Shown: positions 1 through 64,000 of the stretch, piece after piece
Numbering within the stretch: position 1 is the first letter of the stretch
How the letters are laid out: every line of letters begins with the position of its first letter
Source of the DNA: a candidate division FCPU426 bacterium
GTDB lineage: Bacteria; Oederibacteriota; Muellerivitia; Muellerivitales; Muellerivitaceae
Assembly (NCBI GenBank): GCA_963796105.1
Contig: CAWCKJ010000004.1
Coordinates: forward strand, 192,001 to 256,000
DNA: 64,000 nucleotides
Direction of reading: 5' to 3'
Program-made: the position numbers and the translations under genes
Notes under the pieces: generated by a model
Told to the model about the DNA's origin: nothing
Database searches by the model: none
Seen by the model: the letters and a program-made list of their open reading frames with translations, nothing else

Positions 1-505
1 CCTTTGCCCCTATTTCGATTCCTGCGTGGGGATCGATATCGCCCCCTCCATGCTGGAAAAAGCCGCCTTTTACAACCGCTTTCCTAATAAGTGCCAATAC
101 GTCCTCAACGAGAAAAATGATTTGGCTATCTTCCCAGCCGCCGACTTCGATTTCATTTATTCCGCCCTTGTCCTTCAGCATATGGCGCCGGAACAAGCTG
201 GCAAGTACATCATGGAATTCTTGAGGGTCCTGAAGCCCGGCGGCCTACTCGTGTTCCAGATTCCTTCCAAGCCCCGGTACCATCCCTTGCGCCTTCTTTT
301 AAAAAAAACGGTCCCAAAATCGATCCTGAGGATGTACCGCCGGCTGCGTTACGGTTCCGCCGTGAATCCGGATATCCAGATCGAAATGAATTTTCTTCCC
401 AAAAAGAAAGTCCTGGGTTTGCTGGCGTTAAACTCCTGTCAACTAATAAAAGAAGAGAAGGATTATTACTGGGTTAAAAAGATTATTACCCATTCCTCGC
501 ATTGA
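1..505 (+). CDS. Class I SAM-dependent methyltransferase, probably 5'-truncated by the window edge
   Basis: GIDIAPSML, FDFIYSALVLQH and EFLRVLKPGG motifs; motif I (GxGxG) is absent, so the start probably lies upstream of position 1. Confidence 0.8.
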   Translation, partial: LCPYFDSCVGIDIAPSMLEKAAFYNRFPNKCQYVLNEKNDLAIFPAADFDFIYSALVLQHMAPEQAGKYIMEFLRVLKPGGLLVFQIPSKPRYHPLRLLLKKTVPKSILRMYRRLRYGSAVNPDIQIEMNFLPKKKVLGLLALNSCQLIKEEKDYYWVKKIITHSSH

Positions 506-559
506 TCTTTTCAGCTGTTGTAACTCCCGCCTCATGTTCCTTTGGATCTTCCCGGACTT

Positions 560-1141
560 TCACCCATCAGGCGTTTTATTCAACTCCCTCATGGCGGCCT
601 CGGCTCCCCGGAGAATGAAACTCTCGATCCCCGCCGAAGCCCGCTCGACAGCCTCCTCAATCAAGGGCTTTTCCTCAGGCGAAAACGCCGATAAAACGTG
701 GCTTACGCCCTGATCCGGGGAAAGTGGTTGGCCCACGCCGATTCGAAGCCGCGGGAAGTCTGAACTGCCCAGGTGGGCGATCAAGGAATCCAAACCATGG
801 TGGCCGCCTGATCCACCGGAAGTTTTGAGGCGCGTCCTCCCCACTGGCAAGTCCAGATCGTCTGACACGCAAAGGAAATGGTCTATGGGGATTTGGCGGT
901 ATCTCAGGAATTGCGCGACAGCCCGGCCGGATTCGTTCATGTAGGTTTGAGGGAAGAATAAAAAGACTTCCCGGCCTTCGAGGGAATAATTTCCGAAAAT
1001 GGCCTCGCCCTTTTCCCGGACTTTGACAAACCGTTTGAGGACAAGGGATTCCACCACGCGGAAACCAACATTGTGGCGCGTGAACCGGTAATTCTCCCCG
1101 GGGTTTCCCAGGCCGGCGATCAACCAGGTTTCTAGGGGCAT
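560..1141 (-). CDS. pth: Peptidyl-tRNA hydrolase
   Basis: LIAGLGNPG, TRHNVGF, PQTYMNESG, GGHHGL, RLRIGVG; downstream of rplY. Confidence 0.97.
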   Translation of the reverse strand: MPLETWLIAGLGNPGENYRFTRHNVGFRVVESLVLKRFVKVREKGEAIFGNYSLEGREVFLFFPQTYMNESGRAVAQFLRYRQIPIDHFLCVSDDLDLPVGRTRLKTSGGSGGHHGLDSLIAHLGSSDFPRLRIGVGQPLSPDQGVSHVLSAFSPEEKPLIEEAVERASAGIESFILRGAEAAMRELNKTPDG

Positions 1142-1150
1142 AAGGGCCTC

Positions 1151-1193
1151 AAAAAAACACGGCCATTCGGGGTTTCCCCCGGATGGCCGTGTT
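1151..1193 (-). terminator. Intrinsic terminator after rplY, directly upstream of pth
   Basis: Long stem cacggccattcgggg/ccccggatggccgtg followed by a T7 run on the minus strand. Confidence 0.75.
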
Positions 1194-1213
1194 GGGTTGA
1201 AGCATCCCGCGGC

Positions 1214-1960
1214 TTACTTTTTCTCGGCAGGCTTCTTCTCAGTGGGCTTCTTATCGGCGGCGGGGGCCTTTTCGGCGGCCTCGCCTTCCTCTTTCTTCTT
1301 GGCCGTAATAACCTCCGGCTCGGTCCCGGGGGCGGTGGCAGCGGCGGCGGCTCCCTCCACGGTTGGAGTGGCCTCAGCCTTGACTTCCTCGGCCATCTGC
1401 GCGGCCACGGAAATCACCACAACGCCGGGCGACTGAAGGGGTCTCACTCCCTCCGGCAGTTTCAGGTCGGAAACGTGAAGCGAGTGTCCCACGGCCAGGG
1501 GGGTGGAGTCCACCTCGATCGCGTCCGGAATTTGCGTGGGAAGACACTGCACTTCCAAGGCGCGCAGCAGTGTCTGGAGGACTCCGCCGACCTTGACTCC
1601 CTCGCATTTGTCGGCGTTCAGCACGTGGATGGGAATCTTGATGCGGATTTTCTGGTCCATCTTGACCTGGTGGAAATCCGCATGGACGAGCGAGCTGTTG
1701 ACCTTGTGGTATTGGACTTCCTTCAGGACCGCCAGGACAGGCGAACCCTTCGAGCCGTCGATTTTCAACTCAAAAAAGATGTTCTCCCCTTCTGTTGAGG
1801 AGAGGATCTTTCCCAGTTCCTTCTCGGAAACCTCAATGGATTGGTTGGTCTCGTTCCGGCCGTACACTTCCGCCGGCACGAATCCGCTCGAGCGAAGGCG
1901 GCGGGCCCGACTGCTTCCCCGGTCCGTCCGAATTTTCGCGTTTAAAGGTACTTGTTTCAT
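1214..1960 (-). CDS. rplY: 50S ribosomal protein L25 / general stress protein Ctc
   Basis: RRLR..GFVPAEVYG, HADF, GVKVGGVL, SLHVSDL; Ala/Glu/Lys-rich tail; follows prs. Confidence 0.96.
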   Translation of the reverse strand: MKQVPLNAKIRTDRGSSRARRLRSSGFVPAEVYGRNETNQSIEVSEKELGKILSSTEGENIFFELKIDGSKGSPVLAVLKEVQYHKVNSSLVHADFHQVKMDQKIRIKIPIHVLNADKCEGVKVGGVLQTLLRALEVQCLPTQIPDAIEVDSTPLAVGHSLHVSDLKLPEGVRPLQSPGVVVISVAAQMAEEVKAEATPTVEGAAAAATAPGTEPEVITAKKKEEGEAAEKAPAADKKPTEKKPAEKK

Positions 1961-2072
1961 GTCGAAGTTGCTCCTTCTGCCGTTTTAAATTTCAGGGCTA
2001 AACCAACAAACCCGGCGCCGTGTTGAAAGTAGGCCATCAGTCTGGCGCTTTATCCTCACGGTCTTTTTCGGT

Positions 2073-3035
2073 TCACAAATCGTCGAACAACGAACTAATG
2101 GACTTTTCGTTGTGGATCCGCAGGATTGCCTCCCCTAATAGAGGGGCCACCGGAAGAACCTTAATCTTGCCCACCCGCTTCTCCGGGGGAAGAGGAATGG
2201 TATCCGTTACAACGACTTCTTTCAAGACGGAATTTTGGATCTTTTCCACAGCATTTCCCGACAAAATAGCGTGGGTACAGGAAGCGTAGATATCCTTGGC
2301 CCCAAATCGCACCAGGGCGTTGACCGCCTCGACCAGGGAGGCGGCGGTGGCGATCATGTCGTCCGGGATGAGGACCGTCCTGCCCTTGACCTCGCCAATC
2401 AAATTCATGGCCTCCACCTCGTTAGGACCCGAGCGGCGCTTGTCCACGATAGCCAAGTCAGCCCCCAGGCCCTTGGCGTAGGCCCGGGCCATCTTAATGC
2501 CTCCGACATCCGGGGACACGACAGTCAGGTCTTTCAGGTTCTTCTGGCGGAAATAGGACGAGAGGACTGGGTAGGCGTAAAGATGATCCACAGGAATGTC
2601 GAAGAATCCCTGGATCTGCTGGGCATGAAGATCCATCGTGAGAACCCGGTGAGCCCCGCCCACGGTGATGAGGTTGGCCATGAGTTTCGCGGTGATGGGC
2701 ACCCGGGGCTGGTCTTTACGGTCCTGGCGCGCGTAGCCGTAATAAGGAAGCACCGCTGTGATTCGACGGGCGGAGGCCCGGCGGAAGGCGTCGAGCATGA
2801 TCAAAAGCTCCATCACGTTGTCGTTGACCGGGGGACAGGTAGGTTGGACGATAAAAACGTCGCGTCCCCGCACATCTTCCATGATTTTGAGACGGATTTC
2901 CCCCTCCGAGAAGCGGGAAACCATTATTTCACCCAGGGGAACTTTTAAGGCATCGGCGATGTTTTTAGCCAGATCCCTGTTGGCTGTACCTGTGAAAATT
3001 TTCAAGCCGTCTAACTCCTCGTCCCGCGGACTCAT
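2073..3035 (-). CDS. prs: Ribose-phosphate pyrophosphokinase
   Basis: PYYGYARQDRK, DLHAQQIQGFF, VSPDVGG, DDMIAT; start moved to ATG 3035, which has AGGAG upstream. Confidence 0.97.
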   Translation of the reverse strand: MSPRDEELDGLKIFTGTANRDLAKNIADALKVPLGEIMVSRFSEGEIRLKIMEDVRGRDVFIVQPTCPPVNDNVMELLIMLDAFRRASARRITAVLPYYGYARQDRKDQPRVPITAKLMANLITVGGAHRVLTMDLHAQQIQGFFDIPVDHLYAYPVLSSYFRQKNLKDLTVVSPDVGGIKMARAYAKGLGADLAIVDKRRSGPNEVEAMNLIGEVKGRTVLIPDDMIATAASLVEAVNALVRFGAKDIYASCTHAILSGNAVEKIQNSVLKEVVVTDTIPLPPEKRVGKIKVLPVAPLLGEAILRIHNEKSISSLFDDL

Positions 3036-3076
3036 GATCGCTCCTAAATGAGTAAAAATAGAAAACCGGATTTTAC

Positions 3077-3100
3077 CACCAAGACACCAAGGCACCAAGA
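3077..3100. repeat. Three tandem 8-bp units CACCAAG(A/G) in the glmU-prs spacer
   Basis: caccaaga-caccaagg-caccaaga read directly. Confidence 0.7.
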
Positions 3101-3158
3101 AAAACTAAATCGCGAGTTAAGTCAAATTCTCTTTGAACCAAGGGTAATTCCGAGCGGT

Positions 3159-4508
3159 TTAATGCTTCTTGACCAGTTTGGCTGGAACACCCACGACAGT
3201 CGTTCGAGCCGGAACATCCCGGGTCACCACCGCCCCGGCTCCAACCACCGACTTGGGTCCGATCCTGACCGGGGCCACAAGGGTTGAATTGCTTCCAAGG
3301 AACGCCCCATCCCCGACCCGGGTTTCATGTTTTTTCTTCCCGTCGAAATTGGCGAAAACACAGCCTGCTCCCACGTTCACATCCTTACCCAAAACGGCGT
3401 CGCCCACATAGGAGAAGTGGCCCACCTTGCTTCCATTCCCGATACGGGCGTTTTTCAACTCGGTGTTGGTTCCCACGTGAACCTTCGCGCCCAGTCGGCT
3501 TCCTCCACGGATGTGCGCGAAAGGCCCGGCGTCGCAATGGTCCCCCAGATGGCTCTCGACAATGCGGGAGGCTTTTACGGTGACGCCCCGGCCCAGAACT
3601 GAGGAATCCACGAAGCTTCCCGGCTCTAACAGGCAGTCTTCACCTAGAACGGTCTCACCCGAGAGTTTTACGTTCCCACCTATAACCGTATCACGGCCAA
3701 TAATCACCCTGGGCCCGATTTCCACAGTGGAACCGTCCAGGATCGTCACCCCATTTCCCTGATGCTCCTCAATCCTCCGCAGGTTCAGGGTCCGGTGGGC
3801 CCTGGCTAGTTGAAACCGGTCGTTGACCCCCAGCACTTCGGACCGGTCCGGCACCATAAGCGCGTCGACCCTCTCCCCTCCTGCCAAAACCAGATGGATG
3901 GTGTCGGTGAGGTAATACTCCCCCTTCACATTGTTTGGCTTCAATTGCTTTAATACGGTTGTCAGGGCTTTTGCCTTGAAGAGGTAGACACCCGCGTTGA
4001 TCTCGTTGATTCTTCTTTCCTTCTCGGTGGCCTCCCTTTCCTCGACGATTCTTTCCACCTGGCCTTCGCTCCCCCGCAATATACGCCCATAACCGCAGGG
4101 GTCCTCCACCCGGGCGGTCAGGAGGGTCAGGGCCCCGTTTTGAAGCCGATGGAACTGCCGCAAGGCCTGGACCGTCTGGGAGCGCACCAGGCAGGCGTCG
4201 GCGCAAAGCACGAGAACATTTCCATGGAGGGATTTCAGGAAAGGAAGGGCTTGTTGGACGGCATGTCCCGTGCCGAGCTTTTTCTTCTGGACGATGGGCA
4301 CAACCCTTTTTCCCAAGTAACGGGCAATTTCGCCAGTTTTCGAGTCCACCACCGCGTAAACGCGGGAGGCTCCCGCCGACATGGCGTTTTGGAGGGCGTA
4401 TTCAACCATGGGTTGGCCAGCGATTTCATGTAACACCTTCGGAATCTTGGAGTTCATGCGGGTACCCTCTCCCGCCGCGAGAAGAATCGCCACTAAGGGT
4501 TCAGCCAT
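3159..4508 (-). CDS. glmU: Bifunctional UDP-GlcNAc pyrophosphorylase / glucosamine-1-phosphate acetyltransferase
   Basis: LAAGEGTRM, LGTGHAV, GYGRI, EYYLTD, hexapeptide repeats, HFSYVGDA; start 4508 has GAGGA upstream (alternative 4526). Confidence 0.97.
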   Translation of the reverse strand: MAEPLVAILLAAGEGTRMNSKIPKVLHEIAGQPMVEYALQNAMSAGASRVYAVVDSKTGEIARYLGKRVVPIVQKKKLGTGHAVQQALPFLKSLHGNVLVLCADACLVRSQTVQALRQFHRLQNGALTLLTARVEDPCGYGRILRGSEGQVERIVEEREATEKERRINEINAGVYLFKAKALTTVLKQLKPNNVKGEYYLTDTIHLVLAGGERVDALMVPDRSEVLGVNDRFQLARAHRTLNLRRIEEHQGNGVTILDGSTVEIGPRVIIGRDTVIGGNVKLSGETVLGEDCLLEPGSFVDSSVLGRGVTVKASRIVESHLGDHCDAGPFAHIRGGSRLGAKVHVGTNTELKNARIGNGSKVGHFSYVGDAVLGKDVNVGAGCVFANFDGKKKHETRVGDGAFLGSNSTLVAPVRIGPKSVVGAGAVVTRDVPARTTVVGVPAKLVKKH

Positions 4509-4589
4509 AGTTGTCCTCTCTTTCATGTAAAAGGATAAAACCGTCTATATAATAATCGAGAAAACAGCTAGTCATTCAGGTGAAAAGAA

Positions 4590-6680
4590 TTAAATTTCAG
4601 CCTTTCTGAAAAGCAATAAAAGGTCGGTAATCCGAATATTCCTTATTTCCGAGACAGGCCGCAAGCGGTAAACACCGTTGCTTCCCCGCATATAACATAA
4701 ATCGCAATATCGCTGGATGAAATCATCCAGCCGTCCCCATTCCTCTGTGTTTAAAGAATAGACATAGGGGTAGTCCCGGGATAGACGGATGCCTTCCCGT
4801 CCTGAAACGGCCAGGGCATCCACGCCTAATTTTTTTAGCCCTCGAAAAATCTCATCGCCGTTCTTGGCCTTTTTCGCGAGGGAAGCCAACATTTGCTCGT
4901 CGAATGCGCTATTAGTGAGGAAAGGCTGTCGGTAATAAAGTCCACGGCTGTCCCCCGCAACCAGGATTCGGGCATCAGCCGGAAGTATTTGGGCGCAGGC
5001 CTCAGTTAAATCGTAATAGGTGTTGGTAAGATCGGATTGGGCAAGATACTCGGAATGGAGTTCCGCTCCGAACCAGACTTTCTGGCTTTGGTAATAAACC
5101 GTGCTTAACCGGCAAAGGGAAAGAAAACCAATCAAACCGAATAAAAGAGACATGGTGGCCCAAGCCCGAATAATGGATTTCACCTTGATATCGGACAAAA
5201 CGCAAACCATGGCTATGAGGCTTAATAGAATCGCCGGCATCGCCAGCCTCAATTGATGCGATACACCGAAACTCGCAATCAGATAAAGAACACTCAATAA
5301 CGCGATTTTCTTGGCGGATTTGGAAAAGGAGAAGCGGAAGAATAAAAAAGGCAGGAATGAAAAAAGCATCGGCGCGATGGATTGGGTCAAATCCCTGATA
5401 AAGATCAATTGGAACCATCTGACCGGTGATTCCCCTGATCCCCAAACCGCCGCGTGATCCCCCATCAAGCCTTTGAGATTTTCCAAGGGAAGGCTTTTTC
5501 CTTCGAACAAGGCGGATAAATAGGGATAAAAGGGATCCCCGGTAAAAAAATAATTTTTTATCGCCCACGGGGATAGAACCCCGGCTATCAGCAGAACAAA
5601 CCAGATCCAGCCCCTGGCGGAGTTTGTCTTACCATGGCCTTTAAAAGATGAACTTAAAACAACGAGTCCAATGAAAATTCCAATGACTGCAGTGTATTTG
5701 ATGGTCAAAGCGGTCCCGCCAAGAATGGCGGCTGCATAAACCCAATTCGTTTCTCCCTTGGTCCAGCGCGTTAGTCCGTAAAAAAACAGGACAAGATAAA
5801 GACACAATAAGATGTCGACTTGAGTCGTCCAAACGGTTGATGATACTAGTGGAAAAGCTGAGACCATTCCGAAAACAAGGAAACCATAAGTCGTCCCGGC
5901 CATTTCCGCCACCCAACCCGACGCGGCTAGGAGAAGGGTTCCGGCGGCCAAAGCGTTCAGCGTTTTGGCAGCCTCGGCTCCCTGGAAGAAAAGACCGTTG
6001 AGAAAATATAGTTCCCCGCCGAACGGGTAATAGGAATAAAGGTTGGTGGGAAAATCTATAATTCCATGGTGAAAAATCCAATAACTCAATGTGGATAGGT
6101 GATAAGCCAAACTGTCGTAATAAACTTCAGGGACAGCGCCTTGGGCCAAAGAAAATATTCCCAAAGTAATTCCGAGAAGAAACAGCAACCGCAAGGAGAG
6201 TTCTTCTGGCAACTCGAATCGAAAGGCAGGACGCTTCATAAGAATGAATAAAAACTCAATAAGCGCTATGCCCCAAGCGAAAATGGCAATAAGGGAAACC
6301 AAGGGTTGGTACCAAAGGCCAGATAAACCCAGTCCGAGCCAAATGCTGTTAGCTCCCCCCACTCCCAGTGCGAAATCCATGGAGATTTTTAAAGCCCTAT
6401 TCCCAGTGGATAAACCCAGCCACTTTCTAAAACGCCTTCCCCAAATCACAATCGTCAGCCAGATATTCAGGGACAAAAGAAAGGTCTTTAGAAAATACAG
6501 ACTGTTGGATTGAAAGCGAAAATAAGTGGCTGATTTCAAGTCCGCGAGGAGAGTCTTGAGGAAGGCGAAATCGGTTATGGATGACCAAGAGAAATAATAG
6601 AAAAAGACTATTCCCGCCCATACTACACTCAGGCCCAATAATCCCTTTTTCCTCGCAGTCAAGTTCTCAGCTTTTCCCAT
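4590..6680 (-). CDS. Polytopic membrane protein, probable GT-C fold (ArnT/PMT-like) glycosyltransferase
   Basis: Many hydrophobic segments; YYDSLAYHL loop, KYTA, SPWAIKNYFFTGDPFYP pattern; soluble C-terminal domain. Confidence 0.6.
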   Translation of the reverse strand: MGKAENLTARKKGLLGLSVVWAGIVFFYYFSWSSITDFAFLKTLLADLKSATYFRFQSNSLYFLKTFLLSLNIWLTIVIWGRRFRKWLGLSTGNRALKISMDFALGVGGANSIWLGLGLSGLWYQPLVSLIAIFAWGIALIEFLFILMKRPAFRFELPEELSLRLLFLLGITLGIFSLAQGAVPEVYYDSLAYHLSTLSYWIFHHGIIDFPTNLYSYYPFGGELYFLNGLFFQGAEAAKTLNALAAGTLLLAASGWVAEMAGTTYGFLVFGMVSAFPLVSSTVWTTQVDILLCLYLVLFFYGLTRWTKGETNWVYAAAILGGTALTIKYTAVIGIFIGLVVLSSSFKGHGKTNSARGWIWFVLLIAGVLSPWAIKNYFFTGDPFYPYLSALFEGKSLPLENLKGLMGDHAAVWGSGESPVRWFQLIFIRDLTQSIAPMLFSFLPFLFFRFSFSKSAKKIALLSVLYLIASFGVSHQLRLAMPAILLSLIAMVCVLSDIKVKSIIRAWATMSLLFGLIGFLSLCRLSTVYYQSQKVWFGAELHSEYLAQSDLTNTYYDLTEACAQILPADARILVAGDSRGLYYRQPFLTNSAFDEQMLASLAKKAKNGDEIFRGLKKLGVDALAVSGREGIRLSRDYPYVYSLNTEEWGRLDDFIQRYCDLCYMRGSNGVYRLRPVSEIRNIRITDLLLLFRKAEI

Positions 6681-6833
6681 GGCGGTATTCTAAGGCAAGG
6701 AACCTTAACTATTTAAATTAAATAAACCTCGATTTATACCGGATATGAATAAAAGGGCTCGTAAGATTTAATGATCTCGGAATTATTTACGGGAAAGAAG
6801 AGAAGCTGTTCAAAATAAATATCAGATAAGAAG

Positions 6834-7502
6834 TTAAGGGCAAGCGGTGTAAACAAGTCTGAGATTATCGAGATAGACATTGCCTGTTCCCTTGGTTGTA
6901 TTGGCGTTGATGATGAGGTAAAGCTTTGTTAGGTAGGTACTGGAAACGACCCCATTCGCGGCCTTCAGAATTCCTCCAGCCCCAAGATTGATGCCCCAAG
7001 TCACAGACTGTTGTCCGCTGGTAATTGCGGGTTGACTGGAACAAATGGGTTGGTAAAAGGTGACGGGACTGTCGGCCAAAAGCATCAATTGGCTGTATGA
7101 GGCTCCAGCTAGAACTGTTGGGTCAATATAAATATCGGCGATCAGCTGGCTGTAATTATTCCAATTCTGTGGTGAGGAAAATGCTTCAATGTAAAACTGG
7201 TCGTTCCAATTATTAGGACCAGGTCCTGAACTAGCGGGAAGCGGATTGGTTATATCCAGGTCCAGGGACCACTGGCCTTGGGCAACATGTAATGGGGAAA
7301 GGGTTTTTGTATCGGTACTGCCGGTTATGTTCGAGAATTCCGAATTGCTCTCAAATCCATGAAATAGAAAAGGGGCACAGGGAGGTTTTGTTTTCATTTC
7401 TGTTAAAGATGGAACCTGAGTAGTGCATCCCTGGAATAGCACGATTAACGGGAGAAAACCCAAAACAATCAACCCCAATTTCCAGATTAATTTTATTCTC
7501 AT
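6834..7502 (-). CDS. Lipoprotein with a CBM-like beta-sandwich domain
   Basis: Signal peptide with lipobox FQGC; ends GNVYLDNLRL; resembles a module of the 40572-44531 protein. Confidence 0.65.
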   Translation of the reverse strand: MRIKLIWKLGLIVLGFLPLIVLFQGCTTQVPSLTEMKTKPPCAPFLFHGFESNSEFSNITGSTDTKTLSPLHVAQGQWSLDLDITNPLPASSGPGPNNWNDQFYIEAFSSPQNWNNYSQLIADIYIDPTVLAGASYSQLMLLADSPVTFYQPICSSQPAITSGQQSVTWGINLGAGGILKAANGVVSSTYLTKLYLIINANTTKGTGNVYLDNLRLVYTACP

Positions 7503-7565
7503 CGTTTCATCCTCATCTTTGGATTCCGATAAAAAAACGGAACCCCTTTTCCAGTGCCGGTCGTT

Positions 7566-9944
7566 TTAAAACCGAACTTCGTAACTCAACTCAATGAATT
7601 GGTTCACCAACGTCCCCTGGACAGGGTTTGTTGGCATCATATTTCCAGAAGTCCAATCATAATCAATGAAGATATTGGAATTCCGGTTGACCTTGAAAAC
7701 ATTAGAAAATCTCCAGCTTTGAATTTTCCCGTCCAATTGGACAGGCGAGTAAAGGGTTAGGTCCGCATTATCATACAAATAGGAATACCGGACCCAAAGC
7801 GTGCCACCCAAACCTTCCTCGATCCCCTTGGCGGTCTGTTGGCTGAAAGCCGCCGAAATTTCCCATACTGGCAGTAGATCCACTCGGATTCCCCCGATGA
7901 TCCAAGTACTATCGAGAGAGCCCAAATCGCTGGTGGTCCGCTCGTATCGGACGTTGGTTCCCAATTCCAAATCCCGATCCCAACCCAAATAAGGGCCCAG
8001 GTTGAAGGAGGGGCCCACGTTGATGTATGTGAAATTACGAGTCAACACTTGGTTCGTGTTATACCAGCCGTCCACCGGAGCATAACCAGTTCCTGTGGTA
8101 TTGATCACCATATTGCCGGTCATTTCTTTGACCAAATAGGCAGACCCCTTAATTTTCAGTGAATCCTTATTTAAAGTTTTCAGATCAATATCCAACCCGA
8201 ACCCTTCCCGATTCGGAGTAGCCAATCCATAAGGGAAAGTATTGTCCTGGGTGCGATCGTAATACCCGAAAATGGCTCCAGGCCGTGGTACATTCGATAG
8301 GAAATACTGGCTCCTTAGAACCGGATCATAAAGATCAGGAGAAGTAATAAAACTTGAGCCAGAGTTGGCCGCATCTTGGCGAGTTTGAGCCAGGGGCGAA
8401 TAATAATAAGGCCCAACATTCAAATAATTTAACGAAACCTTAGAATTAGCGAATTGCAGATAAGGCCCTGCCATGACCGCAAAATCCCCGATCATGCGGT
8501 TCGGATCTCTCTTGTCGTCCTGGTAACGGGAATAAGCGTATTCAGCCATTCCGCCAACGTAGCACTCATCCCCCAGCCCTACCTTTACATCAGGCCTTAC
8601 ACTTCCGGTCAGATATTGATGGGCCCAAGTCAATGGATTCATCGGATCGTACGGGGAACCAGGTTGCTCGGTATCCAACGGTTCGTCCAGGATGAGACCG
8701 AAGGTATCCAGACTCAGTTGGAGGGTATTGGAACCCAACATCCATTGAGGGGTCTTCAAACCTGCTGATCCGCCGAAAATCCAATCCGTGTATTGGTTGG
8801 GGCCGTAATACCAGCCCCCGTTGTCACTAAACCCATTTCGAATCATATGTATGAAAGTTGAAACCTTCAGTAATTCCAACAGATCCGAATCAGGCCACAT
8901 CAAGGATTCCCCTAGTCTCAAACCACGGAAAGGCCAATAAGGCTCGTTGTTGAAAAAACTCTCGTACTTCTCGCGGGAGTCCCACCTGGCCCACATTTCG
9001 GGCATGTATTTTAAATCCAACGTGTTGCGGTTCCACAAGGTGAAAGGAGTGTAAGCCTCGTCAAAATCACCTAAGGTAGCTGAGAGCCAGGAAGGATTAA
9101 AATCTAGGGATATACGACGGACACTGAATGAAAAATCAGAATTAGACGGTAAAAAATTTGAACCAATTCTAAAAATAACATTCCAGCGCACTTCTTTGGA
9201 GATTGTACCCTCGGGTTGTAAATCTAAAAAACCATAAGTATTCCTCGCGCCCATCAATCCAACATCATCGCCGGAAGATTGTTGTGTAAATCCAAGCCCC
9301 AGTCCATAACCATGCACCGCGATGGTTGGATATTGGGAAATTCCCTTAAGCTTCTTCCTCAAATCATACTGCTCGGATTCAAAGTCGGCAGTTTTAGTCT
9401 TGAGAGCCTTCAACTTGTCTTTCAATTCCTGAAGCTCATAACTGTATGCTTCTTCTAGGCTATGAAGGGCTTTGGCGGCTTTCAGGCGGGCTTGCTCCCG
9501 TTCGGCCGGCGTTGAAGCAACTGGTCCTGTGTTGGACGCCGGAGCCGCCTCAGTCTCTTGCGTCGGAAGCAGCATGTCTTCCTGATCGGAGGCACTTGGA
9601 GTCACCGCCGCCTGAGCCAATATGATTGCACTGGAGGTTTTCTCCGCCTTTTGGATTAACTGGACCACATCGAAGCGGGTCAAACTGGATGGAGTAACAT
9701 CCTTGTTGGAAAGCCAACCTGCTTGGGCCAATTGTTTCAATTCTGTATAGGTGGGATCCCCAACTGATACAACGCCAAAAAGATTACTTGAGGGAATTCC
9801 AAGCGCAAACAACGGCATGCATAAAAATAAAATGAACGAGCAAAAAAATGGCCCCATTTGGGCAAATCGGAAATATTTGTTTTTTCTTACCACGATTCGC
9901 GAAGTCTCCTGATTAGAGTATTTTTCATCAGAAGGATGTTTCAC
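7566..9944 (-). CDS. Putative outer-membrane protein: SLH-like N-terminus, coiled coil, beta-barrel (third of three)
   Basis: DPTYTELKQLAQAG...LTRFDVVQLI SLH-like segment, heptad helix, amphipathic strands, C-terminal ELSYEVRF; true start may be downstream of the GTG. Confidence 0.65.
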   Translation of the reverse strand: MKHPSDEKYSNQETSRIVVRKNKYFRFAQMGPFFCSFILFLCMPLFALGIPSSNLFGVVSVGDPTYTELKQLAQAGWLSNKDVTPSSLTRFDVVQLIQKAEKTSSAIILAQAAVTPSASDQEDMLLPTQETEAAPASNTGPVASTPAEREQARLKAAKALHSLEEAYSYELQELKDKLKALKTKTADFESEQYDLRKKLKGISQYPTIAVHGYGLGLGFTQQSSGDDVGLMGARNTYGFLDLQPEGTISKEVRWNVIFRIGSNFLPSNSDFSFSVRRISLDFNPSWLSATLGDFDEAYTPFTLWNRNTLDLKYMPEMWARWDSREKYESFFNNEPYWPFRGLRLGESLMWPDSDLLELLKVSTFIHMIRNGFSDNGGWYYGPNQYTDWIFGGSAGLKTPQWMLGSNTLQLSLDTFGLILDEPLDTEQPGSPYDPMNPLTWAHQYLTGSVRPDVKVGLGDECYVGGMAEYAYSRYQDDKRDPNRMIGDFAVMAGPYLQFANSKVSLNYLNVGPYYYSPLAQTRQDAANSGSSFITSPDLYDPVLRSQYFLSNVPRPGAIFGYYDRTQDNTFPYGLATPNREGFGLDIDLKTLNKDSLKIKGSAYLVKEMTGNMVINTTGTGYAPVDGWYNTNQVLTRNFTYINVGPSFNLGPYLGWDRDLELGTNVRYERTTSDLGSLDSTWIIGGIRVDLLPVWEISAAFSQQTAKGIEEGLGGTLWVRYSYLYDNADLTLYSPVQLDGKIQSWRFSNVFKVNRNSNIFIDYDWTSGNMMPTNPVQGTLVNQFIELSYEVRF

Positions 9945-12177
9945 AAGTCACCTTCCATATTTGCTCACGCCTGTCAAAGCTCGGTACATTGCTCCAGGAA
10001 TATGTATTGATGAAGCAGTCCCCATGAATCTCAAATGTGCGGCTCACGGGGCATTTGAACCCAAAAGCCCAGGAAGTTTTCGTGAAATCCAGGAGTTGGA
10101 GATTGTATAAAGCGTTGGCCGGTAGCGTATTGAAATAGGAATAATATTCAGCCAAAGTCGGGTAATCCGACGATTGGGCAAACGCCGAGTTGTTCAAGGT
10201 ATATTCGTAACCGCTGGACTCGGCCTGTTCGTAGGCCGCCGAGAGAATCAAGCCTTCAAATAGAGGGACCTGGGGGAAGGGGCCGATGTCCGCGCAGACG
10301 ATAAGGGTATCAACGGTAAAAGGGCCTAACCCGGTCCCACCGTCGGTGGCTTGGTGTTTGTAATCACCTGATAACGCGCAGGTCTTGGGCGCCCCCTCTA
10401 GGGCCTTTGCCAGGTTCGCAGTCAATGCCCCTTCGTACCCTTCAAAATTCCTGGTATTAGTCACGGGTTGGCCGGAGTCCGCCGGAAGTACCTCATTTCC
10501 ATTGCCCGTCAAGACATAATTTGGCTGGAGTTCCTTCATTTTCAATATGTAGGACGCCTGGGGTTTCAGCCATCCTCCTTTTCCAATGTCGGCAGTGAAT
10601 CCAAGGACCGCGCCTTCCCGGTTAGGGGTCGCGTCCCCGTAAGGCAGGATGTTCTCACTCATTCGGTCATAGGGTTCGAATATCTGTTGGTTGATCCCTT
10701 GGAAGGCAAACCCAGACAGGTAATCATTAAGCCCGTCATCCAAAAGGTTGAAACCACTGCCTGCCAAATCCGGCGAAAATCGGTTGGTTTGAGCCCCCGG
10801 AGAGTAGAAATAAGGACCATTACTGAGATATTTGGCCGATAACTGGATTCCCTCGACATTAATAGAACCTTGGGTCAACACCGCCCAATCCTTGAGGGTG
10901 TCCTGGGGGTTGATGGTATCGTTCTGGTATTGGCTGGAAGCGTACTCACCGGAAGCCGAAACGCTGACTGAGTTATCAAGAGGAACATTTGCGCGGGCCG
11001 AAAGGCTGCCCACCTGGTATTGCCGGTTAGGCGGGGTAATACCTGGATAATAGTCTGCGGAATTGGAATCCGCCCAAAGCAAAAGCCCGCTCCCCTTAAA
11101 TTCTAACTGGTTCTTGAAGAGATCGATAGAAGCCTCACTGCCAGCGTAATCGTTGGCGAAAATGTATTGGGATTCCGGCGTAACAATTCCGCCCATTGCC
11201 TGGAGATGGAAGGAACTGAAAACCTCGCTGTTGGAAACCACTTGGTCGGAAGCCCCCTCAAAACCCCTCATGTGCCAGTCAGGTCCATGGTCCATATAAA
11301 CTAATTCCTCAATATCTTTTCGAGCCCTATTAAAAGAAGTCGGCTCGATCATGGTGTAGACGGGAATTTCGTTGTTCCAAAAGGTTAAGGGAGTATAGCT
11401 TCTGTAGAAATCGCCCACCGTGAGGTTCGCCACATCGTTGGTGTTATTGAGGGAAATCCACCTCAAGGTGCAGTTAGGGTTGATAGGTTCCCCGTAAATC
11501 ATTCCGACGGTGCGGGTGAGACGCAAATCCGCGTTAAACAGAACAAATGGAACCGGAATGCTTTTCAATCGTATATCCCCGAACAGGATATCGTTGTAAT
11601 CCATGGGGCCATAAACCGCGTTGGTTCCAAAACCGCGGAAAGTGTTGAAATAAGCCCTCGCGTAACCAGTCAGGTTGGTCCCGGTTTGTTTGAGGTATTC
11701 CTGCTGGAGGATCGAGAATTTTTCATTGCGGTGCCGGATGTCGTAAAACCTGTCGTCCAAACGAACCACATCCAAATCCATGACTTCCAATTCGGGCTTG
11801 AACTCATCCACCAGTTTTTGAAGGTTTCGATCCGGGAGGCCGGGGGAAGTTTTTAAATTAGAACCGCCCGAAGTTACCAACTCTTGGTCTTGAGATGTCC
11901 AGGACCGAACAGCCAAACTGGTCATCTGGGCCACTTCCAAATTGGTCATTTGGTTAACTGGTTTCACCGGTTGCGGGACCAAACCAGCATCTACTATTTC
12001 CTGAATGGCAGAATTAACCCATCCATCCCTGTCTGAGGTCGTCAGCGCCCCATGAACGGCAAGGGCTGGTAGCACAGGGCAAGACAGAAAAACAATAGTG
12101 TAAAGAAGAACTTGCTTCACACCGATCAAGTTTTTAATTTTTTCTTTTAACACTTTTATCTTTGCCCCTTGTGTCAA
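9928..12177 (-). CDS. Putative outer-membrane protein: SLH-like N-terminus, coiled coil, beta-barrel (second of three)
   Basis: WVNSAIQEIVDAGL...MTNLEVAQM; shares GDF..YTP.T.WN, GPY.YSP.AQT and PYG.ATPNREG with the 7566 protein; ends in Phe. Confidence 0.65.
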   Translation of the reverse strand: MTQGAKIKVLKEKIKNLIGVKQVLLYTIVFLSCPVLPALAVHGALTTSDRDGWVNSAIQEIVDAGLVPQPVKPVNQMTNLEVAQMTSLAVRSWTSQDQELVTSGGSNLKTSPGLPDRNLQKLVDEFKPELEVMDLDVVRLDDRFYDIRHRNEKFSILQQEYLKQTGTNLTGYARAYFNTFRGFGTNAVYGPMDYNDILFGDIRLKSIPVPFVLFNADLRLTRTVGMIYGEPINPNCTLRWISLNNTNDVANLTVGDFYRSYTPLTFWNNEIPVYTMIEPTSFNRARKDIEELVYMDHGPDWHMRGFEGASDQVVSNSEVFSSFHLQAMGGIVTPESQYIFANDYAGSEASIDLFKNQLEFKGSGLLLWADSNSADYYPGITPPNRQYQVGSLSARANVPLDNSVSVSASGEYASSQYQNDTINPQDTLKDWAVLTQGSINVEGIQLSAKYLSNGPYFYSPGAQTNRFSPDLAGSGFNLLDDGLNDYLSGFAFQGINQQIFEPYDRMSENILPYGDATPNREGAVLGFTADIGKGGWLKPQASYILKMKELQPNYVLTGNGNEVLPADSGQPVTNTRNFEGYEGALTANLAKALEGAPKTCALSGDYKHQATDGGTGLGPFTVDTLIVCADIGPFPQVPLFEGLILSAAYEQAESSGYEYTLNNSAFAQSSDYPTLAEYYSYFNTLPANALYNLQLLDFTKTSWAFGFKCPVSRTFEIHGDCFINTYSWSNVPSFDRREQIWKVTCETSF

Positions 12178-12180
12178 TTC

Positions 12181-14985
12181 CTAAAACGAGAAAATAAACA
12201 TCGAATAGACCTGGTCGGCCTGGTAGCTGTTGGCCGAAACGTAAAGATCGCGGAATGTCACATGCTTATACCGCATTTCTAATTTTCCGCCGCCCCAAGG
12301 AAAATCATAGGCCATACCGGCCCCGAGAGAATCCGTCCGGTAGTCCACTTTGGGAATGGTGTAATTAGATTTCCACTGCTCCAATCCATAGTCTGCCAGG
12401 AGGTTGACCCATTTAAAAATGCCGTACATGAAAGCCGCGTCGTAAACGGTCTGGTCGAATAGACACGGGATATGGGCCAAGGTCTGTCCCGGACGGTTGG
12501 GGTCGGCTACGTTCGCAAGGGTTGGATTGTTCGTGTCACCCGATACCTCATTGTCAGTGAAAAATAAACCCGCGTAGAAAGGGGTATTCAAGCCGAGCAT
12601 TTTATTGAGCTGCAATTTCGCGGTAACCGTGGCGTAGTTAAAGGTTTTTATATGGTCTAGGGAAGTAAAAGTCACGCCGTTATCAGGAGAAGTAACCGAC
12701 TGTGAGCCTGGAATGTAATTTAGGATCAAAGGCACACGCTCCGCGATGGGAGGACCAAAACGGATAACATCGGGATTGAAAGTATTGCCGTCGCCCCGAG
12801 AAGACTCGATATTACTTACATAGGCTGCTCCCGCAGGATGCATCCCTTGGTATCCATCCCAAACGTTACTGCCGAAAATACCAGTGCTTTCAGGATAAAA
12901 AACCGATATCAGGTTGTAGGCCTCAACGGATTTATATCCCATTTCATCGGACACGGCTTGGTACTCGGTTTTCCGGGCCACATCCATATTGATGATCAAA
13001 TCGTCCAGGAAGCTTGGCAGGGATTTGGTCCAGCTTTCCTGGCGGCCCTTCCAACCCAATGTGGCCCGCCATCCATAGCGGTCACTGATCAAGTCATCCG
13101 CCATGCCCACAAATCCAAACTGGTCGTTCATGACGGGATTATTGTTATTGGTATTGGCCGGGAAACCGAATTTCCAAAATTGGATCCCCGTCAGGAGAAC
13201 TTTACTCTGGAAGTTTGAGTACTGCTCGCTAATGGCCGTGTAATAAAGCGTGAGGGGATAAAGGCTGAGGGCTGCTTGGCCCGCCGGCGCGCTTAAAGTT
13301 TGCGCCAGTGCGATATTCCCGGAATGAAAGCTGACCGGCCCTCCATCGTTATAAACACCGGTATAAAGATGGGTATAACCGCCCTCGATATCCAAAAACG
13401 CTGGTTTCAGGTCAAATCCCAAATCCGCCGCGTAAGATTTCATATCCATGTTCCCTTGCGTCAAGGGGGCGGAAAGCCCGTTATCGTTCACCCACAACGC
13501 CGAAAGGGAAGAAAGTAAAAACCCATTGGCCCAAGGTTGGGCGTACTTAATCCCCTCCTCCCATTGGTGGGTATCACCATCCACTCTCCCGAAGAGCATG
13601 TTCATTTTCGCGTCTTTGCTCACCAAGGGAAGGCTCGTCCCGACCATGTAAAGACCGTCGAAAACCTTCGTGGTTTGGTTTTGGGTGATCCAGGAAGTGG
13701 AACTGGGCACGTATCCCAAATTGGTCATATAGTCATCCCAGGTTTTCTGGTTCTTATCCCCGGAATATCTTTTCACGTCAAAAGGATCCTCGAAACGCAG
13801 GGCATTCGCCGCGCCGCCCCTCGTGAAGTCCCCGTAGTCAGTGTCCCAAGTGTAGGATTCCACGGCAATGGTACTGCTCCAATGGCCCAACATCCCATCC
13901 AGGTTATAGTTCAAGGAAGGGGCGCTGATATACAGGGAGGCCGGGGCTGAGGTAGCGTTTGAGGACTGAAGGGTGCTTTGTAAATTAACGGTATAAGAAC
14001 CCTTCCCTCCTAAATCACTCCAAACGCCTAAAGTGAAATCATTCGCCACCGCGGTGGCGCTGACGATAGTAATTCCTGACAGATGAAAGTTCTCCGCCTT
14101 GACGTCGGCCTCATAAATGAAATGGGGGGAAGTCGAGGATTTGTTGGACTTGCGAAAAATGGAGTTGATGTCGTCCTGTGTTGATTGGAGGGTTTCCAAT
14201 TCTTTTTCCTGGTCCTGAAGGCGGTAATCCAGCAGGGCCATCCGCGTCCGAAGATAATCCGACTCCTCGTCGAGGATCTTGAGAAGCGCGTTAATTTCAG
14301 TCTCAATATCGGTGTTGGCGGGCTGAGCCGGTATCGAGGCGGAGCCCACTTGCGCGTCAACCCATTGCTGTTCCGCCTGCGTCAGCCTGGCCTTCACTCG
14401 CGTGAGGTAATCCCGAATGGAGGGATTGGGTTGTTTCTGGATGAACTGGGTCAAAGCTACCGCGCCTTCCTTTGTTTTTCCCGCCATGACCTGGCAATAA
14501 CCCAGGTAATAGTAGGCCATCGCGATATTGGGGTTTTGCTGGATGACAGCCTGGAATTTGGGAATGGCTTGCGCGTACTGCTTTTGCTGATAAAGGGAGA
14601 ACCCTTGCACAAAATCTTGGTTCTGAGCCGGTGTTGCCACCGTTACTGCCGCCGCTGGAGCCGGATTTGCGGTTAAGTCGGTAGTAGACGCGGCTTGGGG
14701 CGCCAATGCGACTTGCAACTCTTTGGAAGTTTGGTAATTAGCCTTGGCCTTTTCAGTGAAGAAACCAAGCTCCAGTTTCGTCACTACCCGGCCCTGGTCG
14801 AGAACAGCTTGGTCTTGGGGGTCCAAAAGGCCGTAGGCTTCCAACGCTTTTACCCGCTGGTAAAGGGGCTGGTCGGAGGTCACATTATCCGAAGGATTGG
14901 CCCAAAGGCTTGTCGCTAGTGTCGTTGTACATAGAAGGGATAAGAAAAAAATACCCTTAAATGATTTTTTTAATCGTCGATTCAA
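12181..14985 (-). CDS. Putative outer-membrane protein: SLH-like domain, TPR insert, coiled coil, beta-barrel (first of three)
   Basis: Signal peptide; PLYQRVKALEAYGLL...VTKLELG; TPR-like AIPKFQAVIQQNPNIAMAYYYLG; C-terminal MFIFSF; TTG start with GAGG upstream. Confidence 0.65.
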   Translation of the reverse strand: MNRRLKKSFKGIFFLSLLCTTTLATSLWANPSDNVTSDQPLYQRVKALEAYGLLDPQDQAVLDQGRVVTKLELGFFTEKAKANYQTSKELQVALAPQAASTTDLTANPAPAAAVTVATPAQNQDFVQGFSLYQQKQYAQAIPKFQAVIQQNPNIAMAYYYLGYCQVMAGKTKEGAVALTQFIQKQPNPSIRDYLTRVKARLTQAEQQWVDAQVGSASIPAQPANTDIETEINALLKILDEESDYLRTRMALLDYRLQDQEKELETLQSTQDDINSIFRKSNKSSTSPHFIYEADVKAENFHLSGITIVSATAVANDFTLGVWSDLGGKGSYTVNLQSTLQSSNATSAPASLYISAPSLNYNLDGMLGHWSSTIAVESYTWDTDYGDFTRGGAANALRFEDPFDVKRYSGDKNQKTWDDYMTNLGYVPSSTSWITQNQTTKVFDGLYMVGTSLPLVSKDAKMNMLFGRVDGDTHQWEEGIKYAQPWANGFLLSSLSALWVNDNGLSAPLTQGNMDMKSYAADLGFDLKPAFLDIEGGYTHLYTGVYNDGGPVSFHSGNIALAQTLSAPAGQAALSLYPLTLYYTAISEQYSNFQSKVLLTGIQFWKFGFPANTNNNNPVMNDQFGFVGMADDLISDRYGWRATLGWKGRQESWTKSLPSFLDDLIINMDVARKTEYQAVSDEMGYKSVEAYNLISVFYPESTGIFGSNVWDGYQGMHPAGAAYVSNIESSRGDGNTFNPDVIRFGPPIAERVPLILNYIPGSQSVTSPDNGVTFTSLDHIKTFNYATVTAKLQLNKMLGLNTPFYAGLFFTDNEVSGDTNNPTLANVADPNRPGQTLAHIPCLFDQTVYDAAFMYGIFKWVNLLADYGLEQWKSNYTIPKVDYRTDSLGAGMAYDFPWGGGKLEMRYKHVTFRDLYVSANSYQADQVYSMFIFSF

Positions 14986-15005
14986 AATAGCCTCGGGTCA
15001 AAAAG

Positions 15006-15019
15006 TTAAACCGGTTTCA
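15006..15019. promoter_or_regulatory. Palindromic operator-like site TTAAACCGGTTTCA
   Basis: One mismatch from the perfect palindrome TGAAACCGGTTTCA; 20 bp upstream of the first OMP gene; LacI/cre-like form. Confidence 0.45.
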
Positions 15020-15037
15020 AGCCCTCATTAACATTTA

Positions 15038-15808
15038 TCAAAAAAACTCGACTTCATCCACCCAGTAATCGATGTTGTAACTTCCCGCGGTGTTGCCCGC
15101 GTTATGGGTCCATTCAATACCCAAAATTTCCTTCAGGTGCTCTGTGAATTCGGGGGGCGTGATGGTGTTGCCCCATCCGGGCTGCCGGGTGAGGTTCGCG
15201 AAAGGCAATGTCACCAAGGTCCATTCCCCTTTGGAGGCAAGGTCATAACCGAAATTATTGTAACAACCGTCCAAGCAAGTTCCTCCAGCTGAAGAGGGCA
15301 TGATGGGCGCGATGGAAATGGCGAACCGTCTGGAGGGAGCCTGATCCCCCGCGGGATACTTATAATAGAACTGGATTCCTTTAAAGGGACTGGCATCGTA
15401 ATAACCGGTTGGTTTTAATTTGCCGTCCAAAAGGAAAGCGGGATAGGTATTATCCCCCTTATTCACCAGCTTGCCGAAAACATGGGCGGCCATCTTGGTG
15501 CCATTGGCTCCGCCCGCCGTCACGAAAACCTCGTTGATGGTGTTTCCGCCGTAAGTATTTGTGCTCCAGGCCCCGTTCGTGGAGCCGTAGAGTTTGGGGT
15601 TCATATGAACCGAACCATCCTCAAAATTCCCGATGATTTTTTGTTCGGGAGCCACGACCACTTTGGGCTGGGAGTTCTCGGGGTTGACCAATCCATCCGT
15701 CAGGGGCTCGTTCTTCGAACCTTCGTTCACCAGGACCGCCCCGCATCCTGCCAGTAAACCAAACACGAGGAAGCAAGGAAAGAGGATGGAATATTTCAAC
15801 TTGGTCAT
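15038..15808 (-). CDS. Lipoprotein with a CBM11/CIA30-like carbohydrate-binding domain
   Basis: Lipobox LAGC; YDASPFKGIQFY, WTLVTLPFANL.RQPGWG, YWVDEVEF; start at ATG 15808 with GGTGG upstream. Confidence 0.7.
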   Translation of the reverse strand: MTKLKYSILFPCFLVFGLLAGCGAVLVNEGSKNEPLTDGLVNPENSQPKVVVAPEQKIIGNFEDGSVHMNPKLYGSTNGAWSTNTYGGNTINEVFVTAGGANGTKMAAHVFGKLVNKGDNTYPAFLLDGKLKPTGYYDASPFKGIQFYYKYPAGDQAPSRRFAISIAPIMPSSAGGTCLDGCYNNFGYDLASKGEWTLVTLPFANLTRQPGWGNTITPPEFTEHLKEILGIEWTHNAGNTAGSYNIDYWVDEVEFF

Positions 15809-15921
15809 AGCCACCTTTTTTGAACGAATGGCCCGGATAGGCATCAGCCTGGAAAGCATCCTTAGGCGAGGCGGGCTTATTCTACTAAAAAGCGACGAGA
15901 AGCCGAAATGATTTTCTTTGT

Positions 15922-15955
15922 TGAAACTCGCTGAAATGAGTTTAATGAAGTTTCA
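15922..15955. promoter_or_regulatory. Operator-like array TGAAAC-4-TGAAAT-2-GTTTAA-4-GTTTCA in a divergent intergenic region
   Basis: Nested inverted hexamers with the same layout as 22565-22597. Confidence 0.5.
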
Positions 15956-16169
15956 AATGGATAAAGATGATTTTCATCACTAAACCGTTTTGACCTAAAG
16001 AATCGGGCTCTTGCTTCACGGTTCAAGGTAAACGAACCGGGACAAAATTTTTCCAGACTGAAAATTCAACGAAGTAAACATTGGACGCCATCCCGGGTAA
16101 AGGTAAACTAATGCCCGTTTCGCCCCTATTCGACAACTTTTTTCAAATCTCACATAAAGGAGCTGGTTT

Positions 16170-18158
16170 ATGAAAAGGATGATCAAGTTGTTCCTCCTCC
16201 TTCTTCTCTTCATGGGCCCTTCCTATTTGAGTGCTCAGACTCCGGTTGTTTCAATCAACGTTGACTCCTCCGTGACCCTCAACAGTTTCCGCCCCATCAG
16301 TATTTTCGGGAACAACACCAACGGCTGGGCCAGCCCTGTGCCGGTCAAGGACAAGATCCAAGCGGCCGGCAACTTTCTCCTTCGTTATCCCGGCGGCTCT
16401 TGGGGGGATATTTTCCATTGGAACGGAACAGGTTCCTTCAACAAGGAAGGCTGCTGGGTACCGGACAACAAGGAATACTCCCCAAGCTTTATCGAGCCAG
16501 AGGATGGCTCCACCTATTGCTCACGCAAAGCCATTGATGGGGACAAATCCACCGCTTGGCGTTCCAACCCGGATACCGACTTTCCCCAAGCCCAATGCTT
16601 GATCCTGGACCTCGGGGAGAAAAAATCCGTGGACGCGGTGACTCTGTCCTGGGGCGACGTAGCCAACAAGGACTGGCCTTACGCTAAAAAGTTCACCATC
16701 CAATATTGGGATCCCAAGGAAGGCCGGCAATGGATGCCTTATGGCGCCGAGAAGAACGCCTGGCTAGATACCACCGCATTGGACACGATTGGAAACAAAG
16801 GCGCCCAGGACGTGACCTTTGAACCGGTTACAACCCAATATTTAAGGATTTTAATGACTGAAAGCTCCGCGGGAAAAACAGGCGCTTATTCCGTGGCTGA
16901 GGTTAAGGCATTTTCCTCCGGATCGGATCTTTCTATTGCTAAAGACGGGGCCATCGCCTCCAGCACTCACCCCGCCTCTGAACGCAGTCCCCGAAAAATC
17001 TTTGGGTTCGAGGAATACATGGATTTCATGAATTCCCTCACCCCTAAAGGAATACCCCTGATCATCGTGAATTTCGGTACAGGCACTCCCCAAGAAGCCG
17101 CGTCCTGGGTCCACTACGCCAACCGCGTGAAACATTACGGCATCAAGTATTGGGAAATCGGAAATGAGATGGGTGGGCATTGGGAGGCCGGAGGGCCAGT
17201 CAACATCCAGGATTACGCCAGGCGGTATATCGAGTTTTATGAGGCCATGAAGGCTGAGGACCCCACCATCACCCTGGTGGCCCAGACCGGCGCCACAGAC
17301 TCCTCGGAACTTTATGACGGTAATTTATGTCTTCAGGATTTCGTGGATCGCCTGGCGAAAGATAAAAAAGAAAAATATCTCGAATGCTTCTCGATCCACC
17401 AATATCCCAATTGGGGACAGTCGGTACGGGATTTGCTGAATTCCCCGAAATCGGGAATGGATGACCTGGAAAAATCCATCCAAAAGCAACTCGCGGCCTA
17501 TCCTTCCCTGGCGAATGTCCCTGTTTGGATCAGTGAGTTCAACACCTCGGATCATGTCACGCCCGGGGACATTTCGGTTCACTTGGAAAATGGTCTGTGG
17601 CTAGCCCAGTATCTGGTGGAATTCATCCGTCACTTTGGAAGCCGGGGCTATGCCACCCTTTGGGACACCTTGAACGGTGGGAGCGCGATAAAGGATCCTA
17701 AAGGCGGTGACCATGGATACTTGCAGGCGGAGGAGGGCCCATACCAATACCAGGAGCGCGCCGATTACTGGACCATGAAGATGATGACCAATGATTGGTC
17801 CAAGCCGGGTGATGACCAGATCCATCAAATGGTGGACGCCCAAAGTTCCGAACCCTTTTTGGCGACTTACGCTGATTACAGGCCGGACGGCACCCTAAGC
17901 CTTTTAGTGATAAACAAGAGCCAGGACACGGCCTTTAAATCCTCGATCAACCTGAAAAATTTCAAACCCAACCCCAAAGCCAAGGGCTGGAGTTTTAATA
18001 AAACCAACTATATTTGGGAAACTGAAGTCTTGCCTTACCATGCCGACCCCGATGAACCGCCAAAATCGTTTAATCTGCATGGCGGAACCAATGGTTTTAA
18101 TTGCGATTTCCCTGCTTATTCCATTACAGTACTTCAATTCAACCCTGAGAAACCATGA
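16170..18158 (+). CDS. Secreted clan GH-A glycoside hydrolase (GH51/GH79-like) with an inserted F5/8 type C (CBM32-like) domain
   Basis: Signal peptide; LRYPGG, YWEIGNE (acid/base), VWISEFN (nucleophile); AIDGDKSTAW...LDLG...YLRI discoidin motif. Confidence 0.75.
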   Translation: MKRMIKLFLLLLLFMGPSYLSAQTPVVSINVDSSVTLNSFRPISIFGNNTNGWASPVPVKDKIQAAGNFLLRYPGGSWGDIFHWNGTGSFNKEGCWVPDNKEYSPSFIEPEDGSTYCSRKAIDGDKSTAWRSNPDTDFPQAQCLILDLGEKKSVDAVTLSWGDVANKDWPYAKKFTIQYWDPKEGRQWMPYGAEKNAWLDTTALDTIGNKGAQDVTFEPVTTQYLRILMTESSAGKTGAYSVAEVKAFSSGSDLSIAKDGAIASSTHPASERSPRKIFGFEEYMDFMNSLTPKGIPLIIVNFGTGTPQEAASWVHYANRVKHYGIKYWEIGNEMGGHWEAGGPVNIQDYARRYIEFYEAMKAEDPTITLVAQTGATDSSELYDGNLCLQDFVDRLAKDKKEKYLECFSIHQYPNWGQSVRDLLNSPKSGMDDLEKSIQKQLAAYPSLANVPVWISEFNTSDHVTPGDISVHLENGLWLAQYLVEFIRHFGSRGYATLWDTLNGGSAIKDPKGGDHGYLQAEEGPYQYQERADYWTMKMMTNDWSKPGDDQIHQMVDAQSSEPFLATYADYRPDGTLSLLVINKSQDTAFKSSINLKNFKPNPKAKGWSFNKTNYIWETEVLPYHADPDEPPKSFNLHGGTNGFNCDFPAYSITVLQFNPEKP

Positions 18159-18242
18159 ATTATGAGATGGGATAGACTTAATTAAATATGAGTAGGTGTA
18201 TAATTTATATTCTAAATGGATGAATCCGAAGGAGGAGTAAAG

Positions 18243-19649
18243 ATGAAGCAATTGACTTTGATGGTACCGGTTTTATTCTTGTTTTTACTAGGGGTTTGGA
18301 TCTCCTCCGAAGGATGCCACCAAGTGGTTTCTCCGACTTTGCCCGCGACAAAAACTTTTACTCCTACAGTTACAACTTCGCCCACCAGGACCCCCACAAT
18401 AACACAGACCAATACCCAGACACCGACCTCAACACCAACACCCACGAACAGTCCGACCCCTTGGCCGACTGGCGTGCCCACCAACACTTTCACCGACACA
18501 CCCACGCCTACGCAAACCCCGACTAATACGCTGACTCCGACGATTACCCTTACGCCTACCATCACCCTTACACCTACCATCACGAGTACCCCATCTTGCG
18601 CGGGGGTCAATTTCCAAGCCACCTATACTTTCGAATCCTCCACTGATTGTTGGTCGGTTGTGACAGCAAACGGCGGGCCGGCAAGCATCATTCTCGGTTA
18701 CGGACTTTCTACGGCGCAACACCATGGCGGAAACAGTTCTTTCGCCGTGACCATCAACAATACCACCGCATCGACCCAAAGCATTAACTTGGTTCTCAAT
18801 TACGCATCGGCCCAGAATTTCGGTGGAGCAACCATTGTTTTTAATTGCTACTTGGATACTACATTAGCAGGTTGCGGGGCCATCCAACCGGCTGATACCA
18901 ATCCCGGTTGTGGATGGGATAACGCTTGGAAAGGAGGCCCAGGCACTGGTTCCTGGTTCCCTGTCACTTTGTTGCCATCCGCGGCAGGGTGTAGCGGAGC
19001 TTCCCAGCCCGCTTCCGTCATGGGACTTTATTTGCAGTTGTACAACATTCCCGTTGGCGCTTCCGGCAATTTCTACGTGGATGACATTACCATTACAATT
19101 CCAGCCGGACCCACCCCAACTTTCACATCGACCGCCACTCCTTCAACAGCCAACTCTTTTTATTTTTTAACGAATAATCTTTCGGGTTGGTCTTCCATTC
19201 CGGGTTTTGGATCTCCCGCTACTGCAAACCCAGTGACTCTTTCAAATTTAATCTATGAAACACCGGGTTATGGGGGCACAGATGGTTGCATAGGCGTTAC
19301 TGTGCAATGGAACCAGGCGGGGCAAAGCGAAGAAATACTGTATACTTATGCGTCAAATACCAGCTGGACAAGCTTAAATCTGGTGGGCTTCCGGGCTTGG
19401 GTCAACAGCAACCCCGTTATCTCGAATAACGCGGGAGCCCTGCTTTTCGTTAATGGTAGCGGCGGCTGGACTCAAGGAACTTACACCGATTTAGGAACGG
19501 CTAATACTTGGGTTCAGTTGAACTTACCGCTTCCCAATGGTTACGATGCCACCGGGGTCCAAGTATTCGGAGTACAATTCCAATCCGGGGGTGGTTCAAC
19601 CTCCTGGAATACTAGTACCGAATTCTTGGATAACGTGGAACTTTACTAA
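18243..19649 (+). CDS. Thr/Pro-stalked lipoprotein with two CBM-like domains
   Basis: GGAGG RBS, signal ending SEGC, TPT-rich linker, YTFESSTDCW...FYVDDI module also present in the 36226 gene. Confidence 0.7.
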   Translation: MKQLTLMVPVLFLFLLGVWISSEGCHQVVSPTLPATKTFTPTVTTSPTRTPTITQTNTQTPTSTPTPTNSPTPWPTGVPTNTFTDTPTPTQTPTNTLTPTITLTPTITLTPTITSTPSCAGVNFQATYTFESSTDCWSVVTANGGPASIILGYGLSTAQHHGGNSSFAVTINNTTASTQSINLVLNYASAQNFGGATIVFNCYLDTTLAGCGAIQPADTNPGCGWDNAWKGGPGTGSWFPVTLLPSAAGCSGASQPASVMGLYLQLYNIPVGASGNFYVDDITITIPAGPTPTFTSTATPSTANSFYFLTNNLSGWSSIPGFGSPATANPVTLSNLIYETPGYGGTDGCIGVTVQWNQAGQSEEILYTYASNTSWTSLNLVGFRAWVNSNPVISNNAGALLFVNGSGGWTQGTYTDLGTANTWVQLNLPLPNGYDATGVQVFGVQFQSGGGSTSWNTSTEFLDNVELY

Positions 19650-19657
19650 GAATTTAC

Positions 19658-19693
19658 AAAAAAGCCTCGCCTTAAAAAGGCGAAGCTTTTTTT
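19658..19693. terminator. Bidirectional intrinsic terminator
   Basis: A-run, hairpin gcctcgcctt/aaggcgaagc, T-run, between convergent genes. Confidence 0.75.
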
Positions 19694-19718
19694 ATCTCCG
19701 GACACCGCTTAACGATCT

Positions 19719-22415
19719 CTAATTCTTATTAGAACTAAATTCCATTTTGGCCGACTTTAGCCCTTTCGCCTTTGCGGCAAGGGTAATCTTCCCCGGCTTT
19801 TCCCCAGCCCCCATATAAACCGCGCAGAGACCGTTGAAGGCCTTCCTCTTATTGGATTTGTCAGGCTCGTGGCTGGAAGGGTCTCCGTTGCCGACCCCCG
19901 CGATCCGGCCTTGCCCCCGCACCTGGAAATGAACCTCGTTGTCAGCCGTCGGGACCAATCGCCCCTTCGCGTCGAGGATTTCGACCGTCACCGGCGTTAC
20001 ATCTTCCCCATCCGCCATGAGTTCTTTGCAATAGGGGGTCAGCCTAATGGCTGCCGCGGGACCGGTGGTTTCCACCCTTGTTTCCTCGGCAAATATCCCT
20101 TTCCGGTATGCTTTCGCGGTTAATATCCCTGGCTCGTACCAGACCTTCCATTCCAAGTGCCCGTTTCGAGACATTTCCTTGATTCCCTTGGATTTGCCGT
20201 TGAGGAAAAGTTCCACTTGGTCGTGGTTCGTGTGGCACCAGACGTCAATTTGATTCCCTTCCATACCCTTCCAATTCCAATGGGGGAACAGGTGCAAGAC
20301 GGGTTTGTCCCCCCACCAGGCCCGGTAATAATGGAAGTTATCCTTGGGAAAACCGCATATATCAATTATCCCGAAATGGGAGTTGATGCAGGGCCAGCCA
20401 TAGGGGGTGGGTTCGCCCTTGTAGTCGAATCCCGTCCAAATATAAACACCGGCCATATGGGACCGGTCAGCCGCTACCCTCCAAGCGTTCTCGGCGGGCG
20501 ATGACCACTCGGTATGGTTCACATCGTAGGCGCTCACATAACCCTTTTTCCGGTCAGTTTGGTAAATCCCCCTGGTCGAGACGGTACTGGCCGTCTCGCT
20601 TCCGAACATGGGCATGCGCGGGAATTTTTTCCGGAAGGGATCATATTGTAGGATGTTGTAGTTGAAGCCTTGTACGTCTACCACGTGTGTCAACCCTTCC
20701 CCCCAGCCTCCGTTCATGGCGCAGGTGATGGGCCGGGTCTTGTCGAATTTCAGAAGGATTTTCCTCATGGCCAGGCCCATCTTCCTGCCCTCTTCCTTGC
20801 CTTGCTTCCCTTCCTCGTTGCAGAGGGACCAGGCGATGATGGAAGGGTGGTTCCGGTCCCGGAGCACCATGCTGGTGACCTGCGATAGGATTTCCGGCGA
20901 GTCCCCCAAGCGGCGGTTCTCATCCAAGACGAGCATGCCTAACCGGTCGCACTCCTCCAGAAGTTCCGGGGCAGGCGGATTATGGGAACAGCGGTAGGAA
21001 TTGGAGCCCATTTCCTTGAGCTTTTCCAGCCGGTAGGTGAAAAGCCGGTCAGGCAAGGCGACTCCCACCCCGGCGTGGTCCTGGTGATTGCAGGTTCCCT
21101 TGAGCAGGACGTGTTTTCCATTCAGGAAAAAACCCTTGTCCTTATCGAAGCGGATGGACCGCACTCCGAAGGAAGTCTCCACCCTGTCCACCAAACGGCC
21201 GTCCCTTTCCACCTTCGTCACCAACTTATATAAATAAGGATTTTCCAAAGACCAAAGAAATGGGTTGGCGATGTCTCCCTTTTGAACGATTTCCTTTCGC
21301 CCGCCTTGAGGAATTTTTACCTGGCTGTAAAGCTTGAGGACTTTATTCCCCTTAGTGTCCATGATTTCCGAGGTCAATCGAAAGGAAGAAGCGGCTTGGG
21401 CCTTATTGGTGACTGCGGTTTGAATGGAAAGATCCGCCTTGGTTCCTTTTGGTTTCGAAACCACGTAAACTCCCCAGGGTTCCACGTACAGGGGATCGGC
21501 CTTGTTAAGCCAGACATGCCGGTAGATACCCCCTCCCTCATACCACCAGCCCTCATGGCCCCGCGCGTCCACTCTTACCGCCAGGACGTTCCTTCCGCCA
21601 TACATCACCTCGTCCGTGATATCGAACCGGAAGCTGGTATAGCCGCTCCGGTGGCGTCCCAGCAGTCGGCCATTCAGCCAGACCCGGCAGTTACGGAACA
21701 CCCCGTCGAAATCAATCCAAAGGCTTCTGCCCCGGTCCTCTTCCGGGACCTCGAAAGTCTTCCGGTACCAGCCGATGTCCTTGGGGAGATAGCCATGGGC
21801 GGGGTCGTCGGTTTTCCGGTCGAATTTCCCTTCCACCACGAAATCATGGGGCAGGTGGACATTCCTCCATCCTTGGTCTTTGAAATGATAGGAAGCCGGC
21901 CCTTGCCAGGTGGCCGGAGGCACGGGAAGCTCCAAATCGGCGCCTCCAATAAAGCCGTGGCCCCAGTAGCTTTTCACCAGGACAGCCAAATGGTTGGGCC
22001 CGCCCTCTTTCCAGGCTGAGTCCAATGGAACATCAAAAGGGTCGGTCCACAACTCGTGATGCAGAAGCTCCCGGCCGTTAAGATAGATGGTGCCGTCGTT
22101 GTTGATGGAGACGAAATGAAGCGTCCGGTTGGGGCCGGGAATTTCCGGCAGGAGGGTCCGGTACCAGGCAAAACCCTTTTTTTTATCGAAGGCATCCTTC
22201 CATGGCCGGATGGTCTTCCAGTTCCGGTCCGGAAAACCCGGGGCCGCCATTTTAAGATTTTTCGGTTCTTCCTCCCCGATTAACTGGTAGCGCCAATTCC
22301 TGATGGGAATGGAATAGGGATAACCCGGCAAATCCCCCAGGTGGAACCGCCAGTCGGAATCGAACCTCAACCGTTCCCTTGCCATTGATTTTGTGGCCGC
22401 TTTTTTCCGTGTCAT
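19719..22415 (-). CDS. GH2 beta-galactosidase, no signal peptide
   Basis: LPHDF, GWYRK, FDGV, WWYEGGGIYRHV, YRCSHNPP, RDRNHPS, WSLCNEE, WTGFDYKGEPTP; start 22415 has AGAGG upstream. Confidence 0.9.
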   Translation of the reverse strand: MTRKKAATKSMARERLRFDSDWRFHLGDLPGYPYSIPIRNWRYQLIGEEEPKNLKMAAPGFPDRNWKTIRPWKDAFDKKKGFAWYRTLLPEIPGPNRTLHFVSINNDGTIYLNGRELLHHELWTDPFDVPLDSAWKEGGPNHLAVLVKSYWGHGFIGGADLELPVPPATWQGPASYHFKDQGWRNVHLPHDFVVEGKFDRKTDDPAHGYLPKDIGWYRKTFEVPEEDRGRSLWIDFDGVFRNCRVWLNGRLLGRHRSGYTSFRFDITDEVMYGGRNVLAVRVDARGHEGWWYEGGGIYRHVWLNKADPLYVEPWGVYVVSKPKGTKADLSIQTAVTNKAQAASSFRLTSEIMDTKGNKVLKLYSQVKIPQGGRKEIVQKGDIANPFLWSLENPYLYKLVTKVERDGRLVDRVETSFGVRSIRFDKDKGFFLNGKHVLLKGTCNHQDHAGVGVALPDRLFTYRLEKLKEMGSNSYRCSHNPPAPELLEECDRLGMLVLDENRRLGDSPEILSQVTSMVLRDRNHPSIIAWSLCNEEGKQGKEEGRKMGLAMRKILLKFDKTRPITCAMNGGWGEGLTHVVDVQGFNYNILQYDPFRKKFPRMPMFGSETASTVSTRGIYQTDRKKGYVSAYDVNHTEWSSPAENAWRVAADRSHMAGVYIWTGFDYKGEPTPYGWPCINSHFGIIDICGFPKDNFHYYRAWWGDKPVLHLFPHWNWKGMEGNQIDVWCHTNHDQVELFLNGKSKGIKEMSRNGHLEWKVWYEPGILTAKAYRKGIFAEETRVETTGPAAAIRLTPYCKELMADGEDVTPVTVEILDAKGRLVPTADNEVHFQVRGQGRIAGVGNGDPSSHEPDKSNKRKAFNGLCAVYMGAGEKPGKITLAAKAKGLKSAKMEFSSNKN

Positions 22416-22564
22416 AAAACCTCTAAAATTCATTAAAAGTTATCTAGAAGGATTGGTAGTTTATATAAAAGACCTGAGTTTTACCCTGACAAAAATTTCC
22501 TAAATAACTTCTATTACCTTTTAAAATACCTGTCTAGTTAACTAGAATTATTTGCTCTAAACAA

Positions 22565-22597
22565 TGAAACAACATGAAATAAGTTTCATATATTTCA
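22565..22597. promoter_or_regulatory. Operator-like array TGAAAC-4-TGAAAT-2-GTTTCA-3-ATTTCA between divergent GH2 and GH44 genes
   Basis: Central near-palindrome TGAAATAAGTTTCA with flanking half-sites. Confidence 0.55.
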
Positions 22598-22674
22598 ATT
22601 ACGCTACCCAGTTTAACTTCCCGGCATTCGAACCCATTCTCGCATTCCCATTTATAGTTTGGCCTCCTTTTGCC

Positions 22675-22683
22675 TGCTATAAT
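22675..22683 (+). promoter_or_regulatory. Extended -10 promoter element TGcTATAAT for the GH44 gene
   Basis: Perfect TGnTATAAT 32 bp upstream of the ATG, with AAGGAG RBS in between. Confidence 0.65.
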
Positions 22684-22715
22684 GCCGCTTCATCCCAACC
22701 CAAGGAGTCCTTTTC

Positions 22716-25304
22716 ATGCGTAAAATCCTTTTTTCATTCATAGCCGTCCTCATGATCCTGCCCAGTCTGGTCCGGGCGGATGAGGACATCGCCTTCTTCG
22801 GCCCCTGCTGGGCCGACGCCTCCGGCAAGGACGGCAAGGGCGGGGTCAGCATCCTTTGCGTGGGCGACCAGCACAAGTTCGTCCTGCGCCCCGATGTCGG
22901 CAAGGAAAAGATCGATCCCAAAACAATCGGGGACCATCCCGAATGGGTGATTTACGACGGGGAGGACTCCGGCAACTGCCTGTCCTTCGAGTTCGTTTCC
23001 GTCACCAGCGCCACTGACCAGTTCTGGGGTAAGCGTTGGGCGGGCGGCGGCATCGCCTTCAATAACTCCTGGGCTCCCATGGACCTCTCCCAGGCAAAGT
23101 ACATTGTGCTTTACGCCAGGTCCAACGACCCGGATATCGACATGAACCTGGCCGTGATCGGCAGCACGGATTCCTCCGCCACCGGCACCGTGAAACTTTC
23201 CGATTTCGCGGAGGGCCATAAAATCGCCGAGACCTGGACCAGGGTGGTCATTCCCTTCGCCTCGATCCCGGACCTCGCCAAGCTGGACGCCTCCCAAGTC
23301 AAGACCCTCCGTTTCGACCTGGCCGGAAGCTACCCGGACAACAAACCGGTTTACGTGCATCTGGATAAGATCTACTTCACGAACGCCCAACTCGTCACTC
23401 CAGTGGAGAACCTGGGCTGGCTGAGGGTGCCTGGCGGCGTGGAGGTGGTCTGGGACAAGTCCAACGACGAGGGCATCGAGAAATATTTGGTGACGGTGGA
23501 CGGAAAAGCGGCGGGACGGGTGGAAGGCGCCGCTAAAAGGAAGGTGAAGTTACCCCTTTCAGTCCTTCCAGGCACAGGCTCCCATGTGGTGGGTGTTGCC
23601 GCCTCCACGGGCAAACAGAATTCTTCCTATCAAACCGTAACTGTCACCGCGGCCCCCTCTGCCTCCGCGAAGGCCCAAGTGACCCTTTCCGGCGAGCTGG
23701 GCCACGCCATTTCCCCCTATATCTTCGGGTTCAATTACATGGCCCCCGGGAGCCTCAAGAAAGCCGGCGGGACCTTGAACCGGTGGGGGGGCAACGCCAC
23801 CACCAATTACAACTGGAAAGAGGATGCGGATAACCGCGGCGCCGACTGGTACTTCCTCAACACCTCCAAGGCGGATCCCGGCGCTCCCGAAAAGGACAAG
23901 CAATATTACAAATTCATCGAGGACACCTACAAGGGCGGTGCCGACCCCATCCTGACCATCCCCATCATCGGATGGGTAGCCAAGGCTCCCCCGAAAAACG
24001 GCCCTGAACTCTGCTCCTTCCCCACTGCCAAATACCCGAACCAGACCGGAAGCGACGGCCAGGGCGCGGGCAACGGCCAATTGCCCGGCAACAAACTCAT
24101 CTGGGACAACGACCCCAACTACAATTACGTCAAATCGGACCCGGCTTTCATGAAGGAATGGGTGGAGGCCTGCGTCAAGAATTTCGGCTCCGCCTCAAAG
24201 GGGGGCGTCAAGTTCTACCAGATGGACAACGAGCCGGGGTTGTGGTGCTGGAACCACCGGGATGTGAACCCCAAGGGCATCGGTTATGACGACCTAGTGG
24301 ACCTGAACGCCCAATACGCTGAGGCGGTGAAGTCCGCAGACCCCGACGCGAAAGTCATCGGATTCGTGGCCTGGGGCGCGAAGGAGTTGGCGGGATCCGC
24401 CTGGGACTACATGCCCGGAGGCGAGAAAGGTTACCAACTCGGGGAATCCGGCCTCAAGACCGAGGATCTGCGATGGACCGACCGGAAAGCACATGGGAAC
24501 GTTTCCCAGTTCGAGTATTTCCTCAGCGAGATGGCCAAGCGCTCCAAGAAAGCCGGTAAAAGGCTGATTGATTACGTGGATAACCACGGCTTCCCTGAGG
24601 TCTGGGGCAAGAACGGCAAGGGCGAGAAAGTGAACGTGCTGGGAGATTTCGCCTACGATCCGGTCTTGACCCCCAAGCAGTTCGACGCCTTGAGGATTTT
24701 CTACGACCCGACTTTCGAGAGTCCTGACAGCTGGTGCGCCCTGCCGGAATTGAAACCTTACCTTTGGGACCCCTGGGCCGGATTGATCCCTAAGATGAAG
24801 AAGATCATCGAAAAGACCTACCCAGGCACCAAACTGGCCATGACCGAGTATTACCCCTCCAGCTCGCATTACTATCACGGCGGCCTGCTGGAGGCAGTGA
24901 ACCTGGGCATCTTTATGCGGGAGGGCATGGACCTGGCTTGCGACTGGGGCAACGCCTGGGACGGCAACTATGTCTTCCTCGGACAGAAGCTCTACAGCAA
25001 CTACGACGACAAGGGTTCCAAGGTGGGGGGAAATTACGTGAATTGCACCAGCACTCATCCGGATCTTTATTCCTTCGCGGCCAAGGACAAGGCCAAAACC
25101 TATGTCATCCTGGTCAACAAGAACCACGACACCGACCTGGAGACCGTCGTGACATTGCCGGGCGCATCCACGAGTTATCACGTTTATACGCTGTCGGAGA
25201 CCCTGGGGAAGAGGTTGTTCGACTCGGGTGCCCGCGCGGCGTCAGGCGCGGAGCTGAAGATTGATGTGCCGGCCTTCTCGGCACTCTTGATCGTCGCGGA
25301 ATAA
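22716..25304 (+). CDS. Secreted GH44 endoglucanase/xyloglucanase with N-terminal CBM-like and Fn3-like domains
   Basis: Signal peptide; ISPYIFG, NRWGGNATTNYNW, MDNEPGLW..HRDV, YPGTKLAMTEY are GH44 motifs. Confidence 0.88.
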   Translation: MRKILFSFIAVLMILPSLVRADEDIAFFGPCWADASGKDGKGGVSILCVGDQHKFVLRPDVGKEKIDPKTIGDHPEWVIYDGEDSGNCLSFEFVSVTSATDQFWGKRWAGGGIAFNNSWAPMDLSQAKYIVLYARSNDPDIDMNLAVIGSTDSSATGTVKLSDFAEGHKIAETWTRVVIPFASIPDLAKLDASQVKTLRFDLAGSYPDNKPVYVHLDKIYFTNAQLVTPVENLGWLRVPGGVEVVWDKSNDEGIEKYLVTVDGKAAGRVEGAAKRKVKLPLSVLPGTGSHVVGVAASTGKQNSSYQTVTVTAAPSASAKAQVTLSGELGHAISPYIFGFNYMAPGSLKKAGGTLNRWGGNATTNYNWKEDADNRGADWYFLNTSKADPGAPEKDKQYYKFIEDTYKGGADPILTIPIIGWVAKAPPKNGPELCSFPTAKYPNQTGSDGQGAGNGQLPGNKLIWDNDPNYNYVKSDPAFMKEWVEACVKNFGSASKGGVKFYQMDNEPGLWCWNHRDVNPKGIGYDDLVDLNAQYAEAVKSADPDAKVIGFVAWGAKELAGSAWDYMPGGEKGYQLGESGLKTEDLRWTDRKAHGNVSQFEYFLSEMAKRSKKAGKRLIDYVDNHGFPEVWGKNGKGEKVNVLGDFAYDPVLTPKQFDALRIFYDPTFESPDSWCALPELKPYLWDPWAGLIPKMKKIIEKTYPGTKLAMTEYYPSSSHYYHGGLLEAVNLGIFMREGMDLACDWGNAWDGNYVFLGQKLYSNYDDKGSKVGGNYVNCTSTHPDLYSFAAKDKAKTYVILVNKNHDTDLETVVTLPGASTSYHVYTLSETLGKRLFDSGARAASGAELKIDVPAFSALLIVAE

Positions 25305-25350
25305 TCATCCCAAAGAACCGGGTTAAACCCGGCATAAAAGGGTTAGCTTC

Positions 25351-25387
25351 AAAGGGCGGTGAAAAAAATTTCTTTCACCGCCTTTTT
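25351..25387. terminator. Bidirectional intrinsic terminator
   Basis: ggcggtgaaa/tttcaccgcc stem with T-run, between convergent genes. Confidence 0.7.
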
Positions 25388-25393
25388 GAAAGT

Positions 25394-28300
25394 TTATCTC
25401 CGGATTAAGAGTTTCATGACCGAAATATTTGTTTTCCCGTTTTTTCCATCCACCACTACCAGATAATAAAGCCCATTCGCGATATTCCCAACCTTGTTCC
25501 AATCCAGTTGGACTAGATGCTGTCCTTGGGAGGTATCAAGGCCAGAATTCTCATAGACTTTCCGAAATGCCAAGGTGAAAAGTTTGACGGTGACTCGGTC
25601 GGTATTGGCTGGAACCGTGTGATAGAAAGACAATGGAACATTTCCCTCCCAGGGGTTGGGAAAAGCCAAGTTATTGTTCGGGACGGGTGTTTCCGTAACA
25701 GTGGAAGTGATAGTGGCGGTAGAGGTGGGGGTTGGCGTGGGGGTAATCGTGGGTGTGGTAGTTGGAGTCGACGTGAAAGTCTGGGTGGAAACGCCGCAGG
25801 GACATTGGCCTTTCAGGGTGCAATAGACCTTATTGGCGAAAACACTGTAGCCCGCGGCGTTGAGGTGCACCCCGTCGGAGTACCATTCAGGGTGGTTCAA
25901 GGTCGCGTCGAAAACATCAATCACGCAGACATTCATTTGCTGGGCGATTTGAAGGAGGAGGGGATCTCTTGGTTGTAGAGCGTGGCTTCCGTTATCCCCG
26001 CGAAGTCCTGGTAAACCCAAGGGGGCAGGCAGAGATAAACCGTGGGATGGCTTCCCAGGTTCTGGAAGGTCTGGATCATGGCCTCGTAATCCGGGATGAA
26101 GTCGGATTCGTACTGCCAGTTTCCGCTTTTGGTGTCGTTGGTCCCCAGGCAGATCACCACGATGTTGGGTTGGAAATTCTGGGCGTCGATAAACTGCTGT
26201 CCGTTCCAATAGGGCAAATCGCCCAATTTCAAAAGGGTAGACCCGAAATAGCCATCGTTCTGGACCTGGTAGCCAGGGCCTAATAATGCCCCCAAGTCAG
26301 CCGGATAACTTTGGGAACCGGGAGCCCCTGTCCCATACGTGATGCTGTCCCCCACGCAGGCGATCCGGATAACAGGGCTTCCCGTGGGGGTCAAGGAGGG
26401 GGTGTAGGTAACGGTAAAAGTGATGGAAGGAGTAGCTGTCAAAGTCTGCGTAAATGTGGTGGTTGGGGTATCAGTCGCGGTGCCGGTGGCGGTAACTGTG
26501 GTAGTGGCCGTAGGCGTGCCGGTGTTGATTGGGGTGGAACTCGAAGTAAGAGTTTCTGCAACCGTCAGGCTGATAGTGGCGGTAGGGGTCAGTGTCAAGG
26601 TAGGGGTGTCCGTACCAGTTGGGGTAGGGGTTAATGAGTTCGTGAAAGTGATCGACGGGGTCAAAGTAATGGTGGATGTTGCCGTCGGAGTGGTTGTTTG
26701 GGTCTGTGTGGAAGTCCCGGTGAATGTTGGGGTGATGGTCGCGGTCGATCCGGAAACGGCGCAATCCAGGTACTCGCTCCAATTTTCCGAGGTGCTGACC
26801 ATGGTGTTCAAGGTCCCGGGATAAGCCCCGAATGCGAAGTCCTGCACAAACCCGGTACCGGCTGCGCCCGGGGTGTAACTGGGTATGTCCAGTGTTGTAT
26901 CCACCTGCCAGCATAACCAGTAAGTTCCGGGATTCAGCGACAGGGATGAGGGGATACCAGAGGAAATATTCTGGGTGATCCATCCCCCGCTGGTGTTATT
27001 CACGATCGCACCGGAATCCCAAAGCAGGTTCGGGGGAGAGGAATTGTCGTAAATTCCCAAGCGGACGTGCCCGCTAGCCGCAGTGGAATAAAATTTAATG
27101 TCATTCACAACCGCGGTTTGGCTCAAAACCGCCTGGGTGCCCTTGATGGCCGCCTTCTGCGAAAAAGCCACCTTGACCACCTGACCCGGCGAGCTGTCCG
27201 TCCCGAAATAGGCGTAACCCGCGTTGTTGTCGATCACCGAGCCCTGGGCGTAAACCTCCCCATAAGGGAAGGTAAATGGCGGTACCGTTTGCGGGGCATT
27301 GTCGAAATATTGCGGATTCCCGTCGCAGACGGTCATTGCGAAACCTGGCTGGAGTTGCAGGGGAGCCCCCGCGTTTTCCGTGGGGGCCGAATCCCCGGCG
27401 TTATTTTTGACCTTGAAGACCTTCATGGGGAATACGCCGTCCGTGCCGTAGATCGTGTAACCGCTAGGAGGGTCGGCCAATCCCGAGGACAAGGCCTGTT
27501 CCAGGGCCGTGGAGCCCGTGCATCCCCCGCTTCCAGGATTGAGAAAGCCCTTGGACACCTCGGTGAAATTGGACAGGTTGATCTTGACCACGTCCGCCTG
27601 CCTGTTCGGGACATAGAGCCCGCAATAAAGGTAATGGGTCGAAGTGGTGGTGTCCACCGCCGGAAACCGGCCGTAGGCGAAAAAATCCCCCGTAGTGACC
27701 GGGTCGCTGGTGGTTAAAACGGCGTTTTCTGTTGGGGCATTGGCGCCATTCAGGGCGACCTGGACAATTTGATTTGAGGTGTAGCAGTTGAAATAAGCGT
27801 AGCCCGCGGAGGGGTCAATGGTACCGTGGACGGCCCCTCCGGTTCCCGGAAAGACGGGACTATTGAGGGTAACCCCGCCTCCCCCCACGAGCGCGGGCGG
27901 GGTCGTGTCGGGCGGCCCCCCATTGGCGGGTGAAGCCGGAAGAGACAATTTATAGACGATGGCGGGACTGGTATAGGAGATGAAATATGCGTAATGTTGG
28001 GAAGGATCCGCGTTGCTGGCGTCAATGGCCGCCCCGCCCACCGATCCAACGCTTAGCGTAGCCTCTTCAACGGGGGCAACGCCCGGTCCGCCCAGCTTGA
28101 CCTTATGGACAAGTGATCCGGATTGAAAATAAGAGTAGCCGTTGACCGAATCCATGAGAACATCCCCGAAATTCCCGCCGCTTGCCAGCGTCAGGGTGCT
28201 TTCCTCGGTCATAGCGCCTAAGTTGATTTTTGAGAAGGTTCCGTTTCTTCCCCCAAAATAGCCATATCCGTTGGCGGGATCGATTCCGCCCCCATAAAGG

Positions 28301-28476
28301 CCCTGGTAGTTGGGGTTGCTGAGGACAACATTTCCCACGCGCCTTAAGCCCTGGGTGGGATAGGCGGTGCTTCCGGCGGAGGAGATTCCCAACTGTTGGC
28401 CGTAACCGAATGGGGCGGTTTCCAATAAGAGGATCAGCGCAAAAAAGAATGTTTCGGTTAAATTCAGGGGCCGCAC
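25394..28476 (-). pseudogene. Frameshifted gene (or assembly error): beta-propeller-like region, Thr/Pro linker, SGNH esterase, T9SS-type C-terminal domain
   Basis: GDSITYG and LGTND blocks lie in ORF 25933-28476; DGVH and the FPNP...GLYY...K tail lie in ORF 25394-26209; one added base at the G4 run 25960-25963 joins them. Confidence 0.8.
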
Positions 28477-28755
28477 GGCTGAATAACAAAAAAAACTCGA
28501 AATGAAATTTTGGTTAATTCCCAGGTTTATTCTGCGGTTTTTCAGGTTAATCCCGATCAGAAAAAGAATTGGACATATTTAGATTATAACGCTCAGGGGT
28601 TTGACTTGTAGATGGCCTTGAAAAAAAGATTTTGAATCCGAAATAGGATTTATTGGCTGTTATTACTTAGAGACGCTAACAAAATTACTTCTTTAAACAG
28701 TGGGGCTTCGCACCGAAGTGAGTTGTTTTTTGGTTTAAAGTATTGAGATTTTCCC

Positions 28756-28794
28756 CACTGCGCCTTAGTGGTTCTGAAAGAACCTGTGGTGAAA
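28756..28794. repeat. Intergenic repeat arm with an internal GAA-loop hairpin
   Basis: actgcgccttagtggttctgaaagaacctgtggtgaaa closely matches 55085-55122. Confidence 0.65.
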
Positions 28795-28827
28795 TTTTTT
28801 ATTAGATGTTCTTAATATCGGGGGCGG

Positions 28828-30153
28828 TTAATTCGCCCCGGCCGGCTGGGCATCGGCGTCCCCGAAGTTCAAGGGGTTCCCCTGGCTGTCGTACAGGTCG
28901 AAGGAACCGTCCCCCAGGGTGACCATGATCTCCAGTGGCTGGCCCTGGGAAACGTCTGAAAATTTCACGCCAGTCACCTGGGACGCCAGGTAAATAGGGT
29001 TGAAAGTGGGCGGGATAGCCGCGTCAAACAGGAACGCGTCCCCTGTATCCGTCAACACCTTCACCATCCGGGTCCCGTCGGGGCTGGAATAGATGGATAC
29101 GTTGGCCGCCTGGGTCGCGGTCACCATCGTGTCCTTGGCGGAATCGCAGGGGATATATTGTCCGTCGGAATAGAAATAAAGGTCCGCCACGTGGTAGGGG
29201 TCCTGCCACCACCAATAACCGTTGTCCCAGAAGCACCAGCGGTCGTTGTCCGAGTCGTAAAACCACCAGCGGTCCTGGTAATAGCGGGTCCAAAAATAAT
29301 TGTCCCCCAGGTACCAGCCGTACCATTGGTAGCCCCAGCCGTCCACATAGTGGCAGTAATTGAAGCCGTTGCCGTTGTGCCAGTAATAATGACCGGCCCG
29401 GGTTTCCGACTGGTTCATCTGGGCCACTTGGCTCGTCATCTCGTCGCCATGGACCAGGTTCATGTGGTTGAGCACGGAGGGATCGTTGAAGTTTTTCGAC
29501 GGGATGACCGCGGCCATCAGGGGCGTTTTGTTGGGCCCTTTTTGGGGAAAACGGATGGCCGAGTGGTCCTTGTCCGCGACCATCATCTGCTGGCGGTCGG
29601 TGATGTAATGGGCCAGGCTGGTAACGCCCAGTTTCTGGAGTTTTTTTCGGACGTATCCCGCCGTGAAGGGATGGTGGTGGTGGACCACGTTGCTGGTGGG
29701 GGCCACGCTCACGAATTGGGTGGTATTAACAGCCATGTCTGGCCGGCTGTTCCAGTGGATATTGGGCTTCTGACGGATGGCCGCGCTATTAAACGTACCG
29801 GCGACACCGATCTTATGCTGGTAAACGGCCTGCTGGGCCGTCTTTGGGGCTTGTGGAGCGGGCTGGGGCGCTTGGGGGGCCTGATGGGAAACTTGGGGCG
29901 CCGGCTGGCTTGGACGGGACGGACCGCTGTTGTTCCGGAAAGCCGGTTTGCTGATGTCAATTCTCACCGGCTGGCTCACCGCCGCCGCAACCGGCGCGGG
30001 CCTGGCTGGTTTTTCCGACGCCGCCCCCACTGGCGGGCTGATGGGTTTTTCATTTCCCTGTTTTTTGAGTAAATCGTTCCGGTCGATTTGGGCGTAAAGG
30101 GTCCAGCTTTGAAGTAAAGCCGCCGCCAGGAAAATAACGAGTATTCGTTTCAT
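28828..30153 (-). CDS. Secreted hypothetical protein with a Pro/Gln/Ala-rich linker and a Trp/Tyr-rich segment
   Basis: Signal peptide; GWGYQWYGWYLG...RWWFY...RWCFWDNGYWWWQ. Confidence 0.7.
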   Translation of the reverse strand: MKRILVIFLAAALLQSWTLYAQIDRNDLLKKQGNEKPISPPVGAASEKPARPAPVAAAVSQPVRIDISKPAFRNNSGPSRPSQPAPQVSHQAPQAPQPAPQAPKTAQQAVYQHKIGVAGTFNSAAIRQKPNIHWNSRPDMAVNTTQFVSVAPTSNVVHHHHPFTAGYVRKKLQKLGVTSLAHYITDRQQMMVADKDHSAIRFPQKGPNKTPLMAAVIPSKNFNDPSVLNHMNLVHGDEMTSQVAQMNQSETRAGHYYWHNGNGFNYCHYVDGWGYQWYGWYLGDNYFWTRYYQDRWWFYDSDNDRWCFWDNGYWWWQDPYHVADLYFYSDGQYIPCDSAKDTMVTATQAANVSIYSSPDGTRMVKVLTDTGDAFLFDAAIPPTFNPIYLASQVTGVKFSDVSQGQPLEIMVTLGDGSFDLYDSQGNPLNFGDADAQPAGAN

Positions 30154-30358
30154 TTTTCGATTCCTTTCCTTCCCCTTAATTTAGTCGAATCCTCTGCCCG
30201 TTTCCAGCCGGACGTTTGCCTTTAAATCCATGGCTGAATTGAAAGACACTAACAAAAATTCTTTTACTCAAAACCCCAGAGTCTCAGCAAAGATAATCCA
30301 TTTTAATTCAATCTTTTTGGCTGGGTCTCCGTGCCTGCGGCGGATTTGGATGTTTCTC

Positions 30359-32551
30359 TCAGCCTTTTGCCTGAAGGCGGAATAACCCGCAATGCAGGGG
30401 CCCGGGAATATGGCCCGGCCTGAAAGCTTCCGGGAGCCAGCCTTCCTCCATGAGTTTCTTCCCCGTAAAAAACAATTTTTTACCAAGCACTTCATAATAT
30501 TGGTTTGGATCCAAACCCCTCAAGCGGATGGGTTTTACCCCTGAAGGCTCCTGGGGAGGCCTCACCTGGAACACGAATAGCAACGCTTCCCGCAAGCCGG
30601 GACTGGTGAACATCCAGGAGCACCTGTCGGTGCCGTAGGGACTTTCCAACCGATGGAAATTCCCGAACTGCACGGTATCCCTGATTTCCTTATAGAGGGC
30701 GATATACCCCGCCATTTCCCTCCGTTCGTCCTTGCCCCATTTGGAAACGTCCAGTTCCAGGCCGAAATTGGCCGACATGGCCAGGTGGGCCCGCCACTTG
30801 AGGGGCGATTCCCTCTTGGTAATGTGGTTGGGCGAGGAGGAAACGTGGGAGCCCTGGGCGATGGGGGGATAGCCGAAAGTGGTCCCGTACTGAATTAAAA
30901 GACGGTCCAGGCCGTCCATGTTGTCCGAGGACCAGATTTGGGGGTGGTAGCTCAGGATGCCCAGGTCGAATCGGCCTCCTCCTCCCGCGCAGCCCTCGAA
31001 GAGGACTTGGGGAAACCTTTTATTGAGTCTCTCCATCAACTCGTAAAGCCCCAGCGCGTAACGGTGGTAGGTCTCGGATTGCCGGTGGGGCGGCAAGGCC
31101 AGGGTCCCAACCTCCGTAAGAGGACGGTTCATGTCCCATTTCACGTAATCGACTTTCCCCTCCTCGAACACGGCAGAGAGGGTTTCGAAGAGATAGTCCC
31201 TGATCTCCTTCTGCCCCATATCCAACACCAGCTGGTTGCGGGCGGTCTTTCGCTCCCGTCCCGGCACGTGCAGGCACCAGTCCGGGTGTTTCTCGTACAG
31301 GCGGCTTCTCGGGCTGATCATTTCCGGCTCGACCCAAAGGCCGAACAGGAGCCCCATGGCGTGGAGTTCCTCCCCAAGGCCCTTCAAGCCCCTGGGAAGC
31401 TTTTTGGGGTCCACGATCCAGTCCCCCAGCGAGGAATCGTCCTTGTCCCGTTTCCCGAACCAACCGTCGTCCAGGACCAGCAGCTCAACGCCCAATTCCC
31501 TGGCGGACTTCCCGATCCGCGCGATGTCCTCGTGCTTGAAATTGAAATAGGTGGCCTCCCAGTTGTTGATGAGGATGGGCCGTGGCTTGTCGCGCCAGGC
31601 GCCCCTCGCCACCCTTTGGCGGATGAATTTATGGAATGCCTGGCTGAGGCCGTCATAGCCTTTTTCGGAATAGCTTGTCACGCACTCGGGAGTCACGAAA
31701 CTTTCCCCCGGCTCCAGGGTCCATTTGAATCCGAAATCGTTGATGCCGCTGTTCAATCGAAGCCTTCGGTCGTGGTAAACCTCGGCCTCCAAAAGCCAAT
31801 TGCCGCTGTAGGCCAGGGACAGGCCGTAAACGCCACCCTCCTCCTCCCCGGCCCCCGCCTTGGCGGCCATGACGAAGGGGTTCAAGTCATGGGAGGAAAT
31901 GCCCCTGCGGCTTTCCAGCCGGACGATACCCTGCAGGAGGGGCCTTTCCTGGAAGTTGCGCTCATGCGCCCAGGCGCCCCCGAAGCTGATGAGCTTGTAG
32001 TCCGCCGCCGGGAGATCCAATCCAAGGCTCATGAGCTTCAGGATCCGGCAGGGGCTGGTTCCCAGGTTGTGGAGCCGGGCCCGCCGGATAAGGATGTCCC
32101 ATTCGGGATAGAGGGTGTAATAGAGGGTGAGTTCCTGCCACGCCGGCTCATCGGCCAGGGTGATGCAAAGCGTTTGGGCTTCGCCCTCTTTCTCCACGGT
32201 GGAGGAGGGCAGGCCCGAAAATTCCGGCTTGCCCGGCAGGATCTCGTGGCGGAGGTAGGTGAATGAGCTTACGCGCGAACCATCCGCCTGCTCCAGCAGG
32301 AAAGCGGGGGTCCGCAGGTCGTTGTGGCCGAAATCGGCGAATTCCCGGTTATAGGACTCGAAAGAGGCGTTGGAGCCTGTGACCGAGGTTTGGCCTCGCC
32401 AATCCTGGAATAGCTTCTCAGTTTCCCCTTCCTTCAGCGGCTTGTCCCAATAGAGGTGGTGAAGGCCTCCCTGGGCCGGAAAGCCCAGGAGGTAGGAAAA
32501 GCCCTTGGCTTCCAGCAGGAAAAGCTTTTTATCGGGGTCGAACGAGATCAT
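30359..32551 (-). CDS. GH36 alpha-galactosidase
   Basis: INNWEATYF, VLDDGWFG, FGLWVEPEMI, YVKWDMNR, CAGGGGRFD, WSSDNMD; no signal peptide. Confidence 0.93.
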   Translation of the reverse strand: MISFDPDKKLFLLEAKGFSYLLGFPAQGGLHHLYWDKPLKEGETEKLFQDWRGQTSVTGSNASFESYNREFADFGHNDLRTPAFLLEQADGSRVSSFTYLRHEILPGKPEFSGLPSSTVEKEGEAQTLCITLADEPAWQELTLYYTLYPEWDILIRRARLHNLGTSPCRILKLMSLGLDLPAADYKLISFGGAWAHERNFQERPLLQGIVRLESRRGISSHDLNPFVMAAKAGAGEEEGGVYGLSLAYSGNWLLEAEVYHDRRLRLNSGINDFGFKWTLEPGESFVTPECVTSYSEKGYDGLSQAFHKFIRQRVARGAWRDKPRPILINNWEATYFNFKHEDIARIGKSARELGVELLVLDDGWFGKRDKDDSSLGDWIVDPKKLPRGLKGLGEELHAMGLLFGLWVEPEMISPRSRLYEKHPDWCLHVPGRERKTARNQLVLDMGQKEIRDYLFETLSAVFEEGKVDYVKWDMNRPLTEVGTLALPPHRQSETYHRYALGLYELMERLNKRFPQVLFEGCAGGGGRFDLGILSYHPQIWSSDNMDGLDRLLIQYGTTFGYPPIAQGSHVSSSPNHITKRESPLKWRAHLAMSANFGLELDVSKWGKDERREMAGYIALYKEIRDTVQFGNFHRLESPYGTDRCSWMFTSPGLREALLFVFQVRPPQEPSGVKPIRLRGLDPNQYYEVLGKKLFFTGKKLMEEGWLPEAFRPGHIPGPLHCGLFRLQAKG

Positions 32552-32585
32552 GGAAACCTTAACCAAAAAAATAAATACTAATTTT

Positions 32586-32725
32586 TCGCCACGGATGCAT
32601 GGGATTCATGGGATTAAAGCCTTTCTTCCTCAGACTATCTGAGTGCATACCCCTGAATCGACAAAAAAAAATCCAGGGAACATACGCCAAGCCCTGTGCA
32701 CTGCTGAAAGCAGCCTGTGGTGAAA
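32586..32725. repeat. Structured intergenic repeat element
   Basis: Begins gccacggatgcatgggat (shared with the 48.3 and 58.8 kb elements); ends ctgctgaaagcagcctgtggtgaaa, the reverse complement of the 55013 arm. Confidence 0.65.
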
Positions 32726-32737
32726 GTTTTTTTATCC

Positions 32738-34033
32738 TTACGGTTTTCCAAAGTACTTCTTGTTGATCGCCGCGTTCAACTGCGGCACGGCCTCCTCGGG
32801 AGTCTTGTTCCCCATCCAGACAGGGTCCATGCCAGGACCCACCTGGCCGTTCCAGATCTCGCTCCAGCCCTTGAGGAAGGGGGCGTAATGGGAGTTTTGG
32901 GGCATTTCCAGGAGGATCTTCTTGTTGGCGGCTCCCGGGCTTTTCAGGAAGGCGTCCGACTGGGCCACCTTGACCAAGGCCGGCTGAAGCATGCCGGTTT
33001 GGGTCAATTGGGTCACCAGTTCCGCTCCCGCCAGTTCCTTGATCACTTCCCAGGCCTTATCCTTGTTCTTGCTTCCCTTCCACATGGCGCAGCCGGTCCC
33101 GCCGGTTCCCCAGCCCCGGGTCCCGTGAGGGCCCATGGGAAATTCCGTCACGTCGAAATCCAGGTCCTTTTTCTGGAGGAACCCCACCGTGTGCCAGACG
33201 CCCGAGCACATCATGGCCACCTGGCCGTTCATGAACATGTGCTCCGCGCCGTTGCCGAAATTGAAGTTCTGGATCTCGCTGTAGGTGGGCGACACATGGT
33301 AGGTGTAGCTCATGTCCCATCGGAACCGGTAGGCCTCCAGAACCTTGGAGGAATCCAGAGCCAGGCGGGTGGGATGGTCCTCGCTGTCCATGAAGTAGCC
33401 CCCGTTGCTAAACATGAAAATGTCCGCGTTGGTGCCGTAGGGGTCGGCGAAAGCCCACTGGGTGATCCTTCCCTTGGCGTCTTTCTTCACGAATTTCTTG
33501 CAGTAGGTCAGGAAGGGTTCGGGCCATTTCCACTCGGGAGTGGGATAGGGCACCCCGGCCTCGTCAAAAAGTTTCTTGTTGTAATAGAGAAGTCCAGTGG
33601 GGGCAATGTCGGTGGGGATAGCGTAAAGTCCGCCATCGGGGCTGTAGCGCTTCAGGGCCGAGGAGTAATAATCATTCGGGTCCATCTTGTCGGCCTGGAA
33701 AAAGGGCATCAGGTTCTCGAAAGCGCCTCGGGTGTACATGTCCGGGAAATTGCTGGCCTCCACACTGATCACATCCGGGGCGTCATTGGCGCCCATCTCC
33801 ATGGTGATCTTGTCCATGTAGGAGTTGTAGGGGATGTTTTCCACCTTGACCTTGAGGCCCGGATGGCGGCTCTCGATTCCCTTGATGGTATCGTTCAGGA
33901 TCTTGATGAGGATGGGGTCGGTCGTGAACACCGCCACCCGGACGGCTGACTCCTTGGGTTTGAGCAGGCATCCCGCCTGGAATAACAGCGTCAAGGCCAG
34001 GCATGCCGCCGCGAAATGGATTATGCGCCTCAT
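32738..34033 (-). CDS. ABC sugar transporter substrate-binding lipoprotein
   Basis: Lipobox QAGC; APDVI, LYAIP, LLYYNKKLFDEAGV.YP, FMNGQVAM; GGAGG upstream of ATG 34033. Confidence 0.9.
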   Translation of the reverse strand: MRRIIHFAAACLALTLLFQAGCLLKPKESAVRVAVFTTDPILIKILNDTIKGIESRHPGLKVKVENIPYNSYMDKITMEMGANDAPDVISVEASNFPDMYTRGAFENLMPFFQADKMDPNDYYSSALKRYSPDGGLYAIPTDIAPTGLLYYNKKLFDEAGVPYPTPEWKWPEPFLTYCKKFVKKDAKGRITQWAFADPYGTNADIFMFSNGGYFMDSEDHPTRLALDSSKVLEAYRFRWDMSYTYHVSPTYSEIQNFNFGNGAEHMFMNGQVAMMCSGVWHTVGFLQKKDLDFDVTEFPMGPHGTRGWGTGGTGCAMWKGSKNKDKAWEVIKELAGAELVTQLTQTGMLQPALVKVAQSDAFLKSPGAANKKILLEMPQNSHYAPFLKGWSEIWNGQVGPGMDPVWMGNKTPEEAVPQLNAAINKKYFGKP

Positions 34034-34215
34034 AATTCCCCTCCGATAAAAAGAATGATTGGACCGGAGGAAAGCATAACGAAGAAAGAGGACCTTTTCC
34101 CTAAAAATTTTCAAAACCCCTAACAGTTCTTGAAACAACCATGAAACTTTTGAACAAATTTTCACGGGTTATTTTGAAATCATGGGTGGGATAAAGAAAA
34201 ACAATGAAATCCAAT

Positions 34216-34249
34216 AAAAAAGCCCAGGGCCGGTACCAACCCTGGGCTT
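34216..34249 (-). terminator. Intrinsic terminator after the 34268 lipoprotein gene
   Basis: gcccaggg/ccctgggc stem with a T6 run on the minus strand. Confidence 0.7.
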
Positions 34250-34267
34250 CACATCGGGATTTACCCG

Positions 34268-35953
34268 TCAATAAACTTGGATATTATCCAGCATCAGGTC
34301 GAAATTGCCGCCACCGGTGTAATGCCAAAGCAATTGTATGACATGCTGAGGATCAAATCCTGCTGAGGCCGTAAAGGGCTGCGAGAAATTCTGCCAGCTA
34401 TTGGTCAAAGTCACGTTCCAGGAACCTTCCGTTCCGCTTAAATTCGTGGTCCCAAAAGTCCAATTAGTGGCGCCCACACCCGCGGGTCCTTCCTTGCAAA
34501 GGAACTCAATGTTTGAATACTGGCCTCCCTGGGTCATGTCGAAAGGTGTCGTTACTCCCGCGCTGACTGAGGAAACCCCAAACCCGATATTTCCGCTTCC
34601 TGTGCCGGCATAATCAATGCACCAGGGGTCGGGATTACCTGAGGTGTCCGTGTTCATGGACCTGAAAAATGTCGCTCCCCAGGGATTGAATCCCGTCGCT
34701 ATGGAAGGACAGCTGTTCGAGGTGCCGTAAGTAAACCAATAATTAGGCGGGTATCCCAAGGGGCCCGAGATGGTGTTGGTGGCGTTCGGATATCCCGGGG
34801 GGAAACCCATCCCGCTGTCGATCATAGCGGTCGGCATAGGCGTGGGAGGGGCCGGATCGGCGTTTGAGACGAACTGGACCTGGTCCACCACGATATCGTA
34901 TTTGAACGGGTAATTGCCCGCGCACCAGGGCGACCAGACAATATCCTTCAGCGAGGAATAGTTTATAGCGGCCCCGGAGTTCAGCTGGTCGAAATAAATC
35001 GTGTATTGTTTCCAAGAATTGGTCAACGGAATCATAAGGTTCCCTTGATTGGTGATTGGAAAGGTAATCCAGTGCATGATGAACTGGCAGGGCATTGCGT
35101 TTCCGCAAATAGGGGCGCTGATATTACTGCCGGAGGTGTTTTTCGCGATGGCCCAAAAACTGATGCCAGTGTAATTCAAGGCGCCCGTCACGGGATAAGT
35201 GGGAGGTATCCCATAACCCGGTTGGTTGCAAAAATAAAAACCAAAACTCGCCGGGGAATTATCGGGGGGATCGCTTGAACTGCCGTTGATTTGTCCCGAG
35301 AACTCCATACCGTTTCCGGAGTACCCCGTAGCCAGGGCGAGTGGATTTTGCGTGTCCGCACCGCCCGGCCTGCTTAAACCGTCATCACCCACGAACCAAG
35401 TCCCGTCCCTTGTATTTCCGTTGGCGTCCATCATGAGAATGATCTGGCTGACAGGCACTCCCCCATTCTGCGTGCAGTCCATATCGGCGATCATGTCTGG
35501 ATTGGAGCACACAACAACGTTTACAGTTGGCGTGGGGGTATTAGTCAAGATTTGTGTAGGGCTGTTTGTGATGGTGAATGTCGAAGTAATCGTAGGTGAA
35601 AAGGTAGGAGTTAACGTCGCCGCAAAGTTTGATGTAGATGTTTGTGATGGGGTAGCTGTTAAAGTGGAAGTCAGTGTGTCCGTCGGGGATTGAGTCCCAG
35701 TCTCCGTATTCGTCGGCGTCGTTGTCACTGTGTTGGTCAAAGTGTGAGTACTGGTTGGAGTTCGCGTTGGGGTCGGAGTCGGGGTTACTGTCGAGGTGAA
35801 AGTGGCTGTTTGGATACTGGTATTGGTGGCGGTGGCGTTCGCGGAAGGCGACACCGGTGGAACCGAGAAATTTCTCGTGCATCCCACGAAAAGAACCCCG
35901 GTTACTGCCACGCCGAGAAATGTCCAGGTGATCCATTTTTTTCCGTTTTTCAT
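34268..35953 (-). CDS. Thr/Pro-stalked lipoprotein with two CBM11-like domains
   Basis: VGCTRNFSV lipobox; long Thr-rich stalk; YTGISFWA...WKQYTIYF...VDQVQF and WQNFSQPF...LDNIQVY. Confidence 0.72.
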   Translation of the reverse strand: MKNGKKWITWTFLGVAVTGVLFVGCTRNFSVPPVSPSANATATNTSIQTATFTSTVTPTPTPTRTPTSTHTLTNTVTTTPTNTETGTQSPTDTLTSTLTATPSQTSTSNFAATLTPTFSPTITSTFTITNSPTQILTNTPTPTVNVVVCSNPDMIADMDCTQNGGVPVSQIILMMDANGNTRDGTWFVGDDGLSRPGGADTQNPLALATGYSGNGMEFSGQINGSSSDPPDNSPASFGFYFCNQPGYGIPPTYPVTGALNYTGISFWAIAKNTSGSNISAPICGNAMPCQFIMHWITFPITNQGNLMIPLTNSWKQYTIYFDQLNSGAAINYSSLKDIVWSPWCAGNYPFKYDIVVDQVQFVSNADPAPPTPMPTAMIDSGMGFPPGYPNATNTISGPLGYPPNYWFTYGTSNSCPSIATGFNPWGATFFRSMNTDTSGNPDPWCIDYAGTGSGNIGFGVSSVSAGVTTPFDMTQGGQYSNIEFLCKEGPAGVGATNWTFGTTNLSGTEGSWNVTLTNSWQNFSQPFTASAGFDPQHVIQLLWHYTGGGNFDLMLDNIQVY

Positions 35954-36048
35954 TTTTCCCTCGTCCTATTGATTCCGGAAGGCCTAAGTCTTTAATTCGA
36001 CGTTAGCCGTCCTAGATTTAAAAACAATCTTTAATTAAGAGAACCTTT

Positions 36049-36062
36049 AAATGATACCACAA
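36049..36062 (-). promoter_or_regulatory. Conserved extended -10 element TTGTGGTATCATTT (copy 1)
   Basis: Identical 14-mer upstream of three paralogous lipoprotein genes; fits TGnTAnnnT. Confidence 0.7.
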
Positions 36063-36170
36063 GGCCGATATCCATTTTAGGGAGAAAACCCCACCTGGGG
36101 CGGGTCTTTCGGCAGGATTTCGGCCAACCAAGGGCCTTTTGTCCCGGCCCCCTATCGCGCACGGCACGCT

Positions 36171-36206
36171 AAAAAAAAGGCGGTCCGCCTGAAAGCGGAC
36201 CGCCTT
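36171..36206 (-). terminator. Intrinsic terminator after the 36226 gene
   Basis: aaggcggtccgc/gcggaccgcctt stem with a T8 run on the minus strand. Confidence 0.8.
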
Positions 36207-36225
36207 CGTCAATCGGGACTACTTC

Positions 36226-39200
36226 TTAATAAAGCTGAACATTGTCAATCACAAAGTCCCCGGGCACCGAGCCTCCTAAATTCACCTCAATGCCAACTGT
36301 CGTTACATTCGTATTATCCGTCGCCCAGGTGCCGCCGGATGGCGCAAAAGTCAACGCGTTCCAGCCATTATAAGGGTAGGTCCCCGCGGGGTTGTTAATC
36401 CAGGTATTTTGCGGGCTGGTCGCGCCCAAACCATAGGTCCCCCCATAGGCTTTGCCGTTAGCTTTTACGTATAAGCCTGTGAACACATTCGTATTTCCTG
36501 TCCAAAGGTCGGAATTAAACCAAGCCTGGCAACTGACGCCCGTAAGATTATATAACTGGAAATTGATCGGCAATGTGGCCGTGGCACCAGAAGGACCGCT
36601 GTTCACTTCGGCCTGGACATCATTTTCATTGCCAGCCATCACTATATCCAAACCATAGGTACTGGTATCGGTTGTTCCGCCAAAAGTGGTTATATTTGTC
36701 ACCGCCACGGAATCATCCGAGGGATAAGCGACATACCAGCCATCTATTGCATTATCCTCAAACGTCCACACCTCGCCCGTTACCGCGATAGGCGTATTAG
36801 TAGGCGTGGCGGTGGGCGCTCCGAGCACTGGTGTGTCGGTGGAGGTTGGCGTCATTGTGGGCGTCGGGGTCGGCAAGTAGGTAATCGTAACATCATCGAT
36901 ATAGATGTTCCCCGAGGCGCCAGGCGGCACCTGACCTAACTGCAAACCAATGGCGGTGATGTTGGTGGGGTCATCCCCCTGCGCGCCTACCGTGTAGGTA
37001 ATTTGAACCCAACGAGCGTCATCGGTACCCTGGTTCATCTCATGCCAGACGTTTTTGAAACCCGCGCTTCCATTATCAAAGGGTTGAATGTTCGTCTGCC
37101 AGGCGTTTGGGTTCACCAGGCTCGTATCCACCCAAACCCACATGGTAATGAGGGCATTGGAAAGGTTTTGAGCGGTCGCATAATTCAGGGTGATATTAAA
37201 GTTCTCCGCCGCGGTCGCGCTAGTGTTGTGGATAGTCGTAAAGTAAGAACTCGTGCCTCCATGGTATTCCAAAGTGGAAAGACCGTAAGAGAGAATATCT
37301 CCCGCCGGCGCACCGTTGGCTGGTTCTGTGTCCCAGCAATCCGTCGAGGTCTCAAACGTGTATGTCGTCTGGATGCTCGGCGCAGAGCATGATACAGGTG
37401 TCGTTGCTGTTTGAGTGGGCGTGCTGGTGTTTGCCCCGCCTGATGTGGCCGTGGCTGTCGGCGTGTTTGTGGCTATTGGGAAGGTAATCTGAACGTTGTC
37501 GATGTAAACATTACCCGACGCTCCCGGACCCACATTCTGCACCTGCAAGCCAAATTGATTCATGGAAGTACCGCCAGCGCCGATTGTCACGCTCAAGTTG
37601 TACCAAGTGTTGGTAGGAATTACTGGCCCCAAGGCGGTCCAGTTATCAGTCCAAGGGTCTTGGGCGAAAGGATCAAGGGCCGTGGTCCAATCAGGCAGTG
37701 TCTTCAAAGAAGCGTCAACATAAACCCACATGGAGATAATCGCTCCCGCCAAGTTTTGGCTAGATGCGTAGGTAACCTCCACCTGGGCGTTTTGGTTTGT
37801 CGAACCACTGTTATTGATGGAAACAGCCAGTGAATTCGTGGAACCGGTGTAAACCTGGGCTGTTGAAAGTGAAATGTTCTGAACGATGGGAGAACCAGCA
37901 TCCGCATGCCAGCAATCAGTGCTGGTCGCGAATGTATAGGTCATTTGGATGGTGGCTGGGTTGCAGATGGTGGCCGTGGGTGTAGGTGTTACTGTTGCGG
38001 TAGGCGTGCTGGTGGGCGCGGGCGGCACTTGGACGACCAAGCGGTAATCCCCGCTTGGCTCATCCAGCCAGTTGTCGATAACCACTACTGTATATTGTTG
38101 TACAGTCAAGTCCACTACCAATTGGTCCAAGGGATCATTTCCGTTTGATGTCGCAATCAAATTATTGCCTGAATCCCAAAGGGTGTACTGCACTTGAACC
38201 TTGTTTGTCGTGTCATCGAAACAGTCCAGTGAGATCGTGCAGGGGCCAGCTGTTGCCGGCGTGAAGGTCCAGGTATTCGTTTCCTCGAAATTCACATCCA
38301 CATGGCCCGTCCCGACAGCATCCACCGTCACGGTCCCCAAGTCGGTGGTTCCGCTCGGGCTTCCCAATGGAATCGGCGCCGCTACGGGCGTCAAAGAGCA
38401 AGTGGGATTGAAGGTACTTAAGCACAAGTTGTAGGCTCCATAATTTCCAGTCCCAACGCCATCAACGATAATGTAATAAATCCCTGGTTGAAGAACCCCC
38501 GTCACAAATGAGGGAGCACCATCGCCACAGGAAGCAGAAGTTTGATCAAAATTGATTGTCGTGGAGGGATCAGACGGATTGGTCCGAAGGTAAAGCACCG
38601 GACTCCAGCTGGCAGCCCCGCAGAGACTGATATAGAGGTTGGTAGGTTGGTTTAAGTTGATTAGATAGGCGGAGTCTGGCGCGCCTTGCCCATAGGTGGT
38701 GGCTCCTATCGTCTCGTTATAAGTATCGACGCCTCCGGTGGTATCACCCGTTGTACATGTTCCGTCGATGCTGGAAGTGATATCCGTGATTCCGGGAACA
38801 GGCGTGGAGGTCCAAGTAGGAGTGTCAGTGCTGGTTGGAGACCAAGTTTGCGTGGGAGTGTTGGTCGAAGTTGGAGTGCTGGTCAAGGTCGGAGTGTTAG
38901 TGGGTGTAGCGGCATAGGTGATCTGCACATCGTCGATGTAAATGTTCCCCGAGACACCGGCCGGCAAATTCCCCAACTGCAAACCAATGGCCGTAATGTT
39001 GGTTGGATCATCCCCTTGCGCGCCTACCGTGTAGGTAATCTGCTCCCAACGAGCGTCATCCGTGCCTTGGTTCATCTCATGCCAGACATTCTTGAACCCG
39101 TTGCTACCATTATCAAAGGGTTGAATGTTCGTTTGCCATGCGGTCGGATTAACCAGGCTCGTATCCACCCAAACATACATGGTGATTGTGGCATTGGTAA

Positions 39201-39837
39201 GATTTTGGGGCGTCGCGTAGTTGAGGGTTAAGTTGATGTTCGCCGCCGCGCCGGAAGTGTTATTGATAGTCGCGTAAAAGGAACTGTTCCCGCCATGGTG
39301 TTCCAAAGTGGATAGACCATAAGCGGTGATGATGCTCGCCGGTGCGCCGTTGGCCGGAACAGGAATCCAACAGTCGGTAGAAGTCTCGAATGTGTAGGTC
39401 GTCTGCACGCTTGCCGCCGAACAGGTTGTTAGCGTGAGGGTGGGCGTAGCTGTCGCGACTGAAGTGGTGGTGGATGTGGGAGTGCTTGTTCTGGTTTGAG
39501 TCGGGGTATTTGTAGCGGACGAGGTCCCAGTCGTCGTGTTTGTCGGCGTCGAGGTCACTGTGTTGGTGGATGTAAAAACACCAGTCCACGTACTTGTTGG
39601 GGTGTTAGTCAATGTGGGTGTCGCGGTCGGGGTGGGTGTTAAAGTCAGTGTCGGGGTAATAGTCGGCGTGGGAGTATTGGGATTCGCACTGGTCGGAGTT
39701 GGGCTTAAAGTGGCCGTCACTAGGACGATCGGGGAAGAGGGTGAGACCGTCATGTTTCTCGTGCATCCTACGATCATGGCGCCAGCAGAAGCCGCGGCCA
39801 AGATTATTAACCCAATCCATCTTTGTGCGTTTTTCAT
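36226..39837 (-). CDS. Large modular lipoprotein: Thr/Pro stalks, four CBM-like domains, PPC-like domain pair
   Basis: VGCTRNMTV lipobox; three TYTF.TSTDCW...YID.V.IT modules; VLYLR...LQPGIYYIIVDG PPC-like module. Confidence 0.75.
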   Translation of the reverse strand: MKNAQRWIGLIILAAASAGAMIVGCTRNMTVSPSSPIVLVTATLSPTPTSANPNTPTPTITPTLTLTPTPTATPTLTNTPTSTWTGVFTSTNTVTSTPTNTTTGTSSATNTPTQTRTSTPTSTTTSVATATPTLTLTTCSAASVQTTYTFETSTDCWIPVPANGAPASIITAYGLSTLEHHGGNSSFYATINNTSGAAANINLTLNYATPQNLTNATITMYVWVDTSLVNPTAWQTNIQPFDNGSNGFKNVWHEMNQGTDDARWEQITYTVGAQGDDPTNITAIGLQLGNLPAGVSGNIYIDDVQITYAATPTNTPTLTSTPTSTNTPTQTWSPTSTDTPTWTSTPVPGITDITSSIDGTCTTGDTTGGVDTYNETIGATTYGQGAPDSAYLINLNQPTNLYISLCGAASWSPVLYLRTNPSDPSTTINFDQTSASCGDGAPSFVTGVLQPGIYYIIVDGVGTGNYGAYNLCLSTFNPTCSLTPVAAPIPLGSPSGTTDLGTVTVDAVGTGHVDVNFEETNTWTFTPATAGPCTISLDCFDDTTNKVQVQYTLWDSGNNLIATSNGNDPLDQLVVDLTVQQYTVVVIDNWLDEPSGDYRLVVQVPPAPTSTPTATVTPTPTATICNPATIQMTYTFATSTDCWHADAGSPIVQNISLSTAQVYTGSTNSLAVSINNSGSTNQNAQVEVTYASSQNLAGAIISMWVYVDASLKTLPDWTTALDPFAQDPWTDNWTALGPVIPTNTWYNLSVTIGAGGTSMNQFGLQVQNVGPGASGNVYIDNVQITFPIATNTPTATATSGGANTSTPTQTATTPVSCSAPSIQTTYTFETSTDCWDTEPANGAPAGDILSYGLSTLEYHGGTSSYFTTIHNTSATAAENFNITLNYATAQNLSNALITMWVWVDTSLVNPNAWQTNIQPFDNGSAGFKNVWHEMNQGTDDARWVQITYTVGAQGDDPTNITAIGLQLGQVPPGASGNIYIDDVTITYLPTPTPTMTPTSTDTPVLGAPTATPTNTPIAVTGEVWTFEDNAIDGWYVAYPSDDSVAVTNITTFGGTTDTSTYGLDIVMAGNENDVQAEVNSGPSGATATLPINFQLYNLTGVSCQAWFNSDLWTGNTNVFTGLYVKANGKAYGGTYGLGATSPQNTWINNPAGTYPYNGWNALTFAPSGGTWATDNTNVTTVGIEVNLGGSVPGDFVIDNVQLY

Positions 39838-39884
39838 TTTTCCCTCTGGAATTTAAAAAAATTAAGGATGACCGCGAAACCGTA

Positions 39885-39898
39885 AAATGATACCACAA
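39885..39898 (-). promoter_or_regulatory. Conserved extended -10 element TTGTGGTATCATTT (copy 2)
   Basis: Identical 14-mer 47 bp upstream of ATG 39837. Confidence 0.7.
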
Positions 39899-40243
39899 GC
39901 CCGCAATGCGCTTAATAAAGAAAAAGGCTCGGGATGACTCAAATCATATTCCCTGAAAGCCCTTTTCAATGCCTGCGGTTATGCTAAAAAATCATGGTAA
40001 ATTTGCGCAAAAACATCAATTCAAACCCCTTGAATTCAAGCCTTTCAAATGTTTTTGTATTATCAGGAAAGGGATTAAACTCTCATTTCATCCCAGCCAT
40101 TAAAAATGCCTGAAAAACAAGGAAACTTGGTGATTTTCGTTTCTATTCTTATAGATGGATTGCATGGGGTTTTATTCCATAAGAAAATTTTGAGGAAATA
40201 CCTGCAACCATTTAATGCTTTTGAGTAAATATGGCCTAACAAT

Positions 40244-40272
40244 AAAAAACGGCCCGGCTGAAAGCCGGGCCG
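40244..40272 (-). terminator. Intrinsic terminator
   Basis: cggcccggct/agccgggccg stem with a T6 run on the minus strand. Confidence 0.75.
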
Positions 40273-40304
40273 CGAGAAATATTCCGTACTGGTATAAGTG
40301 TTGC

Positions 40305-40517
40305 CTATTTCTTCTGTTTTTTCTTTTTGTATTTGGTCCAGGGATTGGGCTTGCCTGATTTATCGGTTGCCCCGAATTTGAACTTGGGATGCGGCCGATT
40401 CAATTTCCCGGCTTTTTTTTGGGAGTAAAACTTGGAATCCTTCGCATCAGGCAAAGCCAAGCTCGATGAAGCCGCAAGGAAAACGCTGGCCAAAACCAAG
40501 AGCATAAATTTTTTCAT
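40305..40517 (-). CDS. Small secreted Lys-rich protein (70 aa)
   Basis: GGGAGG RBS, signal peptide MKKFMLLVLASVFLAASSSLA, strongly basic mature part. Confidence 0.6.
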   Translation of the reverse strand: MKKFMLLVLASVFLAASSSLALPDAKDSKFYSQKKAGKLNRPHPKFKFGATDKSGKPNPWTKYKKKKQKK

Positions 40518-40571
40518 GAAAACCTCCCTCAATCCAAAGATGATTTTTTCAACCGTAAATCCATTCATTGA

Positions 40572-43500
40572 TTATTGGAAATTACCCACCCCGTTTTGAA
40601 TCACACCGATGATTTGCCATTGATTCATGGTCACATACAAACTGCCCGAAGGATCAAAAGCGATGTAATAGGGATATTGGAATCCGCCGGGGCTAACAGC
40701 CTGCAGGAAATTACCGGAAGTATCCGTATTATCCAAGACGGCATTTCCAAAGTCGCAAATGATCAGGTTTCCCGCCTGATCCACCCCGATACCGGTTGGG
40801 GCAGTCAATGGCGTCGGCCATGAGGATCCATTGAAAGAGTTTTGTACCGTCAAAGTCGCGGTGTCGTACTGGTAAACCCAGTCGTTCACCGGATCAGTAG
40901 CGTAAACATTAGTCCCGGTTGAATCCACCGCCACTCCCATCGGCACCAAGCCGCCGGTGTTAGAACAGAGGGTGGTCAAGGTATCGGTTGTTGGGTCGAT
41001 TTTGGCGACGTAACCGCCTTGATAGTCAGCGACATACAGATTCCCCGACCCATCCAATTTGACGTCATAGGGCGCTTGAATATAAGTCACTGAATTGTTG
41101 TTGGAACCCCAGAACATATTTTCCAAAGCGCCTGTGGAGGTATTAAACTCCATAATTTCCCCATTCCCATTTCCGTAATCCGCCGCGAAAAGATTTCCGT
41201 TGTTATCCACGGCCAATCCGAGGGGCGTTGGCGAGTTCCCCCAAGGATTGGGATTGGGCGGCGTAATATCATAAAGATAATCGCCGTTAAAGTCGTATAC
41301 GTGGATAAGGCCGTAACATGGGTCGGAAGTGTAAACATTTCCATTGTTGTCCACCGCCACACCCACAGGACAAGACGCGTTGAAAGACCAAATGCTGTTG
41401 TTGGTAATAATAGGCGTAGGGGTGGGAGTCGGCGGGCAGACACTGTAAACAAAACGCACGTTGTCGATATAGAGGTTCCCTGTTCCGGAACCATCGGTGT
41501 TGAAAATCAAAAGGAGGTCGGTGACTTGGGCCGGGGCACCGCTCACGGTAAAGGTCACGGTTTGAGAACCCGCTGTGATATCTATATTTCCCGTGATTGG
41601 CGTCCACGAGCTGGGATTCGCGATAAGAGCTAGTTGGTTATATGCCCCCGCACCCGTTTGAATCAAATTCGAATCCACCGTTACGTCCATTAAAATTTGG
41701 GTCACATTGGTGAAATCACTCTGGGTAAACCCACTCCAGTCCACCAATTGGTTCGAATTATTATTAACCGTGATATCAATATCCAGGGCATTAATACCGT
41801 CTGTTGCGCCAGTAGTGGTTTGAGAAAGGGTTGGATTGTCTGAATCTGGGGCTAAGCTCCCATTTTCAGTGGTGTAAGGATTCGTTCCCGTGAAAGTCTC
41901 GAAGCTGTTTACCAGTTGAGTGCATGCGCCCGCGGGCACCGTCGGGGTGAAGGTCAAGGGCGGTGTCACCGTCAAAACCGGCGGTTTATTGGGTGTCGAT
42001 GTGGAAGTCACCGTGGGCGTCGCGGTTGCCGCAGGCGCAGTGATGACCAAGCGGTAATCCCCGCTCGGCTCATCCAACCAGTTGTCGATGACCACCACCG
42101 TGTATTGTTGAACAGTCAAGTCCACCGCCAATTGGTCCAAGGGATCGTTCCCATTCGAGGTCGCGATCAAATTATTGCCCGCGTCCCAAAGGGTGTATTG
42201 AGCTTGAACCTTATTCGTCGTGTCATCGAAACAGTCCAGCGAGATCACGTAGGATCCCGCCGTCCCCGGGGTGAAGGTCCATGTGTTTGTTTCCTCGAAA
42301 TTCACGTCCACATGGCCCGTCCCGACGGCGTCCACCGTCACAGTCCCCAAGTCCGTCGAGCCGCTGGGGCTTCCCAAGGGAATGGGAGCCGCCACGGGTG
42401 TCAGGGAGCAAGTGGGGCTGTAAGTACTCAGGCACAAGTTATAGGCTCCAAAATTACCCGCCCCAGTGCCATCCACGATGATGTAATAAATCCCAGGTTG
42501 AAGGACTCCTGTCACAAATGATGGTGAACCATCGCCACAGGAAGCGGAAGTTTGGTCGAAATTGATGGTGGTGGAGGGATCAGCCGGATTGGTCCTCATA
42601 TAAAGCACCGAACCCCAATTGGCCCCGCAGAGACTGATATAAAGGTTGGTGGGTTGGGTCAAGTTGATCAAGTAAGCGGTGTCGGGCGCTCCCTGCCCGT
42701 ATGTGTCAGCGCCTATCGTTTCGCTGTAGGTGTCTCCAAGTCCGGTGGTATCTCCCGATACGCAGGTCCCGTCGATGCTGGAAGTGATATCCGTGATTCC
42801 TGGAACCGGCGTTTCGGTCACAGTCGGGGTATTCGTGGCTTGGGCCGGGGCTTGGATAACAAGCCTATAATCCCCGCTCGGGGCCCCTTGCGAGAAAGCG
42901 TAAACCACCACGGTGTATTGCTGTTGCGTCAGGTCCACCGTCAATTGATCCAAGGGCGTGTTCCCGTTTGAGCTTGCCACCTGATTACTTCCCGAATCGA
43001 AAAGGTCGTAAGCGACTCTCGCCTTGCCCGAGTCGTTCCCGTCGTCGAAGCAATCCAGTGAGATCACATAGGAACCCGCCGCCGCCGGGGTGAAGGTCCA
43101 GCTGTTGTTGTACTCGAAATCCCAATCCACGTGGCCGGTTCCTACCGCGTCAACTGACACCGTTCCCAAGTCGGTGGTTCCGCTCGGGCTTCCCAGAGCG
43201 ATGGGCGCCGCAATCGGGGTTAAGGAGCAAGTGGGATTGAAAGTATTAAGGCAAAGCGTGAAGGGTCCATAGTCGCCTGGCCCGTAACCATCGACAATCA
43301 CGTAATAAGTGCCGGGTTGAAGAATCCCGGTCACAAAAGAGGAAGAGCCGGGAGGATTTGTTTTTTGGCAGTAATCAGAATCATCGTCCAGGGCCAGCGT
43401 GGTATTGGGGTCGGAGGGATTGGTTCGCAGGTATAACACGGAATCGAAAGTCGCCCCGCAAAGGTTGATGAAGAGGTTCGTGGGCTGGGTAAGATTGAAT

Positions 43501-44531
43501 GAGTAGACGATGTCAGGGGCCCCAGCGCCGTAATTATAACTCGTGTTGTTCGGTCCGGTGATCTGCTCGCTGTAGCTGTCCGACGAGCTGGTGGTGTCCC
43601 CCGATACGCAAGAACCATTGATATTAGAAGTAATGTCCGTGACGGTGGTGGACGTGGGTGTCGGGGCCGCCGCAAGTGTAATCGTTACGTCGTCGATCCA
43701 TATTGTCATTGGAGCCGTGGTAGAAACCTGAATACCCAATTGCTGGATATTAGTAGCCAATACAGGGTTCATTGTGTAGGTCACTTGAGTCCAATTGGAG
43801 GTAAGCGGGGAGGTCCAAGCGCCATTGTCCCAAGAATAGCCGCTGCTTGCGTTGAAAACCTGGAGAGATGTTGTTGAGCCAGTACCGGAAATCACCTTGT
43901 AATAAAAACTAATGGTGCTTCCGGCTGGAATCGTGGCGGGAGCATTAGAGAAATCCAAACCAATATTAGCCGACCCTGATGCCGGGAGAATGACCTCCAA
44001 GGAACCGGATGCGCTATGGAAATTCGTCGTATCTAACTGGACAGTGGTACCTGTTGGAGCTCCCCAAGCGGACCAACATTGGATGCTTGTATCGAATGTA
44101 TAAGACGCCAGCAAACTCGGAGCGTTACAAGCCGTGGAGGTCGAAGTCGGAGTATTGTTGAACGTGTTTGTGGGGGAAGGCGTCTGGGTGAGGGTACTGG
44201 TCAGGGTTTGCGTATTCGTCGGGGATTGGGTCCCGGTCGTCGTGTTCGTCGGGGTCGAAGTCACTGTGTTGGTGGATGTAGAACTTGGAGTCGGGGTTGA
44301 GGTCGAAGTATTCGTGGGACTGCTAGTCTGCGTCACTGTCGGCGTGGGTGTATTGCTCTGTGTGCCAGTACTAGTCGGGGTAGAGGACAAACCAAAAGTG
44401 GCGGTGGCGGTCGCGTAAATAAGGGGCAAAGAGGGGGTGACGCTCATGTTTCTAGTGCATCCAAAGAACAACGTTGCGATTGCGGCCCCAGTTAAGGCCA
44501 TCAAACCCATTCGTTTTTGCGGATATCCCAT
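40572..44531 (-). CDS. Large modular lipoprotein: Thr/Pro stalk, CBM-like domains, two PPC-like domain pairs, C-terminal NHL beta-propeller
   Basis: FGCTRNMSV lipobox; repeated P.G.AVD..GN.Y..D NHL units; start set at ATG 44531. Confidence 0.75.
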   Translation of the reverse strand: MGYPQKRMGLMALTGAAIATLFFGCTRNMSVTPSLPLIYATATATFGLSSTPTSTGTQSNTPTPTVTQTSSPTNTSTSTPTPSSTSTNTVTSTPTNTTTGTQSPTNTQTLTSTLTQTPSPTNTFNNTPTSTSTACNAPSLLASYTFDTSIQCWSAWGAPTGTTVQLDTTNFHSASGSLEVILPASGSANIGLDFSNAPATIPAGSTISFYYKVISGTGSTTSLQVFNASSGYSWDNGAWTSPLTSNWTQVTYTMNPVLATNIQQLGIQVSTTAPMTIWIDDVTITLAAAPTPTSTTVTDITSNINGSCVSGDTTSSSDSYSEQITGPNNTSYNYGAGAPDIVYSFNLTQPTNLFINLCGATFDSVLYLRTNPSDPNTTLALDDDSDYCQKTNPPGSSSFVTGILQPGTYYVIVDGYGPGDYGPFTLCLNTFNPTCSLTPIAAPIALGSPSGTTDLGTVSVDAVGTGHVDWDFEYNNSWTFTPAAAGSYVISLDCFDDGNDSGKARVAYDLFDSGSNQVASSNGNTPLDQLTVDLTQQQYTVVVYAFSQGAPSGDYRLVIQAPAQATNTPTVTETPVPGITDITSSIDGTCVSGDTTGLGDTYSETIGADTYGQGAPDTAYLINLTQPTNLYISLCGANWGSVLYMRTNPADPSTTINFDQTSASCGDGSPSFVTGVLQPGIYYIIVDGTGAGNFGAYNLCLSTYSPTCSLTPVAAPIPLGSPSGSTDLGTVTVDAVGTGHVDVNFEETNTWTFTPGTAGSYVISLDCFDDTTNKVQAQYTLWDAGNNLIATSNGNDPLDQLAVDLTVQQYTVVVIDNWLDEPSGDYRLVITAPAATATPTVTSTSTPNKPPVLTVTPPLTFTPTVPAGACTQLVNSFETFTGTNPYTTENGSLAPDSDNPTLSQTTTGATDGINALDIDITVNNNSNQLVDWSGFTQSDFTNVTQILMDVTVDSNLIQTGAGAYNQLALIANPSSWTPITGNIDITAGSQTVTFTVSGAPAQVTDLLLIFNTDGSGTGNLYIDNVRFVYSVCPPTPTPTPIITNNSIWSFNASCPVGVAVDNNGNVYTSDPCYGLIHVYDFNGDYLYDITPPNPNPWGNSPTPLGLAVDNNGNLFAADYGNGNGEIMEFNTSTGALENMFWGSNNNSVTYIQAPYDVKLDGSGNLYVADYQGGYVAKIDPTTDTLTTLCSNTGGLVPMGVAVDSTGTNVYATDPVNDWVYQYDTATLTVQNSFNGSSWPTPLTAPTGIGVDQAGNLIICDFGNAVLDNTDTSGNFLQAVSPGGFQYPYYIAFDPSGSLYVTMNQWQIIGVIQNGVGNFQ

Positions 44532-44583
44532 AAAATTTACCCCTTTGGCCTTGGATGAATAATGATTTTTAAACGCTAGGAAA

Positions 44584-44597
44584 AAATGATACCACAA
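44584..44597 (-). promoter_or_regulatory. Conserved extended -10 element TTGTGGTATCATTT (copy 3)
   Basis: Identical 14-mer 52 bp upstream of ATG 44531. Confidence 0.7.
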
Positions 44598-44889
44598 AAG
44601 CCATATTATTCGGCCTTGAATGCTGAAAAAGTCCCTGTAACAAAATTTTCCTCATAGTCGGCATCCAAATCTGCCTGTCACTGGGTTAAACGATAGTGTT
44701 AAGGCCTAACGGAAAAACAATGGAAAACAAATAATGAACAATGAACAATAAAACAGCTGTAACCGCCATGTGGAAGGTGTTGCCAAAGTGCTGATATATG
44801 CCGAGATTTCCGCCGATGGGGGGTGTTTTCCGTTAAAATCACATCTAGTTTTTTCCCAGACTTCTTTAATAAACGGCAAAAGGCCACCC

Positions 44890-47661
44890 ATGTTCCCCAT
44901 AAAATCCCTTTATTTTCTTCTCATCGTCGTGACGCTGCCCATCACCGGCTGGGCGGCAAAAACCCAAAATCGGGAACGCGTCCGCTTCGATGCAGGTTGG
45001 AAATTCCATTTGGGCGCTGTGCCCGGCTCGGATATTTACGCCGGAGTGAAGATCCCCTCCTGGCGCTATAAACCCGCAGGTAAAACCAAACCCACCGATG
45101 AAAAACCCGCCGCTCTGGGAGTTTCCACTAACGGCTCGGACTGGCAGGACGTCCAAAATGGACAGGACCTCTTCAACCACCAACCCGGATTTGCCTGGGT
45201 CATAGCCCCCCTGAACGATTTCCCCGGCCCTCACCGAATACTCCACTTTGCGGGAGTGGACGATAACGGCACGGTTTGGGTGAACGGGACGAAAATGACC
45301 TACCACGAGGGTTGGAACGATCCCTTCGACATTGACTTGGACAGTGTCTGGAAGGAAGGCGGCCCTAACGAGGTGACGGTGCTGGTGGAAAACACTTACG
45401 GCGAGGGCAACATCAAGGAGGCCGACCTGATCACCATGGGTCGAGAGGAGCCGGTACCCCCGGCGGCCTTGGCGGCCTTTGACGACAAGGATTGGAAGGA
45501 TGTCCACCTTCCCCACGATTTCGTGGTGGAGGGCCCCTTCAGCCCCTCGGCCGACGGAAGCCACGGCTTCCTGCCGAAGGATATCGGCTGGTACCGCAAA
45601 ACATTCACCATTCCCCTTTCGGACAAGGGCAGGAGCCTTTGGATCGACTTCGACGGCGTCTACCGCGACAGCCGGGTCTGGCTCAACGGGAAGCTTTTGG
45701 GAAAACACGCGAGCGGCTACACCAGCTTCCGCTACGACATCACCGGGGCGGTCAAATACGGCGGAAAAAATACCCTTGCCGTTTACACGGACGCCCGCAA
45801 CACCGAGGGCTGGTGGTACGAGGGCGGCGGAATCTACCGCCATGTCTGGCTCAACAAGGCCGGCCCCCTTCACGTCGAGCCCTGGGGAGTCTATGTGATA
45901 TCCACCCCCGACCAGGAATCAGATCCCTCCAAGGCCGTCCTTGAAATCCAAACCCAATTGGACAACCAATCGAGATCTTCCGAATCCTGCCTACTGGTGT
46001 CGGAGATCCTCGACCAGGATGGAAAATCCATTCTTACCCTGGATGAGGGCGTCACGGTTCCCCAAAATGGAACAGGGGCCGTCACCCAAAAGGGCGAGAT
46101 TCCCCATCCGGCTCTTTGGTCCCCCGACAGTCCCGCCCTCTATAACCTAGTCACTCGACTGGAAAAAGCCGGGAAGGTTGTGGACCAGGTTGCAAACCGG
46201 TTCGGGGTGCGCACCGCGCGGTTCGACAAGGACCTCGGGTTTTTCCTCAATGGGAAGCCCCTTAAATTGAAGGGCACCTGCAACCACCAGGATTTCGCCG
46301 GCATCGGCACAGCCATCCCCGACCGGGTGTTCGCCTACCGGGTCCAAAGGCTCAAGGATATGGGCTCCAACGCCTACCGCTGTTCCCACAATCCCCCCGC
46401 CGCAGAGCTTCTGGACGAGTGCGACCGGCAGGGATTGCTCGTCATGGACGAGAACAGGCGCTTGGGCGACGACCCCGAGATCCTTTCCCAGGTGGACAGC
46501 ATGGTCCTCAGGGACAGGAACCATCCCAGTGTCATCCTTTGGTCCCTTTGCAACGAGGAATCCCTCCAGGGTTCCGAAACAGGAAAGCTCCGGGGCGAGG
46601 CCATGAAAAAAGATATCCTGGGATACGACAAGACCCGCCTCATCACCTGCGCCATGAACGACGGCTGGGGGTCCGGGCTTTCCGGCGTGGTGGACCTCCA
46701 GGGCTTCAACTACCACCCTATCAAGTACGACAGCTACCATAATTCCCACCCGGGCATCCCCCTTTTCGGGAGCGAGACAGCCAGCACGATTTCCGACAGG
46801 GGCGTCTACCAGAACAGCAAGGACCAGGGTTACGTGAGCGCCTACGACAAGAATTTCCCGGATTGGGCCCAGACCGCCGAGGACGCCTGGGAGCCCTTGG
46901 CAAAAAAACCCTTCATGGCCGGGGGATTCGTCTGGACGGGCTTCGACTACCGCGGGGAGCCAACCCCCTACTGGTGGCCCTGCGTGAACTCCCACTTCGG
47001 CATCATGGACATGTGCGGATTTCCCAAGGACAACTTCTACTATTACCAGGCCTGGTGGGGGGACAAACCCCTGGTTCATCTTCTTCCCCATTGGAACTGG
47101 CCGGGCAAGGAAAAAGAGCCGATCGAAGTTTGGTGTTACGGCAATTGCGGCAAGGTGGAGCTTTTCCTGAACGGCAAAAGTTTGGGTGAGAAGGATATGC
47201 CCAAATGGGGCCACCTGGAATGGAAAGTCCCCTATCAAGAGGGGACTTTGAGCGCGGTAGGTTCCATTGGCGGGAAAAAAGCCGCTGAGGACCGGGTGGA
47301 AACGACCGGTATCCCGGCCTCCCTCAAACTGGAGCCTTTCGGAAACGAGATGCTGGCCGACGGCGAGGATGAAATTCCGGTCAAGGTCTCCATCCTGGAC
47401 GAGAAAGGCCGGGTGGTTCCCACAGCGGACAACGAGGTGGTCTTCCGCCTCGAGGGACCCGGCTCCATCGCGGGCGTGGCCAACGGCGATCCCTCCAGCC
47501 ACGAACCGGATAAGGGCGGGCAAAGGCGGGCATTCAACGGGCATTGCATGGCGGTCCTCCGCTCGGGAGAGACTCCCGGCGAGGTGGTCCTGATAGCGGA
47601 GTCCAAGGATTTGAAAAGCTCTTCAGTGACCATCCGGTCCTTTAACCCCGTAAGCAGGTAA
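44890..47661 (+). CDS. GH2 beta-galactosidase with signal peptide
   Basis: Same GH2 motif set as the 19719 gene; N-terminal MFPIKSLYFLLIVVTLPITGWA signal. Confidence 0.9.
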   Translation: MFPIKSLYFLLIVVTLPITGWAAKTQNRERVRFDAGWKFHLGAVPGSDIYAGVKIPSWRYKPAGKTKPTDEKPAALGVSTNGSDWQDVQNGQDLFNHQPGFAWVIAPLNDFPGPHRILHFAGVDDNGTVWVNGTKMTYHEGWNDPFDIDLDSVWKEGGPNEVTVLVENTYGEGNIKEADLITMGREEPVPPAALAAFDDKDWKDVHLPHDFVVEGPFSPSADGSHGFLPKDIGWYRKTFTIPLSDKGRSLWIDFDGVYRDSRVWLNGKLLGKHASGYTSFRYDITGAVKYGGKNTLAVYTDARNTEGWWYEGGGIYRHVWLNKAGPLHVEPWGVYVISTPDQESDPSKAVLEIQTQLDNQSRSSESCLLVSEILDQDGKSILTLDEGVTVPQNGTGAVTQKGEIPHPALWSPDSPALYNLVTRLEKAGKVVDQVANRFGVRTARFDKDLGFFLNGKPLKLKGTCNHQDFAGIGTAIPDRVFAYRVQRLKDMGSNAYRCSHNPPAAELLDECDRQGLLVMDENRRLGDDPEILSQVDSMVLRDRNHPSVILWSLCNEESLQGSETGKLRGEAMKKDILGYDKTRLITCAMNDGWGSGLSGVVDLQGFNYHPIKYDSYHNSHPGIPLFGSETASTISDRGVYQNSKDQGYVSAYDKNFPDWAQTAEDAWEPLAKKPFMAGGFVWTGFDYRGEPTPYWWPCVNSHFGIMDMCGFPKDNFYYYQAWWGDKPLVHLLPHWNWPGKEKEPIEVWCYGNCGKVELFLNGKSLGEKDMPKWGHLEWKVPYQEGTLSAVGSIGGKKAAEDRVETTGIPASLKLEPFGNEMLADGEDEIPVKVSILDEKGRVVPTADNEVVFRLEGPGSIAGVANGDPSSHEPDKGGQRRAFNGHCMAVLRSGETPGEVVLIAESKDLKSSSVTIRSFNPVSR

Positions 47662-47827
47662 TGGCCTTTATTTAACGAGCCCGAAAAGGGCCGATACCCC
47701 TTTGAACCGGCTTTGTGGATTTAGGTTTAGGCTTCGGGTAAAATAAATAGGTTGTTTTGGCTTGCCTAGGTAACCGCGGATCAGTGGGTCCTTCTTCGCT
47801 TAGGCCGGCAAATTTCAGGAGGACATC

Positions 47828-48232
47828 ATGGGGAACCGTTTCGGCCGTGGTTTGTTAAATTCAATGGTTTTCATTCTGGGTTTCGCCGTCATCCTAACCC
47901 CCCTCCTATTCCTGAACGGCTGCGGCAACGGCCCAGGGGCGCCTATTCAACAGGAAAACGAACAGTTGATCATCACTTTCGTGAACCCTTTTTCGGGGGG
48001 GGTGTCTGGAGAGGTAGGCAACAGTTACAACGGGTCCAATATGAACCTAACCTTCATGAGCCCCGGCGCCTCCAGCGTCACATCCATGGGATTGTCGGTT
48101 TATCCAGGTTCCATCGGGCAGTTTGCCGCGACTTTTAGCGGACCTGTCACTTTCAACTACACCCTGGGTTCGGCTTCCGTCACGGGCTGTGTCGCGAACC
48201 CCACTTACTTGAGCGCGACCGTAAAGTTCTGA
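47828..48232 (+). CDS. Small hypothetical lipoprotein
   Basis: AGGAGG RBS, lipobox LNGC, beta-rich mature part. Confidence 0.65.
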   Translation: MGNRFGRGLLNSMVFILGFAVILTPLLFLNGCGNGPGAPIQQENEQLIITFVNPFSGGVSGEVGNSYNGSNMNLTFMSPGASSVTSMGLSVYPGSIGQFAATFSGPVTFNYTLGSASVTGCVANPTYLSATVKF

Positions 48233-48306
48233 GACCTTAAATATCCCAAAGGCGTTATTCCCCATAACCTATTATTCACCATCGCACCTGTCCAAAATAG
48301 ACTTTA

Positions 48307-48478
48307 GCCACAGATGTGCCAATCTGCCATAAAACATATATGGAGATTGGTACGATACCAGCCCCCTTGAAAAGCCTTATGGGAGGGCTGGCATGCATGG
48401 GATACACGGGATTTAAAAAACATAAGCTTAAAGCCTTTTTTCTATACTCCATCCAAGTGCATCCCCTGAATCCGTGGC
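48307..48478. repeat. Structured intergenic repeat element (about 170 bp, multi-stem)
   Basis: Terminal gccacagat/atccgtggc; internal stems match 58793-58961. Confidence 0.7.
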
Positions 48479-48660
48479 AAAGGACTTGGTTTTGCATAAC
48501 GCCTTTTTGAATTTAAAAATCTGATTATTTATCTTTGTTTCTTGGTTTGTGTCTAATTTGGACGGCAATGATTCCCCATAAAGTTTTAATTTTTTCTGGC
48601 GGGTGCGGCCCCAAGGTTGTAGATTCTGTATCTGTTTATTTATTCCCTGGAGGCCTCTCA

Positions 48661-50979
48661 ATGAAAGAGCATCCCTATACCCTGTTGAACCATCCCGTGG
48701 ACGTGAGCCGTTCCTTCTCCAACCTGGAGAACACCATGTTCCTCCCGGTGAAGCTGGGATCTTTCGATGCGGCCAAGGCGAAAGGCGACATCCTCTGGGG
48801 GCGCTACGCCTACAAGGTCCGGGTGGCCTTCAACCAGGAGGGCCTCAACCTGATCACCAACCCGCCCTGGGAGTTCCCAGTCGAGTATGGCGGCGAGCAG
48901 GAGCCCTATCCCTTTTCCATCTCCTTTTACGGGGACCGGACCCTGCGCCTGAGGTTCAGGCCCCGCAAATATCCCCGGCGCGGGGAGGCTTCCTTGATGC
49001 TGGCCAAGGAGCCCAAAGCCTCCAAACCCTGGAAGATGAAAAAGTCCCAGGGACGGGTCACTTATACCGGCCCAGCCGGTTCCGTGACTGTCGTGGAAAA
49101 CCCTTGGGCTTTGGAAATCCGCGGCGCCTCGGGAAAACTGCTCACCAAGACATTGCACTTGAAGGACAACCGAAGCCTCCGCAACACCGACCCCCTGCCC
49201 TTTTGCTTCATGAGGCCGACGCCTGAATATTCCCGCCAGTTCGCGGCCTCTTTCTCCCTGGCCAACGGGGAGAAAATCTACGGCTGCGGGGAATCCTTCA
49301 CGCGCCTCAACAAGCGAGGCCAGAAGATCGTGCTTTGTTCCTACGATTGCCACGGCGTTCAGCACGACGGCATGTACAAGCCGGTTCCCTTTTTCATGAG
49401 CGACCGCGGATACGGCATGTTCCTGCACACCACCGCGCCCTCTACCTTCGATTTCGGCCACTCCTACGGCGAGGCCACGACCCTTTTCACGGGGGATGAG
49501 GAGCTGGATCTATTCCTGTTCCTGGGGGACCCCCAGAAAATCCTGACGGAGTACACCGCCTTGACAGGGCGCAGTCCCGTGCCTCCACTCTGGAGCTTCG
49601 GCTTGTGGATGAGCCGATGCACCTACAAGTCGGAGAAGGAAACACGCGAGGTGGCGGGGAAACTCCGGAAGCACCGAATCCCCTCGGATGTGGTCCACCT
49701 GGACACGGGCTGGTTCGAGGAAGACTGGCGCTGTGACTACAGGTTTTCCACCAGCCGCTTCAAGAACCCACTCAAGATGCTCAAGGACCTGGCGAAACAG
49801 GGATTCAAGATCAGCCTCTGGCAGCTTCCCTATTTCACCCCCAACAACCGGCTGTTCAACGAGATCATCGAGAAACGCATGGCGGTCACCGACGGCAAGG
49901 GAGGACTTCCCACCGACGACGCCACCCTGGATTTCAGCAACCCCCGCGCCGTCAAATGGTACCAAAAGAACCTGGCGGGCCTCCTGCGCATGGGAGTGGG
50001 CGCCATCAAGGTGGACTTCGGCGAGGCGGCCCCGCTCAAGGGCGTCTACCACTCCGGCAAGACCGGCTTCATGGAGCACAACCTCTATCCCCTGCGCTAC
50101 AACAAGGCGGCGGCCGACGTCACCAAGGCCGTGACGGGAGAGAATATCATCTGGGCGCGAAGCGCCTGGGCCGGAAGCCAGCGGTACCCCCTTCACTGGG
50201 GCGGCGACGCGGAGGATTCCTACGGGGGCATGGCCGCCACCTTAAGGGGCGGGCTTTCCTTCGGACTGTGCGGTTTCTCCTTCTGGAGCCATGACATCGG
50301 CGGGTTCGTGCATCCGGCCGCCAAGGAGCTTTACCGGCGCTGGACACCATTTGGCATGCTCACTTCCCACAGCCGTTGCCACGGCGTGCCGCCCAGGGAA
50401 CCCTGGGTTTACGGGAACAAGTTCGAGGACGAGTTCCGCCTTTCCGTGGAGATGAAGTACCGCCTCATGCCCTATGTTTACGCCCAGGCGCACGACTGCT
50501 CCAAGAAGGGCTTCCCCATGCTCCGCCCCCTCTTTTTCGAGTTCCCGAATGATCCCTCGTCCTGGCTCATCGAGGACGAATACCTGTTCGGCTCGCAAAT
50601 ACTGGTGGCGCCTCTCTTCGAGGAAGTTTCGGAGCGCGATTTGTACTTGCCGCCGGGAACCTGGGTGGATTACCAAAGCGGGAAATCCTACAAGGGCGGC
50701 CAATGGCACCGAATCAAGCCGTCCCCCATCCCCTGCGTCATCCTGGTGAGGGAGGGCTCGGTCCTGCCCCACCTGAAACTGGCCCAATCCACCGCGTATA
50801 TGGACTGGTCTAACATCGAGTTGAAAGTCTATGGAAATGTTTCCCGGGCTTCGGGCTTGATATGCCTTCCCAAGGACAAGGTCTTGCGGGAACTCGACTT
50901 GGTGAGGGATGGCGCCTCATGGAAAATGATGAATTCCTCGCGCCTTCCCAAACTGAAATGGATCATTTCGGGGGTTTAG
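48661..50979 (+). CDS. GH31 glycoside hydrolase, probable alpha-xylosidase (YicI-like)
   Basis: YKPVPFFMS, WSFGLWMS, IKVDFGE (nucleophile), HWGGD, FWSHDIGGF, HSRCHG; GGAGG upstream of ATG 48661; no signal peptide. Confidence 0.9.
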   Translation: MKEHPYTLLNHPVDVSRSFSNLENTMFLPVKLGSFDAAKAKGDILWGRYAYKVRVAFNQEGLNLITNPPWEFPVEYGGEQEPYPFSISFYGDRTLRLRFRPRKYPRRGEASLMLAKEPKASKPWKMKKSQGRVTYTGPAGSVTVVENPWALEIRGASGKLLTKTLHLKDNRSLRNTDPLPFCFMRPTPEYSRQFAASFSLANGEKIYGCGESFTRLNKRGQKIVLCSYDCHGVQHDGMYKPVPFFMSDRGYGMFLHTTAPSTFDFGHSYGEATTLFTGDEELDLFLFLGDPQKILTEYTALTGRSPVPPLWSFGLWMSRCTYKSEKETREVAGKLRKHRIPSDVVHLDTGWFEEDWRCDYRFSTSRFKNPLKMLKDLAKQGFKISLWQLPYFTPNNRLFNEIIEKRMAVTDGKGGLPTDDATLDFSNPRAVKWYQKNLAGLLRMGVGAIKVDFGEAAPLKGVYHSGKTGFMEHNLYPLRYNKAAADVTKAVTGENIIWARSAWAGSQRYPLHWGGDAEDSYGGMAATLRGGLSFGLCGFSFWSHDIGGFVHPAAKELYRRWTPFGMLTSHSRCHGVPPREPWVYGNKFEDEFRLSVEMKYRLMPYVYAQAHDCSKKGFPMLRPLFFEFPNDPSSWLIEDEYLFGSQILVAPLFEEVSERDLYLPPGTWVDYQSGKSYKGGQWHRIKPSPIPCVILVREGSVLPHLKLAQSTAYMDWSNIELKVYGNVSRASGLICLPKDKVLRELDLVRDGASWKMMNSSRLPKLKWIISGV

Positions 50980-51012
50980 GAGGCTGGTTGACAGCCTCAG
51001 GATCCGGGCTCT

Positions 51013-52452
51013 CTATTTGCCCGGGGGCATTCCCCATTTGTAAAGAAGCCTGATTTGGGGGAGCTTTTTAAGTTTGGTCCTGACCGACGAGACTCCGCCG
51101 GGGTTTGTGCCGTCCCCGGGGGGCGCGAAAACGGCGACCGGAAAGGGTTTTGACTTTTCCCACTCCGCCGCGGCCGCCGTCAAGTCCACGCAATCCACAC
51201 CTGGTTTTTTATATACCCACCTGCTCCCAGCCCGGATCATGAGATTGGCCTCTGGATCAAACAATAATTCCAGGAATATGGGCTTTCCCTTCATGGGGAT
51301 TTTCCAGCCCAATCCGTCCGAATCGTCCGAGGAACGCCATTCCATCTTGAGCCGCCCCCTCAATTGGGTCCATGTTTCCCCGGGCTGGAAATAGGACTCC
51401 TGGAGCAGTTTTCGGTAAACTGGCAGGAACATGGCCGGCGTGCCATGGTCGGGGTTATTTGGGTCCTGCCTCTCCAATCCCAGCCTGGCCCTGTCCCGGA
51501 ATTGGTAATAAGTGATGCCCTTGAGGAAGTCCGGCTTTTCCCTGAGTACCCGATGGTAAAAAGCTTCCGTGAGTTTTGCCTGGTACGCCTCGCCCCCCAC
51601 ATTGCCGTCGGCGTTGAATTCCCCTATTTCCAATCCCTTGTCCCGGCCCGTCAATTCGACAAACCGTTTGTGAATTCCCGTGATCTGGCTCCAGACATTG
51701 CCCACGCCGGCGTGGCGGTAGGTCTTGTCCCGGTTCTCCGGGTCGCAGGGCTTGCAGGGGTAGCCGTAATCCAGCGTGACATACTGGTCCACAGACCAGA
51801 CATCGGCGGCGTCCAGCAGGGGCGAAAGTTCCTTCTCGTATTTCAAAAAGCCTTTTTTAAAATCCTCCACGTGCCCCCAGCAGCACATGAGAAGGGCCTC
51901 GGGCGCCTCCTTTTTGAATACGGAGGCGAATCGCGTGAAGAACTTGCCCACTTCCTCGTAGGAATAGCGGCGGTTGAAGGAAAACCAGAATCCGTCGCAC
52001 TCGTGGTTGAGCCGGAGCCGGAGCCGGCCGAAGGGCCTCAACTGCCTGGCGATGACGCGGATGTGGTCGTTGGTCACCGCGCAATCCATGGTGAGGGTCA
52101 AGGTCACGTCCTGGCCGTGGCGCCGGATATCCCGCATCTGGCGGAAAACCTCCCCCCGGGTGTTCCCCTTCGGCCCGCCCGTAAAAGGGAAATAATCGTC
52201 GTAAGGGAATGACCAGGCATGGTCCGTTCTCCGCCGATAGGCCTCCGAAGCGCGCTTGGGCCAGCCTTTGTCGTAGGGATAGTAGCAGTACATGAGGTTG
52301 ATACAGCGGTGGGGACGGCCCAGGACTGTCAGGATATGGTCCTGGTCCACGTATTCGCCGCGCTCGCTCCCGTCCCCCAGGTCCAGGGAGCAGGGAGCGG
52401 GGCTGAGCTTCACCTGATAAGCGGGAGACGTGATCGGCGTCGAGCGGGGCAT
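51013..52452 (-). CDS. Hypothetical protein, divergent GH26-like TIM-barrel hydrolase
   Basis: LRLNHECDGFWF resembles the GH26 HE acid/base motif; WSVDQY; LEIGEFN candidate nucleophile. Confidence 0.5.
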   Translation of the reverse strand: MPRSTPITSPAYQVKLSPAPCSLDLGDGSERGEYVDQDHILTVLGRPHRCINLMYCYYPYDKGWPKRASEAYRRRTDHAWSFPYDDYFPFTGGPKGNTRGEVFRQMRDIRRHGQDVTLTLTMDCAVTNDHIRVIARQLRPFGRLRLRLNHECDGFWFSFNRRYSYEEVGKFFTRFASVFKKEAPEALLMCCWGHVEDFKKGFLKYEKELSPLLDAADVWSVDQYVTLDYGYPCKPCDPENRDKTYRHAGVGNVWSQITGIHKRFVELTGRDKGLEIGEFNADGNVGGEAYQAKLTEAFYHRVLREKPDFLKGITYYQFRDRARLGLERQDPNNPDHGTPAMFLPVYRKLLQESYFQPGETWTQLRGRLKMEWRSSDDSDGLGWKIPMKGKPIFLELLFDPEANLMIRAGSRWVYKKPGVDCVDLTAAAAEWEKSKPFPVAVFAPPGDGTNPGGVSSVRTKLKKLPQIRLLYKWGMPPGK

Positions 52453-52669
52453 GAAAACCTTTTTTATATAAATTTTCGATCCAGAAACCGCCCCATACTT
52501 TACAGCCTCAGCGAATGGCAGGCACGGAAAAATTTTTAAAATTTTCGTAATTTTAAATTCGAGGGGGATTTTGAAACCGCTTTTCCAGTGATATCAAGAA
52601 TGGAAGGGGTTTCAAGTTCGTTTAGAGGTATTAAACCTCGGGAGAAATTTTCCGGGACCAGAGAGGGAC

Positions 52670-53575
52670 TTACCAGAGTTTTTCGGGATAGATCCCTTGG
52701 GCCAGCATCTTCTGGATCCTGTTCTTGACCGCGGGAAGGTCCTCGGGATAGGTCATGCCGAACCAGGGATCGTCCGTGGGAAGAACTTTCACCCGGGCAT
52801 GGCCTGACCGCAGGAGGGAGTCCACCTCGCGGGGAATGAGGTACTCGGACTTTTCCTCCCCGCCCCGGGCCTTCAAGAAAGCGGTCAGCCCTTTTTCCAG
52901 GAAAGGGAACAAGGCTGGGGTAAACCCCCAAAGGTTCATGGAGACGGTTTCCGTCCCCTGGAGGAGGCCGGGCTTTCCATCGTCCTCCAGGAACCGGATG
53001 TCTTGTCCTTCCCTTTCAATCTTGAGATGCTCCGCCACCCCTTTCAAATAGCCGTCGGGCTTGACCTCACAGACTCCCCGGGCCACCGGCCCGAACTCGG
53101 AGAGGGTCTGGTCCAGGCGGAACCCCACCATGCAAAAATGGTTTTCATGGGGATCGGGAATGGAGGATAAAAACCCCGAGAGGATCTTGAAGGAATTGGG
53201 GCCGTAATAATCGTCCGCGTTCAGGGCGGCGAAAGGCTCTTCAAGCGCGTCCTTGGCGGCCCAAATGGCGTGGCCAGTTCCCCAGGGCTTGGTCCTGCCG
53301 GAAGGAACAGTGAAACCCGTAGGCAGAAGGGAAAGTTCCTGGAACACATAGTCCACCGGGACGGTTTTTTCCCACTTGGAACCCACGATCTGGCGGAAGT
53401 CCTTCTCCAGGTCCTTGCGGATGATGTAAACCACCCGGCCGAATCCCGCCTGGAGGGCGTCATGGATGGAGTAATCCAGGAGGGTCGCCCCGTTGGGGCC
53501 GACGGAAGCCAGCTGCTTCAAGCCGCCGAAGCGGCTTCCCATTCCCGCGGCCATGACCAGCAAACTGGGTTTCAT
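52670..53575 (-). CDS. Sugar-phosphate nucleotidyltransferase family protein
   Basis: MAAGMGSRFGGLKQ, KPWGTGHA, NADDYYG, SMNLWGF, WFGMTY.ED. Confidence 0.85.
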   Translation of the reverse strand: MKPSLLVMAAGMGSRFGGLKQLASVGPNGATLLDYSIHDALQAGFGRVVYIIRKDLEKDFRQIVGSKWEKTVPVDYVFQELSLLPTGFTVPSGRTKPWGTGHAIWAAKDALEEPFAALNADDYYGPNSFKILSGFLSSIPDPHENHFCMVGFRLDQTLSEFGPVARGVCEVKPDGYLKGVAEHLKIEREGQDIRFLEDDGKPGLLQGTETVSMNLWGFTPALFPFLEKGLTAFLKARGGEEKSEYLIPREVDSLLRSGHARVKVLPTDDPWFGMTYPEDLPAVKNRIQKMLAQGIYPEKLW

Positions 53576-53793
53576 AATTCTTTCCTTACTCGGTTTATGC
53601 AAATTCCAAATGCATGTTGTGGTCGACTATCCGCCTCTTTCATACTGTTCCTCATATAAAATTTAAAAAATGAGAACAGCATAGTGCTTTAGCACAGAGG
53701 GGGAAGATTAAAAAATCAATAGACCGCAGGCGCTTTGTACATAGGCATAGAAACTTGCGACATCCTAACTCATGGCCGGAATAATTTCGACGC

Positions 53794-54957
53794 TTAACCA
53801 GGTTCCGAATCCGTGTACTTCGCCCCGTTAGCCGGGGAGAAGACATAAACTTCCGCTTCCTTGCCCGTTTCCCGCTGGTAGCCGTCCAGGATCTCGCGGC
53901 GGAACCCCGCCACGGCCTCCTCCCGAACCAGGTTCACGGTGCAGCCCCCGAAACCCGCGCCGGTCATCCGGCCCCCATACACTTGGGGGTTGTTCTTGGC
54001 GATCCTCACCATCACATCCAGCTCCCTACAGCTCACCTCGTAATCGCTCTTGAGGGACTCGTGGGACTCGTACATCAGACGGCCCATGGCCGGATAATCC
54101 CCTTTCTCCAGGGCGGCCACCGCGTCCAGGACCCTTTGGTTCTCCGTCACCACGTGCCGGACCCTTTTAAGGACCACCGGGTCCAGGAGGCCCTGGTGTT
54201 TCTTCAAGTCCTCCAGGGAAAGGTGCCTGAGGGATTGCACAGCGGGGAGCCTCGCGTTCAGCGCCCTCAATCCCCTTTCGCATTCCCTGCGCCTGTCGTT
54301 ATAGGCGGAACCGGCCAGGGTGCGCTTGACCTTCGTGTCGCAAACCACCACCTTCACCGGCCCCTTCAAGGGAACCCAGCCGCACTTCAGGCTCTTGCAG
54401 TCGATCAGGAGAGCCTGGCCCTCCTTGCATAGATAAGAGGCGTATTGGTCCATGATTCCGCAGTTCACCCCGACGAACTGGTTTTCCGCCGCCTGGGCGG
54501 TCTTGACCAGGTCCAGGTCCGCCATTTCGAAACCGGAGATTTTTTGCAAAAACACCGCGGAAGCCACTTCCAAGGCGGCCGAGGAGCTCAAGCCGGCCCC
54601 CTGGGGAAGATCCCCTTTCAGGACCGCCTGGCACCCCTTGAGTTTCATTCCCCTTTTCTGGAGCTGGTCTGCCACGCCCTTGAAATAGTTGACCCAGGGG
54701 TTCTTCAGATCGGATACAAGCTGGTCGAGGCTGAATTCAACGGCTTGGTTGTAATCGGCGGAGTGAAGCCGGACGGTCCGATCCTCGCGCGCCGCTCCCA
54801 AAATGGCGACCCCCTTATCCACCGCCATGGGAAGGACGAACCCGTCGTTATAGTCGGTGTGTTCCCCGATGAGGTTCACTCTCCCCGGCGCCCAGGAAAA
54901 AACATTTGGCTGGCCGGAGAAGGCACGGGCGTAAATAAGTTCCATCGATTTTTTCAA
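53794..54957 (-). CDS. galK: Galactokinase
   Basis: APGRVNLIGEHTDYNDG, GAGLSSSA, CGIMDQ, RMTGAGFGG. Confidence 0.96.
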   Translation of the reverse strand: MKKSMELIYARAFSGQPNVFSWAPGRVNLIGEHTDYNDGFVLPMAVDKGVAILGAAREDRTVRLHSADYNQAVEFSLDQLVSDLKNPWVNYFKGVADQLQKRGMKLKGCQAVLKGDLPQGAGLSSSAALEVASAVFLQKISGFEMADLDLVKTAQAAENQFVGVNCGIMDQYASYLCKEGQALLIDCKSLKCGWVPLKGPVKVVVCDTKVKRTLAGSAYNDRRRECERGLRALNARLPAVQSLRHLSLEDLKKHQGLLDPVVLKRVRHVVTENQRVLDAVAALEKGDYPAMGRLMYESHESLKSDYEVSCRELDVMVRIAKNNPQVYGGRMTGAGFGGCTVNLVREEAVAGFRREILDGYQRETGKEAEVYVFSPANGAKYTDSEPG

Positions 54958-55012
54958 AAAGACTCCAAATCACAAAATATTTTATCGGATTAAGAACTTC
55001 TAACAAAAAAGC

Positions 55013-55124
55013 TTTCACCACAGGCTGCCTTCGGCAGCACACAGAGACACAGTTAAAATCCTTTCAATTTTGAGGTTTTTCCTAACTGTGCCTTTGTGGT
55101 TCCGAAGGAACCCGTGGTGGATTT
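55013..55124. repeat. Complete inverted-arm intergenic element with a hairpin in each arm
   Basis: caccacagg[ctgc cttcg gcag]cacacagagacacag ... ctgtgcctttgtg[gttc cgaag gaac]ccgtggtg. Confidence 0.7.
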
Positions 55125-55169
55125 ATATTTTTGTTAGTTCCTCCAAGTTTGTTTCAATGCAAAATGGAT

Positions 55170-58100
55170 CTACTTCACCCATTCGAAATCAGAAATCCAA
55201 AACTCCCCCTCAGCCGGGGTCATAGGCTGGATCTTGAATTGGCTGAGGGTGGTGGTATCCAAGGGAGCGTCCTTGGCCTCGGTCTCCCAGGGGGCCCTCT
55301 GCAACTCTGAAAAAAGCACCGTGTATTCCGCCATGTCGCCCGTGAGGGTGAGGGATTTTCCGAAGTCGTGGTTATTGGTGTCCTGAACGGCCATCCGCAA
55401 CCCGACTCCCGCCCCCTTCGCCTTGAACTTGAACCCCTGGTAATGTCCCGCCATGTATTTCCCCGAGGCTCCCGTCATGCACCATTTTCCCACCGCGAAA
55501 TTGACGTGAAGAACCTGGTTGGCGTCGATGGACTTGTCCAGTTTGAACCCGCCGTCCCCGGTGGTCCAAAGGCTGTCCCCCTCCGCTAATTTCAGGAGTC
55601 CCGCGCCTTTTGCCGCGGGGGCCGGGGCGGATGTTTTTCGGACATTGGCGACCTCAAACCATCCCTCTGTCGGGCTCAGGGGCTGGACCTTGAATTTTTG
55701 GGTGCCCTTCAGGTCGAGGGGCAATTTGTCCTTCGCGACCGTCCAGGGGGGCTGGACTAGGTCGGTGAAATATAGGGTGACCGGCTTCCAATCGGCGGAG
55801 GCTGTCACTTCCGTCCCCCAGTCCTCGGCGTTGGCGTCGTCGATGGCCACCCTCAGGCGGCAATTGTTGCCCCGGAGCTGGAAAACCAGTCCGGAGGAAG
55901 TGGACAAGTCCCCTCCCGCAGTCACGACCGAGGTGCACCATTCCCCGACCTTGAAATCGCCCCGGAAGGCCTTGCCCCCGCCCGGCGCGGTCTCCACGAT
56001 GGACTTGTCCAGGCTTCCGCCGTTTCCCCCGCCGGTCCAAATGGAGTCGGCCGAGATACTGTTGAAATCAGCCACGACGGACGGGTCCGGCCTGGAGGGT
56101 TTGGTCTGGGCCAGGGCCGCTTCTTTCTTGGTTTCAGCCGGGTCCTGGAGGGTGAGTGCCTTGTTCCAGGGGGTGTCCATATAGGAGGCGAACAACACCG
56201 AGGGATCGGGCCCAGCCTCGTTGGTAAGGTAGGAATTATCGGCATCGATGTAGAAGGGCAGGCCCGATCCGTCGTCGATGATTCCCGGCACCACGGCGCC
56301 AGGCATGTTTTTCTTCAGGCCCGTGGCCTGGTGCTGGACCTGCTTGGAACCGCGCCCCACCACGAAACAATAGCCGGAGGGATTGGCCCCGTAGATCCAT
56401 TGCCTGTAGGATTCCACCGAGTCCGCTCCCCCGCTCTCCGGCAGGATCTTCTTGATCAAATAGCGCTCCATGGCCCTGGAGACCATGTCGCCGCTGTTGC
56501 CCCAGCCGGTCTGGACGAAATAATCCACCCCGAACGGGTTCTTGGTCTCTCCCTTGTCCAGTTGCTTCATCCGGTTCAACAGCCAGTCCTTGACGCTGTC
56601 CTTATCCGCCCCGTCCGGCATCACGGGATAAAACCGGATCAAGGCGATGGTGTTGTTCCCGCTCCAAGCCATGAAGGCCGGCTTCATCGACAGCATGGCG
56701 GGAAGGCGCTTGAGGGCCTCCTGGAGGTACTTGTCCACCAGGGTCAGGCGGTAGAGCTCCACCGCCGCCCAGAAAAAGCAGGAATCGTTGCCGGGATATA
56801 CCCCGAAGGCCCAGGGCTGGTCAGGCTGGGGAGGGCATTTCTCGATGAACTCCCAGGCCTTCTGCGCGCTTTGGGCGAGTTTCGCGGCGTAGTCCGGGTC
56901 TGGGCCTTGAAGAATCTGCGCCCCCATGGCCGCCGCCGCCGCCCAGCGGGCCGTCACGTTGGCCCACTTGTCCGAGTCCAGGAGCCTGTCTTTCTCGGAC
57001 TCGACCGTTCCCTTGTAATCGAAACCGTTCCAAACCCTCTCGAAGACGCCCCCGTCCTTATCCTGCATCTTCAGGCACCAATCAGCCGTGTACTCGGCCT
57101 CATGCACCATGGCGTCCTTGCCGTCCAGGTCCGGCTCCATCCTGGTATGGAACTGGTCCTCAACCAAGAGGAATCCCGCCAGGCCCAGGGGGGCGTTGCC
57201 CATGTATTTCCCGAAATCACCAGCGTCATGCCATCCGCCCGAGACATCCACCCGGGTGCCGGGTTTGAAGACAGGGGGAAACTGGAGGATGGTCTGGCCC
57301 GAGCGGACATCGTCCGGCCCGGCCTGGACCGCGTCATCCAGGTGGCAGGGGCCGTGGAAAGTAGAGGCGTCTGTCCCGCATTTCTCCGCGACGAACACCC
57401 CGTTGAGGGCCATGGGGATCGTGGCGTCGTAAACTCCCGTGGTGATGGGGAAAGGTTGGGTTTTGACATTGCCCACGCTCAGGGTGAAATCCTGGCCCGT
57501 TCCGGTGAAATCATTGAAATAGAGGTAGTAATAATCCCGCCTCCAAATGGTTCCCCATTTCCGAAGGGGTCCTGAATAGACTTCCTTGCCGCCCTGCGAC
57601 AGGGAGAAGGTCCAAGCCGGGGGCTTGTCCCCGCTTGGCACCTCCAGGTAAGCGGTCTTCTTTCCGATGGGCAGGTAACCCACTTGGCAGTAGCGGATCT
57701 CGGGGCCGGCAATCGGCCTGTAGGGGCTCGGGTCGAACATGCCAGAGATGTTTTTGGCGCCAGCGGGGGGATTGGCGGTATAAACCACCCGGCCCGGCGA
57801 GTCGTCCTCAAGGGGTTTTTGAATGGCATCATCCAGGGTTTGAGTAACCGCCTCACCCGGGATCAGGTAATAGCCTTCCTTCTCGCCGGAATCACTTCCG
57901 GTTGCCGGAACGAAGGTCCCGGTTGGGCCGGCCAGCACCAGGTCCCCGAAACAGGAGGGGTCCTTGTAGGCTCGGTTGTCGAAGGAGGACCAGGTGAGCA
58001 TCCGGTCCCGTTCCGCTTTCGTATCGGCGTCATTGACGGCAAACTCGAATCCCAGGACCTTGCCCGCTTGCAGGAGGTTCGAGAAGCCGAGGGCCGCCGT

Positions 58101-58718
58101 GTCGATGGAAGCCTCGATGACGTAGCCGGAGCGTTTTCCGGAGGTATAAGGTTTGGAGACGGATTTCACTGCCGCTTGGAACTTGTCGTTATCGATGTCC
58201 GACGCGTGGTTCCCGAGATACGCCCCGCCGTAAACGCCGTCCTGGCCCTCGAAAGGAACGAACCGAAGCTGGAAATCACCCGCCCGGTAGGGGGGCATCC
58301 TGCCCGCCTCGAAGAAGGGGGAGTCATGGTTGAATGAAAAATAAATTTCCACGGAGTCCGAGTTCCAGGCCTGGCCCAGGTCCGGACTGGTGTTCTTGAT
58401 GATGACATCATCCAAAACGATGGCCGCGAAGAATATCTTGTCGCCTTTCCAAGCCACCGAATACCAGGCTTCGATGTCCTCCGGGGACTTGACGGCTTTC
58501 CCGTAAATTCGGGATTTGCTCATGAACCAGGAAGGCGTTTGGGCAGAAACATGGACGAAGGGGGCTTTCCATCCGGTCAAGCTCGCGTCAATAACCGGCG
58601 CCTCGGCCACCTCCACCGCCGTGATCACCCCATGGGTATGGGCCGAAGCCGTCCCAAAAACCGAACAAACCAGGAAAATTCCCGCGCAAAAATTGATCAC
58701 CTTATTCGTTCGTGTCAT
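55170..58718 (-). CDS. Secreted modular GH9 endoglucanase: CBM9-like, Ig-like, GH9, two CBM11/CIA30-like domains
   Basis: Signal peptide; WNSDSVEIY and GFEFAVNDAD (CBM9-like); QVGYLP; DVSGGWHDAGDFGKY; GANP; YLTNE. Confidence 0.88.
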   Translation of the reverse strand: MTRTNKVINFCAGIFLVCSVFGTASAHTHGVITAVEVAEAPVIDASLTGWKAPFVHVSAQTPSWFMSKSRIYGKAVKSPEDIEAWYSVAWKGDKIFFAAIVLDDVIIKNTSPDLGQAWNSDSVEIYFSFNHDSPFFEAGRMPPYRAGDFQLRFVPFEGQDGVYGGAYLGNHASDIDNDKFQAAVKSVSKPYTSGKRSGYVIEASIDTAALGFSNLLQAGKVLGFEFAVNDADTKAERDRMLTWSSFDNRAYKDPSCFGDLVLAGPTGTFVPATGSDSGEKEGYYLIPGEAVTQTLDDAIQKPLEDDSPGRVVYTANPPAGAKNISGMFDPSPYRPIAGPEIRYCQVGYLPIGKKTAYLEVPSGDKPPAWTFSLSQGGKEVYSGPLRKWGTIWRRDYYYLYFNDFTGTGQDFTLSVGNVKTQPFPITTGVYDATIPMALNGVFVAEKCGTDASTFHGPCHLDDAVQAGPDDVRSGQTILQFPPVFKPGTRVDVSGGWHDAGDFGKYMGNAPLGLAGFLLVEDQFHTRMEPDLDGKDAMVHEAEYTADWCLKMQDKDGGVFERVWNGFDYKGTVESEKDRLLDSDKWANVTARWAAAAAMGAQILQGPDPDYAAKLAQSAQKAWEFIEKCPPQPDQPWAFGVYPGNDSCFFWAAVELYRLTLVDKYLQEALKRLPAMLSMKPAFMAWSGNNTIALIRFYPVMPDGADKDSVKDWLLNRMKQLDKGETKNPFGVDYFVQTGWGNSGDMVSRAMERYLIKKILPESGGADSVESYRQWIYGANPSGYCFVVGRGSKQVQHQATGLKKNMPGAVVPGIIDDGSGLPFYIDADNSYLTNEAGPDPSVLFASYMDTPWNKALTLQDPAETKKEAALAQTKPSRPDPSVVADFNSISADSIWTGGGNGGSLDKSIVETAPGGGKAFRGDFKVGEWCTSVVTAGGDLSTSSGLVFQLRGNNCRLRVAIDDANAEDWGTEVTASADWKPVTLYFTDLVQPPWTVAKDKLPLDLKGTQKFKVQPLSPTEGWFEVANVRKTSAPAPAAKGAGLLKLAEGDSLWTTGDGGFKLDKSIDANQVLHVNFAVGKWCMTGASGKYMAGHYQGFKFKAKGAGVGLRMAVQDTNNHDFGKSLTLTGDMAEYTVLFSELQRAPWETEAKDAPLDTTTLSQFKIQPMTPAEGEFWISDFEWVK

Positions 58719-58792
58719 GTTGCCCCACCTTTGTATTAATCAGGTATTGATGTAGTGATTGTAAATACAGGAAAATTTACGTCAATGAATTC

Positions 58793-58961
58793 GCCACAGA
58801 TTCAGGAGATGTGCCAATTAACCTCTAAACCAATTAAGAAAATCGGTACTATACCGAACTTTCATTGAAAGCCCTAATGAGGTTCGGCATGCATTTAGAT
58901 TGGCTAAAATTAAAAGGCTTTAATTGTTTAGTAAATCCCATGTATCCCGTGCATCCGTGGC
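58793..58961. repeat. Structured intergenic repeat element, homologous to 48307-48478
   Basis: gccacaga...gatgtgccaat...ggtac.atacc...tgaaagcc...ggcatgcat...atccgtggc. Confidence 0.7.
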
Positions 58962-58972
58962 CAATGTTGCTG

Positions 58973-60286
58973 TTATTTCTGATTGAAGAACTTCTTATTA
59001 ATTTCCTTCGTCAATCCCGGCAGGATTTCCGCGGGCGTTTGCTTCCCTTCCCAAGCCTTATCCATGGCTGTATTGACGGTCCCATAATAAATCTCCGACC
59101 AGTTCTTTAGGAAGGGCTCATAAACGCTATGGTCCGGCATATCCAACAGGATGGCCTTGCTGGGGGCCCCCGGGCTCTTCAGGAAGGCGTCGGAGGCGGC
59201 TAGTTTCTTGTCCGCCGGCAGGACCCAGCCCGTCTCGGCCAGCTGGGCCACGGCCGTTTCGGAGCACAGAATCTTGACCACTTCCCAGGCCAGGGCCTTG
59301 TCCTTGCAGGTGGCGGCGATGGCGAACCCCGCGCCGCCGGTCGCCCAGCGCCGGAGGCCCGTGGGGCCGTCCGGGAAAGGCACGACGTCGAAATCGAGGC
59401 CCTTGGTCTTGAGGAAATTGGGGGTCTCCCAAAGGCCGGAATCCATCATGGCAATCCGGCCGTTCATGAACATGGCCGCCACCGAATTGCCGACCCCGAA
59501 AGCCTGGATGGAGGCCGGGGCCGGGACCACCCGGTATTTGTGCATCAGGTCCCAGTAGAACTGGAAGCCGCGGATGGCTTCGGGCGTGTCCAGCGCCAGC
59601 CGGGTGGGGTGCTCGGTGTCGTCCACGAAATTGCCGCCGCTGCTGAACAGGAAATTATCGCAATTGGTGATCCAGGAGTCGCAAAAGGCCCAGCGCGTGA
59701 CTTTGCCGGAGGGGTCCTTTTTCATCAGCTTCTGGCAGATGGAAAGGAAGGGCTCGGGCCAGGACCAGTCGGCCTTGGGATAGGGCAGTCCCGCCTCCCG
59801 GAAGGCCTTGCGGTTGTAATAGACCAGCCCCATGGGCGAGGTGTCCTGGGGCAGGACGTATAGGCGGCCCCCGGGGCTGAAGCGTTTGACGATCCCCGGA
59901 TAATCGTTCTTCAGGTCCATTCCGTCCTTTTGGGGGAAATCCGTCAGGTCCGCCAGCACACCGCGCATTTGGAGGTCCACGTAATTATTCACCGCCAGCA
60001 TCAGGATATCCGGTGCGGTGCCGGACGCGATCTCCGAGGTGATTTTTTCCTCATAGCTGGTGTAGGGGATGTATTCCAGGCGCACCTGGTAACCGGGGTG
60101 TTGTTTCTCGAAATCCTTGACCGTATCCGCTAGGAGGGGGAAATGCGGCTCCCCCAGCCAGGTGGTGACCCGGATCACCTTGCCCCCCAGCTTGAGGCAA
60201 CCTTGGATGGGGAAAAAGAGGGCAGCCGCCAAGAGCATCCATATCCAACCCTGAATTCTCACACGCGATATTAAAAACTTTTTCAA
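58973..60286 (-). CDS. ABC sugar transporter substrate-binding lipoprotein (paralog of the 32738 gene)
   Basis: Lipobox IQGC; APDI, YYNRKAF.EAGLPYP, W.WPEPFL, PTRLALD; start set at TTG 60286 with GAGAGG upstream (uncertain). Confidence 0.88.
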   Translation of the reverse strand: MKKFLISRVRIQGWIWMLLAAALFFPIQGCLKLGGKVIRVTTWLGEPHFPLLADTVKDFEKQHPGYQVRLEYIPYTSYEEKITSEIASGTAPDILMLAVNNYVDLQMRGVLADLTDFPQKDGMDLKNDYPGIVKRFSPGGRLYVLPQDTSPMGLVYYNRKAFREAGLPYPKADWSWPEPFLSICQKLMKKDPSGKVTRWAFCDSWITNCDNFLFSSGGNFVDDTEHPTRLALDTPEAIRGFQFYWDLMHKYRVVPAPASIQAFGVGNSVAAMFMNGRIAMMDSGLWETPNFLKTKGLDFDVVPFPDGPTGLRRWATGGAGFAIAATCKDKALAWEVVKILCSETAVAQLAETGWVLPADKKLAASDAFLKSPGAPSKAILLDMPDHSVYEPFLKNWSEIYYGTVNTAMDKAWEGKQTPAEILPGLTKEINKKFFNQK

Positions 60287-60322
60287 GGAGCTAACCTCTC
60301 TAATTGGCATTGTACCGGCTCC

Positions 60323-60404
60323 CCGGATTCAACGATTTACGAACTTTTCGCCTAGAATTCCCTAAATAAAATTAAACCAGGGCCGGATTCAACGATTTGC
60401 GAAC
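60323..60404. repeat. 22-bp direct repeat CCGGATTCAACGATTTRCGAAC, two copies 60 bp apart
   Basis: 60323-60344 and 60383-60404, one mismatch, at the composition boundary. Confidence 0.8.
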
Positions 60405-60436
60405 CCTTGAACTCTTAATATTCAATGTTTAAAAAT

Positions 60437-60904
60437 CTAAATACCATCAAACATTTTACCGATTAAAAGATTAGCAAAAAAATACGCACCAATCAGGAAC
60501 AAAACAACACCCGCCTGCTTCCTTGCTATCTCATAATTACCTCTAAGCAAAAATAATAACATTCCGCAATAAGAAACAATTAATGCACTAAATAAATTGC
60601 GATATCTATTTAGTATTTCCGTGAGAGAAAAATGATCTGTATTAGCATAATCAAATAATTGTTCGCCACAGGTAAATGGATAAAGCCACACAACGAGGAG
60701 AATAAATGAAAGTAAAAGAACAACTTGTCCTGAAATAAAACGGAAATATCTTTTATTCTCGCAAAGCATGTAAATTCCCAAAAAAGGAAAACCATAAGGA
60801 ACAACGATAAAAGAAACCAGAAGAATTAATCCACTAATCACATTCCATAAAAATTTGAACACGTCAATTGTTTCATGAATAAATTTCATCGGGTTGAAAT
60901 CCAA
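60437..60904 (-). CDS. Hypothetical membrane protein
   Basis: AT-rich ORF with about 4 hydrophobic segments. Confidence 0.55.
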   Translation of the reverse strand: MDFNPMKFIHETIDVFKFLWNVISGLILLVSFIVVPYGFPFLGIYMLCENKRYFRFISGQVVLLLSFILLVVWLYPFTCGEQLFDYANTDHFSLTEILNRYRNLFSALIVSYCGMLLFLLRGNYEIARKQAGVVLFLIGAYFFANLLIGKMFDGI

Positions 60905-60922
60905 TGCAGTTTTAATAAATTC

Positions 60923-61279
60923 CTATTGAATTAATCCAAAGGATCGATAAACAAAAAAACACTGATAACTGATCTTAAATATAAGAAACGCAAAAGCAAT
61001 AAATGTCACTATAAGAACAATCTTCCATTTTCTATTTGTTATAGATCGAAGGCCGAATGGTAATAAAATTGCACCAAGAGCCGGTACCCAATATGGATTC
61101 GTTTTATAGGCAATCCTAACAATAATGGGAACCCGGTTAAGTCTATCTTCACCTACACTGCCAAGCCCTTCAAATATCATTGGAAAAATAAACACAAAAT
61201 AAAAACATAAAAGAGCTGGAATAAAAAATATACTGATTACCATAATTATTTGAAAAAATTTTGATTTTTTTGAAATCAT
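60923..61279 (-). CDS. Hypothetical membrane protein
   Basis: AT-rich ORF with about 3 hydrophobic segments. Confidence 0.55.
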   Translation of the reverse strand: MISKKSKFFQIIMVISIFFIPALLCFYFVFIFPMIFEGLGSVGEDRLNRVPIIVRIAYKTNPYWVPALGAILLPFGLRSITNRKWKIVLIVTFIAFAFLIFKISYQCFFVYRSFGLIQ

Positions 61280-61331
61280 CTAAATTTTGTTTCTTCGCAA
61301 TGTCTCCCCATTCCATACGTTTTGCGAATTT

Positions 61332-61916
61332 TTAAATTCGTTGATATTTATCTATTTTATAAGCCATTATTGTTGTAACGATGTTACCGATTACCAATAT
61401 CAGCACAAATGCTAAAAACGAATGAATAATTTCTGCTTGTAAATAAACCATTATTACTAAAACTAAATAGGCCACTTCTAGGGTAACCATTTGTATTTCT
61501 GAGTATATATTTTTATCTTTTTCTAAAATATATATCCAAGGGATGAGCGCAACACAAGCAGACCAAAGAAGTCTTGGTATAAAAGAATGATCGGTTGCTG
61601 TTTTTGTGAAAATAATCAATATTGCAAAACACCATAATGTCGTTATAAGTATGCGATACAATGAACTAAGTGCTCCCCAAAAATAACCTTTTTTCTTATT
61701 ACCGCTTACAAAACTTTCAGATGCTAATGCAAGTAAAAATAATCCAGGCATCATTGGAATTGGAAGTAAAAATGCTGGTGCAGTAATTTCTAGAAAAAAT
61801 CCTATAGCTATTGCTCCCCATTCGCCCAAGATGGCCAACCATATGAGCGAAACAATACCACTTAAAATAGAAAAAATGGCCAATACAATACCTAAACCCG
61901 TAAGAAGTATTTTCAT
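61332..61916 (-). CDS. Hypothetical polytopic membrane protein
   Basis: AGGAG RBS; about 6 hydrophobic segments. Confidence 0.7.
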   Translation of the reverse strand: MKILLTGLGIVLAIFSILSGIVSLIWLAILGEWGAIAIGFFLEITAPAFLLPIPMMPGLFLLALASESFVSGNKKKGYFWGALSSLYRILITTLWCFAILIIFTKTATDHSFIPRLLWSACVALIPWIYILEKDKNIYSEIQMVTLEVAYLVLVIMVYLQAEIIHSFLAFVLILVIGNIVTTIMAYKIDKYQRI

Positions 61917-61964
61917 AGCATCTCCTAAATCAAATCAGGGATAGACATAATTCGCTCCCGTGCC

Positions 61965-62417
61965 TTATTTGTATTTTTTTGGTTTATGACCGATTAAATG
62001 GACTTCTGATAAGTATGAATCGATATCATTTTCCTTACCGTAAATATCTTCGCGGATTGTCTTAACCACAGTACGCAATAATTCGTCATGTTTAATTGAC
62101 CATTCTTTTGATTCCCTTGGAATTTCAGTATTACTTTGACGAATGAAATTATGAAATTTCATCAACTCTTGAACGACAGAGGGAGCGGCAATGACGATTA
62201 AACTATTAAAACTTTCCGATAATCTTTTTTGTGCATCATCGTCATTATTATCAATCGCAACATCGCTCATAGATTTTATATACAATCGATAATATTCTTG
62301 TTTTATCTTTCTTTCTTCAGATTCTCGTTGTTGTTTTTTTGTTAGGTAATAGGTAATGAATGATCCCAAAATACCTACCAATGCAGTAATTGTGATTGTA
62401 ATAAATTGGGCATCCAT
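61965..62417 (-). CDS. Hypothetical protein with an N-terminal transmembrane helix and helical domain
   Basis: AGGA RBS; ITITITALVGILGSFITY followed by a charged helix. Confidence 0.7.
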   Translation of the reverse strand: MDAQFITITITALVGILGSFITYYLTKKQQRESEERKIKQEYYRLYIKSMSDVAIDNNDDDAQKRLSESFNSLIVIAAPSVVQELMKFHNFIRQSNTEIPRESKEWSIKHDELLRTVVKTIREDIYGKENDIDSYLSEVHLIGHKPKKYK

Positions 62418-62442
62418 ATGCTTTTCCTTTCCGGAAATAGGT

Positions 62443-63078
62443 CTAAGGTGAATTAAAAATATTAAATATATTTTTAATACAAACTACAAAAAGAGAATTA
62501 AAACCGATTAAAAAATACGATAAATACAAAAACCGCATGCAATCAACATTTTGATCTAGTTTAAGAAACAATGAAAATATCTTTCCATCTTTCGAACCCT
62601 TTAATTCTCTCGTGAAAAATTTCCATATTTTATTCGGAAATAATCTTTTTAACGGTGCATAAAAATCTAAAAATGTCATAAGACTTAATGCTTCTATAAT
62701 ACTTAGTGCTAGAAAAAACCACCCTTCATAAAACAAAGGTTTCCATTCAATAGGGTGTTTCCCTTGAAGGGAAGATACTTCCGCAAATGACATGGATAGT
62801 AGAAAAAGGGTTAATGTAATTAACCATTTAAAATAATCTGTCCAACTTTTACGAAAAGATTCGATTACCGATTTTGTTGGAATTTTAATTTTCAGTGGTT
62901 TAAATTTTGATTTGTGTTTATTTTTGTCCTTTTTAATCAAAATAAACCAAATCAGATCAACAATAACTATTTGCACAATAAGCCATTTAAAAATTTCTAA
63001 TGGTATTTTTAAAAAAGATAAAAGGAATATCCAAATCAAAAGGGAAACAAGGTATTTAACAAATTCTTTGAAATTCAT
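62443..63078 (-). CDS. Hypothetical membrane protein
   Basis: AT-rich 211-aa ORF with several hydrophobic segments. Confidence 0.6.
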   Translation of the reverse strand: MNFKEFVKYLVSLLIWIFLLSFLKIPLEIFKWLIVQIVIVDLIWFILIKKDKNKHKSKFKPLKIKIPTKSVIESFRKSWTDYFKWLITLTLFLLSMSFAEVSSLQGKHPIEWKPLFYEGWFFLALSIIEALSLMTFLDFYAPLKRLFPNKIWKFFTRELKGSKDGKIFSLFLKLDQNVDCMRFLYLSYFLIGFNSLFVVCIKNIFNIFNSP

Positions 63079-63117
63079 TTAACTTCCCAGTTATAACCCG
63101 AATTAAAGTAGAAGAAA

Positions 63118-63882
63118 CTACACGGTTATTAATTTCGATAATTCTTTGTTTAAGAACAACATAAAATTTTTTAAGATTGGGACAGAACGGTAAAAATATT
63201 TTAAGTTTGTTTGCAAACGAACTCTTTTTTTATATCCCATAGTTTTCAAATACTTCTCGTCTTGAATACCGTGGTTATGAACTACTAAATTTCTGCGAAG
63301 TGATATCTCTTTAATTTTTTCCCAATCTTTAAATCCTGATTTGATATCTATTTTAAATTTGTTTTCAAGAAGCAATCCCAATCCAATAATGCCGCTATCT
63401 AAAGTATTTTTAATTTCTTTATCAACCATAGCAGAGATTATTTTTTCAATACTTCCAAGGTTTATTATTTCTTTATATAAAATTGGCTTGTCGTTTTTCA
63501 GGTAGGATGTTTTCAAAAATAAAACTTGTCGAAGTTGTAATTCAACAAAATTTTCAAATAAAATAACCAAATAAGTTAAAGCCATATTTGCCAAAAAATT
63601 CTTTTTCGTAAATTCACTAAGCGATTCCGCTAAAAATATTTTTACATTATCTGATTTTGGATTAAACTTTTTATTCTTTTCTACAACTCCGAAAATAGCT
63701 GCATTTTTTCTTAGCTCGGCCTTCTCCTTGAAGGAAAGATTGTCGAAAGTAACCGTATGTTTGCTTGAAATTAAAATTTCTGTATCTTTTACAAGAGATT
63801 CAAGTAAATCAATATTTGCCGAACTGTAATTTAAAAATGCTCGTAAGGCCTTAATACTATCTTTTTTTTTAACTATTTTCAT
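63118..63882 (-). CDS. HEPN-domain-like protein
   Basis: GAGG RBS; FENFVE helix upstream and RRNLVVHNHG (Rx4H) motif. Confidence 0.6.
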   Translation of the reverse strand: MKIVKKKDSIKALRAFLNYSSANIDLLESLVKDTEILISSKHTVTFDNLSFKEKAELRKNAAIFGVVEKNKKFNPKSDNVKIFLAESLSEFTKKNFLANMALTYLVILFENFVELQLRQVLFLKTSYLKNDKPILYKEIINLGSIEKIISAMVDKEIKNTLDSGIIGLGLLLENKFKIDIKSGFKDWEKIKEISLRRNLVVHNHGIQDEKYLKTMGYKKRVRLQTNLKYFYRSVPILKNFMLFLNKELSKLITV

Positions 63883-64000
63883 TTTGTCCTCAAAATATAT
63901 TGATTCAAGGGACTTATATAATTAACTTCCTTTTTTCTTTTTCCCTTATTTCTTGGGTTATACCGTTCACGACTCAATATTTTATTTGAATAGGAAGTCA

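Follow-up and report, generated by a model that had tools for sequence, protein, structure and literature searches.

How could a bacterium bring glycan fragments across its outer membrane at a locus that encodes large outer-membrane proteins and lipoproteins, but neither SusC nor SusD? This question is raised by a five-gene cassette in a 64,000-nucleotide stretch (the window) of the genome of a candidate division FCPU426 bacterium. We propose, with moderate confidence, that its three large proteins, A, B, and C, form a wall-tethered complex of predicted plug-free, 22-stranded barrels, which would let oligosaccharides pass without TonB and on which CBM-like lipoproteins would dock for sugar capture.

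Layout of the cassette

The ORF calls in the window agree with the earlier note in placing five co-oriented, tightly packed genes on the minus strand, in the order LP1-A-B-C-LP2, with gaps of 52, 3, -17, and 63 nt between LP1/A, A/B, B/C, and C/LP2. The lipoprotein LP1 occupies 15038..15808; its ORF call reaches 15859 (15038-15859, 273 aa), and the start at 15808 given in the earlier note is Met18, which is near-invariant across homologues. It is followed by A (12181..14985, 934 aa), of the family represented at the chu_1276 position of Cytophaga hutchinsonii, B (9928..12177, 749 aa), of that represented at the chu_1277 position, C (7566..9944, 792 aa), a paralogue of B, and the lipoprotein LP2 (6834..7502, 222 aa). 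The last residue of A, B, and C is Phe, as had been claimed. A glycan-degradation region (16170..58718) lies beside the cassette and contains two GH2 genes, GH44, an SGNH esterase, GH36, and GH31, together with a sugar-binding protein, a galactokinase, and a weak GH9/CelK-like match. Pfam and NCBIfam gave no family name for the barrels or lipoproteins of the cassette, and searches for plasmid matches to it found none.

Predicted barrels without a plug

A is built of a signal peptide, SLH-like helices (residues 40-92; 14710..14868, minus strand, by profile match and model), a linker with a TPR insert (about residues 125-225; 14311..14613, minus strand, by domain match), a coiled coil, and a predicted 22-stranded plugless barrel (residues 288-933; 12187..14124, minus strand, from the AlphaFold model). 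The TPR motif, which the earlier note does not mention, occurs in the window copy and the C7 copy only among the loci examined. C consists of an SLH-like segment (residues 55-112; 9609..9782, minus strand, by profile match and model), a coil, and a predicted 22-stranded plugless barrel (residues 207-791; 7572..9326, minus strand, from the AlphaFold model), and B of an SLH-like segment, an OmpM-like coil, and a barrel assigned by homology to C (28% identity over 525 aa, E 3e-30).

The earlier note had left it to models to show a β-barrel or a standard TBDT plug. Those of A (pLDDT 67) and C (pLDDT 78) begin with a helical domain at the N-terminus, pass into a coiled coil, and then show 22 barrel strands without a plug, the strand counts being those of the DSSP lists of these two models and B being placed by homology. 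The 22 long strands of C follow straight after the coil, and A has the same strand count and loop pattern, its long loops following strands 5, 13, and 15. Three long motifs said to be common to two of the large proteins are carried by B and C; the model of C places them at strand 5/loop 3 and within loop 7, and among the long loops of C conservation is highest in loops 3 (0.77) and 7 (0.74). Homology between the barrels of A and B/C was visible only with distant members included (92.6%); a direct comparison of the barrel regions, window A against B or C, gave no match (0.1%).

Neither the Plug profile (12 matches in the genome, 0 in any cassette) nor the TonB-receptor/SusC profiles (PF00593, TIGR04056) matched the cassette. 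A TBDT ancestry of the barrels was considered and rejected, as their profiles fail against the TBDT barrels of the same genome (18%, 0.3%; 0.7-2%). A PDB search with the single sequence of C gave no match. Foldseek returned generic barrels only (TM ≤0.34 by query), with no close solved fold among the matches listed, which does not prove the fold new. In structure the C model matched a SusC barrel best (Z 14.1, level with porins), and C aligned to TonB-receptor barrels over their barrel part only; LamB (Z 13.8) was tied with unrelated barrels and OmpM1 (8BYM, Z 13.6) with other barrels. Weak porin matches (SlpA_C, E 9e-4, in a single distant A-like protein; por_somb, E 0.012; 10AW, E 0.0013) were below the family cut-offs. 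ESM Atlas matches of A in Omnitrophota (score 0.89) are a lead only.

An SLH-like, coiled-coil stalk

The top PDB sequence match of the A, B, and C profiles was in each case OmpM1 of Veillonella parvula (E 9e-5 to 9e-4), and these matches run through the SLH/coil stalk; the OmpM barrel gave no sequence match to the barrels of A, B, and C. The SLH-like N-terminal segments described in the earlier note thus find support in the profiles, while neither Pfam nor NCBIfam recognised them and PF00395 had no match over cut-off anywhere in the genome; the motif is too diverged for Pfam. The coils, likewise postulated earlier, are present in the models of A and C and are 50-52 residues long, with almost no variation in length. 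A search of the genome (96.8% complete) did not turn up CsaB, which leaves the usual SLH ligand unexplained. The stalk is dispensable, as it is missing in G055 and in Cytophaga-type loci.

We take the host lineage to lie probably within Gracilicutes, and OmpM-type stalks would thereby be placed in a lineage from which OmpM is reported missing. The published report describes OmpM as completely absent from Gracilicutes (10.1101/2021.05.31.446380). The barrels of OmpM-like proteins contain 16-30 strands, and the loops numbered 3 and 7 are folded into OmpM1's lumen (PMC10628300).

Lipoproteins

LP1 has the lipobox LAG-C39, a conserved segment straight after the Cys, and then a CBM11-like domain. 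Neither LP1 nor LP2 passed the cut-off of PF03425 (CBM11, a β-glucan-binding family), and the profile search with LP1 returned noise only; LP1 did match the profile of seven distant cassette lipoproteins (98.9%), two of which pass the Pfam CBM11 cut-off. Because LP1 has no Pfam match of its own and is linked at 98.9% to relatives that pass for CBM11, we regard it as CBM11-like and not as a member of CBM11. LP2 (lipobox FQG-C27) gave a weak CBM17/28-like signal (E 0.025, below cut-off), so the claim of two CBM-like lipoproteins holds by profile for LP1 and less firmly for LP2. The LP2 slot is taken in other copies by lipoproteins of the LP1 family, and LP1 stands upstream of A-B-C in just 15 of 20 A-B-C loci. 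No SusD-like match was found for the lipoproteins of the window.

Distribution and genomic context

The host genome has four copies of the LP1-A-B-C-LP2 cassette, three beyond the one described in the earlier note. A and B are present in all 30 other genomes of the family (31/31 with the host), and distant members of the phylum have A plus a single B-like gene only. An alignment scan yielded 25 related loci (a scan with C alone gave none), and A-B-C is contiguous in 20 of them, the other five being cut by contig ends or unresolved. None of the intact loci examined lacks A, B, or C or has the order swapped, and over 22 cassettes the distances for A, B, and C rise and fall together (rho 0.80-0.89).

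The carbohydrate link drawn earlier is supported. Part of what was named there as grounds for refutation, triplets with no link to carbohydrate genes, was also found. GH44, GH2, GH31, and GH36 lie beside the window copy, whereas an rlmD fusion gene and/or lepA flank 13 of the 25 related loci, as well as one copy of the host genome, with no glycoside hydrolase in view. These rlmD/lepA loci retain CBM-like lipoproteins. Housekeeping surroundings are common for one copy per genome, the extra copies lying among hydrolases. Among 67 genomes outside the order of the window, 28 have both cassette and CBM11, 27 have neither, and 12 have just one, a co-occurrence that is partly circular and comes from kin that are not independent. 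The pair is present and CBM11 absent in four genomes, and the pairs of G038 and G032 have lipoproteins without a CBM match and no hydrolase in view.

Relationship to chu_1276-chu_1280

Stalkless A+B pairs occur elsewhere and were reached through barrel homology. Their B-like family matches window B and C at 99.9%, and all 28 of the 28 long upstream genes match the A-family profile (93.7% against the window A-family barrel and 99.65% against the broad A profile). Eight of these loci are orthologues of chu_1276-1280, with the CHU_1279 fingerprint in the fourth gene and GH9 as the fifth; all six published aromatic residues of CHU_1279 are present in seven of the eight, and GH9 is the fifth gene in all six loci tested. 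The homology to chu_1276-1280 that the earlier note had suggested is therefore upheld, through profile matches and orthologous loci and not through the C. hutchinsonii sequences themselves. Since eight related stalkless loci are orthologues, the cassette is, on sequence grounds, a three-subunit, stalked variant of the C. hutchinsonii "atypical PUL". Further stalkless pairs adjoin GH18, GH20, NagB-like, GH3, and SSF genes. Proteins of the CHU_1278/1279 type compared with LP1 at only 0.1-13%, so that homology is not detectable, and the third gene of the Cytophaga-type loci matched the distant CBM11 lipoproteins at 69%.

According to a published account, chu_1276, chu_1277, and chu_1279 are required for cellulose use; of the products of chu_1276 and chu_1277 it says only that they are outer-membrane proteins whose model resembles a TBDT, TBDT matches having been retrieved with the model of CHU_1276 (PMC12016534). 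A search of the C. hutchinsonii literature, mostly openly accessible papers, found none that combines plug, barrel, and heterodimer.

Proposed mechanism and alternatives

In the complex that we propose, surface glycoside hydrolases, whose genes lie nearby and whose activity is presumed, would cut the polymer, and LP1 and LP2, with folds suggested by profiles, would bind and concentrate the glycan at the pore mouth. Each barrel may be narrowed by the long conserved loops 3 and 7 of the models and not by a plug; by analogy with OmpM1, these loops would fold inward. Periplasmic binding proteins and hydrolases would keep up a gradient, down which the sugars would flow. The equal-length coils of A, B, and C could form a three-helix stalk, and three SLH motifs could grip the wall, as in OmpM. 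The A+B pair, as in chu_1276/chu_1277, would be the ancestral unit; in the host lineage it would have gained stalks, and B would have been duplicated to B and C, by which A·B2 would become A·B·C. Counting against this proposal are the rlmD/lepA loci without hydrolases, the pairs without CBM matches or CBM11, the dispensable stalk, the diverged SLH motif and missing CsaB, LP1 upstream of just 15 of 20 A-B-C loci, lipoproteins without detectable homology to CHU_1278/1279, the TonB-dependent receptors of the host genome, and the published TBDT matches of CHU_1276 and growth with a binding-deficient CHU_1279 (PMC12016534).

It is unlikely, but to be taken seriously, that A, B, and C are glycan-uptake porins that assemble separately, each as a homotrimer or else paired as A+B and A+C, and that are expressed together because their specificities complement one another. 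The OmpM paralogues form homotrimers (PMC10628300), two barrels are enough in the stalkless A+B pairs, and synteny alone does not demonstrate contact. However, A, B, and C are all present and in order in every intact locus examined, the cassette duplicates as a unit, and the coil lengths match, which speak against separate assembly.

We consider it improbable that the barrels serve as a translocon or scaffold displaying lipoproteins (and enzymes) at the surface, with sugar entering elsewhere. Lipoproteins, including non-CBM ones, come after the pair at almost all loci, the post-Cys segment of LP1 stays conserved where the remainder of the protein differs (L057), A has a TPR insert, and CHU_1279 matters more by its presence than by its binding, since a CHU_1279 deficient in cellulose binding is reported still to support growth (PMC12016534). 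Disruption of chu_1276, however, is reported to weaken growth on 0.1% glucose, which resembles a transport defect (PMC12016534), and the models of A and C have no POTRA- or usher-like periplasmic domains; both speak against this reading.

An energised transporter with its plug in trans, a lipoprotein occupying the lumen of the 22 strands and driven by TonB or some other motor, is very improbable. The strand number is that of TonB-dependent receptors, the SusC barrel is the top structural match (tied with porins), and the host genome has 9-12 TonB-dependent receptors; yet the chains themselves are plugless, the barrel profiles fail against the genome's own TBDT barrels, and loops 3 and 7 are already on hand to fill the lumen. 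Least probable of all is a general porin and outer-membrane tether replacing Pal, with incidental carbohydrate neighbours, which the presence in 31/31 family genomes, the frequent housekeeping context, and the failure to find Pal over cut-off would suit, but against which stand the retained CBM-like lipoproteins, the stalkless homologues in cellulose and chitin loci, the extra copies among hydrolases, and the OmpA-domain proteins of the host genome; tethering may instead be a second role of the barrels.

We suggest tentatively, as a possibility we do not yet favour, that barrels of 22 strands, plug-free and hetero-oligomeric, with exchangeable lipoprotein lids, are a third route of glycan import across phyla, the A·B·C heterotrimer of the host being also an OmpM-type tether. 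If true, this route would explain the cellulose use of Cytophaga and recur in chitin loci. chu_1276 and chu_1277 gain a family, with 2,287 cluster representatives (E ≤0.001), and a predicted architecture, the plugless 22-stranded barrel with conserved loops 3 and 7, which supplies targets for mutation in C. hutchinsonii, a cultured and genetically tractable organism. The stalked three-gene form predicts a stoichiometry, and the cassette suggests how CBM11-rich uncultured cellulose degraders may feed.

Comparison with known systems

SusC/SusD and other TonB-dependent transporters share with the cassette the size of a 22-stranded barrel, lipoprotein partners, and the position in glycan loci, but the cassette has no plug, no TBDT/SusC profile match, and no SusD-like lipoprotein match. 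Deinococcus SlpA, cyanobacterial SomA/B-type porins, the Campylobacter 50 kDa OMP, LamB, and chitoporin resemble it in the coil-plus-barrel layout or as passive sugar channels; none has the LP1-A-B-C-LP2 cassette, and the strand numbers differ.

OmpM (V. parvula OmpM1; PDB 8BYM, 8BYS, 8BZ2) has a signal peptide, one SLH, a coiled coil, and a barrel, a layout that the cassette proteins share with an SLH-like segment and a predicted barrel; the B coil motif aligns closely, and loops 3 and 7 are long in both. OmpM1 differs in its barrel of 16 strands against 22 in the models of A and C, and OmpM is a homotrimer that binds modified peptidoglycan or a pyruvylated wall polymer, whereas the cassette has three distinct genes, a Pro-rich linker, lipoprotein partners, and a host genome without CsaB by our search. 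A literature search, mostly of openly accessible papers, found none combining a heterotrimeric porin or β-barrel with a coiled coil and SLH.

The closest relative is the "atypical PUL" chu_1276-chu_1280, which likewise has an A-family and then a B-family barrel gene, adjacent and in that order, followed by genes for two putative surface proteins of CBM-like character, has hydrolase genes close by, and lacks SusC/SusD; linked hydrolases are found at the window copy and not at the rlmD/lepA copies. The cassette differs in having three barrels (B being duplicated), every one with an SLH/coil stalk, and single-domain, CBM11-like lipoproteins in place of the tandem-CBM, SGBP-B-like CHU_1278/1279, and it belongs to another phylum, with up to four copies per genome.

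The cassette and its surroundings

ORF calling bore out the operon proposed in the earlier note as five co-oriented genes, all on the minus strand: LP1 (15859/15808-15038), A (14985-12181), B (12177-9928), C (9944-7566), and LP2 (7502-6834), with gaps between the ORF calls of 52, 3, -17, and 63 nt (LP1/A, A/B, B/C, and C/LP2). Three sequence motifs noticed earlier are indeed present in B and C, which are paralogues: their identity is 28% along 525 aa (E 3e-30), and their profiles match at 100% across 686 columns. Pfam and NCBIfam gave no named family for the cassette proteins except a TPR stretch in A, an insert whose motif is present only in the window copy and the C7 copy among the loci examined. 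Copies of this insert (window 14311-14613), 64% and 47% identical, occur elsewhere in the same genome (G000:C4:1135621-1135920 and G000:C2:476816-477082), which suggests a mobile domain that took the place of a Pro-rich linker.

As to the two supposedly CBM-like lipoproteins, LP1 is CBM11-like (profile 98.9%; language-model neighbours in the CBM11 clan), and the signal of LP2 is weak (CBM17/28-like). In a related locus, the lipoprotein upstream of A (L057:14555-15271) retains the post-Cys segment of LP1, and the LP1 profile fails on the remainder; this segment may thus be a docking peptide distinct from the cargo domain.

A glycan-degradation region to the right of the cassette encodes GH44, two GH2, GH31, GH36, an SGNH esterase, sugar-binding proteins, and galactokinase (Pfam, NCBIfam). 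Two overlapping minus-strand ORFs (window 25394-28476) divide an SGNH/GDSL esterase domain between them, one having its N-terminal part and the other its C-terminal part, possibly through a frameshift or assembly error, and four large ORFs have no meaningful Pfam match (28828-30153, 34268-35953, 36226-39837, and 51013-52452). Window 60001-64000 (G+C 28-36% vs. about 55% elsewhere) is possibly an acquired island, with four short ORFs, three of which had no NCBIfam match. Downstream of the cassette and co-directional is a membrane protein with a weak LIC_10190-family match (4590-6680); it has paralogues on C12, and none was seen beside the cassette in other related loci.

Distribution and genomic context

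Besides the complete LP-A-B-C-LP cassette of the window, the genome has three more, at C4:349-360 kb, C7:44-54 kb, and C3:8-17 kb, which makes four. The A and B profiles match each of the family's 30 other genomes, as well as the single sister-family genome; phylum-wide, they match 53 and 59 of 99 genomes, respectively. Of 25 related loci, all taken from named genome records, 20 have A, B, and C next to one another in this order, and the remaining five are either truncated at a contig end or not resolved on the upstream side; LP1 was found upstream of A in 15 of those 20. In the 22 cassettes whose three proteins are all complete, A, B, and C vary together in pairwise identity (rho 0.80-0.89), and therefore the cassette has been copied as a unit; the three trees have 11-13 of 13-15 supported splits in common. 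Some extra copies contain stops or frameshifts (G073:C52, G072:C26, and G072:C24).

We also inspected 13 stretches around weak and sister-family matches and five around complete cassettes. In more distant families the unit is an A-like gene and one B-like gene, followed in most by lipoproteins, some of which exceed the CBM11 cut-off. The A family possibly extends further, e.g., into Omnitrophota, the commonest taxon among ESM Atlas look-alikes of A (window 12181-14985; 909 and 966 aa, score 0.89). FCPU426 is described as poorly sampled (PMC10434106), and a CBM11-rich pattern, which the present lineage would fit, is described for Goldbacteria/FCPU426 (PMC7031533).

The proposed link to carbohydrate genes holds for the window copy, but 13 of the 25 related loci and one other copy in the genome adjoin lepA, an rlmD fusion gene, or both, and no hydrolase is visible nearby. 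This copy may be a constitutive one, or the cassette may be a general porin or tether; Pal over cut-off is absent from the genome, which favors the latter, although OmpA-domain proteins are present. The pairs of A-like and B-like genes in G038 and G032 have lipoproteins without CBM matches. In 67 genomes outside the window's order, cassette and CBM11 occur together in 28, the cassette alone in four, CBM11 alone in eight, and neither in 27, a partly circular comparison of non-independent kin whose first scan misses weak matches. In 11 of the 25 loci, the cassette in the housekeeping setting is preceded by the RlmD fusion; at G000:C4:360035-364177 (L061:15036-19178) the methyltransferase is fused to about 900 residues that had no Pfam, NCBIfam, or PDB match.

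Predicted barrels and stalks

The genome is that of a diderm, with BamA, LolA, and 9-12 TonB-dependent receptors. In its AlphaFold model (pLDDT 78, pTM 0.70), C begins with helices and a disordered linker, which lead through a coil to 22 long strands (DSSP count); the model of A (pLDDT 67, pTM 0.58) likewise has 22 strands, and its strands 5 and 13 are followed by long loops. From these models we infer barrel closure and loop direction. The two loops, 3 and 7, hold the motifs in C and are its most conserved long loops (0.77 and 0.74); loops 3 and 7 narrow the lumen of OmpM1 (PMC10628300). Structure search with C gave tied generic barrels (SusC Z 14.1, OccD2 14.0, LamB 13.8, and OmpM1 13.6). 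TonB-dependent transporter (TBDT) chains align to C solely from about residue 135-290 onward, which we take to be past their plugs. A TBDT/SusC identity for A, B, and C is ruled out, because the models of A and C have no plug; all receptors of the genome lie outside the cassettes.

The A barrel is, by profile comparison, a remote paralogue of B/C: the match is 99% at full length, and for the barrel only 92.6% with distant members and 0.1% without them (TBDT control, 18% and 0.3%).

The best PDB sequence match of all three profiles was Veillonella parvula OmpM1, via SLH and coil (E 1.4e-4 for A, 8.7e-5 for B, and 8.5e-4 for C). This match agrees with the suggested SLH-like N-termini, but no PF00395 match in the genome passed the cut-off, and CsaB was not found there. 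The coiled coils are confirmed by this match and by the model of C; they span 52, 50, and 50 residues in A, B, and C, with hardly any indels. The stalk is dispensable elsewhere, since neither barrel has one in G055 and other pairs are also stalkless.

Proposed mechanism

The evidence is best explained by a glycan pore that is passive but selective, is assembled from different subunits, and would not depend on TonB for transport. A and B form the conserved core, and in the lineage of the window each subunit has an OmpM-type stalk, a putative wall tether. In OmpM, the stalk is a coil of three helices, and grooves for the ligand lie between the SLH motifs (PMC10628300); because three genes here each encode one SLH and equal coils, an A·B·C assembly is suggested by analogy, and A·B2 in two-gene forms. 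LP1 and LP2 would capture glycan, perhaps as lids, selectivity would come from loops 3 and 7, and periplasmic binding proteins, whose genes flank several cassette copies, would maintain the gradient. What is new is the stalked form with three barrels, the family that spans phyla, and the architecture without a plug; a search of largely open-access literature found no description of them.

Comparison with known systems

A, B, and C resemble OmpM1 in the sequence profile of SLH and coil, and may or may not be members of OmpM. The lineage of the window probably falls within Gracilicutes. OmpM is reported to be completely absent from Gracilicutes (10.1101/2021.05.31.446380), to which OmpM-type stalks would, if the lineage belongs there, be an exception.

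The homology suggested to chu_1276-1280, the "atypical PUL" of Cytophaga hutchinsonii, was upheld for the barrels. A profile of 15 B/C-family proteins matched 2,287 cluster representatives with E no higher than 0.001, stalkless proteins of 560-600 aa forming a block within the best 150 (about E 1e-54 to 1e-66); 20 were looked up, and the three with a taxon were all Cytophagaceae or Cytophagales. An alignment of five such sequences retrieved 48 metagenome loci, in a subset of which all 28 co-oriented upstream genes >500 aa matched the A-family profile. The stalkless family matched window B and C at 99.9%, and the match of the upstream genes was 93.7% to the window A-family barrel and 99.65% to the broad A profile (TBDT controls, 0.7-2%). 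Because CHU_1279 has 375 aa (PMC12016534), we chose eight loci with a fourth gene of 374-378 aa. The published CHU_1279 residues (W89, F92, F180, Y253, F256, and F343) are at exact positions in five of the eight and offset by one in two, with five of the six residues in the last; 58 other ORFs of 350-410 aa carry at most two. The fifth gene is GH9 in 6/6 tested, in agreement with the chu_1280 endoglucanase, and therefore these loci are chu_1276-1280 orthologues. Linked through them rather than through C. hutchinsonii sequences, the A family occupies, on this homology, the chu_1276 position and B/C that of chu_1277. Other loci of the set adjoin GH18 (2/2 tested), GH20, NagB-like, GH3, and SSF genes, and therefore chitin and further glycans are likely also handled by the pair; among L071-L117, many stalkless pairs lie in chitin-type loci, with GH18 upstream and GH20 or NagB-like downstream, and two near GH3 and SSF.

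According to PMC12016534, chu_1276-1280 are co-induced by cellulose, cellulose use needs chu_1276, chu_1277, and chu_1279 and not SusC/SusD homologues, growth on 0.1% glucose is impaired when chu_1276 is disrupted, and growth persists with a CHU_1279 that is deficient in binding. The last result is more in keeping with a structural role of CHU_1279 than with one in capture. Although profile comparison detected no homology of LP1 or LP2 to CHU_1278/1279-type proteins, the barrel families are common to both systems, and we liken the cassette's way of working to that of the atypical PUL.
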